This document shows, piece by piece, positions 1-59,292 of a stretch of 59,292 bases of DNA; within the stretch, counting starts at the first letter, position 1, and every line of letters starts with the position of its first letter. The notes beneath the pieces were generated by a model. That model saw only the letters and a list, made by a program, of their open reading frames with translations. It did not search any database and was not told the origin of the DNA. The stretch is from Candidatus Kaiserbacteria bacterium. GTDB lineage: Bacteria; Patescibacteriota; Minisyncoccia; Phycocordibacterales; UBA2100. The position numbers and the translations under genes are program-made. Location: positions 1 to 59,292 of the forward strand of contig JAHFMV010000006.1 in NCBI GenBank assembly GCA_023267655.1. Reading direction: 5' to 3'.

Positions 1-1
1 A

Positions 2-106
2 GAACTGGTGCATGTTGTCAGACGGCTCAACAACCGAGAACGAAAACGCCTCGGCTTTGTGAGTCCGAGGAGCATGTTCTGGCGGAAGCGCAAAGGTTGC
101 AATTAG
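2..106 (+). mobile_element. 3' end of an IS30-family-like transposase gene (truncated by window edge)
   Basis: Frame 2 reads ELVHVVRRLNNRERKRLGFVSPRSMFWRKRKGCN*. This resembles the conserved IS30 C-terminus LNxRPRKxLGxxTPxExF. Stop TAG at 104-106. Confidence 0.5.
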
Positions 107-180
107 AGTGCTAATTCAGGAGCTGACCAAATTGGTGCCTGACACTTTTTCCCTTTTTCCTCCAAAATTAATGAGTGACG

Positions 181-1665
181 CTACTCACCAATAACACTCA
201 TGCTAACCTTTGGTGTAATACCAAATTCCCACGACAATCGAGCCCATGCTTCAAGCTTCTGCTTGAAAATGATTGATTTAATTTCAGACAATTTTGGAGG
301 CATGCTTTTTCTTTTAAAAATAAGCCATACGCAGTAGCTCTTAAAGTTGCTGTCAAGCTTTTTAATATTTGCCTTTTTATTTATGAGAATCAAAGTATTA
401 CTTGCTTGATCAAGAACATACCCAAAGTCTTGAGTCGTACCACGCTTCACGGCATAAACGCAGTCTCCCTTTTTGAGATCCCACGCCTCAATCTGCGTCC
501 CAGATTTTACCTTTATCTTCGAGAAATTCTTATCAGCGACCTCGAATCCATGAGATTCTAGGCTCTTATTAAAATCTCCCTCTGAATTTGTTACGACCCT
601 AAATCGGTCTTCAACTTCTTCAATGTCGATAGCATCAATATACTCATCCAGCTGATCAATGTAGTCTTCATTGAAATGCATCCATGTCCCGCGTGTCAGA
701 AGAACATTTTTTTCATCAACAACATAATCGATCGCTTCTCTCAGCGGCTTTGCGTAACTTCGCGCGTCCTCTCTTGATACATGCACTTTTATGTTCAAGA
801 TTTCTTCGTTCGGTATTGAGTATGCATCGACAAATGCATTCACGTCACGCATCAAGAGCAGATCGAAGACATCAGAATTTCGACCATGATAACTGTAGGA
901 ATATTTCTCTTGTCCTGTGAAAACAAAATCTGTTCCAACAAGTTCATGGTGGTTCAACTCGAATTCAGCATTCTCCGCCCGGATATCCCTAATGAGTTTG
1001 TTCTCATACGACTTTGTGGCGGATGACGCGGAAAGAACTGTGGTGCGTGGCAATTTAAATAACTCGGGCTTCTCCAGTACCAAAATTAGATCGTCCAGAA
1101 ATCCTGGCAGTTCATCTTTTTCGATATCAGGGCTCAGCAAAACTGAAGAGCCGAACTTGCCAGAAACACCAAAAGTATCTTTGTAGTCTTTGATAACTGC
1201 GGCTTGCAGATAATCTACGGATTCGCCACTCTCAATGTCCAAGTGGCTATTCTTAGCGTAGCTCTTTATCTCTTTTTTCTTTCGGCCCGCGAATTTCTTT
1301 GAGGATTTTTGCCTGGTGTCATCCTGGTCGGCGATCCTTTTTGCAATCTCCGTTCCAAAGTCATGGTCGCAAAATTGTCTCAAATAGAAATGAGTTTTCC
1401 CGTAGCTAATAACCAAGCAAACTTCATCTTTAATCCAGAGGTATGCACCATAAAACATTTTATTTTCCGGTTTTGGATCCGGGAAAAAATCAGAATAAGT
1501 TGCGATCCAGGGGATGGGGATCGGTTGAGCATTTTTCGAAAAAAAGAAATGTGTATCCCATTCTTTCTTCTTCTCGTGGTGAATTCGGCGCAAACCTACG
1601 GAGGTAAATTTCTCCAGAAGCGGAGCAACATCTTCTTTGGGAATTTGGAAAATGTTCAATTTCAT
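181..1665 (-). CDS. Uncharacterized ~494-aa protein, DUF6119/TIGR04141-like (sporadically distributed family), last gene of the R-M operon
   Basis: Long intact ORF. The first ATG (1665) is preceded by GGAGTGG. The family call rests on length and N-terminal pattern by eye only. It lies 56 nt downstream of the REase gene on the same strand. Confidence 0.55.
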   Translation of the reverse strand: MKLNIFQIPKEDVAPLLEKFTSVGLRRIHHEKKKEWDTHFFFSKNAQPIPIPWIATYSDFFPDPKPENKMFYGAYLWIKDEVCLVISYGKTHFYLRQFCDHDFGTEIAKRIADQDDTRQKSSKKFAGRKKKEIKSYAKNSHLDIESGESVDYLQAAVIKDYKDTFGVSGKFGSSVLLSPDIEKDELPGFLDDLILVLEKPELFKLPRTTVLSASSATKSYENKLIRDIRAENAEFELNHHELVGTDFVFTGQEKYSYSYHGRNSDVFDLLLMRDVNAFVDAYSIPNEEILNIKVHVSREDARSYAKPLREAIDYVVDEKNVLLTRGTWMHFNEDYIDQLDEYIDAIDIEEVEDRFRVVTNSEGDFNKSLESHGFEVADKNFSKIKVKSGTQIEAWDLKKGDCVYAVKRGTTQDFGYVLDQASNTLILINKKANIKKLDSNFKSYCVWLIFKRKSMPPKLSEIKSIIFKQKLEAWARLSWEFGITPKVSMSVIGE

Positions 1666-1733
1666 ATTTAGAACCACTCCGCCACTCTCCCATGATGCGA
1701 ACAGGTGCCGCGACGGTTTGGCTTATTGAAATA

Positions 1734-2243
1734 CTATAAGCCCAATTCTTCTATAGGGAGCGTTTTGAAGAAAGCTTTGCATCCCATCGCTGAGACATAG
1801 TTCAATACATCACGATATGCGGGCTTCATAAACCATTCGTTCAACACGTAGGAATATTCAATATCAATTCCCAACGGTGCAAAGAGTTTTGAATACTGTT
1901 TTTTCTTAAAGTCGCACGTTTGAAGTTTCTCATCAACGGAGCCGCCAATCTCTTGAAACTTCAGCTCCACGATGTAGAGCTTTTTTTGTGCCGGGATATA
2001 AATTGCCTCGTCAGGCAGCAGCTGCTTTGAAATAATCTTTTTGTAGTCTATACCCTGCTCTTTCAAGAACACATACAACTTGTGCTTCTTGCAGTTGCGC
2101 GCGACCAGCTCACTATTTTTGAAGATATCAAATCCTTTTACACTGAAGCCTGGCAAATCCACGAGTGCCGCGACTAGGTCGCTTCGCTTTTCAAAATGTA
2201 GCCCCGTCTGAGTTCTCGCACCCCCTTTTCCGCCTTTTTTCAT
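1734..2243 (-). CDS. Putative type II restriction endonuclease (PD-(D/E)XK)
   Basis: 169 aa with LPDEAIY-x9-LYIVELKFQ (a PD...ExK motif). It sits directly downstream of the DNA methyltransferase. Confidence 0.55.
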   Translation of the reverse strand: MKKGGKGGARTQTGLHFEKRSDLVAALVDLPGFSVKGFDIFKNSELVARNCKKHKLYVFLKEQGIDYKKIISKQLLPDEAIYIPAQKKLYIVELKFQEIGGSVDEKLQTCDFKKKQYSKLFAPLGIDIEYSYVLNEWFMKPAYRDVLNYVSAMGCKAFFKTLPIEELGL

Positions 2244-2246
2244 AGT

Positions 2247-2289
2247 CCCCGGATCCTTGATCCTTTTTAGGAAAAGATCAAGTCCCGGA
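2247..2289 (-). promoter_or_regulatory. Strong hairpin in the M-R intergenic spacer
   Basis: CCCCGGATCCTTGATCCTTTTTAGGAAAAGATCAAGTCCCGG: arms CTTGATC/GATCAAG plus outer CCGGA/TCCCGG arms, ending a few nt before the REase ATG. Confidence 0.4.
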
Positions 2290-2293
2290 GAGT

Positions 2294-3127
2294 TTACTTC
2301 TTTATCAGGTCTTTAAAGCGCTTGACCGACAAATCGAGGTAATTTTTCTCCAAGTCAACGCCGATGAACTTGCGACCGTGCGCGACGGCGGCTAAGCCCG
2401 TCGTCGAGCTGCCGGTAAATGGGTCAAGCACGATGTCGTTTTTGTCGGTACTCGCCAATACAATACGCTTCAGCAAATCGAGCGGTTTTTGCGTCGGGTG
2501 CTTTCCATACTTTTTCTCCGATGGTTTTGGCGTGCCCATTGACCACACGGATCGCATTTGGAGGCCTGGCTTTTTCAACTGATCTTCCGGCCAACGACCC
2601 CCTTTCATAAGATCGTAGTCAAACTTATGCTTTGCTTTCTTCTCTTTCCTCGCCCAAATGATAGTTTCGTGGCTTGCAGTAAAGAAACGGCAGCTCAAAT
2701 TTGGCGAAGCATTCGGTTTGAACCATGCGATGTCGTTGAGAATGTGAAAGCTGAGCGATTGGAGCGCATGCCCACATTGATATATCGAATGATAGGTACC
2801 ACTTACCCATAACGTGCCATGCGGCTTGAGTACACGCCTACAGGCTTCAAGCCAACGCACATGGAATTCGTAATCGTTTTGAAATCCTTTGCTCGCATCC
2901 CACGCCCCCTTGTTTACGCTGACCATTCGTCCCGCATGGACGGTAAAGCCACCGTTTGAGAGATTGTACGGCGGATCGGCAAAAATCATATCGATGGAAT
3001 CCTCCGGGAGAGTGCTCAGGAGTCCGATGGAGTCGGTGTTGTAGAGGACAAATTCCGGACTCGCAAAATACGGCTTATACGGGACATTCAAAAGAATCTT
3101 ATGATTTTTTTCGATCACGGGAGACAT
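2294..3127 (-). CDS. Beta-class DNA methyltransferase (N6-adenine or N4-cytosine)
   Basis: N-terminal FADPPYNL catalytic motif and C-terminal VLDPFTGSSTTG SAM-binding motif, plus HPTQKPLDLL. Confidence 0.9.
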   Translation of the reverse strand: MSPVIEKNHKILLNVPYKPYFASPEFVLYNTDSIGLLSTLPEDSIDMIFADPPYNLSNGGFTVHAGRMVSVNKGAWDASKGFQNDYEFHVRWLEACRRVLKPHGTLWVSGTYHSIYQCGHALQSLSFHILNDIAWFKPNASPNLSCRFFTASHETIIWARKEKKAKHKFDYDLMKGGRWPEDQLKKPGLQMRSVWSMGTPKPSEKKYGKHPTQKPLDLLKRIVLASTDKNDIVLDPFTGSSTTGLAAVAHGRKFIGVDLEKNYLDLSVKRFKDLIKK

Positions 3128-3133
3128 GGAACA

Positions 3134-3142
3134 ATTCTAGCA
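3134..3142 (-). promoter_or_regulatory. Extended -10 promoter (TGcTAGAAT) 6 nt upstream of the methyltransferase ATG (leaderless)
   Basis: The minus strand reads catatgcTAGAATtgttccATG. Confidence 0.45.
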
Positions 3143-3173
3143 TATGTCTTTTGCACAAGATTCAGAAAATAAG

Positions 3174-3198
3174 GTCATCAAGGTGTCACCTTGATGAC
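3174..3198 (-). terminator. Intrinsic terminator after the YdeI gene
   Basis: Perfect 12-bp palindrome GTCATCAAGGTG-T-CACCTTGATGAC, followed on the minus strand by CUUAUUUUCUG. Confidence 0.55.
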
Positions 3199-3201
3199 TA
3201 A

Positions 3202-3780
3202 CTACCCCTGCGCGGTGGTGGTGGGGCTTAGCGGATTGCGTGTTCCTCGCTCGGCAGATGCGACGACGTGTTTGGCTCGCTTCTCGCGTGTTTCCTTCTG
3301 CACGCCCCGCAATATCCAGCGAAAAAGCGTCCTCTTTGTTGACGGCGCCATGCGGGCGACATTCTGCTGTGCCTTCGCATTCTTTGCGAGTGCTTTTTTA
3401 AGCTCGACCGGCATGTCCGGATTTTTCGGAATGCCGTGATCGTGAGTCGGCCGTGCCTTTCCCATCGTGTAGAACCGCACCCCTTCGGGACTCAACTTTC
3501 CCTCTTTCTGAAGCCTTTCGGCATAGGAAAGCGTGTTATCGCTCCATTTGCTCTTTGTAGTGCGCCGCGAGAAGTTCCGCAGAAAGGTGTCCTCATCGAG
3601 GCGCTTTATCGTCGTGTCGATCCAGCCGTAGCAGATTGCTTCTTCGATAAGTTCACGGTGCGTCGGTGCGGGCTTCCCGGTGTGCCTCTTGTGCAAGACG
3701 ACGGCAATCTTGTTCTCCTTTTTGTGATTCTTCGCAAGCCACTTCCGAAAGTCCTTCGCGCTGAAGATAGGTATCTGCAT
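3202..3780 (-). CDS. YdeI/OmpD-associated family protein
   Basis: FRKWLAKNH...EEAICYGWIDT...KWSDNTL pattern typical of YdeI/DUF1801-like proteins. ATG at 3780 sits 6 nt after a TAGGAT -10 box. Confidence 0.75.
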   Translation of the reverse strand: MQIPIFSAKDFRKWLAKNHKKENKIAVVLHKRHTGKPAPTHRELIEEAICYGWIDTTIKRLDEDTFLRNFSRRTTKSKWSDNTLSYAERLQKEGKLSPEGVRFYTMGKARPTHDHGIPKNPDMPVELKKALAKNAKAQQNVARMAPSTKRTLFRWILRGVQKETREKRAKHVVASAERGTRNPLSPTTTAQG

Positions 3781-3843
3781 TGCCAAATCCTACCCCCAAA
3801 ACCAAGAAAATCCACACAGTCATGGACTGCGAGGTGTCTGCGA

Positions 3844-4029
3844 CTAAGGCAATACGCCTATTTTCTGCTGTTCGTTGAAGCGTTCCACTAGCTCGCGCTG
3901 ATCAGCGTTTGAGCGACGCACAATATCGGCAAGGACACGCTCTCTCTCCTCGAGGGGTGCATCCTTCATGAACGCCGAGAGCGACTCGTGCGTCTTCTTC
4001 GAAAACAGGCCTTTTATGAAGGTAATCAT
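3844..4029 (-). CDS. 61-aa helical/charged protein translationally coupled to the zeta-like kinase (candidate cognate partner)
   Basis: Its ATG (4029-4027) overlaps the zeta gene stop TGA (4028-4026) as ATGA. Sequence MITFIKGLFSKK...ERERVLADIVRRSNADQRELVERF. Confidence 0.5.
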   Translation of the reverse strand: MITFIKGLFSKKTHESLSAFMKDAPLEERERVLADIVRRSNADQRELVERFNEQQKIGVLP

Positions 4030-4748
4030 ACGATGAGTTTCCCTAACTCTTCTCGAGTGTAGCATGCGGGAATATAAGCATCAATTGTGTCCACATTCAT
4101 AATGATTTGTTGAGAGTCGTTTTGATAATTCTTTATAACGACGTTTAGTTGCACACCCGTCCCAAACTCCCACTTAATGCGGTCTGCATTTTCTCGTGAA
4201 CATACAAACGATTCAATGAATGCATCACGAGGAATATTACGCCCCTCGACGAGTTCGCGTTTCTTGGTGAATTCCCACGCAACGAGTGGTTCTTGATACA
4301 AAAAGAAGACAACTTGATCGCGACCTTTATCAATAGAACGGCGAATATTATCCTTTGCTTTCTCAAATCGCGCGAGCGTTCCGTCGAGGATTATGTTCTG
4401 CCGATTACGAAGAACCGAATCGTATAATTTCTCGACGCCGATGGCGGCCGCACCCTGCACTTGCCATGAATTTTCTCCGGAATACTGCGGCAACAGCGGT
4501 CGAATTTCGTCCGCGTCGATTCGTACGATCTTCGTAGGAAATTTTCCTTCAAAAAGAAAAATAAACTGTTTTGAGAACTCGGTCTTCCCCGCTCCCGGCG
4601 AACCAGCCATGTAAATGGAGAGCGGATGCGCCTCAGGTGGGTATTCTTGAGGATCAGCGAATGTCGCAATAAGTTTTTCGCGAAATTCGCGTGTCTTAGC
4701 GTAACGCTTCGCTGCCTCCGCGGTAGCGTCATCAAGCTCCCGATTCAT
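4026..4748 (-). CDS. Zeta-toxin family P-loop kinase
   Basis: Walker A MAGSPGAGKTEF, then RIDADEIR and ILDGTL motifs typical of zeta/PezT-like kinases. A TACAAT -10 box lies 6 nt upstream of the ATG. Confidence 0.8.
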   Translation of the reverse strand: MNRELDDATAEAAKRYAKTREFREKLIATFADPQEYPPEAHPLSIYMAGSPGAGKTEFSKQFIFLFEGKFPTKIVRIDADEIRPLLPQYSGENSWQVQGAAAIGVEKLYDSVLRNRQNIILDGTLARFEKAKDNIRRSIDKGRDQVVFFLYQEPLVAWEFTKKRELVEGRNIPRDAFIESFVCSRENADRIKWEFGTGVQLNVVIKNYQNDSQQIIMNVDTIDAYIPACYTREELGKLIV

Positions 4749-4785
4749 TCTGAAATTGTATGCTGAAAATAAAGAAAATCCACCG

Positions 4786-5181
4786 CTACCAATTCAGATA
4801 GGTAATCGTAAGTTGCAGGATAGTCGCAAACGAAACCCACGCGAGATACGGGATGTTGGCGAATGCGACCCACTTGTAGCGCGGATAGATGACGATGAGC
4901 GCCCATATGAGGGTGCAGAGGACCGCGAGGATGTCGAGCGCGGCGAGCAGGTTGTCCTGGAGGCCGAATTGGACAGGCGTGAAGGCGAAATTGAAGATGA
5001 GGTTGAGCGCAAACGGGAGCGCGACCGCGCGCGGCACTTCTTTTTTCAGAACTTTCCAGAAAACGAATCCAAACGTGATCGTGATGATCGCGTACAAAAC
5101 TGTCCAAACCGGCCCAAAGAGCCACGCGGGCGGCGCCCACGCGGGCTTCATGAGTGCTGCATACCACAGCGCGGTATCCAT
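4786..5181 (-). CDS. tspO: TspO/MBR tryptophan-rich sensory protein
   Basis: LMKPAWAPPAWLFGPVWTVLY... with five TM segments. ATG at 5181 sits 6 nt after a TACTAT -10 box. Confidence 0.85.
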   Translation of the reverse strand: MDTALWYAALMKPAWAPPAWLFGPVWTVLYAIITITFGFVFWKVLKKEVPRAVALPFALNLIFNFAFTPVQFGLQDNLLAALDILAVLCTLIWALIVIYPRYKWVAFANIPYLAWVSFATILQLTITYLNW

Positions 5182-5287
5182 GGATACATAGTACCGCACA
5201 ATGAGGAAAATCCACGTGCCGTGAAATTGACGCCGAGTGGTTCAAAGGATACGTTTACGCAAGAGACGATTCACTCGGGAGAACACG

Positions 5288-5566
5288 ATGAAGTGGGTAC
5301 TGGTCTTTTTCGCCTTTCTCGCGACGACAGGGATGGCAATGGCAGAAACACGTGAAGATTTCGCGAGCCGGCTTGAAGTAAAAACAAAGAACGCTTCCTG
5401 CAACGCCACCGTGCGCCCCTTAGAGAGCATCCCCGACTACAAGGAATGCAAAAGCTCGGCTATCGGCACGGAAACGTGGTTTGCCTGCGCCGGAGGGGTT
5501 GATAAGGTCAATCGCGCGATCTTTTTCTGGAACAGCTTTGTGGATAAATGCCAGAAAAGCCAATAA
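5288..5566 (+). CDS. Small secreted Cys-containing protein
   Basis: Signal peptide MKWVLVFFAFLATTGMAMA, GGGAGAA Shine-Dalgarno sequence, terminator downstream. Confidence 0.6.
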   Translation: MKWVLVFFAFLATTGMAMAETREDFASRLEVKTKNASCNATVRPLESIPDYKECKSSAIGTETWFACAGGVDKVNRAIFFWNSFVDKCQKSQ

Positions 5567-5577
5567 CAGAGTAGCGA

Positions 5578-5601
5578 GGGCCGCGTCAGCGGCCCTTTTT
5601 T
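5578..5601 (+). terminator. Rho-independent terminator
   Basis: GGGCCGC-GTCA-GCGGCCC followed by TTTTTT. Confidence 0.75.
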
Positions 5602-5665
5602 AGCGAACAAAATTCACTTCTTACGTCCAATACAGCCCCGTGCGCATTGTCCACATATCATACTT

Positions 5666-5694
5666 AAATGCGCAAGGCTAAGCCTTGCGCATTT
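5666..5694 (-). terminator. Hairpin terminator after the DUF167 gene
   Basis: AAATGCGCAAGGC-TAA-GCCTTGCGCATTT, a 13-bp stem, 5 nt from the stop codon. Confidence 0.5.
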
Positions 5695-5699
5695 AAAAT

Positions 5700-5957
5700 T
5701 TAGTCTATTTCAAATATTTTTCTTTTTGAGGTAGCACCACGGAGGAGGCGGATGCGGGAGAGCGGTAGTTTGAAATAGGTGCTCAAGGCTTTGTGCACGG
5801 CTTCATTTGCTTTGCCGTGTACCGGCGGCGCGGTGACTGAAACCTTATACGTCACTAGTTCCTGATCGTAGCCGCTCATAGGAAGTTGCGCAGGCTCTAA
5901 TCGCTCCACTTTTTCCGTCTTGCTATTCGGTTTTGTGAGGACGATTATTTTTCGCAT
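5700..5957 (-). CDS. DUF167/YggU-family protein
   Basis: 85 aa with VSVTAPPVHGKANEAVHKALSTYFKLPLSRIRLLRGATSKRK, the typical YggU signature. Confidence 0.8.
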   Translation of the reverse strand: MRKIIVLTKPNSKTEKVERLEPAQLPMSGYDQELVTYKVSVTAPPVHGKANEAVHKALSTYFKLPLSRIRLLRGATSKRKIFEID

Positions 5958-6035
5958 GTGTTATTCTGCGGTGAGGGAGGGACTCGGTCAAATGTTAGCT
6001 TTTCCTGGGACTTGGTCATATGGTAAAATGGAGAT

Positions 6036-7031
6036 GTGGCTGAATCGCTTAAAGATAAGATCGCTGTTTTTAAAACCGGTGCTCAACGTGCTTTTATTGA
6101 AGCGGTGGAAAAGAAATATTCGGTCGAAAGAATTGCACGGATATGCTCAGGCTCAACGCGTACCATCCGCGATTGGAGAAGAGAGAAATTTAATATGCGA
6201 TTATTATGTGCTCGCTCCCTTTCCAGACAGGCACAAATTCCACTCCCGAAGAATATCAAAATCTGCGATAGATACGCGCATACGCACGACGCAGCAATAA
6301 AAGGAGCTCGCGCTTTATTAAAGAAGTATGGTCGCATTCCTGTTGATGAAAATTACAGAAAAGCGCAATGGTTTAAGTGGTGGCAGCAAAATGGTCGCTT
6401 TCAAATACAAGTGCCGCAGTTTTATGCACTCCCCGTTGTTGAGCCGCCAAAAAGTGTCGAGCTCGCCGAATTTATAGGAACTATGATGGGAGACGGCGGC
6501 TTAAGCAAATACCAAGCATGCATCACGCTCCATCATATCGATGATCGAAAATACATCGATTTTGTTATCGCACGAATCAAGATATTATTTAAAATTACAC
6601 CTGCCTTATACCATATTCCGAAATCCTCAGTCTTTAATATCGTGATATCCAGAACGGGCGTAGTGGATTATCTACACTCTCTCGGGCTTCCTATCGGCAA
6701 TAAGGTTCGACAACAATTTGACATGCCTGAATGGATAACGGAAAATAAGAAATTCGCAATCGCGTGTGTGCGCGGGCTCGTCGACACTGATGGTTCCGTT
6801 TTTACCCACTCGTATAAAGTAAAAGGCAAATGGTACCACTACAAAAAACTCTCCTTTTGCAGCCGTTCACAACCACTCCAATACACGGTAGCCCGTATAC
6901 TGACTGAGCTTGGTATGCGCGCTCGGATATCCGGTTATGACGTTTGCCTGGACAGCATTGCGGATATGAAAAGGTTCTTTGCCGTCATTGGGTCGAGTAA
7001 TCCCAAACATTTGGAAAGATACGCTAAATAA
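6036..7031 (+). CDS. Free-standing LAGLIDADG homing endonuclease with an N-terminal HTH-like region
   Basis: Two LAGLIDADG motifs (LAEFIGTMMGDGG and ACVRGLVDTDGSV). GTG start 6 nt after TGgTAAAAT (6021-6029). Confidence 0.85.
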   Translation: MAESLKDKIAVFKTGAQRAFIEAVEKKYSVERIARICSGSTRTIRDWRREKFNMRLLCARSLSRQAQIPLPKNIKICDRYAHTHDAAIKGARALLKKYGRIPVDENYRKAQWFKWWQQNGRFQIQVPQFYALPVVEPPKSVELAEFIGTMMGDGGLSKYQACITLHHIDDRKYIDFVIARIKILFKITPALYHIPKSSVFNIVISRTGVVDYLHSLGLPIGNKVRQQFDMPEWITENKKFAIACVRGLVDTDGSVFTHSYKVKGKWYHYKKLSFCSRSQPLQYTVARILTELGMRARISGYDVCLDSIADMKRFFAVIGSSNPKHLERYAK

Positions 7032-7048
7032 AGTACGATACGCCTTAC

Positions 7049-7141
7049 GGAGAGGTCGCATAGCTGGTCTAGTGCGGTGGTTTGCTAAATCACTATACGG
7101 GTAAAACCGTATCGAGGGTTCGAATCCCTCCCTCTCCGCCA
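7049..7141 (+). tRNA. tRNA-Ser (anticodon GCU) with long variable arm and encoded CCA
   Basis: Manual cloverleaf: acceptor GGAGAGG/CCTCTCC, anticodon arm GTGGT-TTGCTAA-ATCAC, variable hairpin ATACGG..CCGTAT, T arm GAGGG-TTCGAAT-CCCTC. Confidence 0.9.
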
Positions 7142-7659
7142 TGGCACGAATAATAATCGTCGATGAAAACGATACCCCGATCGGTGCAAAGCCGCGCGAG
7201 GCTGTTACTGCGGACGACTGCTATCGCGCCGCGGCTATTTGGATTACGAAGCCAGGCGGCGATATTTTGATGGCGCAGCGCGCGCAAGGAAAGACGAGTG
7301 CCGGACGCTGGGGTGCAGCGGTGACCGGCACCGTTGAAGAAGGCGAAGAATATCTCACGAACGCCATCAAAGAATCTGCTGAAGAGATCGGTCTCATGGT
7401 CAATCCGAAGAAACTTGAAAAAGGCCCGCATATACGGACGCAGAGTTCGGGAAGAAATTATTTTACACAATGGTATACCTACGTCACCGACATGCCGACT
7501 GATGTGATGGAACTCAAAAAGGACGAAGTTGCACAAGTACGCTGGCTCTCGCGCGAAGTTGTAAAACAAATGCTCGAAAAAGAACCCAAACTACTCGTCG
7601 AGAGCGCCCCACAGTGGCTTCCAAAATTACTCAAAGAAACGGAGGTTGAGGCTGCATAA
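7141..7659 (+). CDS. Nudix hydrolase
   Basis: Nudix box GTVEEGEEYLTNAIKESAEEIGL. The A of the ATG is the last base of the tRNA CCA. Confidence 0.8.
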   Translation: MARIIIVDENDTPIGAKPREAVTADDCYRAAAIWITKPGGDILMAQRAQGKTSAGRWGAAVTGTVEEGEEYLTNAIKESAEEIGLMVNPKKLEKGPHIRTQSSGRNYFTQWYTYVTDMPTDVMELKKDEVAQVRWLSREVVKQMLEKEPKLLVESAPQWLPKLLKETEVEAA

Positions 7660-7685
7660 AAAAGAGCCCGCAGTGCTGCGAGCTC

Positions 7686-8201
7686 CTAGGTCTTGAATCC
7701 AGCGACGTACGCGATACGCGGCTTCATGAGCAGCGTCTTCTGGCGTGGCCCATACCACACTTCCCCGGTAATTCTCCACCCATTGACGACGAGCGGCACC
7801 CACATCGGATCAGCAGGCAGCATCTCGCCAAGCGGCAATTTCTTGACGGGAAACCACCTCGGGTCGAGCATGGTCGCGGTCGCATGTTCGCTCCCCCGCC
7901 ACATACGGATAACGAACACCTCACAGCGGCACGTGGAAAACATTCCGTTCTCTTTTTGATTGTGAAAAGCGATCTCGGCAACTTTTTCCAAATGTTCCGG
8001 TCGTGCAATTAGGCCTGATTCTTCTTCGAGCTCGCGGACCGCTGCATCGATTGCCGTTTCGCCCGGCTCGATGCCGCCGCCGTAGCCATTCCGGCATCCT
8101 GCGCCAATCTTGTTTCCTTCTTTTGTCTTCGTTGCAAGAAGCACTTTCCGCGCCCGGATTGGAAACACGATCACTGCTTTGAGAAGCGTTTTCTCTTCCA
8201 T
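7686..8201 (-). CDS. Nudix hydrolase (MutT-like)
   Basis: Canonical Nudix box GGGIEPGETAIDAAVRELEEESGL. ATG at 8201 is preceded by AGGAGA and by TGgTATATG (8231-8239). The track ORF extends to a GTG at 8240. Confidence 0.8.
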   Translation of the reverse strand: MEEKTLLKAVIVFPIRARKVLLATKTKEGNKIGAGCRNGYGGGIEPGETAIDAAVRELEEESGLIARPEHLEKVAEIAFHNQKENGMFSTCRCEVFVIRMWRGSEHATATMLDPRWFPVKKLPLGEMLPADPMWVPLVVNGWRITGEVWYGPRQKTLLMKPRIAYVAGFKT

Positions 8202-8245
8202 GGCACTCTCCTGTGCAGGTCTCCCCCCATCATATACCACATACG

Positions 8246-8272
8246 AAAAGCTGGCCTCCGGAGCCAGCTTTT
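8246..8272 (-). terminator. Bidirectional-looking intrinsic terminator hairpin
   Basis: AAAAGCTGGC-CTCCGGA-GCCAGCTTTT. It sits just upstream of the Nudix promoter, so it ends some other minus-strand transcript. Confidence 0.55.
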
Positions 8273-8486
8273 CGATTCTCTTGTGATCACAAGCCGATTC
8301 AGTTATTTCTTAGGTTCATCAAACATAGTGTTGATGTTAGCTGATAACCTCCTAATGCTAGAAAATCACCCTTGCCGAGCAAGGCAAAGTCGTGATGTGC
8401 TTGGTTTGTGCGGTGATCAAGCCATCTTTTCTCCGTATAGACACTACTGCCTCACGTAGTACATCACTGTCAAGGCAAATGACAGA

Positions 8487-8510
8487 AACGCCGGTCGTGA
8501 GGCCGGCGTT
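8487..8510 (-). terminator. Terminator hairpin after the 196-aa ORF
   Basis: AACGCCGG-TCGTGAGG-CCGGCGTT. Confidence 0.5.
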
Positions 8511-8536
8511 AGTATTTCTTCTTCCGTGCGCACCTT

Positions 8537-9127
8537 TCAGGGCTTGAAATTTCGTGGAAATCGATACAACTCTACAGCAGTGCTCGCATATACCAGTTCG
8601 CGAAAACCCTTTTGTCGAGCACGCGTCCCGTGGACAGTACTACTCCACTTCTGCGTTCTTTTGACGACAAGATCGAAATTCTTCGATCTCCCGTTGTGGT
8701 CCGGATCTCCCCAATTTTGCCTCTCAGAGATTTCCCGTATCGTCGAACGAATTGTACTGGGAGAACTGTCACTCGCAATCCCCATGACGGCGGATACACG
8801 GTTGTAAGGGTGATCAACACCTCGCAAGCTGAAATAAAGATGGAAACACACGTCAATCCATTCCGTTGTCTTAAAGATTTGCTGCACGCGTGAATCTTTA
8901 ACAATCTGCCGAAGCCCGATCTGATATCCACTTTGGTCCAGATCAAGAGAGTCGAAGGCGCGAAACGCAATTAGTTCGGTGTGCGTTTCAAGATATCGAA
9001 TCTGCTGTTTACGCACTCTCTCTAGCGGATTTCGGATAGACCACATCGAATCACCGAGGTGGTGCCAAATCACATCTCCGATGTATGGATTATGATTCAG
9101 CATGCTCTGTATCTCGGACCATTGCAT
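8537..9127 (-). CDS. Hypothetical protein (196 aa)
   Basis: Intact ORF with AAGGAG Shine-Dalgarno sequence and a TACAGT -10 upstream. No family recognised. Confidence 0.7.
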   Translation of the reverse strand: MQWSEIQSMLNHNPYIGDVIWHHLGDSMWSIRNPLERVRKQQIRYLETHTELIAFRAFDSLDLDQSGYQIGLRQIVKDSRVQQIFKTTEWIDVCFHLYFSLRGVDHPYNRVSAVMGIASDSSPSTIRSTIREISERQNWGDPDHNGRSKNFDLVVKRTQKWSSTVHGTRARQKGFRELVYASTAVELYRFPRNFKP

Positions 9128-9205
9128 CCTGTTCTCCTTTGCTGCGACTACAACTACTGTACGTAGTAGTACACGATTTGCCTTGTTATGGCAAGAAAAA
9201 GACAG

Positions 9206-9541
9206 TTAAAACACCTTCTCAATCAACCAACTGAAGAGTGACAGGACGATGGAGCCTAAGAGCGCTGGCCAGAAGCCGGCGATATGGAAGCCGGGAACAA
9301 TCCACGACATCGCCCAGAACAGAAGTGCATTCAAAATGAAATGGAACAATCCGAGCGTGATGATCGTAATCGGGAGCGAGAGGATGGTGAGCACCGGCCG
9401 GATGACGGTGATGATCACTGACCATACGAGAGCAACGATGAGCGTCGTTTCCCAACCACCCACAACAGAAATGCCGGGGACGAGATTGACCGTGAGGTAC
9501 ACGGCTACGACCACCGCGATGTAACGAAACAGGAAGTGCAT
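9206..9541 (-). CDS. Phage holin family IV / DUF360 membrane protein
   Basis: 111 aa, 4 TM, with the VNLVPG...GGW...VIRPVL..LSLPITIITLGLF..ILNA pattern. Confidence 0.7.
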   Translation of the reverse strand: MHFLFRYIAVVVAVYLTVNLVPGISVVGGWETTLIVALVWSVIITVIRPVLTILSLPITIITLGLFHFILNALLFWAMSWIVPGFHIAGFWPALLGSIVLSLFSWLIEKVF

Positions 9542-9574
9542 ACAGAGATACTATCAAATATGTACATCAAAAGC

Positions 9575-9610
9575 ATCCAGCCCCAGTTTTTTAGAAAACT
9601 GAGGCTGGAT
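9575..9610 (-). terminator. 16-bp hairpin after the acidic mini-ORF
   Basis: ATCCAGCC-C-CAGTTTT-TTAG-AAAACTG-A-GGCTGGAT, followed on the minus strand by GCUUUUGAUG. Confidence 0.5.
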
Positions 9611-9612
9611 TG

Positions 9613-9738
9613 CTAGTAACTTTCTTCCTCCTCCTCAAAGAGTGCTCCTTCTTCCTCTGGCTCGTCTTTTTCTTCGAGCAAATCCTCGACTGCATCGGGA
9701 TTCACGCGTGCGTCTTTGTCATCGTCCTCTGCCATCAT
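9613..9738 (-). CDS. 41-aa extremely acidic peptide (not in the ORF track)
   Basis: MMAEDDDKDARVNPDAVEDLLEEKDEPEEEGALFEEEEESY*, flanked by its own hairpin terminator. Confidence 0.35.
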   Translation of the reverse strand: MMAEDDDKDARVNPDAVEDLLEEKDEPEEEGALFEEEEESY

Positions 9739-9984
9739 GAATTAATTTGAATTTAGCCTCTAAACACCGCTATCGTACTGAATGTTATGTCGCGCGCAAG
9801 TCCGTAGGCTGTGAATAACTCGCTCGGGGTATGAAATTTCGAAAGTCGACCCGAACGCGAACTAATTGACTGTTTTTACGTCACATCTACTACTGTATGT
9901 CATCACGCTTTGATATGTGCTGCGCGATGTTCTCTCGACCTTCAAAATTTATACCCGCTCGCTCTTTTGTGGTTAAATGCAAGC

Positions 9985-12165
9985 ATGCTTCCAACTGATC
10001 CGATCTCGAAACACTTCCGCCTCATGGCGCCCCACGTATCGGCACTCAAGAAACTCGGCATCCTCACTATCCGCGACCTTCTGTACCATTTCCCCTCCCG
10101 CTACGAACACGCCGGAGCGTCGGGAAGCGTCGCCAGATTAGTGCCGGGCACGAAGGTATCATTAGTCGGGATTTTGAGCAAGCTCCAGGCAAAAAAGCTC
10201 TGGAAAAGCCGCCGCACCGCAACCGAGGGCGTCTTCGAAGATAGTAGCGGCAAGGTCAAAGTCATGTGGTTCAACCAGCCCTACATCGCCAAAATGGCGC
10301 CGCAGGGCATCCCCGTGAAGCTCACCGGCACTGTCGGCGGTTCTGCCGAACGACCTTATATAACAAACCCCGAGGTAATCGCCATAGCCGCAGGTGAAGT
10401 TATAGCCGAGGGGTTATTTCAAAAACCTGACACCTTGAACCTGGAACCTGACACCTCGATTTTCCCTATCTACCCCGAAAGTCGCGGCATAACGTCGCTC
10501 TGGTTCTATCACGCGCTGAAGCGCGTCTTTGAGAGCGGCGCGCACAAGAAAATCGACGATCCGATTCCACCAGAAATCCGCGATCGCTATCACCTCCCCA
10601 CGCTCGAGACGTCATTCGTGATGGTGCACACGCCCGAAGACGAAAAGCACGCGCAAGCGGCTCGAAAACGATTTTCATTTGAAGAAATATTCGCGATCCA
10701 AGTCGCGCGGGCAAAAGAACGCGCCGAAAACGCTGCGCTTCCCGCATTTGAGATTACGAACGCATCAGAAAACGCGGAGAAATTCCTCGCGACGATCGAT
10801 TTTCCCCCGACGCGCGCGCAACACCGCGCGATCGTAGACATACTCGCCGATTTTGCAAACCGCCACCCGATGGCACGCCTTCTCGAGGGCGATGTAGGAT
10901 CCGGAAAGACGCTCGTCGCCGCTGCTGCCGCATACGCTGTCGTAAATTCCCGCCCGCCAAATAGGCAGAGCGGCACGCTCCAAGTCGCTTATATGGCACC
11001 GACGGAAATCCTCGCCGGGCAACATTTCCAATCGTTTATCGAATACTTTAAAGACCTCCCGATCAACATCGGTCTCATCACGAGGAGCGGTTGCAAAAAA
11101 TTCCCGTCGAAGATTGCAAGTAAAAATAATCGCGGTAAAGCGACCGATATTTCGCGAACGCAATTACTGAAATGGGTCGCAAACGGCGAAATTGCGATGC
11201 TCGTCGGCACGCATGCGCTCATCCAGAAAAAAGTGCAATTTCAACATCTCGCGCTCGCAATCGTCGATGAGCAACACCGATTCGGCACTCGCCAAAGGCG
11301 GGAACTCGCACGCAAGGGCGATTTTCCGCCGCATTTCCTCTCTATGACCGCGACGCCGATCCCCCGCACGCTCGCGCTCACGATCTACGGCGATCTCGAT
11401 CTCTCGATTCTCGATGAGCTCCCGCCGGGCCGCGCGAAGATAACGACCGAGATCATTATGCCGAAGATGCGCGCGGAGGCATACGAAAAAGTCCGCGAAG
11501 AATTGGTAAAAGGCCGACAAGCCTATGTCATCTGCCCGCGCATCAACGAACCCGATCCGGAAAAAATGAATGCGCTGCAAGCAAAAAGTGCCAAAGCCGA
11601 AGCCGCGCGTTTGCAGAAAGACGTCTTCCCCGACTACGAAGTCGGACTCTTGCATGGCGGCGTAAAGCCGGCCGAGAAAGACCGCATCATGGCGGATTTT
11701 GCTGCGAAGAAAATCGATATACTCGTCGCGACGTCGGTCGTTGAAGTCGGCATCAATGTACCGAATGCAACGGTCATGATGATCGAAGGCGCCGAGCGAT
11801 TTGGCCTGGCGCAGTTGCATCAATTGCGCGGTCGCGTCCAGCGCTCATCGAATCCGCCGTTTTGTTTTCTTTTGCCCGAAAGTAAAGGCGACCTCGCGAT
11901 GAAGCGTTTAAAAGCACTCGAAAAAAGTGCAGATGGATTCCAGCTGGCAGAAAGTGATCTCGAAACCCGCGGTGCGGGCGATTTGTACGGCTCACGCCAA
12001 TGGGGCATGTCGGATCTGGGTATGGAAGCGCTGCAGAACGCAAAACTCATCAAGGCCGCGCGGGAGGGGGCGCTCGCCTTGGTGGAAAATGATCCGAGGC
12101 TCGCAGCGCACCCAGCGCTTGCTCTTCGCCTCCAGAGCAGTCGCGGCGCGCTCCACAATGAATAA
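9985..12165 (+). CDS. recG: ATP-dependent DNA helicase RecG
   Basis: Wedge domain plus helicase motifs GDVGSGKT, DEQHRFG, SMTATPIPRT, QLRGRVQR. ATG at 9985 sits 6 nt after TGgTTAAAT. Confidence 0.9.
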   Translation: MLPTDPISKHFRLMAPHVSALKKLGILTIRDLLYHFPSRYEHAGASGSVARLVPGTKVSLVGILSKLQAKKLWKSRRTATEGVFEDSSGKVKVMWFNQPYIAKMAPQGIPVKLTGTVGGSAERPYITNPEVIAIAAGEVIAEGLFQKPDTLNLEPDTSIFPIYPESRGITSLWFYHALKRVFESGAHKKIDDPIPPEIRDRYHLPTLETSFVMVHTPEDEKHAQAARKRFSFEEIFAIQVARAKERAENAALPAFEITNASENAEKFLATIDFPPTRAQHRAIVDILADFANRHPMARLLEGDVGSGKTLVAAAAAYAVVNSRPPNRQSGTLQVAYMAPTEILAGQHFQSFIEYFKDLPINIGLITRSGCKKFPSKIASKNNRGKATDISRTQLLKWVANGEIAMLVGTHALIQKKVQFQHLALAIVDEQHRFGTRQRRELARKGDFPPHFLSMTATPIPRTLALTIYGDLDLSILDELPPGRAKITTEIIMPKMRAEAYEKVREELVKGRQAYVICPRINEPDPEKMNALQAKSAKAEAARLQKDVFPDYEVGLLHGGVKPAEKDRIMADFAAKKIDILVATSVVEVGINVPNATVMMIEGAERFGLAQLHQLRGRVQRSSNPPFCFLLPESKGDLAMKRLKALEKSADGFQLAESDLETRGAGDLYGSRQWGMSDLGMEALQNAKLIKAAREGALALVENDPRLAAHPALALRLQSSRGALHNE

Positions 12166-12166
12166 T

Positions 12167-13246
12167 CTAATTGACGATCACGAACGCAACCGTATCAACA
12201 ATTTGGAGCGACGAGCCGCGTTTCAGTGTGATCGTATACGATCCGGCGTTTTGATACGTGTGGCTTTCACTCTTGGATACCGTACCCGGCTTGCACACGT
12301 CGTAAGTCTGTTTTGCGTGCGCACTGTTGTCGCCCCAATCAAGGTCATAAAGGTCACATGATGATGCGATGTCGAACTGCGCCGAAGCAGAGAACGGATC
12401 ACCGTTTGCTCCCGCAGTCACATTAAACGGCCCACCTGTTTGTCCGGGAGTCGTCGGCGTCCCACCGGAGCCTGCATCTCCGACCGTCACCGTGACCGTG
12501 CTCTGATGCACTCCCGATCGGAGCGAGAGGATGTACGTGCCCGCTGCCGTGTAGAGGTGGTTGAAAACTTGTCGTAGTTCGTTGCAGAAACCTGCAGGAA
12601 CGGTTGCATTTGCCGGCACCGAGCCGTCGCCAAACGCGATTTCGAATGTCGTTGCCGCGCACGATTTTGCCGTATTCAAAATCGTCTCGACGGCAACATT
12701 GAGAGGCGCCGCACCGGAAACGGGCGTGACGCGCATGAATCCGCTGATTGTTCCCGTATTTCCGCCGAGGACATCGGGACACTGCAAGGCGAGGAGAGCG
12801 GCGGTGCGCGGACCCGTGACGCCGTAGCCGGTCGAAGCCGGCGTACCATCGCACACCAATTTATTTTTGCACTGGAAACGTTGCACGGCCGCTTCAGTCA
12901 AACCGCCGTAGTATCCGGTGACTTGCGCCTCCGGATATATCGACGGATCGAGCGCGAGGAACTGTTGCAAGCGCGTGACATCGACACCTGACATTCCGCG
13001 CTTCAAATTGCGGCTGATGAGCGGACACTGGAGCGTGCCGCCTCCTGTTGGTACCGAAGCCGGGGTTGCCGCAGGCACGGTGTTTGTCGCGCCAGCACCA
13101 ACGCCCGCACCAACTTGCTGCTGCAAAGCGGTCACCTGCTGGAGAAGTGCTTGGATTTGTGCCGCGAGTTCTTCGGCCGTTGCGGCAAAGGATGTTGCGG
13201 GAAGGATAAGGGCGATCACAGAACTTGCAATGAGAAGTTTTCGCAT
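12167..13246 (-). CDS. Secreted protein with peptidoglycan-binding domain and PKD/Ig-like repeats
   Basis: Signal peptide MRKLLIASSVIALILPATSFA. PG_binding_1-like GVDVTRLQQFLA...YYGGLTEAAVQRFQ. Two DxGDG..(H)xY..AGxY PKD-like modules. Confidence 0.7.
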   Translation of the reverse strand: MRKLLIASSVIALILPATSFAATAEELAAQIQALLQQVTALQQQVGAGVGAGATNTVPAATPASVPTGGGTLQCPLISRNLKRGMSGVDVTRLQQFLALDPSIYPEAQVTGYYGGLTEAAVQRFQCKNKLVCDGTPASTGYGVTGPRTAALLALQCPDVLGGNTGTISGFMRVTPVSGAAPLNVAVETILNTAKSCAATTFEIAFGDGSVPANATVPAGFCNELRQVFNHLYTAAGTYILSLRSGVHQSTVTVTVGDAGSGGTPTTPGQTGGPFNVTAGANGDPFSASAQFDIASSCDLYDLDWGDNSAHAKQTYDVCKPGTVSKSESHTYQNAGSYTITLKRGSSLQIVDTVAFVIVN

Positions 13247-13280
13247 GCATGTATTGTCGCATGCAAGGGGCTCTGCGCAA

Positions 13281-13625
13281 CTATCCCCTGTTGAAATGAT
13301 TACGAGCGGCAGCGATATCTGCGGCAATCATCTCCCGAGCTTCATCTTCGCTTTCAAACCGCTTATCTTCGCGGATCTTTTCAAGTAATTTGATTTCAAG
13401 CTCTTTCCCATACAAATCACCGTCAAAATCCAAGAGATGCGCTTCGAGTACTTTGTTGCGCTGGTCGGCATACACCGCAGCGTTATACGTTTCTTTCCCC
13501 ACGCGCACCGTCGCCACAAAAATCCCGCTCACGTCGCTATCATCAAGTGGAATATTCGCCGTCGGAAATCCAAGCCGCCGCCCGTATTCGCCTCCTTTTT
13601 GCACAATGCCTTTGTAAGTGTTCAT
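13281..13625 (-). CDS. Riboflavin kinase (stand-alone RibF C-terminal domain)
   Basis: GRRLGFPTANI...ETYNAAVY...LEAHLLDFDGDLYGKELEIKLLEKIR. Confidence 0.8.
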   Translation of the reverse strand: MNTYKGIVQKGGEYGRRLGFPTANIPLDDSDVSGIFVATVRVGKETYNAAVYADQRNKVLEAHLLDFDGDLYGKELEIKLLEKIREDKRFESEDEAREMIAADIAAARNHFNRG

Positions 13626-14404
13626 GAATTAGTTTCAATTTTCTCGAACGTATAGGCGGTAAAAGGAATATTTCGATGTGCACGCGTATTCGAAACAATC
13701 TTATACGTAGTACTCGAAGACTCGATTCGACGACTTTCCTCACCGCGCCTTGAGACATCTGGGTATTTACTATGCTCGGATTTTCGTAGTCCGACATATG
13801 TCATATTTTGACTCTTTGCAAGTGCAAGAGCCACAGCATACAGCGCGTGCTCAGGACTCATATACCGCATTGGATCTGGAGCGGTAATTTTAAAGCGCGC
13901 TTTGCGACCTTCGTGGGTTGTGGTCCTGCGCGATGTGCTACCCCCTTGCAGCTGATCAATAAGTAGTAGATGTCGGTCGAAGTCTGGGCGGAATGCGATC
14001 GTGCTAATTATTTCCCACTTATCATCCTTGGTTTTGTATTCAAGCGTGTACCCAAACGGCGCGTCGAGAAATACATGACCTTCAAGATCGGACCAGCCGG
14101 ATTTTTTATCGTAGGTCCAATCAGGTACAAGACGACCCGTTAGTTCCTCATTCATTTTGGCGAGTCGCGGTTGAATTCTGAAACGTGATGCATTAAATGT
14201 TAGTGGATTTTGAGCGTACTGTTTTAGAAATTGTTTTGAAATCGGTTGCAAGAAGGCTTTTCTGAATGTCTCATATTCTTTGAATCGATATCCAACTTCA
14301 GTCATTTCCTTACGAATGCCCTTCTCCCGCTCTGCCAGCCCTTTTTTGCTTCGCAAAAATGGATTTTGTTCCGAGCCCATATCCGAAATATACCATGCAG
14401 CCAT
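13622..14404 (-). CDS. Hypothetical protein (260 aa), ATGA-coupled to riboflavin kinase
   Basis: Intact ORF. Its stop overlaps the riboflavin kinase start (13622-13625). No family recognised. Confidence 0.7.
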   Translation of the reverse strand: MAAWYISDMGSEQNPFLRSKKGLAEREKGIRKEMTEVGYRFKEYETFRKAFLQPISKQFLKQYAQNPLTFNASRFRIQPRLAKMNEELTGRLVPDWTYDKKSGWSDLEGHVFLDAPFGYTLEYKTKDDKWEIISTIAFRPDFDRHLLLIDQLQGGSTSRRTTTHEGRKARFKITAPDPMRYMSPEHALYAVALALAKSQNMTYVGLRKSEHSKYPDVSRRGEESRRIESSSTTYKIVSNTRAHRNIPFTAYTFEKIETNS

Positions 14405-14502
14405 GTACCCAGAGATAATTTTGTCGCCGACGCTCCAAAATTTCCCCGGGCCTGGCTCGCGATTCGGCCTGCTGGCCTCATAACGCTCCGCCTCGTACTA
14501 AC

Positions 14503-14536
14503 GCACAAAACCTGCCGCAGGGCAGGTGTTTGTGTC
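14503..14536 (-). terminator. Long hairpin directly after tRNA-Ile
   Basis: CACAAAACCTGCC-GCAG-GGCAGGTGTTTGTG, extendable to GTACTAACG.../...CGTTAGTAC, which reaches into the tRNA 3' end. Confidence 0.55.
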
Positions 14537-14541
14537 GTTAG

Positions 14542-14613
14542 TACGCCCACTAGGAATCGAACCTAGATACGCCGTGTATAAGACGACTGCTCTAACCGTT
14601 GAGCTATGGGCGC
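14542..14613 (-). tRNA. tRNA-Ile with anticodon UAU (no encoded CCA)
   Basis: Manual cloverleaf: GCGCCCA TA GCTC-AACGGTTA-GAGC A GTCGT-CTTATAC-ACGGC GTAT CTAGG-TTCGATT-CCTAG TGGGCGT A. G1-U72 wobble. Confidence 0.8.
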
Positions 14614-14622
14614 AACATCACT

Positions 14623-14651
14623 ACTGTACCGATAACGCCGATTAATCGCAA
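14623..14651 (-). promoter_or_regulatory. Sigma70-type promoter of tRNA-Ile (TTGCGA-N17-TACAGT)
   Basis: The -10 ends 9 nt before the mature tRNA 5' end. Confidence 0.5.
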
Positions 14652-14657
14652 TTACTT

Positions 14658-15023
14658 TTAAATATCAGCCAGTACGATATTGGGCACCGAGCGCATTTTC
14701 TTATCGCGTGTTGCGAGGGGAATCTTGCGCACCATGGCCGTCGCGACGATATACGCATCCGGTATGTCGAGCTTGTATCTGCGCCGAAGTGCGGCAGCTG
14801 CTTTCGCGATCTCTTTGTCAGGTTCGATGATAATAAAACCGTCGAGAAACTGCTCGACCGTGGCAAGATTGTCCCCCGCTTCGGGAAGACACAACGCTTC
14901 CGAATAGGAAACAAGCGAAATAAAAAGCGCTCGACGTTCGCGGACGAATGCGTCGAGTTTTTCGATGATGGATACATCGCCATTCAGGTATCCAATGACG
15001 ATATTGCTGTCGAGCAAAATCAT
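14658..15023 (-). CDS. vapC: PIN-domain toxin VapC
   Basis: MILLDSNIVIGYL...EAL...DAYIVATA...LATRD acidic PIN signature. Confidence 0.85.
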   Translation of the reverse strand: MILLDSNIVIGYLNGDVSIIEKLDAFVRERRALFISLVSYSEALCLPEAGDNLATVEQFLDGFIIIEPDKEIAKAAAALRRRYKLDIPDAYIVATAMVRKIPLATRDKKMRSVPNIVLADI

Positions 15024-15028
15024 GCGGA

Positions 15029-15178
15029 CTACGCGCGCTTATTCCACTCGCGGCGGAGTTTTTTTAGCGCAGCAACATTTTTCTTGGCCGACGTGCGCAA
15101 AATTCCGGCGGCTTTTCTCCATGCTGCGGGAACATCAGCATATTGCTTCGGCGAATACTTTATTGGTGTGGTTTGCAT
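15029..15178 (-). CDS. 49-aa putative VapB-type antitoxin (not in the ORF track)
   Basis: MQTTPIKYSPKQYADVPAAWRKAAGILRTSAKKNVAALKKLRREWNKRA*. Its stop is 5 nt before the vapC ATG. A TACCAT -10 box lies 6 nt upstream of its ATG. Confidence 0.5.
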   Translation of the reverse strand: MQTTPIKYSPKQYADVPAAWRKAAGILRTSAKKNVAALKKLRREWNKRA

Positions 15179-15224
15179 GCCATCATGGTACCGCTCTCTC
15201 GAAAAAACGCAATGAAGATTCGAA

Positions 15225-16367
15225 CTACCGAATCACTTTTGCGACTGCCGGGGCAACTCGTTTGTCGAACATATCGGGGAGGATTTTCTGTGCCGTCGGT
15301 TTCGCGACGAGGTTCGCAATCGCTTTCGCGGCTTTCATTTTCATATCATCGGTTATTTTACGCACGCGGTTATCCAGCGCGCCGCGGAAAATGCCCGGGA
15401 ACGCGAGTGAATTGTTGACTTGGTTCGGGAAATCCGAGCGTCCGGTTGCGATAACCGCCGCGCCTCCCTTTTTCGCTTCGTCGGGCATAATTTCCGGCGT
15501 CGGATTCGCAAGTGCAAAGACGATAGAATTCTGCGCCATCAATTTGATGTCGGCAGCCGTCGCAAGGCCGGGGCCAGAGACACCAATGAGGACATCCGCA
15601 CCCTTCAGCGCCGTCTGCAAATTCCCCTGCTTGTCTTCGGGATTCGTAAATCCGGCAAGCTCCGTCTTGTGCCGCGAGAGATCGTTGCGATGAATGCCAA
15701 TGATGCCTTTCGAGTCGATCATGAGGATGTGCCGAGCTCCCGCTTTGCGCAACAGATGCGCCGTTGCCGTCCCCGCTGCTCCCGCGCCAGAAATCACGAT
15801 GTGCACGGTCTCCAATTTCTTTTTCACCACCTTCAGCGCATTCAAAAGTCCTGCGAGAACGACGACCGCCGTCCCGTGTTGATCGTCGTGCATGACGGGG
15901 ATATCGAGCTTTTCAATGATGCGTCGTTCGATATCGAAACACTTCGGCGCTGCAAAATCTTCCAAATTAATCCCACCAAATGCCGGCGCGATATTCACAA
16001 TCGTCTCGACGATTTTTTCCGGATCCTGTGTATCGAGCACGATCGGTACGGCATCAACATCCGCAAACGTCTTAAAGAGCGCGCACTTCCCCTCCATGAC
16101 CGGGAGCGCCCCGAGTGCGCCGATGTTTCCTAATCCCAAAACAGCGGATCCATCCGAAATCACCGCGACCATCCGCCCTTTCATCGTATATTCGCGGGCC
16201 AAATTCTTATTCTTCGCGACGAAAGAAGAAACGTATCCGACCCCTGGCGTGTACACGAGTGAAAGATCCGCACGGTTCTTCACCGGTGCAGCGGGCACGA
16301 TCCTGATTTTCCCGCCAAGTTTCTTATGGAGCGCAAGTGCAGCTTTCGATACGTCTTTTTTCTTCAT
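15225..16367 (-). CDS. NAD(P)-dependent malic enzyme (short form)
   Basis: LSLVYTPGV...ISDGSAVLGLGNIG...LPVMEGKCALFK...GGINLEDF...VISGAGAAG. ATG sits 6 nt after a TATACT -10 box. Confidence 0.9.
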   Translation of the reverse strand: MKKKDVSKAALALHKKLGGKIRIVPAAPVKNRADLSLVYTPGVGYVSSFVAKNKNLAREYTMKGRMVAVISDGSAVLGLGNIGALGALPVMEGKCALFKTFADVDAVPIVLDTQDPEKIVETIVNIAPAFGGINLEDFAAPKCFDIERRIIEKLDIPVMHDDQHGTAVVVLAGLLNALKVVKKKLETVHIVISGAGAAGTATAHLLRKAGARHILMIDSKGIIGIHRNDLSRHKTELAGFTNPEDKQGNLQTALKGADVLIGVSGPGLATAADIKLMAQNSIVFALANPTPEIMPDEAKKGGAAVIATGRSDFPNQVNNSLAFPGIFRGALDNRVRKITDDMKMKAAKAIANLVAKPTAQKILPDMFDKRVAPAVAKVIR

Positions 16368-16386
16368 CGCGAGAGTATAACAGAAA

Positions 16387-16412
16387 CCCCTATCCGCCGA
16401 AACGGATAGGGG
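16387..16412 (-). terminator. Terminator after purF
   Basis: CCCCTATCCG-CCGAAA-CGGATAGGGG, followed by UUUCUG on the minus strand. Confidence 0.6.
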
Positions 16413-16417
16413 GCAAA

Positions 16418-17746
16418 TCACCAATACGTACCGTCCATGCAGGCATAGCAGAACAATTCGGGATTGGGCGACATTTGCTTGAGGACTTCAAGCGGCAGAT
16501 ATTCGAGCGAATCAGCGCCAACAGTTTTTCGGATCTCTTCAACGCTCTTTTGTGCTGCGATCAACTCGTCGTACGTCGGCGTGTTGATGCCGTAGGTGCA
16601 CGGATGCTTGATCGGCGGACATGCAATACGCAGATGTATTTCACGCGCACCAAGGAAACGCAACACCCTGACGAACTTGATCGTTGTCGTGCCACGGACG
16701 ATCGAATCATCTACGACAACGATCTTCCGTCCATAGATCTCATCCGCAGTGAACTGCAATTTCTGCGACACAATATCGTCCCGCTGTGCCTGCTTGGCGG
16801 CAAGAAAACTTCTGCCGACGTAGTGATTGCGGAAGATCATCGGGAAATATGTACCCGATGCGCCACTTTTCCCGTAGCCCATTGCGATCAAAATCGCACT
16901 GTCAGGAACTCCCATGACGAAATCCGCATCATGTGCGGGGCACGTCACTTCAAGTGCCTCGCCGAGGGCGACACGAAACTGGGTGACTCTTTCGCCGAAA
17001 ATGGTACTTGATGGATGCCCGTAGTAGATGGCCTCAAAGCGGCACTTCTTTTCTGATCCTTGCGCATACCTTCTTTCGGTGAGCCCTTCCGCATCGATCG
17101 TGACCATCGAACCTGGTCGCACGTCACACACCCACTTCGCGCCAACGTTTGCGAACGCGGCATTCTCCGAGGAAATAAAATGGCTTCCATTGCTCTCGCC
17201 AATCGAAAGCGGTCGGTTGCCATGCGGATCCTGGATCGCGATCATCCGATCGACTGATAGAACTCCAAAAGCGAAGCTCCCCTTCAAGTGAGAACATACC
17301 TTGCCGATGTCTTTCTCTATATCTCCTGTTTCAAAGATCTCGAGTAGCCGAAGAATGTATTCTGTATCAAGCGACGTTGCGCATCGGATACTAGGGAATT
17401 GTTCCCGTATTTCTTTGGTATTCGTAATGTTGCCGTTGTGGGCTATCGCGATCTGCTTTCGCCCATATATACCCATCACCGGTTGGATATTGTCGCGGCT
17501 TTCCTCATCGGCCACCGTTGGATACCGAATATGCCCGAGAGCGTCGAGTCCGTGCAGCCTTGTCAGTATCGCTGACTCGGAAAAAACTTGCCGTGCAAGC
17601 CCCGCGCCCCTTTCGCGATATAAGTGCGCACCATCAGACGAAACGATACCCACATAGTCCATGGCACGATGCTGATTGGCATGGAGGCCAATTACGCACA
17701 ATTCAGCCGCTTTCTTGGCATGAAAAACACCGAAAATTGCGCACAT
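16418..17746 (-). CDS. purF: Amidophosphoribosyltransferase
   Basis: N-terminal MCAIFG Ntn-amidotransferase start and the PRTase motif VVVDDSIVRGTT. Confidence 0.9.
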   Translation of the reverse strand: MCAIFGVFHAKKAAELCVIGLHANQHRAMDYVGIVSSDGAHLYRERGAGLARQVFSESAILTRLHGLDALGHIRYPTVADEESRDNIQPVMGIYGRKQIAIAHNGNITNTKEIREQFPSIRCATSLDTEYILRLLEIFETGDIEKDIGKVCSHLKGSFAFGVLSVDRMIAIQDPHGNRPLSIGESNGSHFISSENAAFANVGAKWVCDVRPGSMVTIDAEGLTERRYAQGSEKKCRFEAIYYGHPSSTIFGERVTQFRVALGEALEVTCPAHDADFVMGVPDSAILIAMGYGKSGASGTYFPMIFRNHYVGRSFLAAKQAQRDDIVSQKLQFTADEIYGRKIVVVDDSIVRGTTTIKFVRVLRFLGAREIHLRIACPPIKHPCTYGINTPTYDELIAAQKSVEEIRKTVGADSLEYLPLEVLKQMSPNPELFCYACMDGTYW

Positions 17747-17825
17747 GACGTGTCTCCCGTTGTTGCCGTAAGATCTGTCTGCCTAGATTATATGTGATGG
17801 TCGTCGGTCGCCTATCCACAGCTCT

Positions 17826-20800
17826 TTACGCAAGCGGCGCGTGTTCGATATCCTGCTTTTTCTTCGGTACGATACCGTGTTCGATCAATATCTTTTCAAA
17901 TGCATCACGTTCGAGATTCTCAACTTCGACAAGCGCCATCGCAATAGCATCAAGCGCCTTGCGGTGTTTCGTCATGACTTCGAGTGCACGCTTGTGTGCA
18001 TGTGTGATGATATCTTTTACTTCCGCATCGATTGCAGAAGCAACTTCTTCTGATTGCTGGTTTGGCTCGACGCCAGCACCAAAGAGCGTCCGTCCCATTG
18101 CCGGATCAAGCGCCATCGGACCAAACTTCTCCGACATGCCGTATTTTGCGACCATGTCGCGCGCAAGCGCAGTCAAAACCTGCAAATCATTTGATGCGCC
18201 CGTCGTTATGTCGTCATAAATCATCTTCTCCGCGATATACCCGCCAAGCGAAACCGCGATGTCATCGAGAAATTCTTTTTTCGATTGCATGCGGCGATCG
18301 TCAAGCGGCAGCTTCAGCGTGTATCCGGCAGCGCGGCCGCGCGATATGATCGAGACTTTGTGCACCGGATCAGCGTACGGCAAGACCGATGCAATGAGTG
18401 CATGCCCCGCTTCGTGATACGCGGTGATTTCTTTTTCCTTCTTATTCAACACGTGCGACCGGCGTTCGGGCCCGAGCATGACTTTCTCGATCGAGCGAAT
18501 GAGATCGTACTGCGTGACTTCGGTGCGGTCTTCGCGCGCGGCAAGAATCGCCGCTTCGTTCATCAAATTCGCGAGATCCGCACCGCTAAAGCCCGGAGTT
18601 CTCTCTGCGATCACATTCAGATTCGTATCCGGCCCCAACGGTTTTTGTTTCGCGTGCACTTTTAAAATTTCCTCGCGATCGCGACGATCCGGCAGGTCAA
18701 TCGTGACGCGACGGTCGAAACGACCGGGGCGAAGCAGCGCCGGATCGAGCACATCCGGGCGGTTCGATGCCGCCATCACGATGACTTTTTCGTTCGGCTC
18801 AAAGCCGTCCATTTCAACGAGAATCTGGTTGAGCGTCTGTTCGCGTTCATCATTTCCCCCACCAACGCCCGTGCCGCGAATGCGTCCGACTGCGTCGATT
18901 TCGTCCATAAAGACAATCGCGGGAGCGGCACGCTTTGCCGTTTGGAACAGATCACGCACGCGCGATGCGCCGACGCCGACGAACATTTCGACGAATTCAG
19001 AACCGCTGATGGAGAAGAACGGCACGCCGGCTTCGCCGGCAACCGCACGCGCAAGAAGTGTATTGTGGTTCACGAGTCCATTTGCAATAAAGTTATGACT
19101 TTGCGGCACTGTGAGGTCAAATACCCGCGCATGTCCGCTTTTCTTCTCAGTGATTTTTGTAAAGAAATAATTTCCCGATGAGATTTTCTGCAAGAAATTG
19201 ATCGATTGTGAATTTCCTATCGCGGGAGCTAGCTTCGTCACACCTGCAATAAAGGTCTGTAAGCCGCGTGGTGACGGATTCCTTTCTCCCGAAATATATC
19301 TTTTGGTGTTTTTATAGAGCATTTGGTTATAAAAAGCACGATCGAGTTTTGCAGTCGTTGTTGCACGCATTTCGTCCCATACAGCACGGATCAGAGCATT
19401 CTGGTGCGGAATCACGTTGATATTCGTGTTGCGTTGCCGCTCCACGAGCTCCGCAAGGCGCTCTCGTTTGTGCGCTACGGTAAATCCTATTTCCCTTTCA
19501 AACGCTTCCAGAAAATCGCCATACACGGTGATGTAGTGCTGCAAATGGCCGTTATAGAGTTTGGTACGTGAATATACGCGCGAAACGATACCAAGATTAA
19601 GAAGTATTGCGTGCACCTCCTCAATAAGTTCACGACTCGCGCTTGAAAGCCCGACGGCACCATGCTTTTCAACATATCCATCGGTATCAAATAGTCCGCG
19701 CAAGAACGCGGTCACATGCTCTTTGGGAGCGATTTTGACCCATACCGGGACACGCTTGTGATCCGCCCCGACTTCTGCGAGTCCGTACGAAATAATCTTT
19801 CGCTTTGTATCGCCGTTCGAAATCTCATAGTCATACGGGCGCGATTTCGTTTTCCGCCATTCAGTACCGAAGTACGTGCGCGTAATTGCCTGCATCCGAT
19901 CTACGATTTCCCTGTCGGCAGATGTAAACGCCAGGCGGTTTTTAGTTGTCATGCAGCCATCGCCGATGATAACGCCAAGCATGTATGAAATATCCGAATG
20001 TTGTATGCGCGTATACGAACCGAACAGGTTGGTGTCATATGCAACCACCGCATATTCTCCTTTTTGTATTTCGTCGAGTCGGCGGAACGCGAATTGGCCT
20101 GTTTTTGCATCTACTACGACAATCGGGTGCTCTGACGTTCCTTCGATGGTGATACCGAGGTCGGAATCAAGCCGCACCGTCGGCTGTTCTCCGAGATCAT
20201 ACCAATGAGACGCTCGCGCTGATTTGAGTTCAAGAGTATCCGGATCAACCGTGCATATTGCCAATCCATCAACCTGATTCTTTTCGTCTACGGAGAAAAA
20301 CTGCGGAATATCTTGGATTGGAATTAGTCCCTTGCCCGTTAACACTTGGGTTTCTCCGACAACGCATTTCCCCGTTCCCGGCGCGCCCATGAGGAGCACG
20401 CCCTTTGGAATCCGTGCGCCGATCTGAATAAATTTCTTCGGATTTTTCAAAAAGTCCACGATTTCAGTCAATTCCGCTTTTGCTTCACGTGCGCCCGCAA
20501 CATCAGCAAAGGTCACCCGCTGCACTTCGTCTTCGGGAGAAACCAATCGCGCCATCGAGCGACCAAACGTAAACGCTTGCATGCCCGCGCCGCGCACTTG
20601 GCGCGAGAGATACCACATAATGCCGAGCAGAAGAAGTACCGGGATCAAAAGAGGCGCAAGCGTGAGGATCCAATAGCGAAGTCCCCCCTGATCTTCCACA
20701 TTCACTTTCACGCTCGCGATTTCCCCCGCGGTCAATCCATAATGCGAGAGTGTGTCCGTAAACGATGCTTCGCTTTCTTTGCGCGAATCTTTCTTGGAAT

Positions 20801-21065
20801 TATCTTTGTAGGACGCATGAATCGTATCGCCGGAAATAGTAACTTCAGACACGGTGCCTGCACGAATATCTGCCGCAATCTGCGAGACAGGAACCGTTTC
20901 TGTCTTGTTCAACCAATATTCGCGCACCGCCGTGTACGCACCCGAGAGGACAAGAAAGATGACAAACGCGATCGCGACTTGCATCCAAATGCCCGGACGC
21001 TCCGGCAGTTGCGGCATGGATTTCTTGCCTTTCTTAGGCTTCTTTTGTTCGTCAGAGTCTGACAT
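17826..21065 (-). CDS. ftsH: FtsH AAA+ zinc metalloprotease, interrupted by an intein
   Basis: N-terminal TMs. Walker A is split as GAPGTGK|C...HN|[10 protein letters not shown]. Walker [19 protein letters not shown] zinc site. The extein is 644 aa. Confidence 0.95.
19062..20366 (-). mobile_element. 435-aa intein with LAGLIDADG homing-endonuclease domain inside the FtsH P-loop
   Basis: Starts [10 protein letters not shown] (block A), has TSEHPIVV (block B), LGVIIGDG and [12 protein letters not shown] (LAGLIDADG), and ends [10 protein letters not shown] followed by +1 Thr. Confidence 0.85.
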
Positions 21066-21072
21066 TCAGATG

Positions 21073-21132
21073 ATTATACATATATTGACCTTGAACGGAA
21101 GATGAAGGCTTTCCCCATCGAGATGCTATATT
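21073..21132. promoter_or_regulatory. Divergent leaderless promoters of ftsH (TATAAT, minus) and smpB (TGcTATATT, plus)
   Basis: TATAAT lies 7 nt before the ftsH ATG at 21065. TATATT lies 6 nt before the smpB ATG at 21139. Confidence 0.5.
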
Positions 21133-21138
21133 TTGCGC

Positions 21139-21582
21139 ATGTCGCTGATACGCAACGACAAAATCGGGTTCGATTACACTATCCTCGAAGAAATCGAGGC
21201 GGGTTTGGAGTTGCTTGGCACTGAAGTGAAGTCGCTGCGTGCCGGACAAGGGTCTCTGAAAGGCGCCCGCGTTGTTGCCCGCGGTGGCGAAGCGTATCTC
21301 GTGGGTGCGACGATCCCGGCATGGCAGGCGGCGAACGCGCCTTCTGACTACGACGCCGTCCGCACCCGCCGTCTCCTCCTCTCAAAAAAGCAGATTTTGC
21401 AGGTCGCGGCAGCCGAGGGACAGGATCGGTTGACAATAGTCCCTATTTCGGTGTATAATAGCGGTCGGAATTTGAAGCTGTCTATCGGCATCGCGCGCGG
21501 CAAGAAAAAGGCCGACAAACGTCAGGATATAAAGAAGCGCGATACGAAACGGCAGATCGAGAGAACTTTGAAAATTAAATAG
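21139..21582 (+). CDS. smpB: SsrA-binding protein SmpB
   Basis: YTILEEIEAGLELLGTEVKSLR...YLVGATIPAW...RTRRLLLSKKQI...KLSIGIARGKKKADKR. Confidence 0.9.
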   Translation: MSLIRNDKIGFDYTILEEIEAGLELLGTEVKSLRAGQGSLKGARVVARGGEAYLVGATIPAWQAANAPSDYDAVRTRRLLLSKKQILQVAAAEGQDRLTIVPISVYNSGRNLKLSIGIARGKKKADKRQDIKKRDTKRQIERTLKIK

Positions 21583-21590
21583 GATTTAAC

Positions 21591-21912
21591 GAGTGTTTGA
21601 GGGTGCGAAGAAAGCACCTACCTAAAAGGAGGCATCTGATATGTCCTACATATGGAACCTGAAGCTATCAGAGATAGTTTCTATGATGGGGGGTAACACC
21701 GTAGGAGAAATCATTATATCTGTATTGGCGGGCTTGGTAGTATTCTACGTCCTGATGCTTATCTGGGAAGGCTTGTTGAATTGCTGGGATAGCACCCTAG
21801 AGCTTCTTGACCGAACAAAGCAGTTCTTCTCACGTTTAAAGCGACGAGAAAAGTCTCGCTTTTAACAAAACAGAATCGGGCGAACCTTAGTTCGCCCCAC
21901 CCTCAAGCACTC
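21591..21912. repeat. 15-bp inverted repeat pair bracketing the small ORF between smpB and ssrA
   Basis: GAGTGTTTGAGGGTG (21591-21605) against CACCCTCAAGCACTC (21898-21912), 14/15 complementary. Confidence 0.6.
21641..21865 (+). CDS. 74-aa single-TM protein
   Basis: Strong AAAGGAGG Shine-Dalgarno sequence, hydrophobic core IIISVLAGLVVFYVLMLIW, hairpin GGGCGAAC-CTTA-GTTCGCCC downstream (21878-21897). Confidence 0.5.
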   Translation: MSYIWNLKLSEIVSMMGGNTVGEIIISVLAGLVVFYVLMLIWEGLLNCWDSTLELLDRTKQFFSRLKRREKSRF

Positions 21913-22056
21913 GTACTCAAGCACCTTTGCAAAAGCAAGGTGCTCGATAACCTTCTAGTCCTTCCCCGTGAGATATTAAGCATTTTACAGAGTACACAAA
22001 TTCAGAAATTACTGACATGATTAACTCGGTAGTAGAAAAGATTTTGGTATCTCACG

Positions 22057-22444
22057 GGGGATGATTGGCTTCGACAGGGAGATCGATGCATATACGTGCA
22101 TGGCGGAAGTGGGAATCTTCCTTAAAAATCCCAAACTCTAAGTGCAAACAAAACTGCACGGGGGGTTCTCTCACCTATTCAGGTGGCAGACCTCGGCCTC
22201 GTTTTTGCTTAATCGCTCAAACGACCGTTCGTTCGGGGGGTATCTGATACCTCTGATGCGAGCGTCATAACCATCAGATCCGATTTCTAATCCACTCCGG
22301 TTAGAAGTTTAAAGAAAGAGAGTCCGCTTCAGCATGATTTCGTTTCTCTTCTACATGCAGAAGCTAAACTTCAAGAAAAACTAAGCCACGTAGAGTCGTA
22401 TTTGTATTTCTCTTTGCACCCGGGTTCGATTCCCGGCGTCTCCA
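22057..22444 (+). ncRNA. ssrA: tmRNA (ssrA)
   Basis: 5' GGGGATGATTGGCTTCGACAGGG and 3' GGGTTCGATTCCCGGCGTCTCCA. The acceptor stem carries a G3-U70 pair. Candidate tag ORF 22144-22212 (ANKTARGVLSPIQVADLGLVFA*). Confidence 0.9.
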
Positions 22445-22535
22445 TAGTTTGTGTTCGGCACATCGCATATGACAAAAGTCGTATGCGAAATGCCGCACGT
22501 GCGGCTTGTTCTCAATAATATGAAAGGGCTGACCG

Positions 22536-22841
22536 ATGAGAGTTATCCTTCACAGCAATCTTGAGCGCGGAGAGTATTTCTTCTCGACGGATCACTGTCA
22601 GCCGAAGACACCGGCTGGCTTCGTCCCGATTACGACGACTTTGCCGCACCGAGTAACACCACGGCCGGCGCTTCCTTCGGGGGTAGTAGCCACCATCGAG
22701 GAGATGGTCCTGATTTATCACGACGATCAGAAAGAGATCCCGAATCCGGATCCACGCTATCAACCTACGCCCATGCCGCCCGTCCGTCTATCAGACGAGG
22801 AGAGTGCATACATCGCACAGCACGGTATCGCGAAGTTCTAG
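22536..22841 (+). CDS. Hypothetical Pro-rich protein (101 aa)
   Basis: Intact ORF directly downstream of tmRNA. No family recognised. Confidence 0.5.
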   Translation: MRVILHSNLERGEYFFSTDHCQPKTPAGFVPITTTLPHRVTPRPALPSGVVATIEEMVLIYHDDQKEIPNPDPRYQPTPMPPVRLSDEESAYIAQHGIAKF

Positions 22842-22868
22842 CACCGATTCACGTCGAAACGAGTAAAG

Positions 22869-22904
22869 AAGACCGCACGGTGTCGCCCTGCGGTCTTTTC
22901 TTTT
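22869..22904 (+). terminator. Rho-independent terminator
   Basis: AAGACCGCA-loop-TGCGGTCTT followed by TTCTTTT. Confidence 0.7.
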
Positions 22905-22920
22905 GGTATACAATGCGACC

Positions 22921-23556
22921 ATGTCGAAACTCGACGAGATTGCGATCAATATTGAACTGGTGCTCATCAGCCTTATTGAAGGCTTTGCACTTGCGAATCT
23001 TGCCGAGCGCGCAGTGCCGCTTCTTGATAGCAAGGACGCGCTTCTGTATCTCCCCTACATTGTGTCGGGCCTTCTCATTATTCTCGTCTTCTGGTCGCAA
23101 TCCATATTGCACGCGGTTTCGTTTATCCGCTGGCCACTGAATATGTGGCACATGTTTTTGTATTTCGTAGCTGCATTCGTGCAGGTCATCGCATACAGCA
23201 ATATCGAAAACCTCACGATGTGGTTTTTCTGGTGGACGATGTTCACACTCATCGGCCTGTGCATGTATCTCCTTGATTACAAGATTATTCGCGGCGTGCG
23301 CTCACGATTCGACGCGTCGTATATCGAAAGCGTCGAAAAACGCCACACGTACGAAATTCGGGTCCTCGTCCCCGCGGCACTTGTGTTTAATGTTGCAGCA
23401 CTTGCTCTCGTGTATTTCTACCCAATGCTTTTCGTAAACCCTATCGCTTTTGCAATCCTCGGCATTCTGCAAGGACTGGTCACGCTCGTTGCACTTTTTG
23501 ATTGCGTGAGGAATTTTAATGAGCGGGGCAGGATGATTGTGGAAATGCAGAAATAA
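22921..23556 (+). CDS. Integral membrane protein (about 6 TM), unknown function
   Basis: ATG at 22921 sits 8 nt after TGgTATACA. Hydrophobic profile. Confidence 0.7.
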   Translation: MSKLDEIAINIELVLISLIEGFALANLAERAVPLLDSKDALLYLPYIVSGLLIILVFWSQSILHAVSFIRWPLNMWHMFLYFVAAFVQVIAYSNIENLTMWFFWWTMFTLIGLCMYLLDYKIIRGVRSRFDASYIESVEKRHTYEIRVLVPAALVFNVAALALVYFYPMLFVNPIAFAILGILQGLVTLVALFDCVRNFNERGRMIVEMQK

Positions 23557-23632
23557 TTCCTTTGTGCAACGATGTATGCTTACATACCCCGATGGAAAGT
23601 AAACTTCCAACGGGGCAGGCGTCAACGCTTAT

Positions 23633-24901
23633 ATGAACAAGAGTTTTTGGTGGAAGGAGGCGAAAATATACGAGCTGTATATTGATAAATTCGCGGGGAC
23701 GATTCAGAATCTCACGGCGCAGCTTGATTATTTTACGAAGCTCGGCATCAACACGCTCCATATCCTCCCGCATTATCCATCGCCGATGGTGGATGACGGC
23801 TACGATGTGATGGATTACCTGAACGTGCGGCCGGAATTGGGGACGCTTGAGGATTTTGACGCGCTCGTGAAAGAAGCACACGCACGTGGCATCCGCATCA
23901 TGCTCGATTTTGTGCTGAACCATGTGTCCGAATTCCATCCGTGGTTTATCGATGCGCGTACCCACAAAGACAGCATGCGCCGAGATTATTTTCTGTGGAG
24001 CGAAACCGGCACGGAACTTGCCGAAAGCTGGAACGCTTTCTCCGATCTGAAGCCGAAAAACTGGATTCGCAACGATCCGACCGGAGATTATTATTTTGCG
24101 ACGTTCTACCCGCAGCAACCGGATTTGAATTGGGACAATCCGGCCGTATTCGACGGCATGATGGCAAACATGGATTTTTGGGCGGACCGTGGGGTCGACG
24201 GCTTCCGTCTTGATGCCGCGGGCTCACTTATAAAACGCGAAGGATCGATTTCGAAAGGACTGCCGGAGACGCACGCCGTCCTCAAGCGAATCCGCGCACA
24301 TCTCGATGAGAAATATGGAGGCGCTATCGCCCTTCTTGCCGAAGCGCACCTTTCGATCGAAGGTATGAAAATGTATTTCGGCAACGGCGACGAGTGCCAT
24401 ATGATCTACCACTTTCCCTTGATGGAAGAAATGTTTCTCTCCCTTTTGTTCGACGAACCGGGACGTATGTCTGAAATGCTGGAGCAATCGCACGATATCC
24501 CCGCACATTGCGCATTTGCGACCTTCCTGCGCAATCACGACGAGATCTCGCTCTCGACACTCCCTCTCATTCGCCGCACGACACTTATTTCACTCCTTGA
24601 CCCGCACGGCGAATATCTTTTCAACAACGGCCAAGCGACTGCACTCCGATTGGCGAACATCTTTGCGGATGCGCCGCACAAACTCCGCGAAGCACTCGCG
24701 CTCCTGTATTCGCTTCCCGGCTCTCCCGTTATGTACTACGGCGACGAGATTGGAATGCGGAATCTCCCGCGTGACGGCGGCGAACTCGACACACGCAAAT
24801 ATGTGCGCGGTGCGTTTGATTGGGAGGAGGCGAGGCGGCAGATGCAAAATCCCGATTCGTTGTTCCATTTCGTCGCGAGCCTTATTCGTGCGCATTCTTA
24901 A
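23633..24901 (+). CDS. GH13 alpha-amylase-family enzyme (trehalose synthase / alpha-glucosidase-like catalytic domain)
   Basis: DDGYDVMDY, LDFVLNHVS, GVDGFRLDAA, LAEA, FLRNHDE: GH13 conserved regions I-IV. Confidence 0.85.
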   Translation: MNKSFWWKEAKIYELYIDKFAGTIQNLTAQLDYFTKLGINTLHILPHYPSPMVDDGYDVMDYLNVRPELGTLEDFDALVKEAHARGIRIMLDFVLNHVSEFHPWFIDARTHKDSMRRDYFLWSETGTELAESWNAFSDLKPKNWIRNDPTGDYYFATFYPQQPDLNWDNPAVFDGMMANMDFWADRGVDGFRLDAAGSLIKREGSISKGLPETHAVLKRIRAHLDEKYGGAIALLAEAHLSIEGMKMYFGNGDECHMIYHFPLMEEMFLSLLFDEPGRMSEMLEQSHDIPAHCAFATFLRNHDEISLSTLPLIRRTTLISLLDPHGEYLFNNGQATALRLANIFADAPHKLREALALLYSLPGSPVMYYGDEIGMRNLPRDGGELDTRKYVRGAFDWEEARRQMQNPDSLFHFVASLIRAHS

Positions 24902-26229
24902 TGTACCTCTCCCAGCATTGGAATGGCGAGGCGGCGGCGCGCAGTCTCGCCTTTGAATAACATACGATGACGAGCTGGTTTTTCGTAGCGCCCGAATTCT
25001 TGCCCAGTACCGAGCTTGCTCTGGTGCTGGGTCATCGCGGTAAAGCTTGAGCCAAGAAAGACGGCGTGCTTGCCATAGCGGCGTGAGATATCATCGACGC
25101 TTTCAAACACCATTTTTAATCCTTCAGATTCTTGGACTTTTCCGAAAAGATCGAGTTGCGCGGTTCCCGCGTCTTTCAGATCGACGAGCGTGATGCCGGT
25201 CGCGCGGTACTGCTTTCCTTTCTCGAAGACCTGCGAGAAGTATTTAGGGACCTCGCGCAAAATATCGTGCGGCACAGAAGTTGCATATGGTAATTTCACT
25301 TCAACGCCGTGGTATTTGAAATCCTGCGTCTTGAGGAAGAAAAAAACGCGGTTGCTTGCGAGATTCCACCTCCGCGCTTTAATGCAGGCGTTTTCCACAT
25401 TTTTCGAGAGCTGCGAGAAGATAAACGCTTGATTGCGCGAGGGTGGCGTGAAGGTTTTTGTCTTTGATATCGAGTGGTACGTTTCTTTCTTTTGTGTGTT
25501 CAGTTCGTACACGACTTCGCCGTTCAATTCCCGCCAAATTTCAAAATACGGTTTGGCGACTCTCTCGCGCACCCACGAGGCTTCCTTTTGTGCAAACTCA
25601 TGCGCTGTATAGATGCCATGCTTGTTGAGAAGCGCCCCCGTGTTTGCACCAATGCCCCAGATGTTCGTGAGCGGCGTCTTTTTAAGAAATGAGTCTGCCT
25701 CATTGAGCGGAATCACGGTAAAGCCGTCGGGCTTTTTCCATTTGGAGCCAATTTTCGCGAGGACTTTTGTTGCGGAGAGGCCGACGGAGAATGTGATACC
25801 GAGTTCGACGTTCAGTTCCTGCCTGATTGCGTGTGCCATGTCGCGATAATTCATCCTGTTCACGCGGCGCATGCCGGTCAAATCGGCAAAACATTCGTCG
25901 ATCGAATATTCCTCGACCGCGGGCGTATACCGCCGGACGATTTCGTACATGCGCTCGGAAAAGAGCGAGTATGTTTCGTAATCCGATGGAAGTATTACAG
26001 CGTCGGGGCACGCCTTGAGCGCATCGCTTAACTTCATACCACGCATGATTCCCCGCCGCTTGGCTTCGTACGTACATGCCGAGACGATGCCGCGTTCTTT
26101 GCCGGTGATGACCGGCTTCCCCTTCAGGCGCGGGTCTTTCGCCACTTCGACAGAAGCAAAAAATGAATCGCCATCGATATGTACGATGGCGCGTGGAAAA
26201 GAATACGATCGATTCCAGGTCATGACCAT
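24898..26229 (-). CDS. Y-family DNA polymerase (DinB/UmuC-like)
   Basis: IVHIDGDSFFASVE, SIDECFADLT, SVGLSATKVLAKIGS. Its start overlaps the mazG-like stop by 10 nt. Confidence 0.9.
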   Translation of the reverse strand: MVMTWNRSYSFPRAIVHIDGDSFFASVEVAKDPRLKGKPVITGKERGIVSACTYEAKRRGIMRGMKLSDALKACPDAVILPSDYETYSLFSERMYEIVRRYTPAVEEYSIDECFADLTGMRRVNRMNYRDMAHAIRQELNVELGITFSVGLSATKVLAKIGSKWKKPDGFTVIPLNEADSFLKKTPLTNIWGIGANTGALLNKHGIYTAHEFAQKEASWVRERVAKPYFEIWRELNGEVVYELNTQKKETYHSISKTKTFTPPSRNQAFIFSQLSKNVENACIKARRWNLASNRVFFFLKTQDFKYHGVEVKLPYATSVPHDILREVPKYFSQVFEKGKQYRATGITLVDLKDAGTAQLDLFGKVQESEGLKMVFESVDDISRRYGKHAVFLGSSFTAMTQHQSKLGTGQEFGRYEKPARHRMLFKGETARRRLAIPMLGEVH

Positions 26230-26612
26230 TTTCTTTTTTTATTAATTTCTTCCTTGTCGCGGAATGCTTTTTCAAGGTCAATACTGTATCGATTTGCGAT
26301 AGCGGCAGTGAAATTCAGAATGTCAGCCAACTCATCCGCTATTTCGGATACCGTTGAATCATGAGCAATGGTTATTCCCTCTCTCTTGCGAATTGCCTTG
26401 AAAAGCTCTCCGACTTCTTCTCCGAGCTGCAGTGCGGTTTGTATTGGCTTTAAATTACTCTTCTTAAATCCACGCTCTTTCTCAAGCGCGACGACATAGT
26501 CTTGTATATCTCGAAGGGTTGGCTGTTCTTTCAAATACAGACTGCTCTTTGTTTTAGTCATATTCTTTGGTTTACAGGTTTCTGTTGATAACTCATTGAC
26601 AATTCGCAACAT
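26220..26612 (-). CDS. MazG-like nucleotide pyrophosphohydrolase domain protein
   Basis: LQLGEEVGELFKAIRK...EIADELADILNFTAAIANRYSIDLEKAF (EExxE...DxxD). An alternative ATG lies at 26561. Confidence 0.75.
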   Translation of the reverse strand: MLRIVNELSTETCKPKNMTKTKSSLYLKEQPTLRDIQDYVVALEKERGFKKSNLKPIQTALQLGEEVGELFKAIRKREGITIAHDSTVSEIADELADILNFTAAIANRYSIDLEKAFRDKEEINKKRKWS

Positions 26613-26631
26613 GTCATATAGTATGACCTCA

Positions 26632-27078
26632 CTACGGACATGCGTCCTCCGAGATTCCCCGCCCCAAAGGCGGGGTTTCGTCTTTTAAATCCTCCCAGAG
26701 TATTCGTTGTAAGCCACGTCGAATAGTATCGAATGTTGTTCTATCCATCTTAAAAATAAGACGACGAAGTCGTTTTGTACTTATCAAACGTACCTGCGAG
26801 AGAATCGCGGCATAGGACCTCCCGGTGTGGACAAAAGGCACGTGGAACGGCGATGATTTCGGACGTGAAGTAGTTGGAATAGCGAGTACCATATCTTGGT
26901 TAAATTTCCGCAACACAACGACCGGACGTTCAAATATACTCGGACTTCCGTCCTGTTCACTTCCTATATTGACGCCGAGAGCGCACCACCATACTTCCCT
27001 CGCATTAACAAAATCGTTGAACGTAGATGTGTGTAATTGTTTCTTTCTATAATTCCACCGATCAAAGTCTTTCTCCAT
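26632..27078 (-). CDS. MazF/PemK-fold toxin-like protein 1 (148 aa)
   Basis: REVWWCALGVNIGSEQDG...RPVVVL...AIPTTS...ILSQVRLISTKRL matches the PemK/MazF pattern. No antitoxin ORF is adjacent. Confidence 0.65.
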   Translation of the reverse strand: MEKDFDRWNYRKKQLHTSTFNDFVNAREVWWCALGVNIGSEQDGSPSIFERPVVVLRKFNQDMVLAIPTTSRPKSSPFHVPFVHTGRSYAAILSQVRLISTKRLRRLIFKMDRTTFDTIRRGLQRILWEDLKDETPPLGRGISEDACP

Positions 27079-27083
27079 ACCCC

Positions 27084-27569
27084 TTACCGCGGCTGAAGAA
27101 TGTAGACAGGAGAGAATGGTGACGGTAATGTATGTTGATATCGTGGGCGTACGGCAAGAACTTTTCGTTGCACCCGACGTTGTACGATTGGTGCCTGAAG
27201 CGGCGTGGTTTCCGCAAGGAGGCGGACAATAGCCGTACTCAAGGCGCCAAACTCTTTCTCCCCAGCTTTGCCGAGGCGACGGAGGAGACGTTCAGCTTTG
27301 AGCGTGCGCATTTGTGAGAGTGCGGAAACTTTCTTGCCGTTTTTGAGACGCGGGACGTAAAGCGGTTTTCCTTTTTTACCAATATTCGTGAGTGGCAGTC
27401 CCCAAAACATGCCGTCCGTTGCTTTGCGGAACACGAGAACCGGCTTTTCAGATACACGGCGGGTCGTCGGATCGACGTGCCGGTACGACCACACTTCGCG
27501 CGACGAGTAAGCAGGCTCCGGCATCACCATCTCGTTTCTGAATAATTTTTGGAAAAGATTTTTGAACAT
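27084..27569 (-). CDS. MazF/PemK-fold toxin-like protein 2 (divergent paralog, 161 aa)
   Basis: REVWSYRHVD...KPVLVFRK...GLPLTN...ALSQMRTLKAERLLRRL aligns by eye with the 26632-27078 product. Confidence 0.5.
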   Translation of the reverse strand: MFKNLFQKLFRNEMVMPEPAYSSREVWSYRHVDPTTRRVSEKPVLVFRKATDGMFWGLPLTNIGKKGKPLYVPRLKNGKKVSALSQMRTLKAERLLRRLGKAGEKEFGALSTAIVRLLAETTPLQAPIVQRRVQRKVLAVRPRYQHTLPSPFSPVYILQPR

Positions 27570-27580
27570 ATAGATTTTGC

Positions 27581-27703
27581 GAATTCGATTAATTTTGGAT
27601 GCAGTACGAGACGCACAAGGGATTCAAGCGAGCCGTATCGAGCATACGGTGAGCGCAGGATCTCGCAGTGCAACGAAGTAATGCGCCAAAAGTAATCGAA
27701 TTC
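27581..27703 (-). other. 123-nt rod-like inverted-repeat RNA element between lexA and the toxin-like genes
   Basis: Outer arms GAATTCGATTAATTTT/AAAAGTAATCGAATTC (15/16 complementary), a middle 12-bp stem (27600-27611 / 27661-27672), and an apical hairpin CCGTAT-CGAGC-ATACGG. Confidence 0.5.
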
Positions 27704-27706
27704 ATA

Positions 27707-28276
27707 TTAGTATTTTCGTACGACGCCTGTTACTACCGCTTCTACCTTGAATGATTCCGTAGGATAGATATCAGGATATTTTTCATTGGCAGCCTCGAGG
27801 AAATACATATCCCCGATCTTGCGCAAATACTTCATCGTGAACTCGCCGTCTACCATCGCGATCACGATATCGCCCAGTTTGTAATTCGGACTGCGCTCTG
27901 CGATTACCATGTCGCCCTCTTTGATACCGGCACCGATCATCGAATCGCCTTTCACGCGCAAAATGTAACTGGATTCTTTGTTCGGCGTGAGGAATTCGTC
28001 GAAATTCATCACGTCGAGCAATTCTTCTTCTGCCGCCGACGGAAAACCGGCTTCTACGAGCCCAAGGAGCCTAACGCCGCCAGTGAGAAGATAGGGAGAG
28101 AGTCGTCCGCGAGCATCTTTCCTGACGACGTTATCGTCGACGAGTTTATTGATAAAACCGAAGACAGCGTTCTTGGATCTAAAACCCGTGAACTCCATGA
28201 TTTCTTTGTAGCCCGGAAGGCGTTTATTTTTTGTATAGAACGAAATAAGTCTGCTTTTATATGTGTCATAGGACAT
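27707..28276 (-). CDS. lexA: LexA repressor (wHTH + S24 peptidase)
   Basis: LVEAGFPS cleavage site (Ala-Gly), VKGDSM (Ser), FTMKYL (Lys). The start is moved to ATG 28276 because the track ORF start lies inside the promoter. Confidence 0.85.
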   Translation of the reverse strand: MSYDTYKSRLISFYTKNKRLPGYKEIMEFTGFRSKNAVFGFINKLVDDNVVRKDARGRLSPYLLTGGVRLLGLVEAGFPSAAEEELLDVMNFDEFLTPNKESSYILRVKGDSMIGAGIKEGDMVIAERSPNYKLGDIVIAMVDGEFTMKYLRKIGDMYFLEAANEKYPDIYPTESFKVEAVVTGVVRKY

Positions 28277-28304
28277 AGAGTTACGGATAAATTGATATAT
28301 CCGA

Positions 28305-28333
28305 AGTATAGTGAACGACGGTTCACCAGTCAA
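28305..28333 (-). promoter_or_regulatory. lexA promoter TTGACT-N17-TATACT
   Basis: -35 at 28328-28333 and -10 at 28305-28310 (minus strand). Confidence 0.65.
28311..28326. promoter_or_regulatory. LexA operator, Cheo-box type (GTGAAC-N4-GTTCAC)
   Basis: The GAAC-N4-GTTC inverted repeat lies in the spacer of the lexA promoter. Confidence 0.65.
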
Positions 28334-28363
28334 TATGAGTAGACTGTGGATAACTTTCTCCTC

Positions 28364-29032
28364 CTAGCTCACCCTCTTTCGCGTATGGTGATACCAACCG
28401 AGAGCGTAAACATCTGGCGTCAGAGAACGCATGGCGACGAGTTTGATGCAAATAAAGATGGTAAGGACGAGCGCGACAATGAGAAGCTTCGGATTCGCCA
28501 GCGCACTACCAAGGAGTACATATACGGTGAGCGATGGGATGACGCCGAGTGCCGTGCCGAGGATATACGTCCGGTATGACATGCTGGTAAGCCCTGCGCC
28601 ATAATTGATCGGATCGAACGGAGCGATCGGGATGAGCCGTAGGATCATCAGTGTGATAAAACCACGCTTCTGTACTACTTTGTCGAGTTTGCGGACGAAT
28701 TCAATGCGCGAATGACTCGCCCATTTATTGCCGAGAAAACGCGAGATGCTGAATGCGATGAGTGCCGAGACATTTTCACCGATATATCCTCCGAGAATGC
28801 CGATCCACGGACCAAATGTTGCTCCCCCGATGACAAGCATGACAGAATCCGGGATGAGGAGGATGGGACGGATGGCGTAGGCTAGGAGAAATAAAAGGAA
28901 ACTGTATTCAGGGTATAACATCACAAATTGTCTGATGTCATGAAAAAACGAACCTCCGTTGTATACGTATACTCCGACGCTGATAAGTATCGAGAACCAG
29001 AGGACAGCTGCAATAGCACGTATTGTATGCAT
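28364..29032 (-). CDS. DedA / TVP38-TMEM64 (VTT domain) membrane protein
   Basis: RFLGNKW...LRLIPIAPFDPINYGAGLT...YILGTALGVIP. Confidence 0.8.
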   Translation of the reverse strand: MHTIRAIAAVLWFSILISVGVYVYNGGSFFHDIRQFVMLYPEYSFLLFLLAYAIRPILLIPDSVMLVIGGATFGPWIGILGGYIGENVSALIAFSISRFLGNKWASHSRIEFVRKLDKVVQKRGFITLMILRLIPIAPFDPINYGAGLTSMSYRTYILGTALGVIPSLTVYVLLGSALANPKLLIVALVLTIFICIKLVAMRSLTPDVYALGWYHHTRKRVS

Positions 29033-29050
29033 ATATTCTCCGATCGTGCG

Positions 29051-30454
29051 TCACTTCGGGAAAAATGGTTCAACTTCTTTCCCGACAGCTACTTCGTATG
29101 GCAACCCCACCGGATGTGTATGCGGATGCACAACCTGACCGCTTAACTCGGGAAAACCGTCTTGTCCGAGCGGCACCTCGTATTCATACATGTCGGATGT
29201 ATCGAATGGTTTGTTGTAGAGGAATCCCCTCGTTTTTGGATACACATCACCACGACCTTTTACAAATGTATACTGGAACGTTTGCAGCGCGGAATGTTTG
29301 CTTTTAAAACCCTCGATTGAACCAAGATAGTACAACATCCAAATCCTCCTGAAACTCTCGTTATAGATTTTCGGATTGATCGCTTGTATCTTGTCCCAGT
29401 GCTCCAACATTTTTGAGAGCATCACCTCCATCGTGTCAGCATAAAGGAAATGTGTGTCCTCGAGATCAACGATGTGTAAGTCATATTTTTCGCAATATTT
29501 GAATATGTCGCCCATGCTGGGAAAATAACAACCGCGCCAGATGTATTTGCCAATGATGTAGTCCGTGTAATACCGGCTGTAGTGGCCGACATTCGTGATG
29601 ACACCGATGCCGCCGGGCTTCAACGCCTCCGAGATGTTTTTGATCCAATCTTCGACACAATCCTTGCCCGCGTGTTCAAGGACGCCGAGCGAGACATATT
29701 TGTCATATCGCTCTCTCTCATGACCGAGCTCTCGGCAATCGCGCTTTTCAATCCTGATCTTATCCTGTAAACCCATATGGATGATGCGTTCCATCATTAT
29801 GCGGTTCTGTTCGTCAACAAGTCCGTAGTTCACGACATGCGCGCCGTACTTTTTCGCCATCATGAGTGCCATCGTCCCCCACGCAGAACCAACTTCTACT
29901 ACTTTATCGCCCGGTTTTAAGCGAAGCTTCCGGCACATGTAATCATACTTTTTGAACTGTGCTTCGTTCTGCGTCTCGTGACCAGTCTGGTAATAGCCCT
30001 CTGTATACCCATACAACTCGCCATTCATGTAGTGGAAGAACTCCGCGGGCATATTGTAGTGTGCGTATAAATTGCGCTTCTCCTGCAAATAACTCCGATT
30101 ATTAAGACGCCATTCTTGCCATCGTTTGAACGCCCACGCCACGGGGTTTACCGTTTTCTCGAGCGGGCTTTTCCTCATCTCATAACTCATCCGTAGTAGT
30201 TTACGTGTAGCTTCTTTGTCACCATCCGGGCCTTCAATATCAACCTCACCAAGACGGTACATCTCGATAAACCCAATATAATTGAGGAAGAAGGTCATCC
30301 ATTCGCTGAAATTCGTATTGAACCGCACGGTAATCTCCGCATCCCCTGGAAGATTCTGGTAGGTCGATCCATTTGCAAACACGACTTTAAGGGGAAATTG
30401 TGAATCGCTTTTAGCCAAATACGAGAATGCCTTCCGTAGTACGAACCTCTTCAT
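29051..30454 (-). CDS. Cyclopropane-fatty-acyl-phospholipid-synthase-like SAM methyltransferase
   Basis: HYNMPAEFF...KLRLKPGDKVVEVGSAWGTMALMMAKKYGAHV...LGVLEHAG. The start is trimmed to MKRFVLRK. Confidence 0.8.
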   Translation of the reverse strand: MKRFVLRKAFSYLAKSDSQFPLKVVFANGSTYQNLPGDAEITVRFNTNFSEWMTFFLNYIGFIEMYRLGEVDIEGPDGDKEATRKLLRMSYEMRKSPLEKTVNPVAWAFKRWQEWRLNNRSYLQEKRNLYAHYNMPAEFFHYMNGELYGYTEGYYQTGHETQNEAQFKKYDYMCRKLRLKPGDKVVEVGSAWGTMALMMAKKYGAHVVNYGLVDEQNRIMMERIIHMGLQDKIRIEKRDCRELGHERERYDKYVSLGVLEHAGKDCVEDWIKNISEALKPGGIGVITNVGHYSRYYTDYIIGKYIWRGCYFPSMGDIFKYCEKYDLHIVDLEDTHFLYADTMEVMLSKMLEHWDKIQAINPKIYNESFRRIWMLYYLGSIEGFKSKHSALQTFQYTFVKGRGDVYPKTRGFLYNKPFDTSDMYEYEVPLGQDGFPELSGQVVHPHTHPVGLPYEVAVGKEVEPFFPK

Positions 30455-30535
30455 GCGACAATTATCGCATAGCACATTACGAGCCGATGTCCCCGTGTGG
30501 ACAGAAGTGCATAAAAAAGACGTATACTTTTCGAT

Positions 30536-31519
30536 ATGAACTACCGATACCTGCAGCCGCAGTGGCTCCTTAATGCAATCGAACGTTTCCACTCATCACG
30601 CCCGACGACACGATTCCAGTGGTGGTACTTTGATTTTGTGCTCGAAGACGGAACAGTCCTAATCGTTGCATTTGTTCCACAACAGTGGTGGCCTTCAATG
30701 TTTTCACCTGAGGTAGCAAACGCGATACTCTTTGTATCATTACGAGACCCTTTGGGCGCTATCAAACAATGGACGACAATACGTCCAAGTACAACTTTTA
30801 CGAATACGCTGGGTCGGGTCGGAATTAGCAATATAGTCTCAGTCACCAAGAAAGGCGGTGAATACCGTATCGTGCTCAACTATGAAGACATCGGCGGCGA
30901 AATTAATATCAAACGATCAATGCCTTCTTTTGCGGCCTCACCGTTTGGAATCTTGCCGACATGGCTATTGCGATTGCTCTCGCAAAAAAGAGCGCCAATC
31001 TCATATGCGGCACTTATTCCCCGTGGTGATGCGAATATTAAGCTTAAGTTAGGAAACAAAAACATAGAAGGTAGGGCGCTCGCGTATCATGAACAAGGAA
31101 GATTTGACGGCACGACGGACGAATTCCAAAGAAAAGGCTGGGTATGGGTGCATATCCTCGGCAAAGAGTGGAGCATCTTCGGCGCGGAAGACACGTTCAT
31201 GTATATGACAAACGGAAAAACTGCTATTGAACATACCTTTCCAATGCGTCGAGAGAAATTAGTCATGGCGGACAAACAATATTCCGGCGAAGAGGGACAC
31301 ATCGTGAAAGGAGCCCGGATGGAATTTAAAACCGCCGAAGTATCGCTTTCAGTAACCTTCGAACCATCAAATGAAAAAAGTCTTACCCACTGGCTCTCAA
31401 CCGACTCGCACGAGATATGGTCAATCAGTCATGCTATCGCCCACGTTCACATTGAACACAAGGGGAAACGTTATGATTTCTCGGCACCCTCTCTGCTTGA
31501 AACGGTCAGATGCCGATAA
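30536..31519 (+). CDS. CrtC/AttH-like lipocalin-fold hydratase-like protein (tentative)
   Basis: The N-terminal FQWWYFDFVLEDG resembles the EWWY motif of carotenoid 1,2-hydratase/AttH domains. A TATACT -10 box lies 7 nt upstream of the ATG. Confidence 0.35.
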   Translation: MNYRYLQPQWLLNAIERFHSSRPTTRFQWWYFDFVLEDGTVLIVAFVPQQWWPSMFSPEVANAILFVSLRDPLGAIKQWTTIRPSTTFTNTLGRVGISNIVSVTKKGGEYRIVLNYEDIGGEINIKRSMPSFAASPFGILPTWLLRLLSQKRAPISYAALIPRGDANIKLKLGNKNIEGRALAYHEQGRFDGTTDEFQRKGWVWVHILGKEWSIFGAEDTFMYMTNGKTAIEHTFPMRREKLVMADKQYSGEEGHIVKGARMEFKTAEVSLSVTFEPSNEKSLTHWLSTDSHEIWSISHAIAHVHIEHKGKRYDFSAPSLLETVRCR

Positions 31520-31522
31520 AAT

Positions 31523-33307
31523 CTATTGTTTCTTTCTTCGCACAAAAAGCAGCTCGTCCGGCAGACGGAAGAGGCCTTCGTCGTTTTTCTTTTGCTCGAT
31601 AAAGTGTGCGATAAAGCCGACGGAACGCGGGATGACAAAAAGCGCATTGAAAAATTCGGCGTCGACGAGTTCAGTGAGTTCGGTGTCGGAGAAACCTTCT
31701 TTTTCGGCGAGAATGTCGAGAAAAATCGCAGCCATCACGCCGTCGACGTTCAGAATGAGATTGCCGTTTTTCGCGGTCGTTACTTTTTCGATTTCACGGG
31801 CGAAATCGTAGTGTGGATGCTTTTTGAGGAGCGTTGCAAACTCGGCTATTGCGGCGACACGCGGATCAGGGATGCCGACGCGGTATTTCAAGTGGCCGAT
31901 GCCGAGGAGAAGTTTGCCTTCACGAGTCTTTTCTTCCACAAATTGTCCTGCTTCCTTTTTCGACGCAACACCATCAATCCACACGCGTGCCGCTTCGTTC
32001 ACCGCACCACCAAAGCGTGGACCAATCGTGAGGAGGCCGGCAGCGAGCGAGGAAACAAGATCCTTCCCCGCACGCGCCGTAATCATCGTATTCACTGCGC
32101 CGGAGACATTCCCGCCGTGGTCGATAAGGAGCGAGAAGACTGCCTCCGCGAACGCTGCAGTGACGTCGGATTTCACTTCTCTGCCGAGGATGGCTTCGAG
32201 TGATTTTTGTGCGAAGGTGGTTTCGGATGCGACAAGCTTTTTGTTCTTCACGAAGACCGGCACCGCATCCATATCGACAACTTCCCGCGTCGAGAGAATG
32301 CTTGCCTTTCGTTTTGAAAGCTCGTCCATAGGCACGACTCTATCATGGAATTCCGGCGTCGAAAGACCGCGAAGCGCTGCGAGAAATTCCGGAAACGTGT
32401 CGGGCGCGATCGCATCGACCGCGCGCAGAGCGTCGCGTTTTGCGCGAGCGCTTTCGTCTTTGTGGGCAACGAGCGCTTTCGCGTGGCCGAATTGCATGTG
32501 TTCGTCGAATGCTTCGTCGATGACCCCGGCGATATAAGCAATGACCGGCTTCGTAAGCTTTTTTGCCTTAATGAGTTCCACGATTTCATACTCATCAACG
32601 CCGCCAAGCTCGCCAAAGTAACAAATTGCTTTCGTCGCCGCGTCTTCTTCCGCGAGTGAAAGCACTTCGCCGAGAGATGAAATTGGGAACCGGTCGCCGC
32701 CGATTGAGATCGAGAATGAGACCCGCTTCCCCGCTTGCGCGACCGCAGTAATAAGCTCGTTCGTCATGCCGCCCGAAGTCGAGACGACGGCGACGGAACC
32801 AGCGGTTGCGAGTTTGCCTTGGTCGAGCTGTGCGAGGCCGATGCCGCCGATCGCACCGATTTTCAAATACCCGCCGACAAGAATGCCGACGCCCGATGGA
32901 CCCGCGATTATCTTTTCGCCACCGTATCGTTTGATGAGTTCGGTTTCGTGCCTCTCCGGGACGTTCTCGGCGAAAATGTGCCCTCCGTATGCGTCAGGAA
33001 ACGCATCAAAAAAAGCGACGGTCGAATCGAAGGCACGGCGTCCGCTCTGGACATTGAGCATCCAATTCACTTTTCCTACGAGGTGTTTAGGGAGCGCCGC
33101 AACATTCGGATAGCACGGGATGAGCACCTCGCCTTTCCCGAAGAAGAATTTGAGCGATTTGCGATTCGAGGTGATGCACGCAAGGATGGACGGCTCTTTT
33201 TTCCCGCATGCATAATCAAAATCGAGAATGGATTGGACAACACCCGGATGATTGCCGAGGACGAGCGTCTTTTGCCCTTTTTTGCGTATGTCTTGAATTG
33301 AGATCAT
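31523..33307 (-). CDS. aclA: ATP-citrate lyase alpha subunit (CoA-binding, CoA-ligase and citrate-synthase-like domains)
   Basis: SILDFDYACG, VSTSGGMTNEL, IGGDRFP, phospho-His motif QFGHAKA, C-terminal citrate-synthase-like LLGIGHLKYRVGIPDPR. The start is trimmed to MISIQD. Confidence 0.8.
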   Translation of the reverse strand: MISIQDIRKKGQKTLVLGNHPGVVQSILDFDYACGKKEPSILACITSNRKSLKFFFGKGEVLIPCYPNVAALPKHLVGKVNWMLNVQSGRRAFDSTVAFFDAFPDAYGGHIFAENVPERHETELIKRYGGEKIIAGPSGVGILVGGYLKIGAIGGIGLAQLDQGKLATAGSVAVVSTSGGMTNELITAVAQAGKRVSFSISIGGDRFPISSLGEVLSLAEEDAATKAICYFGELGGVDEYEIVELIKAKKLTKPVIAYIAGVIDEAFDEHMQFGHAKALVAHKDESARAKRDALRAVDAIAPDTFPEFLAALRGLSTPEFHDRVVPMDELSKRKASILSTREVVDMDAVPVFVKNKKLVASETTFAQKSLEAILGREVKSDVTAAFAEAVFSLLIDHGGNVSGAVNTMITARAGKDLVSSLAAGLLTIGPRFGGAVNEAARVWIDGVASKKEAGQFVEEKTREGKLLLGIGHLKYRVGIPDPRVAAIAEFATLLKKHPHYDFAREIEKVTTAKNGNLILNVDGVMAAIFLDILAEKEGFSDTELTELVDAEFFNALFVIPRSVGFIAHFIEQKKNDEGLFRLPDELLFVRRKKQ

Positions 33308-33308
33308 A

Positions 33309-34205
33309 TTATTTGAAAACGACTTTCCTATAGCTGTTGCGCGTCTTTGCCCACTTTTTCGGATCCATTTGCATAACATGAAATGCGAATCCATCGCGTT
33401 TGTCAGGAATGATAGAAAAACCATTTTTACCATCTTGAACGCGGAAAGAATTTCGAACCAGCATACTTCGCGCCTTGTGTATATCTTTCGCAACGAGGTG
33501 GATAAGTGCTATTTCTTGCATGTTCGTAAAGCGTTTCTGCAGAGGACTTTTAATCGCGCCGTGGACATTTCTATATTCTGCCGGCGTCAACCACTCTAAG
33601 AAATGCGGCCCGAGAATGAGACGTGTGGGTTTTTCCAATTTTCCGCCGAGAAGCTTTTGCCATGTCGCGGCACGTTTTTGCGGCCGTTGCGTGATGAATG
33701 TCATTCCGGTCAGTCCGTAAATTGTATTTTTTCCGATACTAACTGTATATGGCCTTGTCCAGTCGCGTCGCACATAGGTAAGCATGAATGACCAAGCGCC
33801 AGGAAGATATTTTTGAGGGATGTCTTGAAACGTCCACCAAGGATTCGAATCATTCGCCTCCTTCATTGTCTTCGACCACGTCGGCTTGAGCTTGAATCCA
33901 AGCTTGACCGCTTTTTTGTGGAATGCGTCCACGTTTTTTGATTCCCATGCAACGCCAAATGGCCTCGGATTACGTTGGAAGAACTTGTGGCTTGCAGTCT
34001 CTTTTTTATTGAACTCACTCTGATTTTCAACCCAGCAAAACTCAATGTAATCAGGACCGAAATTGACGAAACCGTTTCGCTTTCCCGGTGCGTGACGAAC
34101 CGTATTCTGATCCACGACAAATCCCGCTTTTTTGTAACGCTCCAAGTACCGATCAATATTCGGAACGTCCGCGAACGAGATGATGTGATTGAGAAAGGGC
34201 TTCAT
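33309..34205 (-). CDS. Glyoxalase-like/VOC-fold protein of unknown function
   Basis: 298 aa with an N-terminal HIISFADVPNIDRYLERYKKAGF beta-alpha-beta-like module. ATGA overlap with aclB, and 1 nt from the aclA start. Confidence 0.5.
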   Translation of the reverse strand: MKPFLNHIISFADVPNIDRYLERYKKAGFVVDQNTVRHAPGKRNGFVNFGPDYIEFCWVENQSEFNKKETASHKFFQRNPRPFGVAWESKNVDAFHKKAVKLGFKLKPTWSKTMKEANDSNPWWTFQDIPQKYLPGAWSFMLTYVRRDWTRPYTVSIGKNTIYGLTGMTFITQRPQKRAATWQKLLGGKLEKPTRLILGPHFLEWLTPAEYRNVHGAIKSPLQKRFTNMQEIALIHLVAKDIHKARSMLVRNSFRVQDGKNGFSIIPDKRDGFAFHVMQMDPKKWAKTRNSYRKVVFK

Positions 34206-35374
34206 GGTTTTACGAATTTGATGGCGTCTTCGACGGCTTTGGTGATGACCGTGTCGGAGCCGTAGATAGTGCCGAGCAATTCTTCTTTCGTGAGGAATTC
34301 GCGCATCAATTCGAGTCCTGCTTTTTCGTTCGGCCCGCCACGACGGACGAAGACCTTGATACCCTGTTTGCGCATCTCTTCGGCATTTTCCGTAAGCGCA
34401 TCAATGATGCCGGCAAATGTTTTGGCGATATCGGTAAAGTTCGCGACGCCACCCGCGATGACGAGTGCTTTTGTTTTCGCCTTTGACGCAAGACAGAGAG
34501 AGATAACTTCTCGCGCGTACAAATGCGTCTCTTCGCGCGTCGGACCACCGCTATATTCGCCGTAATTGCCGATCAAATCTCCTGCGCCTTGCAGTTGTGC
34601 TTCGTCAGCGATCACGATTGAACCGCCGCCACCGGAGAAAAGGAAAAAGAGTGCGCCGTCTTTATTGAGAACCTTGAGTGAGAGCTGCGCTGGTGTTGTT
34701 GCTGCAAGCGTTTCGACTACCTCCTCGGCTCCATGCTGCGCTTTTCCTTTTACCAGGTCGTCGTCTGTCCAATTCTTTGTGAAAAAAGCGCCCGCACTAT
34801 CCACCAAAACCGCCGCATCGAGCGGGATCGCAATGTCGTCGCGCACAACGAGCGGATTGATCTCGAGGAACGCAAAAAAGTTGTCGTTAAATTTCTGCAA
34901 AAGGTCGCGGAGGAATTTCTCATTGAGCCCTGTTTTCTTTGCCACTTTGGCGATGTCGGACTCGCCCGCAACAATAAGATTCGTAACAGCTTCCGGATGC
35001 GATTCGATCTCGATGCCGCCGTCTTTTGCGTGCAATATGCGCACGCCCTCGCGCACTCTCTCGAGCGAGAGATACTGTTCTTCTTCTGACTTGTGCGGAA
35101 ACAAGGGCTCAAGGAGGAACTGCGAGAAACCTTTTTTTGCCCAAACGGCGAAAGCATCCGCCACTTTCTTCGCATCAACATCCACCGCAACCAACCCTTG
35201 CTTCATACGCTTTTTGACGCCTTGATCCACTTTTGCGACCCACCCCATTAGAGAGCCTTTGGCCTCTAACGGGGCAAGCTTTCCTTTTTCATCCACTCGT
35301 ACAGAGATACCACGATACGAATCGCCAAGGATTATTTTCTTCGCGCGGTATTCAGTAAGCTTGACCCGCGACAT
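34202..35374 (-). CDS. aclB: ATP-citrate lyase beta subunit (ATP-grasp)
   Basis: FSGGGGSIVIAD, GNYGEYSGGPTREETHLYA, AGGVANFTDIAKTFAGI, VFVRRGGPN: ACL-specific motifs. Confidence 0.85.
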   Translation of the reverse strand: MSRVKLTEYRAKKIILGDSYRGISVRVDEKGKLAPLEAKGSLMGWVAKVDQGVKKRMKQGLVAVDVDAKKVADAFAVWAKKGFSQFLLEPLFPHKSEEEQYLSLERVREGVRILHAKDGGIEIESHPEAVTNLIVAGESDIAKVAKKTGLNEKFLRDLLQKFNDNFFAFLEINPLVVRDDIAIPLDAAVLVDSAGAFFTKNWTDDDLVKGKAQHGAEEVVETLAATTPAQLSLKVLNKDGALFFLFSGGGGSIVIADEAQLQGAGDLIGNYGEYSGGPTREETHLYAREVISLCLASKAKTKALVIAGGVANFTDIAKTFAGIIDALTENAEEMRKQGIKVFVRRGGPNEKAGLELMREFLTKEELLGTIYGSDTVITKAVEDAIKFVKP

Positions 35375-35378
35375 ATTT

Positions 35379-35801
35379 CTACAATTTAATGGTGAATACC
35401 GTTGTCTCTTTCACATTAAATCCCACTTTCTTGTAGAGATTATGTGCGGCGGCATGAATTGGCCGGCTTGTAAGATAGACAGTGTCCGCCTTTTTCTCGC
35501 GGGCAATACTAAGGACTTCGCGCACCAGCTTTTCTCCGATACCCTGCCCGCGATATCCACTATCAACGACAACGTCTTCGATGTATCCGCCGCGTTTGCC
35601 GATTTTTTGGAGCATGTAGAGTGTGGCAAGTCCAATGATTTTCTCGCCGTCTTTCGCAACGACCATAGTGGCGTTTTCATCCGCGAGCAACGCATTTAAA
35701 TCCGCCAACGTACCTACCCGCCCCTCGTGGAGCTCGTTGTTCACCGCGTTAATATCCGCAAGCGCGCTTTCGCTCGCTTCGGTAAGCTTTTCAATTGTCA
35801 T
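35379..35801 (-). CDS. GNAT N-acetyltransferase
   Basis: IEDVVVDSGYRGQGIGEKLV (motif A Q/RxxGxG). A TAGGAT -10 box lies 7 nt before ATG 35801. Confidence 0.85.
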   Translation of the reverse strand: MTIEKLTEASESALADINAVNNELHEGRVGTLADLNALLADENATMVVAKDGEKIIGLATLYMLQKIGKRGGYIEDVVVDSGYRGQGIGEKLVREVLSIAREKKADTVYLTSRPIHAAAHNLYKKVGFNVKETTVFTIKL

Positions 35802-35868
35802 GGAAACAATCCTACCCTCTCCACTTGAACGGGGCAAGAACGCCGACACGCGTTGTATACTGACCCGA

Positions 35869-37050
35869 ATGTCACTTACCCGATCCCTTGGGTGTCTCGG
35901 TTTGGTCATCATTCTTGCCTTTGCTTTCGCTGCACATGCAGCGAATCGTCCTGCGACCGCCGCTGATTGCGCAAAACTTGCTACAGAATCCCCAGGGATT
36001 CCGTGTGATCCCGGACAAACGCCCTACGATCCCAACAATCCCTTCATAGGCGACGAGGCCGCCGACGCCACAAAATTCCTCCTCGAGAGAAATGGCACGG
36101 GGACGCGAGGAACGGAGTGTTACAACGGAGATCAGACGATGAGAATTACGAAATTAAATCCGCAGTTTAAGATCGGCCTCGCTAAAGCGATCGCAGAGAT
36201 GGAGAAGTTGTACGGCGGAAGAGAGATCATTCAATCGGGATTCCGGTGCGATGGCACGGACGGCAATCATCCTAAGGGGTGCGCGGTCGATATCATCTAC
36301 GCATCATGTAAAGCAAAAGGAGGCGATGGCTGGCGTTGTTCTTCGGATCGATTCGATTCGCCCGAACAAAAGTGGATTGACGCAAACGGCAAAAATGCGC
36401 CGTACAATATTCACCTTCGGTTACGATATGCCCCGGAAGGCCACCATGTCGAACCGGTCAACACAAAAGACTGTGTGACCGGTGCTACGGTGGGATCGGG
36501 CAATCCTCCCGGTTCCCCGACGAGCGATTTTGCAAACGCGATCCGCCAAGCACTCGGTGTGCAACAACAGCCAGCACAACAACCGCCGCTTCCACCGCAA
36601 CCGCTGCCGCAACAGCAATCCCCTCTGAACAATTTCAATCAGCCAATGCCAACACCGATCCCGATCGCAACGTCGTCCGATACCAGCGATACGTCGAGTG
36701 GACCTTCAATTGCTGACAAGTTAGAAAAACTCGCAAACGGCGACACGGAAAAGACGCCGCCGACACAAGTCGGTACGTCGGTTCCGCTCGTCATCAATGG
36801 GAAGGATGTTGGGGTTATTGCCGGTACTAAAAAAGCCGACGATGTACCTTCAACAGCCGGCATTGGCGGATCGATCACACAAAATACATTTGCGACAGAA
36901 GATTTGAGCAACCAAGGGGTACATACGGGCACTCAAAGTGCATTCGTCCGCATCCTCGCCTCTATAAAAGCCACACTGCTGCAAATGCTGCAATATTTGA
37001 AACCCTTCGGATCGCGTCCTGCACCTGATACTACTGAATACTCTGACTAG
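35869..37050 (+). CDS. Secreted LAS/M15-type peptidase-like protein with P/Q-rich linker and conserved C-terminal module (paralog 1)
   Basis: Signal peptide MSLTRSLGCLGLVIILAFAFAAHA, HPKGCAVDI (HxxGxAxD), EGHHVEP, then the QQQPAQQPPLPPQPLPQQQ linker. Confidence 0.6.
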   Translation: MSLTRSLGCLGLVIILAFAFAAHAANRPATAADCAKLATESPGIPCDPGQTPYDPNNPFIGDEAADATKFLLERNGTGTRGTECYNGDQTMRITKLNPQFKIGLAKAIAEMEKLYGGREIIQSGFRCDGTDGNHPKGCAVDIIYASCKAKGGDGWRCSSDRFDSPEQKWIDANGKNAPYNIHLRLRYAPEGHHVEPVNTKDCVTGATVGSGNPPGSPTSDFANAIRQALGVQQQPAQQPPLPPQPLPQQQSPLNNFNQPMPTPIPIATSSDTSDTSSGPSIADKLEKLANGDTEKTPPTQVGTSVPLVINGKDVGVIAGTKKADDVPSTAGIGGSITQNTFATEDLSNQGVHTGTQSAFVRILASIKATLLQMLQYLKPFGSRPAPDTTEYSD

Positions 37051-37084
37051 TAATCCACGTGCGACAAGCGTGTATACTTTGCTG

Positions 37085-38386
37085 ATGTCCTTGCGTGGTT
37101 TGAGGTTATTTTTCCTATTGTTTGTAGCAACCGTACTAATACTCATGCCAAATGAGATTTTTGCGCAGTCATTCGCATGCACAGGCGGTGGACAATCACA
37201 TCCTGCGACACAAGCAGAAGCAGATGCTGCGTTTCCTAAGGGCTCTGTTGTAGTAGGAAAAACGCAAGTGTGTCCGGGTCAGTCGAGTGGAGGGATTACT
37301 GAAGACGCTGGAAAAGCAAAAGAATCTCTGAACACGATGTGGTGCGGAGGCAAAGCGGCACAGTGCGGTCCGTATAAAAGCGACGTGGAACATCTTGATC
37401 CACAATTCACCGTGTGCGCCGCAAAATTTTTACAAGAAGTGCGGCAAAAAGACCCTTCGATTTGCATTGCGTCAGGATTTCGTAGCACCGAGCATCAACA
37501 ATTTTTGTGCAGCGGCGGATGTGGGAGAGTGAATGGTCCTTGCGCGCCCGCAGGACAGTCAAAACATCAATCAGGAAGAGCAATAGATATTGAGAAACCG
37601 GGATTTAACACGCTCCCCGCATGGGTCCATCAGACGGCGAGGGAGGGAGGGGGTGTTTCGTTCCCTGTACCAGGTGATGATGGGCATATGGAACCGGCCA
37701 ATACAAACGCATCTGATTGTGCCACGCCGGGGTACATCGCTCCTGGAAACGGTGGTGGGCTAACATCTCAATCTCCCACGTCGCAATTCGCCAGTGCGAT
37801 TCGGCAAGCGCTTGGAGTTCAACAGCCACAGCTTCCGCCACAACCTATGCTTCCTCCGCAACCGCTCGCGCAGGCACAACCTATCACAAATGCGTTTATG
37901 CCACCGATGCCGATGATAAATCCGACTGTCACGGCAACATCATCGGATGGGACGAGCGACTCTGGCGGACCGAGCACCTACGCGCCCGGTGTTTCCGACA
38001 GCATCACTGGCGGGATCGGAAAAACCACGGCGACCGGCACGTCGCTCGCGGACAAACTACAAGAACTCGCCTTTGGCGTCTCGACCGGCATGGCGACCGC
38101 AAGCGGACCGTACATTCCGCTCGTCATTAACCCCAACGACCGTGGTAATGCCGCGGATGCCACGACCTCGACGACGAGCGCGCAGTTTGCAACAAGTACC
38201 GGCGCCGTCGTCACACAAAATACCTTCGGGCAAAATTCTGTCTATTTCACGCCCGACTATTCAGTGTTCCAAAGCGCGACCGGTTTTGGAGAAATTCTTG
38301 CGCGCGTGCGAGTCGTCTTGAGTAACATGCTCACCTTTCTGCGACCATTCAACCGGCAACTTGTGTCGCCGGGAGTATCCGAATGA
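37085..38386 (+). CDS. Secreted LAS/M15-type peptidase-like protein (paralog 2)
   Basis: SKHQSGRAIDI (SxHxxGxAxD), DDGHMEP. Shares FA(N/S)AIRQALGVQQ, ADKL, PLVIN, TQNTF and (K/R)PF blocks with paralog 1. Confidence 0.65.
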   Translation: MSLRGLRLFFLLFVATVLILMPNEIFAQSFACTGGGQSHPATQAEADAAFPKGSVVVGKTQVCPGQSSGGITEDAGKAKESLNTMWCGGKAAQCGPYKSDVEHLDPQFTVCAAKFLQEVRQKDPSICIASGFRSTEHQQFLCSGGCGRVNGPCAPAGQSKHQSGRAIDIEKPGFNTLPAWVHQTAREGGGVSFPVPGDDGHMEPANTNASDCATPGYIAPGNGGGLTSQSPTSQFASAIRQALGVQQPQLPPQPMLPPQPLAQAQPITNAFMPPMPMINPTVTATSSDGTSDSGGPSTYAPGVSDSITGGIGKTTATGTSLADKLQELAFGVSTGMATASGPYIPLVINPNDRGNAADATTSTTSAQFATSTGAVVTQNTFGQNSVYFTPDYSVFQSATGFGEILARVRVVLSNMLTFLRPFNRQLVSPGVSE

Positions 38387-38407
38387 GTTCCCTCTTTCTG
38401 AACTTTG

Positions 38408-38416
38408 TGCTATAAT
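38408..38416 (+). promoter_or_regulatory. Extended -10 promoter TGcTATAAT upstream of infC
   Basis: Perfect TATAAT with an upstream TG. Confidence 0.5.
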
Positions 38417-38430
38417 TTCCCTTTCCGCAC

Positions 38431-39072
38431 GTGCTGCGGATTACTTTTCAAATGGGATTCACAAAGTACACAACACAAACGGAAAAAACCCGCGTTCGCA
38501 TGAACGAGGGCATCCGCGTACCCGAAGTGCGCTGCCTCGGCCCTGCCGGAGAAAATTACGGCATCATCAAGATCGAGGAGGCGCTCGCAAAGGCAAAGGA
38601 AGCCGGACTCGATCTTATCGAAGTCTCCCCCAATGCCGTCCCGCCCGTGTGCAAAATCACCGATTACGGCAAATTTAAGTATGAGCAGAACAAGAAGGAT
38701 AAGGAGGTGAAATCGAAGATCCGCGTGTCCGAAACCAAGGAAGTACAGGTCAAAATAGGCACTTCTGACCACGATATGGGCATCAAGGCCGGGAAGGCCG
38801 CAGGATGGCTCCGCGAGGGCCATAGGGTCAAGGTCGACCTTTTCCTCTGGGGGCGCTATAAATATATGGATTTTAAGTTCCTGAAGGAGCGTCTGGAGCG
38901 CTTCCTTGCTATTATCCCAGAATCGTATAAAATCGCCGACGAGATCAAGAAGAGCCCCAAAGGCCTCTCGGTCGCCCTCGAGCGGGACGCCTCAAAAAAG
39001 GCAGGTTCTAAGCCATCACAGGCACCAAAACCTGTTGCAGAAGCGCGAGTGGAGGAAGAAGAAACCGTATGA
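38431..39072 (+). CDS. infC: Translation initiation factor IF-3 (start codon uncertain: GTG 38431, ATT 38440 or ATG 38452)
   Basis: MNEGIRVPEVRCLGPAGENYGII...AGLDLIEVSPNAVPPVCKITDYGKFKYE. Confidence 0.9.
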   Translation: MLRITFQMGFTKYTTQTEKTRVRMNEGIRVPEVRCLGPAGENYGIIKIEEALAKAKEAGLDLIEVSPNAVPPVCKITDYGKFKYEQNKKDKEVKSKIRVSETKEVQVKIGTSDHDMGIKAGKAAGWLREGHRVKVDLFLWGRYKYMDFKFLKERLERFLAIIPESYKIADEIKKSPKGLSVALERDASKKAGSKPSQAPKPVAEARVEEEETV

Positions 39073-39128
39073 AATCCAACCCCATTAAATAGCTACGCAT
39101 CTAACGGGGCAGGCAAATCTTCAAAATT

Positions 39129-39320
39129 ATGAAAAGTAACAAATCATACTCAAAGAGACTTCGAGTTACAAAGAACGGGAAAATTATCGCCCGTGTCCCC
39201 GGTCACAACCACTTCAATGCGAAGCGGAGCGGCGGCGAAAAGCAGCGCCGCGCGCGATCGGTGGGCTTCCACGCGACCTTGCGTCCGAGCGACAAGAGCC
39301 GTTTTTTCCCGAACTCTTAA
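39129..39320 (+). CDS. rpmI: 50S ribosomal protein L35
   Basis: MKSNKSYSKRLRVTKNGKIIARVPGHNHF. Confidence 0.9.
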   Translation: MKSNKSYSKRLRVTKNGKIIARVPGHNHFNAKRSGGEKQRRARSVGFHATLRPSDKSRFFPNS

Positions 39321-39366
39321 TGTGTATTTCCCTATAACCTGAAACCTAGAACCTAACACCTAATGT

Positions 39367-39711
39367 ATGGCCCGAGTAAAACGAGGAACAACCAAAAATA
39401 AACGCCGCAAGTACATCCTTGCGCAGACCAAGGGCTATCGTTTCGACCGCTCGACGAAAGAGCGCGTCGCAAAGGAAGCGATCAAACACGCCGGCATCCA
39501 CGCATTCCGCCATCGCCGGGCAAAGAAGCGTGAATTTCGCCAACTCTGGGCGCTTCGCATCAATGCGGCTGCTCGTCCGCTCGGCTACTCATACTCGAAA
39601 CTCATCGGCGCACTCAAGAAAAAGAATATCGCGCTCGATAGGAAGTCCCTCGCGGCGCTCGCGAAAGACTATCCGGAGACCTTTGCACACATCGTAAAGC
39701 AGCTCGCGTAG
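39367..39711 (+). CDS. rplT: 50S ribosomal protein L20
   Basis: MARVKRGTTKNKRRKYILAQTKGYR...LWALRINAAARP. Confidence 0.95.
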   Translation: MARVKRGTTKNKRRKYILAQTKGYRFDRSTKERVAKEAIKHAGIHAFRHRRAKKREFRQLWALRINAAARPLGYSYSKLIGALKKKNIALDRKSLAALAKDYPETFAHIVKQLA

Positions 39712-39732
39712 TCTCCAAGGTATACTTCCCAA

Positions 39733-40305
39733 GTGAATTTGGTCGCCGCTATTTGGGGTTCGCTTATTTTTGCGCAGTTCGCGCTCCTTTTTGCACTCAT
39801 CGGTTTTATCATACGATTCGGCATTCTGATTATTTCGCGGGGGTTCGATGTGCCTTTTGTTCGCACTCCGCGCGCATATTTTCCGAAAATTGCAGAAGCG
39901 TTGAAAATCCGGCCGAACGACGTCGTGTACGACCTCGGATCAGGTGAAGGAAAATTCGTCTTGTACTGTGCACAAAAATATCCTGATGCACGATTTGTCG
40001 GCATCGAGCGAAATTTTGTGCTGTATGTGCAAGCGCTCGCCCGCAAAAAAATCGCCGGAAATCCGAGAAATGCCACGTTCCGCCGGGAAAATTTCTTTAC
40101 CACCGACATGCGTGACGCTACGCGTGTCTACGCATACCTGCTCCCCAAAGCGATGGAGCGACTTTTTTCCGATACCCCACACCCGGGTCTGCGTGTCGCC
40201 TCCCGCGCCTTCCAGATCAAACGCCGCGAACCGATCGAAACAATGGAGCTGACACAAAAGAAAGGCTGGCACAATCAGCACTTGCTGCATATTTACGAGC
40301 TCTAA
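39733..40305 (+). CDS. Class I SAM-dependent methyltransferase with N-terminal TM helix
   Basis: VVYDLGSGEGKF motif I. GTG start 6 nt after TATACT (39721-39726). Confidence 0.7.
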   Translation: MNLVAAIWGSLIFAQFALLFALIGFIIRFGILIISRGFDVPFVRTPRAYFPKIAEALKIRPNDVVYDLGSGEGKFVLYCAQKYPDARFVGIERNFVLYVQALARKKIAGNPRNATFRRENFFTTDMRDATRVYAYLLPKAMERLFSDTPHPGLRVASRAFQIKRREPIETMELTQKKGWHNQHLLHIYEL

Positions 40306-40985
40306 AGGATAGTCTCGGCATTTTTTCCGGTTGCAGACCACCCATCATGGTTGTTGAACGCGAGGTCTTTTTCTTTGATCTTCCCCACCATTTCAATGAG
40401 GCGCTCGACGAGTGCTTTGGGGTCGGAATCGAAAATGATGCCTTCGGCGGGGCGATGTGCCGCGTCAATAACTTTGCGGAGAAATTCGTCGGTCTGCCAA
40501 CTGCCTTCGAGGACGCCGATCGGTCGGCGGTCTTCAAACGAGACGGCGAATTCATTCAGAGTCCCGACACGTCCCGGGCCGATCACCATCGCGTCGCAGG
40601 AGCGCACAAAGAGAAGATCGCGGCCGCTGTAGCCGAAACCCGTGTACACAACGACGTCCATGTAATCGAGTGGTAGTTTGTAGACTTCGAGATGCTCGTG
40701 CTCGGTCGCGGCGGGAGAAAAACCGATCGAGAATCCGCATTCGTCTTTTGCTCCCATCGCCGCGTACATCGGGAAGCCGGTCGTCGCACCCGTCACGATA
40801 ATGCCACCTTGGAGCGCGATTTCGTGCCCTACTTGCTTCGCTTTTTCAAACGCATCGAGGCCGGAGTACGTCGTATCGGCAGCGCCAGAGACGCCGATCT
40901 TCACGACGCCGTACCCATTCGGGAGGCGGCAGAAATTTTTCGGCGGCGCGACGTGATTTGGATGAATCGTCTTTATGACTTTCAT
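40302..40985 (-). CDS. LOG/TIGR00725-like Rossmann-fold protein
   Basis: VSGAAD..., IVTGATTGFPMYAAMGA, VIGPGRVGTLNEF (PGGxGTxxE-like). Confidence 0.7.
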   Translation of the reverse strand: MKVIKTIHPNHVAPPKNFCRLPNGYGVVKIGVSGAADTTYSGLDAFEKAKQVGHEIALQGGIIVTGATTGFPMYAAMGAKDECGFSIGFSPAATEHEHLEVYKLPLDYMDVVVYTGFGYSGRDLLFVRSCDAMVIGPGRVGTLNEFAVSFEDRRPIGVLEGSWQTDEFLRKVIDAAHRPAEGIIFDSDPKALVERLIEMVGKIKEKDLAFNNHDGWSATGKNAETIL

Positions 40986-41374
40986 TGAACAATAATTCTA
41001 TCATGCGACGCGATATACCGTGCGATGCATGCTCCGATAGTGCCGCCGAACGTATCCATCACGATATCTTTTGCGGTATCTAGAGGGTAGCTGATCCAAT
41101 TTGTCTGCGGAATATGGAATACGTATTCAAATACTTCCCACCCGAGGCCGATAATGAGCGCGATGAAAATACAAAATGGAACACTGATGCGCATGCCGAA
41201 ATGAACAGCCACCGATGCTGCGGCGAGCGCGATGAAAATCCCACCGATCGTATGCGTCACCATGTCGAACCAGTAATAGTAGAAATAAAGATCCCACTGC
41301 AGTGCTGCGATATGGAGGATAGCGACAAGAAGTGCCGTGAACAATTGCGCCCATAAGAGTCGTGTGGATGCCAT
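40982..41374 (-). CDS. Small 4-TM membrane protein, unknown function
   Basis: MASTRLLWAQLFTALLVAIL...DMVTHTIGG...GWEVFEY...DTAKDIVMDTFGG. ATGA-coupled to the LOG-like gene. Confidence 0.6.
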   Translation of the reverse strand: MASTRLLWAQLFTALLVAILHIAALQWDLYFYYYWFDMVTHTIGGIFIALAAASVAVHFGMRISVPFCIFIALIIGLGWEVFEYVFHIPQTNWISYPLDTAKDIVMDTFGGTIGACIARYIASHDRIIVQ

Positions 41375-41541
41375 ACAGTCTCTACAAAGAAACCCGCTCG
41401 AGTGCGGGGTTTCTTTGGGGCGACCTGTACTGCAAGCCTGGGCATTGGAGTCCAGGTGGGTTTCCGCAGCAGTCACGCCGATGGCGCGAAGCAATATGAG
41501 AATCCCTAAAGTTAACCAAGCAGGTTTAAGTACCGGTCGCT
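41375..41541 (-). promoter_or_regulatory. 167-nt structured leader with closing helix and terminator hairpin (riboswitch-like or attenuator candidate)
   Basis: TGgTATACT promoter at 41548-41556. P1-like pairing AGCGACCGGUACU / AGUACAGGUCGC. Inner hairpins. Terminator AAAGAAACCCGC-TCGAGT-GCGGGGTTTCTTT at 41386-41416. Confidence 0.35.
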
Positions 41542-41614
41542 GGTACTAGTATACCAAAGTGTGGTAGGCTTCCGCGAGACTTCGGAATTTCTCGAACCAT
41601 AAGGAAGTCCTCCG

Positions 41615-41839
41615 ATGCAGAAGATTCTCTACCGCATAGAACGCCTCCTGTACCGGCTGATGCAAGCTTCTCTTGGGGTTGCGGCTCTCGGATTTGCCGC
41701 ATGGGCTATTCTGGGGGTTTTCGATGCCCGCACCTCAACAGTAATCACGCTTGGTGGCATCGCAATTGCGATGGCATGCCTGATTCCCTATGCTTTCTTA
41801 TCATCGAGGCGAATTGATCGAGAGTTTCCGCTTCGATAG
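41615..41839 (+). CDS. 74-aa 2-TM protein
   Basis: AAGGAAG Shine-Dalgarno sequence, hydrophobic segments, strong terminator downstream. Confidence 0.5.
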   Translation: MQKILYRIERLLYRLMQASLGVAALGFAAWAILGVFDARTSTVITLGGIAIAMACLIPYAFLSSRRIDREFPLR

Positions 41840-41858
41840 CAATGCTGCCATTAGTTCA

Positions 41859-41887
41859 TGCCCCGCCGACCGGCGGGGCACTTTTTT
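41859..41887 (+). terminator. Rho-independent terminator
   Basis: TGCCCCGCCG-AC-CGGCGGGGCA followed by CTTTTTT. Confidence 0.8.
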
Positions 41888-41918
41888 ACTCATCGTACTA
41901 GAAAACGGGAACAGCGTA

Positions 41919-42458
41919 TTATTTCTTTCGTGTCTGTGTGAATTTCTCGTGAACCGTCTCGTACCCGTCGAAGAGTTCTGCTTCGGAAAACCAGTGCGCG
42001 ATCTCTGCAGCTGCTTCGGTCGTATCGCCGGATGCATGAACCAAATTCGGAATTCCGACATCGTTTGCATCGGCATGTCCAAAGCTCATATGTGAGTAGT
42101 CGCCACGGATTGTGCCGGGAACCGCAGATTTCGGTTCGGTCGCACCAACCATCTTGCGGACGAGGGCAACTGCTTCAACGCCGGTGAGAACGAGCGCAAG
42201 GACTGGCCCCATTTGCATCATATCCAACGTCACATCAAACGCTTTTTGACCGCGACGCGAAACCATCTTTCCAATATTCTCGTAATGGTGAAAGTAGTGG
42301 TCTTTCGAGGGTTCGACCATCTTGGCTCCAACCAACTTGAGACCGACTTTCTCGAATCGCGTGATAATTTCGCCGATAAGACCGCGCTGAATGGCGTCGG
42401 GCTTGATCAGGACCAGTGTCTTTTCTCCGTGTGTCATGCGCGACACTATAGCACTCAT
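41919..42458 (-). CDS. ndk: Nucleoside diphosphate kinase
   Basis: KTLVLIKPDAIQRGLIGEIITRFE...GTIRGDY...NLVHASG. Confidence 0.9.
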   Translation of the reverse strand: MSAIVSRMTHGEKTLVLIKPDAIQRGLIGEIITRFEKVGLKLVGAKMVEPSKDHYFHHYENIGKMVSRRGQKAFDVTLDMMQMGPVLALVLTGVEAVALVRKMVGATEPKSAVPGTIRGDYSHMSFGHADANDVGIPNLVHASGDTTEAAAEIAHWFSEAELFDGYETVHEKFTQTRKK

Positions 42459-43598
42459 TTATTGCCCCGCATAGGCAGCTTTCTCGGCTTGGATGGTCGC
42501 GATTTGTTCTGCGGCGCTCACCGGCGTGGCGACGGATGGGTCGGTGGCGACGATGGTTCTTGCCAAAGGTTCAACGATTGACCCCTCACCGATTACCAAA
42601 AAATTGTGTGCGCTGAGTGGGATTATGGTGTTCGAAATAATATGCAGACCCCCCATAGTGTTTATCGACACATTTGCGGGATTGGTTACGGTATTGTGAT
42701 TGCTATCCCACTCCGAATACATCCATTGATGCAGACTTGCATCGAAATACGTTCTGCGACTACATTTTCCACACTCATCGTAAACACCTGACTGTGAAGC
42801 GATCTTCGCGATGACGATAGTTTTCGTTCCATTAGAAACTTGAAGGGTCGGAATCGGATCCTGCAATGGGTTGCCGCCATATCCGAGTCCACCTGGATGT
42901 GCAGTGGTTTGACTGACCGTCCATCCGCTCGGATACCAGAACGAAAATCCGAAATCGGTGTCGGTGTATTTCTGCATGCCGGGGACAGAAATACTGGACT
43001 GCGTGCCATTCGTACTTGAATCAACAACGATGATGGTTGCTGTTTTCACGACGTTGCCGTTCGCGTCAAGAAGCTTTGCGGTGAAAGTCCCTGCTGTCGC
43101 GTAGTTGTGAGCGATTTGCAGGAAATCAGAGACACAGCCATCATCCCCGCGTGCAGAACAATTAGGGTTTGCCGGATGGAACGAAAAAATGCGAGTACCA
43201 TCTCCAAAATCTACACTGCCTTTGCCGAAAGCCGTAGTTGGTCCGCGAAACGAAACAGCTGGCGGGGTGTCGATAGTATTCGTCCCACCTGTCTGAAGAT
43301 TCGGTATTGAAGTGTAATTATGTAATTGAACCGTGACTGATATTTGATTAGCCGGAATATCTCTTGAGTACATTGTGCCGACCACAAATTCTGCACCCAC
43401 CATATTATTTTGATGTTGTGGCGCAGTTGTCTGACTCCGCATGGCAAGCGCCTGCGTCGCCTGCGTAATTGCCTGCTGGGCAACCACTTGCGCCTGGTCT
43501 TTTTGCACTTGCGGCAATTCGGGATGGACTTGGACAAAACCCAAGAGCGCGAGGGCTGATTGGAGGAGTCCGACGACGAATCCAAAGATTGAGGACAT
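42459..43598 (-). CDS. Membrane-anchored surface protein with PKD-like domain
   Basis: N-terminal TM helix, Q-rich linker, VDFGDGT...IAHNYATAGTFTAKL. Its stop abuts the ndk start. Confidence 0.6.
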   Translation of the reverse strand: MSSIFGFVVGLLQSALALLGFVQVHPELPQVQKDQAQVVAQQAITQATQALAMRSQTTAPQHQNNMVGAEFVVGTMYSRDIPANQISVTVQLHNYTSIPNLQTGGTNTIDTPPAVSFRGPTTAFGKGSVDFGDGTRIFSFHPANPNCSARGDDGCVSDFLQIAHNYATAGTFTAKLLDANGNVVKTATIIVVDSSTNGTQSSISVPGMQKYTDTDFGFSFWYPSGWTVSQTTAHPGGLGYGGNPLQDPIPTLQVSNGTKTIVIAKIASQSGVYDECGKCSRRTYFDASLHQWMYSEWDSNHNTVTNPANVSINTMGGLHIISNTIIPLSAHNFLVIGEGSIVEPLARTIVATDPSVATPVSAAEQIATIQAEKAAYAGQ

Positions 43599-43690
43599 AT
43601 ATAGCTAGGTGCCTAAGGCTCTAAAGCGATTAATGAAGAAACCCTACCACGCATGCCCCCTTTCGCAAGGCGACACGTGTTATTAAGTCT

Positions 43691-44083
43691 TCACTGCTGC
43701 ACCGCATCAGCGAGCGTTCGTAAGACAGCACCATAGATTTCCCGGACTCTCTTGAGAAGTTCCGCGGCATATTCATCGCTATAGTCGTGAACCATCCGGT
43801 TCCTATCATCAATAACGGCGAGCAGAGTTTCTCCGTCGTCTCCAGTGATGAGAGACGCAGCGGATGCAGCGCGTACCGTGTCTTTGGGGAGCATCACGTC
43901 CGCGCCACGTTCGCTTAAGATTCGTTGCAAAACTTTCGGCATGAGTTCGGCGGCAAGCTCGAAGCGCAAGAGAACAGCATCGCGATCCGCATTTTCCGGC
44001 AAGGCGCCGAGTGCAAGCGCCTTTTCGAGAGCCGTTACTGCTTTTAAGAAACGTTGTGCCGTCCGTGTTGCTACGCTATCCAT
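43691..44083 (-). CDS. HEPN-domain protein (HI0074 / nucleotidyltransferase substrate-binding family)
   Basis: 130 aa, all-helical, RNRMVHDY (Rx4H) motif. Confidence 0.8.
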   Translation of the reverse strand: MDSVATRTAQRFLKAVTALEKALALGALPENADRDAVLLRFELAAELMPKVLQRILSERGADVMLPKDTVRAASAASLITGDDGETLLAVIDDRNRMVHDYSDEYAAELLKRVREIYGAVLRTLADAVQQ

Positions 44084-44355
44084 ACAGGTTCGCTCTGTAA
44101 GACATGCTCGCGAAACGCATTGTCCGCTGCATCGAGGTCGACGACATCGACTTTGTATGGAATCGGCGAATCATAGAAGCGCTCCCGAAGATCTGAGAGC
44201 CTTTTTTGCGATGATGTATTGCCGACAACGCCGAGATCGATGTCATGGAATTTCCCTCCCTTCACCGAAGAACCAAACAAAAAATACTTGTTCGACCGCA
44301 TCGGATCGAACTCTTCAACGACTTTTTTCACCTGATCGACATACCGATTCGTCAT
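44071..44355 (-). CDS. Minimal nucleotidyltransferase (MNT, HI0073-like)
   Basis: FLFGSSVKGGKFHDIDLGV (GSx10-DxD). ATG at 44355 sits 7 nt after a TAGGAT -10 box. Overlaps the HEPN gene by 13 nt. Confidence 0.8.
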   Translation of the reverse strand: MTNRYVDQVKKVVEEFDPMRSNKYFLFGSSVKGGKFHDIDLGVVGNTSSQKRLSDLRERFYDSPIPYKVDVVDLDAADNAFREHVLQSEPVWIA

Positions 44356-44394
44356 ACGCCACATCCTACCACGATGCCGTAGTTTGCGCGAACG

Positions 44395-47199
44395 TCAATA
44401 GGTAGGCGAGAGCGGATCCAGCGCCGGTCGTGGTTTTGGTGCGAAACGCGCGCGGACTTCTTCTTCGACTTCTTCCCTATCGCGACCGTAGGTGCGGTAT
44501 GAGAGTTCCTTGAGCGATTCGATGTGTGAGAAATCGAACTGCGGCAGGTCGGCCGTGCGGAGCGTAAACGGGCGCACCGGCTCGCCGTTTGAGAGCATGG
44601 CGACCGCTGCGTCGCGGTTTGCTTGGTTCTCGAGATCGTGGCGCGTAAAGACCGGATTGAATTGCTTTTCGAGAAATTCGGCGTCAGTCGTGCCGATACG
44701 GAACGCGATTTTCGTGCCGACGTTGCCGATCACGGCGTCGCGGATTTTCTCGTCGAGCTGCGCGATGAATTGGTGTGCGATCGTGAGTGAAAGCTTGTAT
44801 TTACGAGCTTCGGAGAGGATGGTCGAGATGCTAGCGGTTGCAAAGTTTTGGAATTCGTCGATGTAGAGATAGAAGGTCGGCAACTGGCCGCGAGTGTCGA
44901 CGCGTGAGAATGCCGCCTGCAAGAATTTGGAAACGAGGACGAGACCGAGGAGTGATGCGTTGCGCTCGCCGAGGCGACCTTTCGAGAGATTGGCGAGAAA
45001 AATCTTCTTGCCGTCCATGATTTCGCGGAAATCGAATGCGGAATGCTGTTGCGCGACTATGGGACGCATGATGTCATTGGCCGTAAAGACGTCGATTTTT
45101 GACGAGATATACGGCACGATATTTTCGAGCGATGCTTCCCCACCCGCGGCCTCGGCAATCTTGCGCCAGAAGTTGATGATGACGGGATTTTTGCACTTCG
45201 CGATTTTCATATTGCGGAATTCGGTGTCCGCCATCACGCGCGGAATTTCGAGGAGCGTGGAGCCCGACTCCTGATCTTCGACAACAAGCTGCGCGGCGTT
45301 ACGGTAGTACTGTTCAAACATCGGGCCGAATGCTTCGGGAATATCGTTGTAGAGCTTGCGGAAGATGTTGTAGACCTCATCGACGACGAATGTTTTCATC
45401 TCGGGCTTCGACTCGTCGTATTCGAGCATGTTGAGACCCATTGGCCGCGCTGTGTACGCGGGATCGAAATAAATCACGTCTTCATAGCGATTCGGCGGCA
45501 CGGCGGCGAGAATGTCTTCGATATCGGTGCCGTGCGGGTCGATGTAGGCGACGCCTTCGCCGTTGTGCATATCTTGAATAATCATGTTTTTCAGGATGCC
45601 CGTTTTACCGGTACCTGTCTGGCCGATGACATAACAGTGGCGCAGGCGGTCGCTCGTGCCGAATCTGACCGGCGTCTCCTCTGCGCCGTATTTGTTGATG
45701 CCGACGGTGATGCCGTCTGCTGGCGTGTCCACAGGTGCCGGCGCTTGCTTCCCGCGCGACTTTTTCAATTCGCGCGAGGTGTTCACGCGCTCGGCGGTGA
45801 GGTGTACCATCGTCGCGATTTCGGAGAGTCCCAGCGGCATCGCGTAGCCGCTATCAAAGGTGCGGAAGGTAAAATCGCGCAGGAAATTTGCGATCGACCA
45901 GCTGGAAACCTTTTTAAACGTGAGACGGTTGCCTTTCGGGTCGTCGAATTGGTTGAATGGCGTGATGAGGTTGGAGAGGAGCGCTTCGGCGCGGGAAGAA
46001 TCCGGCGCGGACGCGACGACGCGGATCACGGTCGGGACGATGCGGCTCTTTATTTTGCGACCGATTTCTTCGGTCGCCACTTGGTCGTTTTGCTTCATCA
46101 TGCGACCTTGCTCTTGCTCTTTTTTCGACTCCGCATTGAAAATAGATTCTTTGATTTCGTGGACGACATCGCCCAGCACGGTTTCCGGCGTATGGAGCGC
46201 TTTGTAGAGCGGCTTCCCCTTTTCGAGCGAGCGGATGATTTTTTTATAATGCTGGTTGTATCGCTCACCTTCGGAGGAAACCACGATCTGAAGCGCCGCG
46301 CCCTCGCCGTGCTTGGCAAGCTTTGCAAACGATGCGAGAACGATGTTCATCGGATCGTGTTCGAACATTTCGTAGGTTTTGAGGGGATATGCAGGATGCT
46401 CGGCGAGAGTCGCATACGCGGCGGCATGGACGCCGCTGTAGTTGAAAATATTGTAATCGCCGCGGCATTCATTGATGCGAGCGTTTGGGAAGACTGATGA
46501 GATAAGGCGCTCGGCAAGCTGCTGCTTTTCGCGCGGGACGGCGACGTACAGCGATGCTTCTTCGGTACCCTCGGGAACGGCAATTTCCAGCGAAAATCCT
46601 TCGTGCTTTGAAATGAGTGTGAGGAATCCGGCGTAGAGCTGTTCGGACGAGGCTAGTACCTGCTCAAGTTTTTGCTGACCTTGTTTTTCGGCGTCGTTCT
46701 CGCCGTGCGCTTGCGGATGAATTTCAAAGAGGACGAGGTGGAGCGCCCGCGCGACTCGCTCCGGCGGCTTCATCCCCTTTTCGGGCAGACCTTCGGCGAT
46801 GTAGCGCACGAGGACACGATGCAAATCATCTTCAAGATGCGGATTTTTCATGCGCGCGGCGACGGAGAGCGCATTGCGGATGCCTTTGTCAGCAACGAGC
46901 CGCAGAAGCCCGTCCATTTGCGCGTCATGTTCTTCCGGCTCGAGCTTCAGTGCCTGCCTCACGGTCTCATGCTCCGGCATGATCACCGCTTCGTGCAGGA
47001 TTGTCGCCTGCGGCGTTGCGGCGTATTCCGCGACTTCACGCTTTGCGATGCGATCCCGTTCAAACTGCGAGCTCGGCACTTCGAGTTCGCGTTCTTTTTC
47101 AGCTACTCGCTCGCGCAGATAGGCAAGCTCCTCTTCGGGAGATTTAAATGTCGATGAAGGCGCGCGCGGGCGCTCTCCGATCCCTGAACGTGGGGGCAT
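44395..47199 (-). CDS. VirD4/TraG/TraD-like coupling-protein ATPase with a ~480-aa N-terminal extension
   Basis: Walker A VIGQTGTGKTG, Walker B FYLYIDEFQNF, LTIAHQF. TGgTATAAT lies 6 nt before the ATG. Confidence 0.7.
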   Translation of the reverse strand: MPPRSGIGERPRAPSSTFKSPEEELAYLRERVAEKERELEVPSSQFERDRIAKREVAEYAATPQATILHEAVIMPEHETVRQALKLEPEEHDAQMDGLLRLVADKGIRNALSVAARMKNPHLEDDLHRVLVRYIAEGLPEKGMKPPERVARALHLVLFEIHPQAHGENDAEKQGQQKLEQVLASSEQLYAGFLTLISKHEGFSLEIAVPEGTEEASLYVAVPREKQQLAERLISSVFPNARINECRGDYNIFNYSGVHAAAYATLAEHPAYPLKTYEMFEHDPMNIVLASFAKLAKHGEGAALQIVVSSEGERYNQHYKKIIRSLEKGKPLYKALHTPETVLGDVVHEIKESIFNAESKKEQEQGRMMKQNDQVATEEIGRKIKSRIVPTVIRVVASAPDSSRAEALLSNLITPFNQFDDPKGNRLTFKKVSSWSIANFLRDFTFRTFDSGYAMPLGLSEIATMVHLTAERVNTSRELKKSRGKQAPAPVDTPADGITVGINKYGAEETPVRFGTSDRLRHCYVIGQTGTGKTGILKNMIIQDMHNGEGVAYIDPHGTDIEDILAAVPPNRYEDVIYFDPAYTARPMGLNMLEYDESKPEMKTFVVDEVYNIFRKLYNDIPEAFGPMFEQYYRNAAQLVVEDQESGSTLLEIPRVMADTEFRNMKIAKCKNPVIINFWRKIAEAAGGEASLENIVPYISSKIDVFTANDIMRPIVAQQHSAFDFREIMDGKKIFLANLSKGRLGERNASLLGLVLVSKFLQAAFSRVDTRGQLPTFYLYIDEFQNFATASISTILSEARKYKLSLTIAHQFIAQLDEKIRDAVIGNVGTKIAFRIGTTDAEFLEKQFNPVFTRHDLENQANRDAAVAMLSNGEPVRPFTLRTADLPQFDFSHIESLKELSYRTYGRDREEVEEEVRARFAPKPRPALDPLSPTY

Positions 47200-47221
47200 G
47201 GAGAAATTATACCATTAACTC

Positions 47222-48226
47222 TTATAGACTCTCTCTCGATAGTTCTTCCCATCGGCCGCCGCGTGACTGATAGATGGTGAGTTTCGGTCGAGCAATGCGC
47301 CAGTATGGTTCGTACATAAGATTTCTGGCACTTCGTTCGTTCTGATGTTGCGCGTAATGCTGAATCGATTTTGTGTGCGCATTTCCGAGTATCTCGACTA
47401 CCGGGCCTGGTGTAGTCATATACTTTTTTGCTAAACGCTTTGTCGCTTCTCCATCAATAACATCTCGCGCATCAGTGAGATTGTAGCGTGCAAATCCCAA
47501 TGGATTTTCCGTTCTACCGACGCGTCGAGGCACGAGACGATACAAATCATCAATGAGCGACTCCGATTCTCGCTCAAACGTGTCTGCTCCATACGAAAGA
47601 GACGCGCCTGCCGCAATTGTCCCTGCTACTCCTTGTAGAAATGTGCGTCGAGTCACGGATTCCTTAGCGACAGAGTTTTTCTTCAGATCTTCGTAGAAAG
47701 CCTCAAGAAGCATCGCAACGAAGGCTCCCCCTGCAATATATGGCTTTAAGCCCTTCACCCTATCATCAAGACTCTCCATCTGTAACATTTGGAGATACAT
47801 TCCGCCGCTGTACACATCAGAAACGGCGACTGGGACATTTACTTTTGCTGCGATGGACTCCAGCCGTGCAAAAAATCGAGCGTCGTCATTTTCAGCTATA
47901 TGCTTCTTTATCCGCGAGATTAACTCTGCATCGGGAATATTAATAGTATCGGGACGAGTCTTGCGTAAAAATGCGGCATATTCGCGAGCAGACGTGTCGC
48001 TGAACATACCGGTCGCACTGGGGGCAGCTTCAAGCAGAACGACGGATGCGCCGCTGATTATGCGTTCAAATTCCTTCTCATATTGGCCGCCGATGTAGTC
48101 AGTATGCAGTACCCCGTAGATATCGATTTCTTTACCTTGCAATTCGAATTGCGCCAATCGATCTTTCCATTCTGGGAGCGTTAACTTCTGTTTTCTTTCT
48201 TCTGGAGTATTGATCTTTTCAGCCAT
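47222..48226 (-). CDS. Hypothetical protein (334 aa) with an internal twin-arginine-like hydrophobic segment
   Basis: Intact ORF with an internal SVTRRTFLQGVAGTIAAGASL segment. No family recognised. Confidence 0.6.
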   Translation of the reverse strand: MAEKINTPEERKQKLTLPEWKDRLAQFELQGKEIDIYGVLHTDYIGGQYEKEFERIISGASVVLLEAAPSATGMFSDTSAREYAAFLRKTRPDTINIPDAELISRIKKHIAENDDARFFARLESIAAKVNVPVAVSDVYSGGMYLQMLQMESLDDRVKGLKPYIAGGAFVAMLLEAFYEDLKKNSVAKESVTRRTFLQGVAGTIAAGASLSYGADTFERESESLIDDLYRLVPRRVGRTENPLGFARYNLTDARDVIDGEATKRLAKKYMTTPGPVVEILGNAHTKSIQHYAQHQNERSARNLMYEPYWRIARPKLTIYQSRGGRWEELSRESL

Positions 48227-48239
48227 GATTTAACGGGGA

Positions 48240-48959
48240 TTATACCCTATCCCGTTCGTGGATGAGGAGACGGATTTCGTTGGCTATGTGCATCGTGCGC
48301 GTTTCGAGATGCCGCGGATATGGGAGGGTGACCGGGACGAACTTTTTGAGAGAGCCCGCCTTCATCACTAAGACGCTCTGCGCGAGGAGCACCGCTTCTT
48401 CGAGCGAATGCGAGACTAAAATGACCGTGAGGCTGCGGCGCTGCCAGAGCGAAAGCACTTCGCGGTGCAGGCGCTCGGCGGTTTCGACATCGAGCGCGGA
48501 AAATGGCTCGTCCATGAGGAGGATATCAGGATCGGTTACGAGCGCGCGAGCAATGCCGACGCGCTGGCGCTGACCGCCGGAGAGATCGCGCGGAAGTTCT
48601 CGCGCGAATTGCGCCATGCCAACTTCGCCGAGCGCGGCACGCGCCTTTGCAAACTGTTCGTGTTCGGAAAATCCGGCGTTCATGAGACCGAGTGCGACGT
48701 TTTCCTCGGCGGTTTTCCATGGGAGCAGTGCGCCCGATTGGAACACCATTGAAATGCGACCGTCGGTGTGCATCTCCCCCGTTTGCGGCGGGATAAGTCC
48801 CGCAAGTAATTTCAAGACGGTGGATTTGCCGCCGCCGGAAGGTCCGACGATCGCCGTAAACGAATGTGCGGGAAATCCAACTGACAGAGCTTCAATTGCC
48901 GGCGCATTATGGCCGGGATAGGCATACGAGACGTCTTTTAGTTCGAGTACGGATTCCAT
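48240..48959 (-). CDS. ABC transporter ATP-binding protein (NitT/TauT-type)
   Basis: GPSGGGKST, LSGGQRQRVGIARAL, LLMDEPFSALD. Confidence 0.9.
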   Translation of the reverse strand: MESVLELKDVSYAYPGHNAPAIEALSVGFPAHSFTAIVGPSGGGKSTVLKLLAGLIPPQTGEMHTDGRISMVFQSGALLPWKTAEENVALGLMNAGFSEHEQFAKARAALGEVGMAQFARELPRDLSGGQRQRVGIARALVTDPDILLMDEPFSALDVETAERLHREVLSLWQRRSLTVILVSHSLEEAVLLAQSVLVMKAGSLKKFVPVTLPYPRHLETRTMHIANEIRLLIHERDRV

Positions 48960-48964
48960 GGCTG

Positions 48965-49771
48965 TTATTCGAATTTAAACCTCTCACTGTAGCGCAACAG
49001 CGGCTGCCAAATCGCAATGTTCATACCGACAATCACCGCAACCATGATCGCGACTGCGGCGGCAAAAGCGCGCGTGTTGCCGCTTGATGATGCGTGCACC
49101 AAGATCGAGCCGATACCATAGAGATCATTCGCGATCGTTGTGTTCGGAATATACGTGTGAATCACTTCGACGACGATGAGCATGTTCCAGCCTTCCGCCC
49201 ACGCGAGAAGCGATCCGGTAACGACGCTTGGGACAAGCGCGGGCAAGATGATGTGCTTCAACTTTTGCAGATAGGTAAGGCCAAAGACAGTGCCAACCGA
49301 GCGGACTTCTTCGGGGATCACTCGTAGACCGCCGACTGCAGAAAAAAGAATGTTGCCGATCATCGCGAGCGCCATGACGCAGATGGCGGCGAGCGAGTAG
49401 CCGCGTGAGCCGATGAAAATAGCGAGAATGGCGGGAAAGAACGCGAGTATAGGAAACGACTCGAGGACGTCCCAAATTGGGAGCGTGATTCGCTCGACAA
49501 GCCGGCTGGAGAGCGTGAGGATCGCAAGCGCGACGCCGAGGACGAGCGAGACTGCAAACGCGACGCTGATACGCAGGATAGACGCGATGATCGCGACAGC
49601 AAATTCATTAAAGGAAATCTGCGGGTACGAGCGCTGCGCATATTCCCCTATTGCATATGCGGAAAGGACGACGATCAATGTCGGCAGCGCAACGTGGATG
49701 AGTATATGCTCCCACCGTGAAAGCATCATCTTGCGATGACCATGATGTGTGATATGCGCATGCTTTCGCAT
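48965..49771 (-). CDS. ABC transporter permease (NitT/TauT-type)
   Basis: 6 TM with an EAA-like loop, EEVRSVGTVFGLTYLQKLKHIILPALVP. Confidence 0.85.
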   Translation of the reverse strand: MRKHAHITHHGHRKMMLSRWEHILIHVALPTLIVVLSAYAIGEYAQRSYPQISFNEFAVAIIASILRISVAFAVSLVLGVALAILTLSSRLVERITLPIWDVLESFPILAFFPAILAIFIGSRGYSLAAICVMALAMIGNILFSAVGGLRVIPEEVRSVGTVFGLTYLQKLKHIILPALVPSVVTGSLLAWAEGWNMLIVVEVIHTYIPNTTIANDLYGIGSILVHASSSGNTRAFAAAVAIMVAVIVGMNIAIWQPLLRYSERFKFE

Positions 49772-49787
49772 GCGATAAGTATACCGC

Positions 49788-50564
49788 TTAAACTTTCGTC
49801 AGGATTTCCGGACCATCTTTGGTGACGATAATCGTATGCTCGACATGCGCGGTGCGGGACTTGTCTGTGGTGCGGTAGGCATGTCCAGTACGACCGCTAT
49901 CGACTTTTAAATCTCCGGAGCCGCGCGCAAACATCGGCTCGATCGCTATCACCAGTCCTTCGACGATTTTCTCGCCGGTTCCTGGGGCACCGAAGTTTGG
50001 CACGTGTGGCTCTTCATGTACTTCTTTTCCTACGCCGTGACCAGAGAGATTCTTCGGATAGCCGAGGCCGTTTTTTCGTGCAATTTTCTCCACCGCATAC
50101 CCAATATCTCCGACAGTATTACCTATGCGTGCTTCAGCAATGCCCGCCGCAAGCGCTTCGTAGGCGGCATCCATCATTTTCACGTCTTCAGGATCACGTT
50201 TAGTTCCTGCAATAACAGTAACAGCATGGTCAGTGTAAAAGCCTTTGTGTATAAGCCCGAAATCAAGTGACACAATATCGCCATCCTGAACCACATCGCC
50301 GCTTTGTCCGGCGGGATTGTGCACAATCGTATCGTTAATGGATAAACTCAATGCTGACGGCATTGGCTCTTTCTCTTTTGCATATTTATATCCCTTGAAT
50401 GCTGGTGTATCCCCACCCGAGGCAACAAGTTCAAGCGCGCGAGCTTCCAGCTCGCGCGCAGTAATTCCCGGCTTTAGCATACCCTTCAGTTCATTTAAAT
50501 ACGTCGCAAGCCGACGTCCGCCTTCACGTAAAATCTCAATCTCTTCCTGTGTTCGGGCAATCAT
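49788..50564 (-). CDS. map: Methionine aminopeptidase type I
   Basis: IVHNPAG...GDIVSLDFG..YTDHAVT...GHGVGKEVHE...IAIEP...AHVEHT. Confidence 0.9.
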   Translation of the reverse strand: MIARTQEEIEILREGGRRLATYLNELKGMLKPGITARELEARALELVASGGDTPAFKGYKYAKEKEPMPSALSLSINDTIVHNPAGQSGDVVQDGDIVSLDFGLIHKGFYTDHAVTVIAGTKRDPEDVKMMDAAYEALAAGIAEARIGNTVGDIGYAVEKIARKNGLGYPKNLSGHGVGKEVHEEPHVPNFGAPGTGEKIVEGLVIAIEPMFARGSGDLKVDSGRTGHAYRTTDKSRTAHVEHTIIVTKDGPEILTKV

Positions 50565-50596
50565 GAAGTTTTATGTGCAGGCTTGGCTTGCACAAT

Positions 50597-51184
50597 CTAG
50601 CTAAGTCCTAATTTTACGAGAATCTCTTTGTGGATAGTATTAACGTCGGGTTCGCCATCAATTTCGATAATTTGTCGGCCACGTTCTTTCAAAAGTTCGA
50701 GTTGCGGCATCACGTCAGTCTTCGTCCATGCGAGACGCGTACGGATTGCTTCTTCCGTATCATCGTTGCGGCCACGCGCAAGAAGGCGCTTCACGGCGGT
50801 GTCGTCATTGATCACAAGGTTGATAACGACGAATCCGTCCTTATAGAATTTCGACATCATGTCATCAAACGCACGCGTTTGATCTGCGCCGCGCGCAAGG
50901 CCGTCAGCAATAACATGTTGTTCGCCGGTGAAAGTGTCGATAACTTTTTTGGTCTGCAAGTAGATCGCCATGAAATCATAAATACGGAGTCCCGCGTCAA
51001 TGATTTCACCCGTCAGTTTTCCTGCGTAGGTTCCGGTGTCGCGCAAATTACGCAGCTCCTGCCCCATATCCAAACGTATGATGGCGCGGTCGGATTTGGA
51101 CTGCAAATAGTCCATCAGCATCTTGACCTGCGTGCCTTTGCCAGCGCCCTGTGAGCCGAAAAATAAGACTGAAATTGGCTTCAT
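50597..51184 (-). CDS. adk: Adenylate kinase
   Basis: FFGSQGAGKGTQ P-loop, short LID. Confidence 0.9.
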   Translation of the reverse strand: MKPISVLFFGSQGAGKGTQVKMLMDYLQSKSDRAIIRLDMGQELRNLRDTGTYAGKLTGEIIDAGLRIYDFMAIYLQTKKVIDTFTGEQHVIADGLARGADQTRAFDDMMSKFYKDGFVVINLVINDDTAVKRLLARGRNDDTEEAIRTRLAWTKTDVMPQLELLKERGRQIIEIDGEPDVNTIHKEILVKLGLS

Positions 51185-51186
51185 GT

Positions 51187-51765
51187 CTAGAGAGAATACC
51201 CTTCTTTCTGCAAAATTTCCACTACTTTCTGGATGGTCTCCGGCAGACTGCCGTCGGCATTTATCACGCGGTAATCGTACTCGGGAGAATGCATCTTGAT
51301 TTCTTCTTCACTGATACGCATGCGGGTTTCAAATTCCTTCTCGCTCCATTCCGGGTTGCGTGCTTTCAAGCGGCCACGGAACTGTTCTATCGACTCTGGC
51401 ATGATAAAAATCGTCGTCGCGTTATAGTTTTGTTTTAAAAACCGCGCGCCGATCACATCGACAACGGCGAAAACCGTCTTCCCCTCCTTCAAGCGCTTGT
51501 CGAGATCCGGTTTATAGATACCGTAATGAGTATCGAGGTGCGGCACGTAGCGGTGTTCGAGAATATTCCCTGCAGCCATTTCTTGGTCAAATCGTTCCAC
51601 CGAATAATAGTAGTAATTGACGCCTTCTTCCTCCCCAGGGCGCATGAGGCGGGTTGTCGCGGTCACCAAGAGTGTGCAGTTGGAGTGGCTGGCAATGATT
51701 CCGCGTACAACGGAGTCTTTGCCGCTACCCGACGGTCCTGCAATCACGACAACCTGTTTATTCAT
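51187..51765 (-). CDS. gmk: Guanylate kinase
   Basis: IAGPSGSGKDS...TTRLMRPGEEEGVNYYYYS. Confidence 0.85.
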   Translation of the reverse strand: MNKQVVVIAGPSGSGKDSVVRGIIASHSNCTLLVTATTRLMRPGEEEGVNYYYYSVERFDQEMAAGNILEHRYVPHLDTHYGIYKPDLDKRLKEGKTVFAVVDVIGARFLKQNYNATTIFIMPESIEQFRGRLKARNPEWSEKEFETRMRISEEEIKMHSPEYDYRVINADGSLPETIQKVVEILQKEGYSL

Positions 51766-51830
51766 GAGCGATATCCTAGCATGAAAAAGGTCGGCAAAGA
51801 GCCGGCCTTTTTTATCACGTCAACTTATAT

Positions 51831-53105
51831 TTAGTACTCGCGAATAGAGGTCTGCGCGTCGATCTTCTTCACGACATCAAGCACGACGGAGACAACGATG
51901 AGAAGCGCGGTGCCGCCGATGGTGATTGCGGTGAGGCCGGTTGCCGCGGTGAGAATGCTCGGGAGGACGGCGAGTGAGGCGAGGAAGAGCGCGCCGACGA
52001 GTGTGATGCGCGTGATGATGTTGCCGAGGTATTCGGCGGTCGTCGTGCCTGGGCGGACGCCGGGGATGAATGCGCCGTTTTTCTGGAGGTTCTTGGCGAT
52101 TTGGTGCGGTTCAAACGTGATCGCTGTGTAGAAGAACGTAAAGACGAAGACGAGGAGGAAGTAGAGCGTGCCGTGGATCGCTTGGTTATTGAGCGCTACC
52201 ACAACCGCATTTGCGCCATGTGCGAGCCACGCGACTGACGAGCGCGCGAGGAAGGTCGCAATCATCTGCGGGAAAAGAAGGATCGAAAGGCCGAAGATAA
52301 TCGGCATGACGCCCGCCTGATTGAGGCGCAGCGGCAAGTACGTGGAAACGCCGCCCATCACTTTCATGCCGCGAACGCGGCGCGCATAGGTGACGGGAAT
52401 CGGGCGTTCGGCTTCGGTAATGAACACCACCGCGGCGACGATAACAACCGCGACGGCGGCAAAACCGATGTACGCCGGAATCTGCGAAATATCAAACGAG
52501 AAGAACAACTGCGCGATGTCCGTCGGGATGCGCGAAATGATGCCGGCAAAGATGATGAGTGAGACGCCGTTCCCCACGCCGAATTCCGTGATGAGTTCTC
52601 CGAGCCACATGAGGAGCATCGAGCCCGCGGCGATGACGACGGTGTTGATGATCGCGACTTGCAGCGTCACCGGCGGGATCGCACCGTTTTGCTGCAAGAG
52701 AAGCAGGAACGCGAAGCCTTGCAAGAGCGCGAGCGGGAGCGTGAGGTAGCGCGAGTACTGCGTAAAGCGCGCGCGGCCGGCGTCCCCTTCTTCCTGATAG
52801 ATCTCTTTCAATTTTGGGACAAGGACGGTGAGGAGTTGCATGACGATCGAGGCGGTGATGTACGGCCCCACGCCGAGCATCACGATCGAGAGATTTGAGA
52901 ATCCGCCGCCGCTAAAGACGTTGAGGAGGCCAAAGAACTGGTTGTTATTTAAAAATGCTTCGAGACCTTGTGCGTTGACCGACGGAATCGGAATCGCCGC
53001 AAGGAGACGGAAGACGACGAGCGCGCCGAGCGTAAAGAGCACGCGCTTGCGGAGCGTCGTATCTTCGAGGACAATTTTTACTTTTCTTACAAATGCGTCC
53101 CACAT
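51831..53105 (-). CDS. secY: Preprotein translocase SecY
   Basis: 10 TM, LGVGPYITASIVMQLL, GGVSTYLPLR. The start is trimmed to MWDAFVRK. Confidence 0.9.
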   Translation of the reverse strand: MWDAFVRKVKIVLEDTTLRKRVLFTLGALVVFRLLAAIPIPSVNAQGLEAFLNNNQFFGLLNVFSGGGFSNLSIVMLGVGPYITASIVMQLLTVLVPKLKEIYQEEGDAGRARFTQYSRYLTLPLALLQGFAFLLLLQQNGAIPPVTLQVAIINTVVIAAGSMLLMWLGELITEFGVGNGVSLIIFAGIISRIPTDIAQLFFSFDISQIPAYIGFAAVAVVIVAAVVFITEAERPIPVTYARRVRGMKVMGGVSTYLPLRLNQAGVMPIIFGLSILLFPQMIATFLARSSVAWLAHGANAVVVALNNQAIHGTLYFLLVFVFTFFYTAITFEPHQIAKNLQKNGAFIPGVRPGTTTAEYLGNIITRITLVGALFLASLAVLPSILTAATGLTAITIGGTALLIVVSVVLDVVKKIDAQTSIREY

Positions 53106-53212
53106 AGTATTTGAATTTTCAATTTTAAATTTGCAATTTTCAATGAATTTCCAATGTTCCAATGTTTGAAAATTAATTCATTGATTGGAAATTGAGAATT
53201 GTAAATTGAAAA
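53106..53212. repeat. AT-rich palindromic intergenic repeat, copy 1
   Basis: Shares AATTTTCAATT...TTGCAATTTTCAAT...CAATGTTTGAAAATT...AATTGTAAATT with copies at 55226 and 58548. Confidence 0.8.
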
Positions 53213-53674
53213 TTAACTGATAGTGCCGCCTGCTTTCTCAACGGCCATCCTAGCACCAGCAGAAATAGAGACTCCTTTCAGCGTAATCTTTTTTGTGAGT
53301 CCTTCGGAGCCGACGATTTTCACCATTGGCGTGTGCTTCTTTTTGTAGGCGAGGATACCGCTCTCGACGATTGCCTTTGGGGTAATTTCTGCACCCGCTT
53401 CAAAGGTCGCCTCGATCTGTTCAAGCGTGACGGTAATCGGTCGCGGCTTGAGCGCCCAGACGGTGCGTCCGCGGTTCTTGCCGTAGCCACGACGCTTCGG
53501 GATTTTCTTGATGATGTCGCGGAGTGCCGGACGGACTTTGTGACCGGCGCGTGCGGTCTGGCCTTTACCGCCACGGCCGCTCTGTTTTCCGCGTGTTGAA
53601 GACTGTCCGCGGCCAACACGGCGGTATGCGCGCTTCAGGCTTCGTGGTCGTGAAATGGTGTTAAGGTCGGCCAT
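53213..53674 (-). CDS. rplO: 50S ribosomal protein L15
   Basis: RVGRGQSSTRGKQSGRGGKGQTARAG. Confidence 0.9.
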   Translation of the reverse strand: MADLNTISRPRSLKRAYRRVGRGQSSTRGKQSGRGGKGQTARAGHKVRPALRDIIKKIPKRRGYGKNRGRTVWALKPRPITVTLEQIEATFEAGAEITPKAIVESGILAYKKKHTPMVKIVGSEGLTKKITLKGVSISAGARMAVEKAGGTIS

Positions 53675-53678
53675 ATGA

Positions 53679-54284
53679 TTATTTCTTTGCAATCGCCTGC
53701 AGTGCATCCATTGCAGCGCGTGCGTTGTTGATCGGATTATGTGAGCGAGAGAGGACTTTGGCGGTCACGTCGGTGATGCCAGCGAGTTCGAGAACGGTTC
53801 GCACCGCAGAACCAGCAACAAGACCGCGACCCGGCGACGGGCGGATTTCGATGACTGATGCGCAGTACTTCGAGCTGATGTTGTGCTTGATGGAATTCGT
53901 CTTCGTGAGGTCGAGCGTGATCATGTTTTTCTTGGCATGACGTGTTGCCTTGTCGATCGCGAGCGCGGTGTCGTTGGCCTTGCCCAATCCGACGCCGACG
54001 CGGCCTTTTTTGTCGCCGATCACGATACAGACAGAAAAGTTGAAACGACGGCCACCGGCCATAACGCGGGCGACACGGCGGATGCCGAGCATTTTTTGTG
54101 CAAATTCACTGCGGCGTTCGTCGCCTCCGCGATCGCGGCGCGGGCCACGAGGTCCGCGACGGTCTCCGCCGCCACGACGATCACCGCCGCGTGGTGGAAA
54201 ACTGCGTGGTGCAACCGGCGCAACAACACTCGCCTGTACGGGAGCGTCGACGATTACTTCTGCTGGTGTGGTGTTGTCAGCCAT
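53679..54284 (-). CDS. rpsE: 30S ribosomal protein S5 (with R/G-rich N-terminal extension)
   Basis: RRVARVMAGGRRFNFSVCIVIGDKKGRVGVGLGKA. Confidence 0.9.
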   Translation of the reverse strand: MADNTTPAEVIVDAPVQASVVAPVAPRSFPPRGGDRRGGGDRRGPRGPRRDRGGDERRSEFAQKMLGIRRVARVMAGGRRFNFSVCIVIGDKKGRVGVGLGKANDTALAIDKATRHAKKNMITLDLTKTNSIKHNISSKYCASVIEIRPSPGRGLVAGSAVRTVLELAGITDVTAKVLSRSHNPINNARAAMDALQAIAKK

Positions 54285-54288
54285 ATGT

Positions 54289-54636
54289 TTAAAATTCGAG
54301 TCCTGCTGCGCGCGCGGCATCCGCAAACGCTTTAATGGTTCCGAGGTATTGATAGCCGCCGCGATCGAAGACTACCTTTTTTACGCCTTTCGCACCAGCT
54401 TGTTTCGCAAGTGACGCTGCAGCAGCTTCTGCCTTCTCGCGCGGTGTCTTTCCTTTTTCTGCGGCCGAGCTGACAGCTGCGATCGTGAGACCTTTCTCAT
54501 CGTTGATGAGCTGCGCCACGATGCGGGTGTTTGATTTGAAAATCGAGAGTCGTGGGCGCTCTTCGGTGCCCGCAACTTTTGCGCGGACGCGGCGGTGACG
54601 TCGTTCTCGTTGTTCTGTTTTGCTAAGGTTTGTCAT
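54289..54636 (-). CDS. rplR: 50S ribosomal protein L18
   Basis: [24 protein letters not shown]...[10 protein letters not shown]. Confidence 0.9.
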
Positions 54637-54682
54637 ATTTTTGAATTTTCCTAGTGGCTAGTCGCGAGTGGCTATTTCCTAT

Positions 54683-55225
54683 TTACGCTGCTGCTGCGGC
54701 TTTCTTACCCTGCTTGCGGATGATAACTTCGCCTTCGTAACGGATGCCCTTGCCTTTGTACGGCTCCGGCTTCTTCAATTCACGTACCGATGCAGCGAAC
54801 TGTCCGACAGCTTCTTTGTTCGCGCTCGAAACCGTGATGATGTTTTTCTCAACCGCCGCCGTGACGCCATCAGGAATTGGTACGAGAACGGGATGTGAAA
54901 ATCCGAGCGCGAGTTTGAGGTTTTTGCCGGCGACTTCTGCTTTGAAGCCAATACCTTCCACTTGGAGTTTCTTAACGAACGGTGTGTTGACGCCTGCGAT
55001 CATGTTCTTCACATGCGCGGCATACGTGCCCCAGAGCGCCTTCGCGAGGCGCGAGCTGTTTGCAGGATTGACGGAAACGGCGCCGTTTTCAACAACGACT
55101 TTAACGGCTGGGTGGAGTGGCTTTACGAGCGTGCCCCCCTTTCCTTTCACCGTGACCGCGTCCGTTGCGACGTGGACTTCGGTGCCCGCAGGAATTTGTA
55201 TTTGAAGTTTTCCAATTCTAGACAT
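54683..55225 (-). CDS. rplF: 50S ribosomal protein L6
   Basis: MSRIGKLQIQIPAGTEV...PEPYKGKGIRY. Confidence 0.9.
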   Translation of the reverse strand: MSRIGKLQIQIPAGTEVHVATDAVTVKGKGGTLVKPLHPAVKVVVENGAVSVNPANSSRLAKALWGTYAAHVKNMIAGVNTPFVKKLQVEGIGFKAEVAGKNLKLALGFSHPVLVPIPDGVTAAVEKNIITVSSANKEAVGQFAASVRELKKPEPYKGKGIRYEGEVIIRKQGKKAAAAA

Positions 55226-55331
55226 AAATTTTTAATTTTCAATTTTGCAATTTTCAATCAATTTCCAATGATTCAATGTTTGAAAATTGATGCTTGAAGC
55301 ATTCATTGCAAAATTAAAAATTGTAAATTCT
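55226..55331. repeat. AT-rich palindromic intergenic repeat, copy 2
   Basis: Same core words as copies 1 and 3. Confidence 0.8.
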
Positions 55332-55727
55332 TTACCATATCTGAAAGAGCGCTTCTCCACCGACCTTCTCTTTCTTTGCTTCCTTATCGGTCTTGATGCC
55401 TTTTGGAGTTGAGAGGATGAGTGCGCCGAAACCGTATTTAACCGGAATGATGTCTTCGAATCCACGATAGATGCGGCGACCCGGCTTCGAGACGCGCTTT
55501 ACGCCTTGGATAAAATGCTTGCCGTTCTCGTCGTATTTAAGAGTGACATCGATGGTCTTCTTGACCTTCTTGCCTTTCTTTTCGACATGGAGAACCCAGC
55601 CTTCTTCCTTGAGCTTCTCAACGATCGCAACTTTGAACGTCGAAAATGGCACCGATACGGTTGCTTTCTTTACGGCACCCGCATTCGTGAGGCGGATGAT
55701 CAAGTCTCCTACAGGATCGGTTACCAT
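55332..55727 (-). CDS. rpsH: 30S ribosomal protein S8
   Basis: DPVGDLIIRLTNA...GALILSTPKG. Confidence 0.9.
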   Translation of the reverse strand: MVTDPVGDLIIRLTNAGAVKKATVSVPFSTFKVAIVEKLKEEGWVLHVEKKGKKVKKTIDVTLKYDENGKHFIQGVKRVSKPGRRIYRGFEDIIPVKYGFGALILSTPKGIKTDKEAKKEKVGGEALFQIW

Positions 55728-55845
55728 ATATTAGAAAAATTCGAAGTACTAAATCCGAAATTCGAAATGGGATTCAGGAATTCGTTTGTGATTTGAGATT
55801 TCATAGTTGTGATTTGTTTAGGATTTCGTGCTTCTGATTTCGAAT

Positions 55846-56031
55846 TTACCAACTGGACTTTTTGACGCCCGGGATATTTCCCTCTAATGCTTCTTCGCGG
55901 AAACAGATACGGCACAAGTTGAAATCGCGCATAAATCCGCGTGGGCGGCCACACTTAAAACAGCGTCGCACGGTGCGGGACGAGAATTTAGGCGTTCGAT
56001 TTGCCTTAATTATCATTGATTTCTTGGCCAT
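55846..56031 (-). CDS. rpsZ: 30S ribosomal protein S14 type Z (zinc-binding)
   Basis: 61 aa, [20 protein letters not shown]. Confidence 0.9.
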
Positions 56032-56163
56032 GACGATTGGTTTTTGGCGCCTAAAAGGAGAGATTCGAGACCCTGCATCCCGCCTTTCGGCATTGGATTA
56101 TGGAGTCCCGGTCCGTGGCCTAGATTCTCGCAGTATCCCCAGCTGTTCGGCTGCGGACTTGCT

Positions 56164-56189
56164 AAAAAACAGGCCCCCTACGAGGCCTG
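56164..56189 (-). terminator. Minus-strand intrinsic terminator upstream of rpsZ
   Basis: The minus strand reads CAGGCC-UCGUAGGG-GGCCUG followed by UUUUUU. Confidence 0.6.
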
Positions 56190-56267
56190 CGCATACTACC
56201 TGAAGTGGGGTTGGGAGTCAAATTCCAAGAGTAGCAAGTTTAACCCCGAGAGTATACTCTTCTTCAT

Positions 56268-56894
56268 ATGACGATTCTGATGGGAGTTCTAACAGTATTG
56301 CAAATCGCGTCGCAAATGCTAGGTATCAATTCTTACTTCCTGCCCCACTCAGCTCCCCCGCAAACTCTCGCTTCTACAAACATTGAGGCAAAGGATACTG
56401 GTGTTGGTATAGGAAGGGATAATCGCGCACCGATAACAACCGTCACCAATAACTATCCAGCAGCTGTCGTTCAACCGACCCCACCACCACAAAACGTTTT
56501 TTCGCGTCGGTACACAGACAAAGCCGTTGTTTCGAGTTCACTATCGGGAGGCAACAATATTATCACTCTAGATGGAGCGGGCACATTACGCTTGGAGGAG
56601 GATCCTTTAAGCTATTTCTCGGACACATTCAACTCAGTTACGCTTCTACTCAACTCGATTCCAATTATGGACCGTGGCACTTCGACCCCAGCAAGCCCGG
56701 AGGTGTCATATACTTCTTACTTCGGTAAATATGAATTTAATCGCAACCTGTTAAGCAATACGGTGATGACAGGTGGTCGAACCTTTGTTGTTACTTTGCA
56801 AAAGGTCGATGCGATGCCAGCAGTCAAAATAGACAGAGTATTTGATTGGCCTTATACCGGGCGGGAGTATACGTTTGGCATCTCAGAAAAATAG
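56268..56894 (+). CDS. Hypothetical protein (208 aa), N-terminal hydrophobic segment
   Basis: Intact ORF on the strand opposite the ribosomal cluster. No family recognised. Confidence 0.6.
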   Translation: MTILMGVLTVLQIASQMLGINSYFLPHSAPPQTLASTNIEAKDTGVGIGRDNRAPITTVTNNYPAAVVQPTPPPQNVFSRRYTDKAVVSSSLSGGNNIITLDGAGTLRLEEDPLSYFSDTFNSVTLLLNSIPIMDRGTSTPASPEVSYTSYFGKYEFNRNLLSNTVMTGGRTFVVTLQKVDAMPAVKIDRVFDWPYTGREYTFGISEK

Positions 56895-56925
56895 CCGAGC
56901 AAGCACTTCATTGAATACATTTACT

Positions 56926-57777
56926 ATGAACTCCGAACTACACCGGTTTGCCGATGAGATGATGAAAGCTGCGTTTGCAGCCGGGAAATATGCGCGGGAG
57001 TCACAAGGAACAGTTCAGAACGTGGAAAAGGAACACGAACTGACAACTGATGCAGATCCTGAATTCATACAGCGTCGTGATCGGGCGAAAACAGTGATTG
57101 ATGAGCATGTGCAGGAAATGCTTCTTTCGACAATACAGAGCATGGGGCTTTCTTTTCGCATTGATGCTGAAGAAGACACGCCACTTAAGGCGGCGCTGCA
57201 CAACGAGTCCGCGCCGATGACCGTCGTCATCGACCCGGTTGATGGAACGCTCGAATATTTCGAAGGAGGGAGCGATTGGTTCGTAAATGTTGCACTCGTT
57301 AGCGATGGGAAGATTCTGTTTGCATTTATGTACTCTCCAGTGCCAGAAAAACTATATCTACTTGATATTGATCGAAAATCATACATCTGCACTTGTGAGA
57401 ACGGAGCGATTGCCCGCCGCGAACCGATGACCTCTGCGTCTAACATGGAGTCGACGAAACTGTATTTTAATAACCGCGTGCCGGAAGGCGCAATCGAAAA
57501 ACTTTCGCATGAGTTTGAGATAGTTCGCGATATCCACGGCATCGTGAAATGGCCAGATGCATTGCTTGGCTGTATCTCTGGCGAGTATAAAGCGGCTCTT
57601 TTCGTACGCCCACAAATTCGCGATGTGCTTATCGGCGCAATGATTGAGACAATGCAAGGCGGCTATGCAGTGGATTTTTCGGGCAATAAAATCACGTGGC
57701 CTGATGGTGGCAGGATTCCTGAAGTCGTATTCGGGTTCAGAGAATTTCCGGAAGAAATCAAACATTGTTTTCACTAA
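56926..57777 (+). CDS. Inositol-monophosphatase-family (IMPase/CysQ/SuhB-like) phosphatase
   Basis: VVIDPVDGTLEY (DPxDGT) and the WDxxAG-equivalent region. The start is trimmed to MNSELHRF. Confidence 0.7.
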   Translation: MNSELHRFADEMMKAAFAAGKYARESQGTVQNVEKEHELTTDADPEFIQRRDRAKTVIDEHVQEMLLSTIQSMGLSFRIDAEEDTPLKAALHNESAPMTVVIDPVDGTLEYFEGGSDWFVNVALVSDGKILFAFMYSPVPEKLYLLDIDRKSYICTCENGAIARREPMTSASNMESTKLYFNNRVPEGAIEKLSHEFEIVRDIHGIVKWPDALLGCISGEYKAALFVRPQIRDVLIGAMIETMQGGYAVDFSGNKITWPDGGRIPEVVFGFREFPEEIKHCFH

Positions 57778-57839
57778 TGCCGCATAAGAACGCTTTGGGA
57801 GCTTGACGAATGTTCATTCGAACTTACACTGTAATATAT

Positions 57840-58004
57840 ATGGAAGTGATTGTGAGATTCAAGACGAGCAAGAAGCTCAAGGCGGCAGCATTAAAGAAAG
57901 TTAAAAGACTGGGTATAACTTTCTCAGATGTAATGAACGGAAAATTGCGAGAATACGTTAAACGCGGCGAAATTACGTTTTCGGCGAAACCGCTGAGATC
58001 CTGA
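57840..58004 (+). CDS. RelB/DinJ-like ribbon-helix-helix antitoxin, orphan (54 aa)
   Basis: MEVIVRFKTSKKLKAAALKKVKRLGITFSDVMNGKLREYV. Promoter TTGACG-N16-TACACT (57803-57830). No toxin gene is adjacent. Confidence 0.5.
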   Translation: MEVIVRFKTSKKLKAAALKKVKRLGITFSDVMNGKLREYVKRGEITFSAKPLRS

Positions 58005-58547
58005 TTACTTCGCTTCCTGCAACGGCAAGCCGATGTGGCGCAGGAATGCTTCTGCTTCCTTTTTGTTCTTTGCAGTTGTCGTGATCGTGACCGCGAGGCC
58101 GAAGAGGTCTTTTGCTTCTTCGTCGGCGGTTTCTGGGAAAACCGTGTGCTCTTTGAATCCGATCGAGATGTTGCCCATTTCATCGATTGATTTTGGCGAG
58201 ACGCCGCGGAAGTCGCGAACGCGCGGGAAGACGATGTTGATGAGCTTGTCGAGGAAGGACTGCATGCGCGCGCCGCGCAGCGTGACCATGTGGCCGGAGA
58301 GATCGCCGACGCGGGTCTTGAAGGTCGAGATTGATTTGCGGGTCGTGCGAGCACTCGGCTTTTGACCGGTGATCTTCGTCATGCGATCGAGGATCAGTTC
58401 ACGCTTCTTTTTGTCGCTCACCGAGCCGACGCCGGTCGAGACGACTATTTTCGTGACGCGCGGAGCTTGCATGGGAGACGTATAGTTGAAGTCTGCCTTC
58501 ATCACTGCGAACGTATCTTTATGCTTTTGTGCGGTTGTGTGTGCCAT
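58005..58547 (-). CDS. rplE: 50S ribosomal protein L5
   Basis: NYTSPMQAPRVTKIVVSTGVG...GNISIGFKEHTVFPE. Confidence 0.9.
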   Translation of the reverse strand: MAHTTAQKHKDTFAVMKADFNYTSPMQAPRVTKIVVSTGVGSVSDKKKRELILDRMTKITGQKPSARTTRKSISTFKTRVGDLSGHMVTLRGARMQSFLDKLINIVFPRVRDFRGVSPKSIDEMGNISIGFKEHTVFPETADEEAKDLFGLAVTITTTAKNKKEAEAFLRHIGLPLQEAK

Positions 58548-58651
58548 AAATAATTTTCAATTCTCAATTTTGCAATTTTCAATCAATGATTCAATGTTTG
58601 AAAATTTTTAAATTGAAAATTCAATGTAAATTGATAATTGTAAATTGAAAA
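58548..58651. repeat. AT-rich palindromic intergenic repeat, copy 3
   Basis: Same core words as copies 1 and 2. Confidence 0.8.
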
Positions 58652-58963
58652 TTATGCTATCTCTGCCTTGCTCTTAACCGCTACACGCTGACGTCCGCCA
58701 TCTTTCGAGCGTTCGACGCGGATGCGTGTCGGCGTACCGCCCTTTGGATCCGCAATCATGACATTGGAGATATGGATTGGCATCGATTTCTCGACGATCT
58801 GTCCTGCGCGGCTCTGCTGATTGGCCTTTCGGTGCTTTTTGACGACATTGACGCCGTCGATGATTACCATGTTCTTTTTGGTGAGCACGAGCTCAACCTT
58901 CCCCGTTGTCCCACGGTTCTTGCCTGCTATTACCACCACATTATCTCCTTTTTTTATCTTCAT
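58652..58963 (-). CDS. rplX: 50S ribosomal protein L24
   Basis: MKIKKGDNVVVIAGKNRGTTGKV (KOW motif). Confidence 0.9.
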   Translation of the reverse strand: MKIKKGDNVVVIAGKNRGTTGKVELVLTKKNMVIIDGVNVVKKHRKANQQSRAGQIVEKSMPIHISNVMIADPKGGTPTRIRVERSKDGGRQRVAVKSKAEIA

Positions 58964-59140
58964 ATTGTTTTGTTGATTATTGCCTTTTTTGCCTGCCCCG
59001 TAGGAAGCTTTGCTTTCCTACCGGGGATTTTCATGGCTAAAGAAATGAGAAGTTAGAGATTAGAAATGAGAAGTTTGGCACTCAGAACCGCGCTTTCGAG
59101 AGAAAACACGAGTGTTTGGAAACACTGAATGTCCGCGGCA

Positions 59141-59290
59141 CTATACCCTGTCGAGAGCCAAAAAACAAGTCCCTGTACGAGACGACCACATCGGTGACAC
59201 TCTGGCAGCAGATTGATAATACGCCCATGGCGTGAGGTAGCCAAGTGATTGATGCGGACGAACGAAGGTGTACTCGATGAGCCAGTCGGT
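59141..59290 (-). mobile_element. 3' end of an rve (integrase-core) DDE transposase gene, truncated by the window edge
   Basis: The minus-strand frame reads TDWLIEYTFVRPHQSLGYLTPWAYYQSAAR...*. The YxxxRPHxSLGxxTP motif is typical of IS3/IS481-type transposase C-termini. Confidence 0.55.
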
Positions 59291-59292
59291 CA

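Follow-up and report, generated by a model that had tools for sequence, protein, structure and literature searches.

A LexA-controlled polymerase cassette with a diverged MazF-fold protein, and a MazF-type insert with a candidate antidote RNA, in a CPR bacterium

In Escherichia coli, the LexA-regulated polymerase Pol IV is co-transcribed with a type II toxin–antitoxin pair from the dinB-yafN-yafO-yafP operon. The yolD-uvrX operon of Bacillus/SPbeta and the lexA-dinB operon of Geobacter are S24/Y-family polymerase cassettes for SOS mutagenesis. Type I toxin systems with a convergent antisense RNA overlapping the 3′ end of the toxin transcript include txpA/RatA and bsrG/SR4 of B. subtilis; the symE/SymR pair of E. 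coli is SOS-induced. ToxN, of the type III systems, has been described as Kid/MazF-like in fold. An HdiR-controlled mutagenic gene cassette in Streptococcus uberis and HdiR-regulated umuC loci in S. thermophilus are mentioned in PMC8565304.

The region analysed here, part of a 59,292-nt stretch of DNA (the window), is a LexA-controlled error-prone-polymerase operon from an uncultured Paceibacteria-type CPR (Candidate Phyla Radiation) bacterium. Our observations concern its gene content, protein folds and synteny, the conservation of its promoter and operator, and the covariation of a small RNA. A preliminary description had proposed a LexA-autoregulated operon of five genes with a Y-family polymerase at its end, and this stands: the promoter and LexA box are real, and all five ORFs were verified at their coordinates on the minus strand. 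The promoter (TTGACT-N17-TATACT, 28305..28333, minus strand) is the sole promoter-like site on that strand within 24500–28600, and the LexA operator (GTGAAC-CGTC-GTTCAC, 28311–28326, minus strand) lies between its −35 (TTGACT, 28333–28328) and −10 (TATACT, 28310–28305) hexamers. The GAAC-N4-GTTC pattern as such occurs in the window at about chance level (two copies against 1.4 expected). What makes the box significant is where it lies, and that all cassette loci whose fetched sequence extends upstream of lexA have it. Of six aligned loci, five (L010, L011, L013, L018 and L019) have the box inside the same −35/−10 promoter; in the sixth, L015, it lies ~190 nt upstream of lexA. A perfect DnaA-box-like 9-mer (TTATCCACA, 28345..28353, minus strand) is located 11 nt upstream of the −35 hexamer. 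It has two copies in the window against 0.24 expected, and L010, L011, L015, L018, L019, L100 and L102 likewise have it a short way upstream of the LexA box.

The 189 amino acid LexA protein (27707..28276, minus strand) comprises an N-terminal winged-helix DNA-binding domain and an S24 autopeptidase domain (Peptidase_S24, E 1.6e-25 with Pfam). It scores 98.8 bits against the TIGR00498 lexA model, under the 110.95 cut-off. Its best PDB matches are full-length LexA proteins, with which the Ala-Gly site, the GDSM serine and the lysine all align. At the other end of the operon is a Y-family (DinB/Pol IV-like) translesion DNA polymerase (24898..26229, minus strand; start probably at 26223) with IMS (Pfam E 3.3e-47), IMS_HHH and IMS_C domains. 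The best NCBIfam models are those of Pol IV, all scoring under their cut-offs, and the best PDB match is the Pol IV structure 7yll (E 3e-47). The C-terminal sequence ..RRLAIPMLGEVH may be a clamp-binding motif. Identity to the cassette orthologues is 82–87% for lexA and 70–77%, over full-length alignments, for the polymerase.

The conserved unit consists of three genes: lexA, a gene encoding a protein of 155–163 amino acids that we call X (MazF-like 2 in the preliminary description) and the polymerase gene. At least 10 related metagenomic genomes have this lexA-X-polY cassette, its genes closely spaced, at one and the same syntenic position in the chromosome. The neighbours do not change from case to case (ATP-citrate-lyase-like genes, CMAS, VTT, alpha-amylase, tmRNA, SmpB and FtsH), and every X homologue looked up sits between an S24/lexA gene and a Y-family polymerase gene, with gaps of 1–34 nt. 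The MazG-like gene, the gene for a second MazF-fold protein (MazF-like 1) and a 137-nt spacer are inserts that differ among lineages. MazG is present and MazF-like 1 absent in L018 and L102; L101 combines the spacer with a different MazF, which has both catalytic residues (R and P-T-T), and lacks MazG; and there are no inserts in L100 and six other cassettes, one of which is cut off after X.

X (27084..27569, minus strand) is the middle gene of the cassette and encodes a diverged MazF-fold paralogue of 161 amino acids. Weak PemK matches are seen in 48 of 55 family members (55 homologues were found), comparison of X with the MazF-like 1 family by hhalign gives 98.4% (E 4.9e-15), and the core of the AlphaFold2 model (pLDDT ~90) has MazF proteins as all of its top 50 Foldseek matches. 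Pfam, hhalign and Foldseek thus agree with the earlier view that both this protein and the 148 amino acid MazF-like 1 have the MazF fold. The two genes had also been treated as equivalent, but X is a conserved part of the cassette with degenerate catalytic positions, whereas MazF-like 1 is a lineage-specific insertion. Among the 55 members, the catalytic Arg position is occupied by arginine (44), lysine (10) or histidine (one), with lysine in the window copy, and the Thr/Ser position is retained in 28, the other 27 having Q, A, M, V or K. X has, then, a MazF fold in which neither catalytic position is conserved, and has gained a conserved C-terminal tail (..P.Y.LQPR) that follows a disordered linker.

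These features suggest that X is probably a disarmed, domesticated relative of a toxin rather than a toxin. X would descend from the CPR ‘solo MazF’ family, having lost strict conservation of both catalytic residues, being without an RNA partner and having gained the linker and invariant tail, and would now be a MazF-fold protein, non-toxic or of weak activity, that serves as an accessory to, or regulates, the polymerase or the SOS state, in a role that can be likened to that of UmuD′ or YolD. X and its 55 homologues show no signature of YolD, UmuD or ImuA and, because none of the known polymerase-accessory families matches X, the argument for an accessory role is one of gene position and analogy. 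Since all 55 members have a basic residue where MazF has its catalytic Arg, and half keep Thr/Ser, X may have residual RNase activity. It might instead itself serve as effector of the SOS response, arresting growth after DNA damage as a weak or specialised RNase or as an RNA or ssDNA binder, under control by LexA repression and by turnover through the C-terminal tail rather than by any role with the polymerase. X would then take the checkpoint part that falls to SulA, YneA or ChiZ next to lexA in other bacteria. X directly follows lexA in every locus, a disordered linker leading to a conserved tail at the extreme C terminus is what a degron or docking peptide typically looks like, and a cell-division inhibitor belongs to the SOS regulon's core in Gram-positive bacteria (PMC7739468), all of which favours an effector. 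We nevertheless consider it an unlikely if plausible reading, given the replacement of Thr/Ser in 27 members and the fact that X is coupled to the polymerase gene as tightly as to lexA.

MazF-like 1 (26632..27078, minus strand; 5-nt gap to X) is a PemK/MazF-family protein (PemK E 1e-12, 48.6 bits against a Pfam cut-off of 23.1) and a member of a large CPR family of ‘solo’ MazF proteins that keeps both catalytic residues, as do all 48 aligned family members (Arg 48/48, Thr/Ser 48/48). An N-terminal extension of ~25 amino acids (EKDFDxWN) is conserved in the family, for which 299 homologues were found, mostly in Patescibacteria; the AlphaFold2 model of MazF-like 1 has a pLDDT of 78.6. In 80 family loci, neither lexA nor MazG nor the polymerase lies within 4 kb, and a conserved protein neighbour, sought across 83 loci, was not found. 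One locus (L091) has an AbrB/MazE-like ORF 2 nt upstream, and some family members may therefore use a protein antitoxin.

MazF-like 1 had been thought to lack a partner, but downstream of almost every member of its family lies a small-RNA gene in convergent orientation, which has a promoter of sigma-70 type and encodes a conserved 5′ motif, two covarying hairpins and a U-run. In the window this gene, absent from the preliminary description, lies on the plus strand between MazF-like 1 and MazG (26596–26690, promoter included). Its promoter (TTGACA-N17-TAGTAT, 26596..26624, plus strand) matches 10 of 12 consensus positions, and the candidate RNA of ~60 nt (26629..26690, plus strand), antisense to the 59 nt at the end of the coding sequence for MazF-like 1, comprises the 5′ motif, a hairpin (GGAC-AUGC-GUCC), a linker (UCCGAG), a GC-rich terminator hairpin (26657–26675) and the U-run. 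Amongst 77 distinct family loci, 73 have a TTGnnn-N16-18-TAnnnT promoter downstream of the MazF gene, and in 66 it is placed just upstream of the conserved RNA. A covariance model (R1) gives 57.7 bits for the window copy, which is one of the seed sequences, and detects no second copy in the window. At E<0.01 it has 48 full-length matches, each in antisense orientation immediately 3′ of a MazF-like 1 family gene, and it also matches one orphan RNA copy with its own promoter (L004); a search of the cassettes that lack a second MazF gave no matches. The toxin stop codon is typically within the complement of the U-run; the overlap has a median of 7 nt and amounts to 57–59 nt in nine loci and the window. 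Rfam searches with the RNA gave no family matches, and the small antisense RNA is previously undescribed.

In the RNA alignment, which was fitted to the R1 model itself, 97.3% of cells pair compared with 79.1% in shuffles, compensatory changes are seen at 12 of 15 pairs, and covariation scores 0.394, shuffles giving 0.12 and slid controls 0.02–0.07. The larger helix doubles as a terminator and would therefore covary for that reason alone. Its shape would suit a bidirectional terminator or an element that stabilises the 3′ UTR, the promoter being fortuitous or unrelated, in which case there would be no antitoxin and the MazF-like 1 family would be a non-toxic housekeeping or defence RNase in no need of an antidote; the very varied contexts of the family, even within a ribosomal-protein operon, would be tolerable were the protein harmless. 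A terminator, however, needs neither the first hairpin nor the two single-stranded motifs, which are conserved across proteins only 38–59% identical. The correctly spaced −35/−10 pair that immediately precedes the conserved 5′ motif in those 66 loci, the U-run on the antisense side and the orphan copy also speak against this reading, which we hold to be improbable. MazF-like 1 is likely to be an inserted toxin gene with its own small antisense RNA as antidote, and the best candidate for its antitoxin is this RNA rather than LexA or the spacer.

The 137-nt spacer between lexA and X (27570–27706, minus strand) contains a palindromic insertion (27581..27703, minus strand) that ends in inverted repeats of 18 nt and is flanked by a duplicated (A)TATG; complementarity is 94% for inverted repeat I2, and the RNA fold has −42.7 kcal/mol (z −4.6). 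The insertion site is empty in L100 (TAATATGTTCAA), and L101 has a palindromic element at the same site that is 93% identical over 125 nt, compared with only ~77% for the flanking genes. An Rfam search with the spacer gave no match. A 38 amino acid ORF within it lacks conservation at the protein level, the window and L101 copies differing at eight non-synonymous codons and one synonymous. The spacer is confined to the two cassettes with a second, catalytically intact MazF (2/2 against 0/8; our own Fisher estimate from these counts is ~0.02), a co-occurrence that our preferred explanation does not account for and that keeps a modified spacer idea alive.

In the model of the preliminary description both MazF-like proteins would be active, antitoxin-less toxins, kept in check by LexA repression alone and with LexA or the spacer RNA as antitoxin. 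Inspection of the ORFs confirms that no protein antitoxin ORF adjoins either gene, and the strong fold of the spacer, its better conservation than that of the flanking genes and its restriction to those two cassettes speak for this model. The spacer is, however, absent from eight of 10 cassettes of scorable content and therefore cannot be a general antitoxin for X, which is found without it in at least eight cassettes. Moreover, the catalytic positions of X are not conserved, comparison of the two spacer copies shows no compensatory changes, MazF-like 1 has its own RNA gene, as do ~50–70 unrelated family loci without spacer or lexA, and nothing points to LexA as antitoxin or suggests that it binds a MazF-fold protein. 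The model as it was put forward is very improbable.

The remaining insert encodes a small MazG-type NTP pyrophosphohydrolase (26220..26561, minus strand; Pfam MazG E 3.9e-7, 30.7 bits against a cut-off of 22). It has 113 amino acids from M18, the most likely start (26561), as in the gene call and homologues, or 130 if it starts at 26612. There are 868 homologues of 105–115 amino acids, the named ones mostly from Patescibacteria. The gene lies between X and the polymerase gene in L018 (79% identity), after X in L102 (82% identity) and in a non-SOS context in L103. Its adjacency to MazF-like 1 is secondary, because sister cassettes have the MazG-like gene without MazF-like 1; in place of the mazEFG-type linkage seen earlier, this is a widespread small CPR pyrophosphatase that some cassettes recruited independently of MazF-like 1 (L018, L102).

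The activities, regulation and antitoxin role that we propose for the lexA operon are read from the sequence of metagenomic contigs. The region would be a chromosomal SOS translesion-synthesis cassette, repressed by LexA from its own promoter, and DNA damage would lead, through RecA-stimulated LexA cleavage, to derepression of the whole operon. The MazG-type enzyme would clean the dNTP pool used by the error-prone polymerase. MazF-like 1 and the convergent ~60-nt RNA, with its own promoter and terminator, would form a two-part module of ~520 bp that is widespread in CPR genomes, the RNA either pairing in antisense with the toxin mRNA at its 3′ end (type I-like) or binding the RNase through the single-stranded motifs AC(A/U)(A/U)A(U/C)GG and CCGAG (type III-like). 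Upon derepression the toxin mRNA would outrun the separately transcribed RNA, applying a transient RNase-mediated brake on growth alongside lesion bypass. The convergent promoter inside the operon could instead interfere with transcription of MazG and the polymerase. We put the explanation as a whole, an SOS cassette with domesticated X, MazG, MazF-like 1 with antidote RNA and a palindromic element, at roughly 55%.

Like dinB-yafN-yafO-yafP, this operon brings together a Y-family polymerase and toxin-type genes in one LexA-controlled transcript. Here, however, lexA heads the operon, the toxin-fold genes are of MazF rather than YafO type and have no protein antitoxin, and one of them, X, is fixed and probably disarmed, the other being accompanied by an antisense RNA. 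With umuDC, the HdiR cassettes, yolD-uvrX and lexA-dinB it shares an S24 autopeptidase gene adjoining a Y-family polymerase gene under a self-repressed SOS promoter, often with a small accessory gene in between. It differs from cassettes of the umuDC type in having as its S24 protein a full-length LexA, DNA-binding domain included, in place of UmuD, and in the MazF fold of the accessory gene product (X).

MazF-like 1 resembles the toxins of MazEF/PemIK and E. coli mazEFG in passing the PemK Pfam threshold and keeping the catalytic Arg and Thr, and a MazG-type gene lies downstream as in mazEFG, but there is no MazE- or PemI-type gene and the family has its ~25 amino acid N-terminal extension. 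As in txpA/RatA and bsrG/SR4, a small RNA with its own promoter is convergent with the toxin gene and overlaps the 3′ end of its mRNA, which in the window would be SOS-induced like that of symE. Unlike in these type I systems, the toxin would be a MazF-type RNase of 130–150 amino acids rather than a small membrane peptide, and the RNA has strongly conserved single-stranded motifs, which suggest recognition by a protein. Neutralisation of a protein endoribonuclease by a non-coding RNA would be shared with the type III systems ToxIN, CptIN and TenpIN, but whereas their antitoxins are tandem repeats upstream of the toxin gene, on the same strand and processed by the toxin, the RNA described here is a single convergent unit downstream.

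The operon occupies positions 24898–28333 of the window and comprises five consecutive minus-strand ORFs, at the coordinates reported in the preliminary description. It begins with lexA (27707–28276), whose product matches Peptidase_S24 (E 1.6e-25) and has full-length LexA proteins as its top PDB matches, and continues with X (27084–27569, formerly termed MazF-like 2), for which the PemK match is sub-threshold (E 0.0048, 17.5 bits), and with MazF-like 1 (26632–27078), which passes the gathering threshold of PemK (Pfam PF02452, 23.1) at 48.6 bits. The last two genes encode a MazG-like protein (26220–26561 or 26612) and a Y-family polymerase (24898–26229). The former passes the MazG (PF03819) gathering threshold of 22 at 30.7 bits and is a member of a very widespread group of small pyrophosphatases in the CPR (868 matches), which is found elsewhere in unrelated contexts; its start is probably M18, at 26561. 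The polymerase has Pol IV (7yll) as its top PDB match and contains an IMS catalytic core (E 3.3e-47), an HhH domain (1.9e-6) and a little-finger IMS_C domain (1.6e-14), with all of the NCBIfam models for the DinB-versus-UmuC subtype scoring below their own cut-offs. A PADLOC search for defence systems returned zero matches for the five operon proteins.

The LexA protein has an N-terminal winged-helix DNA-binding domain and a C-terminal S24 domain with a cleavage site and a Ser/Lys dyad. The Ala-Gly site, the serine and the lysine align with those of full-length LexA structures in the PDB (from E. coli and T. maritima), the paired segments being VEAG/VAAG, GDSM/GMSM and MKYLRK/VKRLKK (window versus E. 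coli/T. maritima LexA). At 98.8 bits the protein misses the TIGR00498 equivalog cut-off (110.95), and its sequence is that of a divergent CPR LexA. The lexA promoter (TTGACT-N17-TATACT, 28333–28305, minus strand) is the sole promoter-like site on the operon strand between 24500 and 28600 and encloses a LexA box, GTGAAC-CGTC-GTTCAC, at 28326–28311. Since the bare GAAC-N4-GTTC pattern occurs twice in the 59-kb window, around chance level, the significance of this copy lies in its position and conservation: the box aligns between the −35 and −10 elements in the window and in L010, L011, L013, L018 and L019 (related loci), and it is found upstream of lexA in all loci of the conserved lexA–X–polY cassette (polY being the polymerase gene) that were fetched with that region. 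From this palindromic operator in the gene's own promoter we infer LexA autoregulation. The second copy of the bare pattern (GAACCTTAGTTC, 21882–21893) sits between smpB and the tmRNA gene, ~165 nt upstream of the latter, with no match reported in the corresponding part of related loci.

Just upstream of the −35 element of the lexA promoter lies a perfect DnaA-box-like 9-mer (TTATCCACA, 28345–28353, minus strand), which is likewise present upstream of the lexA promoter in seven loci (L010, L011, L015, L018, L019, L100 and L102). With its LexA operator and the conserved DnaA-box-like 9-mer, the lexA promoter would provide a compact model for the combination of replication and damage signals in a minimal genome.

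The five genes had been described as a single unit and all are indeed present in the window, but the unit conserved in relatives consists of three. X homologs fall into 55 clusters, the few named ones being labelled Paceibacterota or Minisyncoccia, and every homolog placed on a contig follows an S24/LexA gene (189 aa) and precedes a Y-family polymerase gene (~434 aa), with X itself 153–163 aa in length and intergenic distances of 1–34 nt. The flanks are constant among relatives (ATP-citrate-lyase-like genes, a CMAS methyltransferase and a VTT protein on one side; alpha-amylase, tmRNA, SmpB and FtsH on the other) and the window shares these neighbours on both sides. Because gene order, chromosomal site and promoter/operator are shared across relatives, the operon is a real and conserved translesion cassette, with LexA autoregulation as its predicted mode of control.

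Around this core the loci vary. L010, L011, L013, L015, L019, L100 and the P0124 contig carry lexA–X–polY or are cut off after X, L018 and L102 have lexA–X–MazG(–polY) without MazF-like 1, their MazG being 79–82% identical to that of the window, and L101 has lexA–spacer–X–(second PemK-like gene)–polY, where the spacer is an element in the lexA–X gap. The PemK-like gene of L101 differs from MazF-like 1 (36% identity) and has R and P-T-T intact. On this comparison of gene orders, the MazG-like gene, MazF-like 1 and the spacer are variable inserts in the cassette, and the window carries all three.

Some features of the surrounding DNA can be mentioned here. Two adjacent genes at 31523–35374 (minus strand) encode ATP-citrate-lyase/citryl-CoA-type domains (Citrate_bind, Citrate_synth_N, Ligase_CoA and Citrate_synt); this pair adjoins the cassette in all relatives and its metabolic content is unusual for a CPR genome. 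FtsH (17826–21065, minus strand) is 1079 aa long against ~645 aa in syntenic relatives, the extra length being that of an intein which interrupts the AAA region and contains a LAGLIDADG homing-endonuclease domain. ARAGORN identifies a tRNA-Ile with anticodon UAU (tat) at 14541–14613 (minus strand), such an anticodon being an uncommon bacterial way of reading AUA.

The assignment of a MazF fold to X proved correct, whilst the catalytic positions of MazF turned out not to be conserved. PemK matches are weak in 48 of the 55 X-family members and all fall below the cut-off of 23.1 (best E 4.2e-5). As profile searching of PDB sequences gave zero matches for X, the fold was taken from an AlphaFold2 model (core pLDDT ~90) and from Foldseek, whose top 50 PDB matches to the model are all MazF (E down to 3.8e-5, target-normalised TM-score 0.51–0.61). 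Across 122 columns, those of the N-terminal extension among them, hhalign aligns the X and MazF-like 1 families with 98.4% probability (E 4.9e-15), and tblastn with X as query recovers MazF-like 1 family genes (E down to 1e-12). At the position of E. coli MazF R29, 44 of the 55 X-family members have R, 10 have K (the window protein among them) and one has H, and at the position of T52, T (21) or S (7) is found versus Q (12), A (7), M (4), V (3) or K (1). The core is otherwise strongly constrained (SQMRTL, for instance, varies little if at all) and at the C-terminus a disordered linker is followed by a nearly invariant ..P.Y.LQPR.

We read X, from these alignments, as a domesticated MazF paralog that has become a fixed part of the cassette. 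No partner gene, protein or RNA was found for X, there being no space for a partner gene, and X was not found in phages or viral contigs. Membership of X in the YolD or UmuD families was considered and rejected, as neither YolD nor Peptidase_S24 (PF00717) matches X or its 55 homologs at E values up to 1. X may help or regulate the polymerase, or it may put a mild brake on growth during the SOS response.

The 137-nt gap between lexA and X in the window contains a palindromic element of 123 nt with 18-nt terminal inverted repeats and a predicted fold of −42.7 kcal/mol (z −4.6). A short (A)TATG duplication, within which lies the ancestral start codon of X, flanks the element; in L100, the site lacks the element and reads TAATATGTTCAA. 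The copy at the same site in L101 has 93% identity over 125 nt, compared with only ~77% for the flanking genes. A 38-aa ORF within the spacer was rejected as an antitoxin because the two copies differ by eight non-synonymous codon changes and one synonymous change. Between these two copies, the only ones compared, the hairpin has no compensatory pair changes; no Rfam family matches the spacer and no copies were found in viral contigs. The spacer has the look of a small palindromic element, mobile or else strongly constrained, and not of a general antitoxin. Its confinement to the two cassettes with a catalytically intact second MazF (2/2 versus 0/8) would fit a role in keeping basal expression of the toxin from the lexA promoter low, as an insulator or a processing site.

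MazF-like 1 has weak sequence matches in the PDB, all of them to MazF, PemK or EndoA, and its equivalents of the catalytic R29 and T52 of E. coli MazF (R51 and T/S70, respectively) are each kept in 48/48 aligned family members. The family is large, with 299 matches in one search and at least 529 relatives confirmed in a metagenome scan, and its genes lie in many unrelated contexts, one of them inside a ribosomal-protein operon; in none of 80 loci is lexA, MazG or polymerase found within 4 kb. Tandem arrays of two to four family paralogs occur in L068, L077, L020/L021 and L046. The preliminary description was right that no protein antitoxin accompanies MazF-like 1, but a candidate partner RNA gene is present. 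No MazE/PemI/AbrB/RHH-type antitoxin was found beside the window gene, where the gap upstream measures 5 nt and the promoter of this RNA fills the 70 nt downstream, and ORF clustering across 83 family loci found no conserved protein neighbour. Most of the abutting small ORFs considered as antitoxins of family genes look spurious. At one locus only, L091, a 59-aa AbrB/MazE-like ORF (MARRKLSERNVRSLIKTQSSYLVTLPIEAIRSLGWKKSQKLVVEVDNKRGRIIIKDWEK, 292–471, plus strand) ends 2 nt before the MazF gene, suggesting that some family members may still have a protein antitoxin.

Tblastn alignments of the MazF-like 1 family ran beyond the stop codons, pointing to a conserved nucleotide element. On the opposite strand after almost every family gene there follow, in order, a promoter, a 5' motif, a hairpin, a linker, a second hairpin and a U-run. 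The promoter is of sigma-70 type (TTGACn-N16-18-TAnnnT) at 73 of 77 distinct loci, and a DnaA-box-like copy with at most one mismatch lies no more than 40 nt upstream of it in 13 of 65 (background, 1%). The conserved 5' motif, AC(A/U)(A/U)A(U/C)GG, is followed by a short first hairpin (GGCC-loop-GGCC), and in the 3' part a CCGAG linker leads to a GC-rich hairpin and the U-run. Two subtypes were distinguished among loci L001–L099: A has the CCGAG linker and, in B, the MazF stop codon lies under a bidirectional terminator formed by a third hairpin. The toxin stop codon normally falls within the complement of the U-run, whereas in nine loci and the window the MazF coding sequence instead spans the whole small-RNA region. 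The window has a single copy of the RNA (~26629–26690, plus strand; promoter 26596–26624). The C-terminal tail PPLARGPRxPHG (ETPPLGRGISEDACP in the window, 26632–26690, minus strand), present also in the family proteins P0003, P0005, P0011, P0017, P0021 and P0068, probably does not function as a peptide motif: these genes lack the usual stop codon, and reading continues through the small-RNA region.

R1, a covariance model based on nine seed sequences, finds 48 full-length copies (E<0.01), all of them antisense and immediately 3' of a family gene except for one orphan, and zero copies in cassettes without a second MazF; two copies each are detected in L068 and L077. In the model-fitted alignment, 97.3% of cells pair versus 79.1% in shuffles, 12 of 15 pairs have compensatory changes, and the covariation score is 0.394 versus 0.12 for shuffles and 0.02–0.07 for slid controls. 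The full structure comes from a hand-annotated seed and realignment to the covariance model, RNAalifold on a plain MAFFT alignment recovering it in part only. No Rfam family matches the RNA. The orphan copy (L004, 2818–2877, plus strand) is preceded by a TTGACA-N17-TATGCT promoter of its own but does not adjoin a MazF gene; a RhuM/Fic gene follows it, and the nearby MazF-like 1 homolog is ~2 kb away.

In phages, relatives of MazF-like 1 are confined to the type found in L105 (Campylobacter phage CJIE4-3, 1480–2010), which has 33% identity, is annotated as toxin MazF and has no annotated antitoxin. R1 does not match this locus, which has an antisense −10 element (TGATATAAT) and, directly next to the MazF stop codon, a terminator hairpin with the stem CCCCGC/GCGGGG, and the convergent-RNA layout may thus exist outside the CPR also.

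LexA or the spacer RNA had been proposed as antitoxin; that role passes to the convergent small RNA as the better-supported candidate. The simplest reading of the window is that a two-part module of ~520 bp, made up of a toxin and a putative RNA antitoxin, was inserted between X and MazG. Overall, then, the observation of the operon was confirmed and its interpretation supported in part only. We consider the RNA–MazF module to be the most interesting part. The ~60-nt RNA would represent a new class of RNA antitoxin for MazF endoribonucleases, and the disarmed paralog X would have been recruited as a fixed subunit or regulator of the LexA-controlled translesion polymerase, a combined reading to which we give roughly a one-in-three chance. 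In X, a toxin fold would then have become a factor in DNA-damage tolerance, and the window operon, with an intact MazF-plus-RNA module under SOS control, might act as a natural growth brake triggered by DNA damage.

CPR bacteria (Patescibacteria) have tiny genomes and are unculturable, so that their toxin control and DNA-damage response are known almost wholly from sequence. If the reading holds, the small RNA would explain hundreds of seemingly orphan MazF genes in these organisms and, as an antitoxin, would mean that MazF-family toxins are no longer exclusively type II. Should X act together with the polymerase or with the SOS switch, it would clearly exemplify the reuse of a toxin fold, and mutagenesis cassettes would gain a new type of accessory gene.

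The E. coli dinB-yafNOP operon is LexA-controlled and combines a Y-family polymerase with toxin genes; umuDC and yolD-uvrX are S24-protein/polymerase cassettes with small accessory genes. The pairing of an S24 protein and a polymerase with accessory genes is also seen in the HdiR-controlled mutagenic cassette and umuC loci of Streptococcus (PMC8565304). No counterpart of a cassette whose fixed middle gene has a MazF fold was found in the literature compared, which did not include the likeliest prior description of the operon, a study of the SOS network of Patescibacteria (Sanchez-Osuna et al. 2017). Nor did that literature or Rfam contain a match to a MazF-family toxin accompanied by a convergent small RNA. 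In its convergent 3' overlap the MazF-like 1/small-RNA pair resembles type I systems, and its predicted promoter, terminator and overlap are present and conserved at the sequence level. The toxin of type I systems, however, is a small hydrophobic peptide, whereas the candidate here is a 148-aa MazF-fold protein. Type III (ToxIN-like) antitoxins are tandem RNA repeats located upstream on the same strand, whereas the RNA described here is a single unit, downstream and convergent, and no tandem repeats were reported around the operon region. The small RNA nevertheless has conserved single-stranded motifs, one of them ACA-like, which suggest direct recognition by the RNase in a type III-like manner. 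Its mechanism may be type I-like or type III-like, and the small RNA could combine the gene layout of the former with the pseudo-substrate action of the latter.

Follow-up and report, generated by a model that had tools for sequence, protein, structure and literature searches.

The operon described here is predicted to encode a two-subunit ATP-citrate lyase (ACL) together with a GNAT acetyltransferase and a VOC-fold protein, and is part of the core chromosome of a groundwater bacterium assigned to the Paceibacterota (Parcubacteria/CPR). ACL in CPR is already known; comparison with related loci showed that its pairing with an acetyltransferase is the rule across relatives, and that the gene between those for the two ACL subunits is peculiar to a single small sub-lineage. 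Taken together, a leaderless coupled operon, a catabolic ACL, a lineage-wide GNAT partnership and a VOC gene inserted in one subclade make up the reading that we consider on balance probable.

Organization of the operon

The window, i.e., the whole stretch of 59,292 nucleotides that was analyzed, contains core genes such as L15-SecY-Adk-Map, IF3-L20, tmRNA, FtsH, and RecG. The gene order, ORFs and junctions that had been proposed from the sequence alone (the sequence-only reading) were found exactly as described, all on the minus strand (Table 1). A 4-nt gap (AAAT) separates the GNAT gene from aclB, the TGA stop of aclB overlaps the ATG of the VOC gene as ATGA, and a 1-nt gap (T) follows the TAA stop of the VOC gene. 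The four genes thus arranged are one tightly coupled operon, predicted to be translationally coupled. A TTG at 33493 lies upstream of the AclA ATG, but none of the homologues starts there. Two independent ENA contigs, L040 (22.9 kb) and L041 (4.2 kb), contained identical genes in the same order, and both the AclB/VOC and the VOC/AclA junctions were spanned by unitigs from two groundwater-metagenome runs, which shows that this gene order did not arise from misassembly.

Table 1. Features of the ACL operon and its upstream region (positions in the window).
Feature	Position	Strand	Remarks
GNAT	35801-35379	-	140 aa; ATG = M38 of mechanical ORF; TAG stop
AclB, ATP-citrate lyase beta subunit	35374-34202	-	390 aa; TGA stop
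VOC (two-domain, Glyoxalase_3)	34205-33309	-	298 aa; TAA stop; between aclB and aclA
AclA, ATP-citrate lyase alpha subunit	33307-31523	-	594 aa
TAGGAT -10-like box	35814-35809	-	7 nt before GNAT ATG; putative promoter, leaderless transcript
TATACT box	35856..35861	+	7 nt before ATG (35869) of divergent secreted-protein gene

The TAGGAT box reported upstream of the GNAT gene was present, and the operon promoter shares a 67-nt intergenic region with the divergent secreted-protein gene, which was also called in L040. Boxes of the -10 type located 6–7 nt before start codons were a recurrent pattern across the genes of the window. A TAnnnT box ending 5–10 nt before the start codon was found at 17 of 41 gene starts, compared to a background of 6.3% of all ATGs (p=1.4e-10), and the gene at 51765-51187 has an identical TAGGAT with a spacing of 7. 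The earlier proposal of a leaderless transcript fits this pattern and is thereby supported as a prediction for the operon. A search among RNA runs gave none that contained this sequence.

Identity of the ATP-citrate lyase

AclB matched the Pfam domains Citrate_bind (PF16114, 162 bits) and ATP-citrate-synthase ATP-grasp (PF24948, 92.3 bits; cutoff 83). AclA contained Ligase_CoA and a C-terminal Citrate_synt domain (PF00285, 96.6 bits, residues 361-581), so that a citryl-CoA-lyase (citrate-synthase-homology) module with a His/His/Asp triad is fused onto this subunit. Among solved structures, AclA scored 329 bits with human ACLY, 315 bits with the Methanosaeta enzyme and 197 bits with Chlorobium limicola AclA, compared to at most 69 bits with the alpha subunit of succinyl-CoA synthetase (SCS) and 54 bits with the small subunit of citryl-CoA synthetase (CCS). 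The best PDB match of AclB was the Methanosaeta ACLY subunit (181 bits), followed by human ACLY (169 bits) and C. limicola AclB (106 bits), and the CCS large subunit gave 34 bits. The NCBIfam models for SCS scored far under their cutoffs.

All motifs quoted in the sequence-only reading (GEYSGGPTREE, GGVANFT, VFVRRGGPN, and FGHAKA) were found. The AclB motifs YGEYSG, ANFTD and VRRGGPN were kept in the alignment to Methanosaeta ACLY. In the alignment of AclA to human ACLY, His275 was aligned to the phospho-His H760 of the human enzyme, and the equivalents of the lyase triad H900, H975 and D1026 (DHGG, GIGH, NVDG) as well as those of human R1065 and R1085 were conserved; the phospho-His and the triad were likewise conserved in 51 representatives. 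Domain architecture, catalytic residues and scores thus agree with the earlier assignment of the two genes to ACL subunits, and AclB and AclA are solidly predicted to form a genuine heteromeric ATP-citrate lyase (EC 2.3.3.8), not SCS or CCS.

An SCS or CCS identity for the pair was rejected, as ACLY scored far above Chlorobium ACL, which in turn scored far above CCS and SCS; the comparison that had been suggested between these families places the pair with ACL.

Sequence comparison places the ACL in a clade specific to CPR, nearer to archaeal/eukaryotic ACLY than to the Chlorobi enzymes of the reductive TCA (rTCA) cycle. The archaeal/eukaryotic enzymes (Methanosaeta/Methanothrix ACLY-A/B, 6hxi/6znw; human ACLY, 6hxh/6poe) have the same domain set and were the top-scoring solved relatives (315–329 bits for AclA, 169–181 bits for AclB), although they are only about 40% identical to the ACL of the window. 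The latter is of two subunits like the archaeal form, whereas the eukaryotic ACLY is fused; its AclB is about 30 aa shorter, and it differs from both in being operon-linked to an acetyltransferase. C. limicola AclBA (6hxj; Kanao et al., 2001) likewise has two subunits, the order aclB-aclA and the same catalytic residues, but its distance is much greater (197 and 106 bits), the NJ tree sets it on a different branch, and it functions in the autotrophic rTCA cycle, a role that is not indicated for the ACL of the window. The CcsAB/Ccl system of Hydrogenobacter (6hxq, 6hxp) shares the overall chemistry and homologous domains, but only 34–54 bits were obtained with the CCS subunits and 65 bits with CCL, and in the window, as in ACL, alpha subunit and lyase module are one fused protein.

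The phospho-His loop of the window AclA is GHAKA, with Lys in place of a Gly of the conserved GHAGA, a change common to the whole CPR clade. The clade signature is FGHAKAL in place of FGHAGA, and archaeal and human ACLY have GHAGA where the CPR clade has GHAKAL. The replacement of this conserved Gly after the phospho-His was counted against the explanation favored here.

Distribution of ACL among CPR

Among Paceibacterota and other CPR, relatives of AclA were found in more than 120 protein clusters and in 39 species genomes. The best 120 homologues were 66–86% identical and, where the source was named, came from Paceibacterota, Kaiserbacteria, Liptonbacteria, Parcubacteria, Patescibacteria or just a "bacterium". 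The 39 species-genome loci were nearly all from CPR, a few being named only "uncultured bacterium"; AclA was 64–86% identical in 38 of them and 52% identical in the single Saccharibacteria locus. ACL has also been reported previously in surveys of CPR MAGs (PMC6851277, PMC12577380, PMC13014828). Across the Paceibacterota and the other CPR, the enzyme is widespread and shows high conservation, and the earlier view that it is unexpected in a CPR-type genome was not sustained.

Like the bacterium studied here, the Gracilibacteria (PMC6851277), Saccharimonadia (PMC12577380) and deep-groundwater Patescibacteria (PMC13014828) of these surveys have a two-subunit ACL in a reduced genome, and their enzymes were taken to produce acetyl-CoA and oxaloacetate from external citrate. 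An archaeal-like affinity was noted for the Gracilibacteria ACL, which was reported with GHAGA (PMC6851277), as opposed to GHAKA in the window. As far as searched, the acetyltransferase partnership, GHAKAL and the insertions between the subunits are not described in these three papers.

Acetyltransferases adjoining aclBA

The GNAT protein contains an Acetyltransf_1 domain (PF00583, 76 bits) with the acetyl-CoA motif RGQGIG, which agrees with the GNAT consensus R/Q-x-x-G-x-G/A. Its best NCBIfam match, RimI, scored 55.8, which is below the cutoff of 86.4, and only weak, generic matches were found in the PDB. In related genomes, aclB and aclA were adjacent in all loci, and 33 of the 34 loci having flanking DNA had a GNAT gene in the same orientation within 1.1 kb of aclBA. 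The linkage of an acetyl-CoA producer to a GNAT gene, as claimed from the sequence alone, is thus real and wider than claimed, and the comparison shows an acetyltransferase beside aclBA to be a conserved, lineage-wide feature. The adjoining GNAT was either of the 140-aa type found in the window (G1) or of an unrelated type of about 200 aa (G2), with a HAD-GNAT fusion in one locus. G1 orthologues (38–57% identical) adjoin aclBA in about 13 related loci, and one G1 orthologue was located directly after an acyl-CoA ligase gene rather than ACL. No acyltransferase neighbor was seen in three CPR or CPR-like ACL loci (L036, L072, and L073).

As all loci are from one lineage, these counts are not independent, and the adjacency could represent inherited gene order without functional coupling, aclBA having landed or been retained in a GNAT…DUF11 neighborhood. 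A DUF11 protein of about 650–690 aa follows aclA in many loci, and in L076 a G1 gene is followed by this same DUF11 gene with ACL absent, so that part of the GNAT-ACL adjacency could be inherited synteny rather than a result of selection. We consider it rather unlikely that gene order explains the whole pattern, since G1 and G2, which are not homologous, are exchanged for one another at one position even among closely related genomes, G1 is located downstream of aclA in L030 and L075, and a distant CPR ACL (44% identical) is preceded, in the GNAT position, by an acetyltransferase of a third kind, a membrane Acyl_transf_3 protein. In addition, the intergenic gaps in the related operons are 2–12 nt, which implies co-transcription.

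AcuA/AcsA and Pat/Acs are precedents for GNAT control of an acetyl-CoA-forming enzyme, and human ACLY is itself acetylated. In both pairs a small GNAT is also genetically linked to an enzyme making acetyl-CoA; the likeness to the window would be one of analogy only, and the GNAT family at the aclBA locus is interchangeable. By the same logic the GNAT might acetylate a lysine of ACL with the product of ACL as a feedback, possibly K277 in GHAKA beside the phospho-His. Its almost constant position next to aclBA and the restriction of the Gly-to-Lys change beside the catalytic His to the CPR clade would suit such a regulator, but GHAKA is also present in the GNAT-less CPR ACLs of L036 and L072, G1 occurs without ACL in L076, and the slot may be filled by either of two unrelated GNAT families or by a membrane O-acyltransferase. 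This role was judged distinctly improbable; a generic consumer of acetyl-CoA fits such interchangeable acyltransferase families better than a specific regulator.

Predicted metabolic role

The probable task of the ACL is to make acetyl groups out of scavenged citrate. Working catabolically, it would convert citrate, CoA and ATP to acetyl-CoA and oxaloacetate, with citrate coming from a host or from the community. Since no TCA cycle is expected in the organism, acetylation reactions would consume the acetyl-CoA, in the first place that of the co-transcribed GNAT, and the oxaloacetate could drain via the malic enzyme encoded 15 kb away. A citrate transporter was not seen in the window, which represents 59 kb of the genome. 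Cross-feeding of citrate to ACL-bearing Patescibacteria has been proposed (PMC13014828), and the ACL of a Gracilibacterium was described as a source of acetyl-CoA and oxaloacetate (PMC6851277).

The reaction is reversible and nothing in the sequence sets its direction. ACL might instead work as a synthase, forming citrate, CoA and ATP from acetyl-CoA, oxaloacetate, ADP and Pi, and such an ATP-yielding step by substrate-level phosphorylation would profit a fermentative organism. Citrate formation in this direction, conserving ATP, has reportedly been described for Desulfobacter. It would require a separate source of acetyl-CoA and a sink for citrate, neither of which was seen in the window, and the pairing with acetyl-CoA consumers points to ACL as a supplier; the synthase direction is therefore very unlikely.

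ACL has also classically been used as a marker enzyme for the rTCA cycle. Nevertheless, no genes for its partners (2-oxoglutarate:ferredoxin oxidoreductase, fumarate reductase, PFOR, or other TCA enzymes) were found among those of the 59-kb window, and the ACL is phylogenetically remote from the Chlorobi type, which makes a part in CO2 fixation extremely improbable. To our knowledge, CPR genomes are small and without TCA cycles. The earlier suggestion that the operon does not serve central carbon fixation is in line with this, as nothing in the window points to the rTCA cycle.

A large part of the bacteria in groundwater are CPR/Patescibacteria, and how they acquire central metabolites is poorly known. 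A highly conserved ACL with a near-constant acetyltransferase offers a testable route from host-derived citrate to acetyl donors in CPR symbionts. Matches to aclAB from the CPR clade in metagenomes should not be taken as rTCA carbon fixation, and FGHAKAL provides a simple sequence signature by which they can be flagged.

The VOC gene and the aclB-aclA junction

The VOC protein matched Glyoxalase_3 (PF13468, 47 bits), and its AF2 model (pLDDT 93) was most similar in Foldseek to the two-domain VOC enzymes HPPD and hydroxymandelate synthase (HMS; TM 0.55–0.6) and to the uncharacterized 3p8a, matches that are at fold level only (10–14% identity). Both matches place it in the vicinal oxygen chelate (VOC) superfamily, which is characterized by paired beta-alpha-beta-beta-beta modules around a metal site. 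Seven residues were invariant in 20 homologues (H7, H38, E55, E60, H201, H236, and D271). These His, Glu and Asp residues are the putative metal ligands of what appears to be a metal-dependent VOC-fold protein.

The gene was located between the ACL subunits in only three operons, those of the window, of L045 (VOC 71% identical) and of one ENA contig (VOC 55%), with overlapping junctions in all three, and it was missing from about 35 of the 39 related aclBA operons. Of the four-gene synteny looked for in other genomes, the aclBA-acetyltransferase part was thus found to be general, whereas the VOC part was confined to these three. The one AclA subclade to which the VOC-bearing operons belong also includes L001 and L004, both free of an insert, and L002, where an unrelated SAM-methyltransferase gene occupies the same slot. 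Other VOC homologues (64–65%, 50% and lower) occur in unrelated contexts, the nearest two outside the operon (65 and 64%) beside MazE/Fic and other unrelated genes. The GC content of the VOC gene was 45.6%, compared to 52–54% for aclB and aclA, which also speaks for an insertion. The VOC gene was therefore not confirmed as a hard-wired core part of the operon. It would have been acquired in one AclA subclade by insertion at the aclB-aclA junction, and kept there intact and translationally coupled, while ACL function would not require it.

According to the original proposal, the four genes form a dedicated citrate-to-product route, in which the VOC protein would be a third, integrated enzyme; it could, for example, be metal-dependent and have as its substrate either the co-product oxaloacetate, which is an alpha-keto acid, or a CoA thioester. 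Coupling on both sides in all three operons despite VOC divergence to 55–71%, the invariant His, Glu and Asp, which would suit a metal site, and the alpha-keto-acid dioxygenases HPPD and HMS as nearest solved folds speak for it. The rarity of the gene among aclBA operons, the methyltransferase filling its slot in a sister genome, the settings of its closest outside homologues and the mere fold-level likeness make it unlikely. Some tie to ACL function may still exist, the VOC gene having stayed intact and coupled while AclA diverged to 71% identity. At present, the VOC and methyltransferase inserts are regarded as a curiosity of operon evolution, with no evidence yet of a new pathway.

A broader scheme that we hold to be improbable as a whole would make aclBA and its interchangeable acetyltransferase a CPR-wide citrate-to-acetylation module with the aclB-aclA junction as a cargo slot. 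ACL would then be the main or only source of acetyl-CoA, feeding envelope or protein acetylation, and the VOC and SAM-methyltransferase proteins would handle the co-product or related acids, or their genes would be exchanged between strains by recombination via the acl flanks. In a sub-variant, the GNAT would acetylate the clade-specific Lys beside the phospho-His as product feedback.

Organization and start of the operon

The sequence-only reading had described a four-gene operon, and its coordinates and junctions agreed with those found here; all four genes lie on the minus strand and adjoin or overlap in a way that couples them translationally. All four protein assignments were confirmed by Pfam, and the peptide motifs quoted in that reading were all found in the sequences. 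Mechanical ORFs begin farther 5′ (ATG 35912, TTG 33493), and the shorter starts listed in the table are those used in homologues and database gene calls.

Features of the operon and its surroundings in the window
Feature	Position	Strand	Remarks
GNAT	35801-35379	-	140 aa; stop TAG, then 4 nt
AclB	35374-34202	-	390 aa; stop and next start overlap (ATGA)
VOC	34205-33309	-	298 aa; stop TAA, then 1 nt
AclA	33307-31523	-	594 aa
FGHAKAL loop	about 32470-32493		AclA residues 272-279
TAGGAT	35814-35809		7 nt upstream of GNAT ATG
Secreted protein	35869-37050	+	divergent from the operon
Secreted protein	37145-38386	+	VanY D-Ala-D-Ala carboxypeptidase domain
Malic enzyme	16424-15225
FtsH	17826-21065	-	ORF of 1079 aa
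tRNA-Ile	14541-14613	-	anticodon TAT (UAU)
Cyclopropane-fatty-acyl-phospholipid-synthase-like methyltransferase	29051-30592	-	long N-terminal extension
DedA/VTT membrane protein	28364-29032
Zeta toxin, HepT/MNT-type and TraG/VirD4-like group	4026-4748, 43691-44083, 44395-47199	-	TraG/VirD4-like coupling protein of 934 aa

Two independently assembled ENA contigs (L040 and L041) showed a gene order identical to that of the window, and both junctions of the VOC gene were spanned by unitigs of two groundwater-metagenome runs. The 59 kb around the operon were shown to be ordinary CPR core chromosome, with tmRNA, two tRNAs, RecG, FtsH, IF3-L20, L15-SecY-Adk-Map and NDK. A chimeric or contaminant contig, which the sequence-only reading had named among the findings that would refute its claim, is thus ruled out, and the four-gene order is no assembly artefact.

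Of 41 gene starts listed for the window, 17 are preceded by a TAnnnT box whose 3′ end lies 5-10 nt upstream of the start codon, most often 6-7 nt, compared to a background of 6.3% over all ATGs (binomial p=1.4e-10). Starts with this signature include those at 3127, 4748, 6036, 21065, 30536, 35869, 47199, 49771 and 51765, and the gene at 51765-51187 carries TAGGAT at the same spacing as the GNAT gene. Leaderless genes thus appear to be a genome-wide signature within the window, which agrees with the earlier proposal of a putative leaderless operon start with TAGGAT as -10 box. Reading TAGGAT as a Shine-Dalgarno sequence instead (AGGA, spacer 8) was rejected, since SD-like motifs were rare upstream of the 41 starts and TAnnnT boxes 6-7 nt upstream were strongly enriched. 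Upstream of the divergent gene for a secreted protein, TATACT lies 7 nt from the ATG (35869), and the 67-nt intergenic region would therefore hold two putative promoters placed back to back. A generic promoter and terminator scan of the operon gave nothing beyond shuffled expectation. The operon sequence was present in three runs, all of them DNA from groundwater metagenomes.

The two secreted proteins are paralogous (about 30% identical) with Q/P-rich linkers, and relatives of them were found divergent and upstream of the acl operon in loci L001, L045 and L075.

Identity and distribution of the ATP-citrate lyase

By every sequence criterion testable, AclB and AclA of the window are predicted to form an ATP-citrate lyase (ACL), and the main identification made earlier was correct. 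AclB was shown to contain the ACL-specific ATP-grasp and citrate-binding domains, and AclA a CoA-ligase domain with a fused citrate-synthase-like C-terminal module. Compared to solved structures, AclA scored 329 bits against human ACLY, 315 bits against Methanosaeta ACLY-B and 197 bits against Chlorobium limicola AclA, versus 69 bits or less against the alpha subunit of succinyl-CoA synthetase (SCS) and 54 bits against the small subunit of citryl-CoA synthetase (CCS). AclB showed the same order (Methanosaeta 181, human ACLY 169, Chlorobium 106, CCS 34 bits). Alignment to human ACLY showed that the phospho-histidine H760 and the lyase residues H900, H975, D1026, R1065 and R1085 are kept in AclA, and their equivalents are also kept across 51 diverse representatives. 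In a neighbour-joining (NJ) tree without bootstrap support, the sequences with an FGHAKAL phospho-His loop formed one clade, from which both Chlorobi-type ACL and the group of eukaryote and Methanosaeta-like ACL were separate. Because of these bit scores, conserved residues and the NJ clade, a placement of the pair within SCS or CCS, which the sequence-only reading had set against its own claim, was not borne out.

The loop reads FGHAKAL where other ACLs read FGHAGA. This G-to-K change was common to Paceibacterota, a Saccharibacteria locus, a Dojkabacteria protein and several further relatives; it was present in all CPR-clade ACLs sampled and absent from every other ACL sampled, and represents a new clade signature. 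A tie of the lysine to the adjacent GNAT gene was rejected, as GHAKA predates the adjacency and is found more widely.

Many fused AclB-AclA proteins of ~900-1050 aa without a eukaryote-style linker (P0159-P0213) were also present in the library of 50%-identity representatives; the NJ tree places them on several branches lying between the CPR clade and the eukaryotic one.

ACL had been regarded as unexpected in a CPR-type genome, which does not hold. The best 120 AclA matches were 66-86% identical to the AclA of the window, and all those with a named source came from Paceibacterota, Kaiserbacteria, Liptonbacteria, Parcubacteria, Patescibacteria or just 'bacterium'. With each GTDB species represented by a single genome, 39 ACL loci were detected; the record titles assign nearly all of them to CPR, and a few say no more than 'uncultured bacterium'. 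ACL was described as archaeal-like and 'rarely detected in CPR' in a closed Gracilibacteria genome (PMC6851277), aclAB was enriched in Saccharimonadia MAGs (PMC12577380), and CPR sequences were found wrongly annotated as SCS or CS (bioRxiv 10.1101/2022.10.25.513756).

Association with acetyltransferases

In all related loci aclB adjoins aclA, and 33 of the 34 loci whose upstream DNA was available have a same-strand GNAT gene no more than 1.1 kb away, mostly 2-12 nt from aclB. The link of GNAT to ACL noted for the window is thus general, and the pairing of aclBA with an acetyltransferase is a strong, lineage-wide feature that is near-universal in Paceibacterota and new. About 13 loci contained the 140-aa type of the window (G1) and about 20 a type of roughly 200 aa (G2), in one case fused to a HAD domain; G2 scored above the Pfam GNAT thresholds and showed no BLAST similarity to G1. 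Both types were present in L028, G1 lay downstream of aclA in L030 and L075, and no G2-type GNAT was found elsewhere in the window. In a more distant CPR ACL (44% identity), a membrane acetyltransferase (Acyl_transf_3) was located directly upstream. No acyltransferase was found near the ACL in the neighbourhoods of L036, L072 and L073.

These loci are phylogenetically related, and part of the pattern is explained by inherited synteny, which on a rival reading would be synteny without function. Close AclA relatives may differ in their GNAT type, as L009 and L038 do, and G1 also occurs at loci without ACL: in L074 (1751-6458) it directly follows a 746-aa acyl-CoA ligase, and in L076 (4001-6411) as in L074 the G1 orthologue is followed by a DUF11/CLIPPER protein of roughly 650 aa, the usual downstream neighbour of aclA. 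We read the pattern as a probable functional coupling between suppliers and consumers of acyl- or acetyl-CoA. The GNAT might alternatively regulate ACL; sequence searches of NCBIfam and PDB for its substrate gave generic, sub-threshold matches only (RimI, AAC, diamine acetyltransferases and GNA1), with almost no PDB signal for G2.

Under the coupling reading, ACL would cleave scavenged citrate to acetyl-CoA and oxaloacetate, the acetyl-CoA would feed the co-transcribed GNAT and other acetylations, and the oxaloacetate could be drained by the malic enzyme. The Gracilibacteria ACL was read as acting in the same direction (PMC6851277), and cross-fed citrate was proposed as the substrate of ACL-bearing Patescibacteria (PMC13014828). 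Rival readings would place the enzyme in an rTCA cycle or let it run in reverse with a yield of ATP.

The VOC gene between the subunits

The VOC protein belongs to a small family, with only 20 homologues found, all of about 300 aa and with seven invariant His, Glu and Asp residues. Its AF2 model (pLDDT 93) showed a two-domain VOC fold nearest to HPPD, hydroxymandelate synthase and the uncharacterised 3p8a, a likeness at fold level only, and a profile search against PDB matched glyoxalase I modules only (E about 1e-4).

The claim that VOC is hard-wired to ACL was not upheld. Three operons, all within one AclA subclade, were found to carry VOC between the two subunit genes, namely those of the window, of L045 (71% for VOC and 82% for AclA compared to the window) and of an ENA contig, L043 (55% and 71%), in all three with junctions that overlap or are 1 nt. 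Within the same subclade L001 and L004 are insert-free, and L002 carries a 249-aa SAM-dependent methyltransferase (6249-6998) with ATGA overlaps on both sides, in exactly the slot of VOC; this inter-subunit cargo slot is a new element. The insert-free junction of L001 (6976-7003) reads ATGAC... and ...GTTTTCA..ATG, like the 5′ and 3′ ends of the VOC gene, which only suggests that it may be a deletion scar of VOC. Other VOC homologues, including those at 65% and 64%, were found in unrelated contexts such as MazE-Fic-VOC, and no recurring partner was detected among the neighbours of 12 of them. The GC content of VOC was 45.6% versus 52-54% for its neighbours.

VOC is thus best described as a predicted subclade insertion. 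It would be dispensable for ACL, because the insert is confined to one subclade with insert-free and methyltransferase-bearing sisters and has homologues elsewhere. A functional tie, with VOC as a pathway enzyme, is unlikely and retains some weight because the gene has remained intact, with its translational coupling preserved, over considerable sequence divergence; an accessory passenger would be our preferred role for it.

Other features of the window

The FtsH gene encodes AAA and Peptidase_M41 domains with an intein inside, which carries a LAGLIDADG homing-endonuclease domain (Intein_splicing, LAGLIDADG_3). A tRNA-Ile with a UAU anticodon, as found here, is an uncommon bacterial means of reading AUA. 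A Zeta-toxin gene, a HepT/MNT-type toxin-antitoxin pair and a TraG/VirD4-like coupling protein were also present. CPR organisms are generally regarded as not making lipids of their own; the window contains a cyclopropane-fatty-acyl-phospholipid-synthase-like gene, adjoined by that of the DedA/VTT membrane protein.
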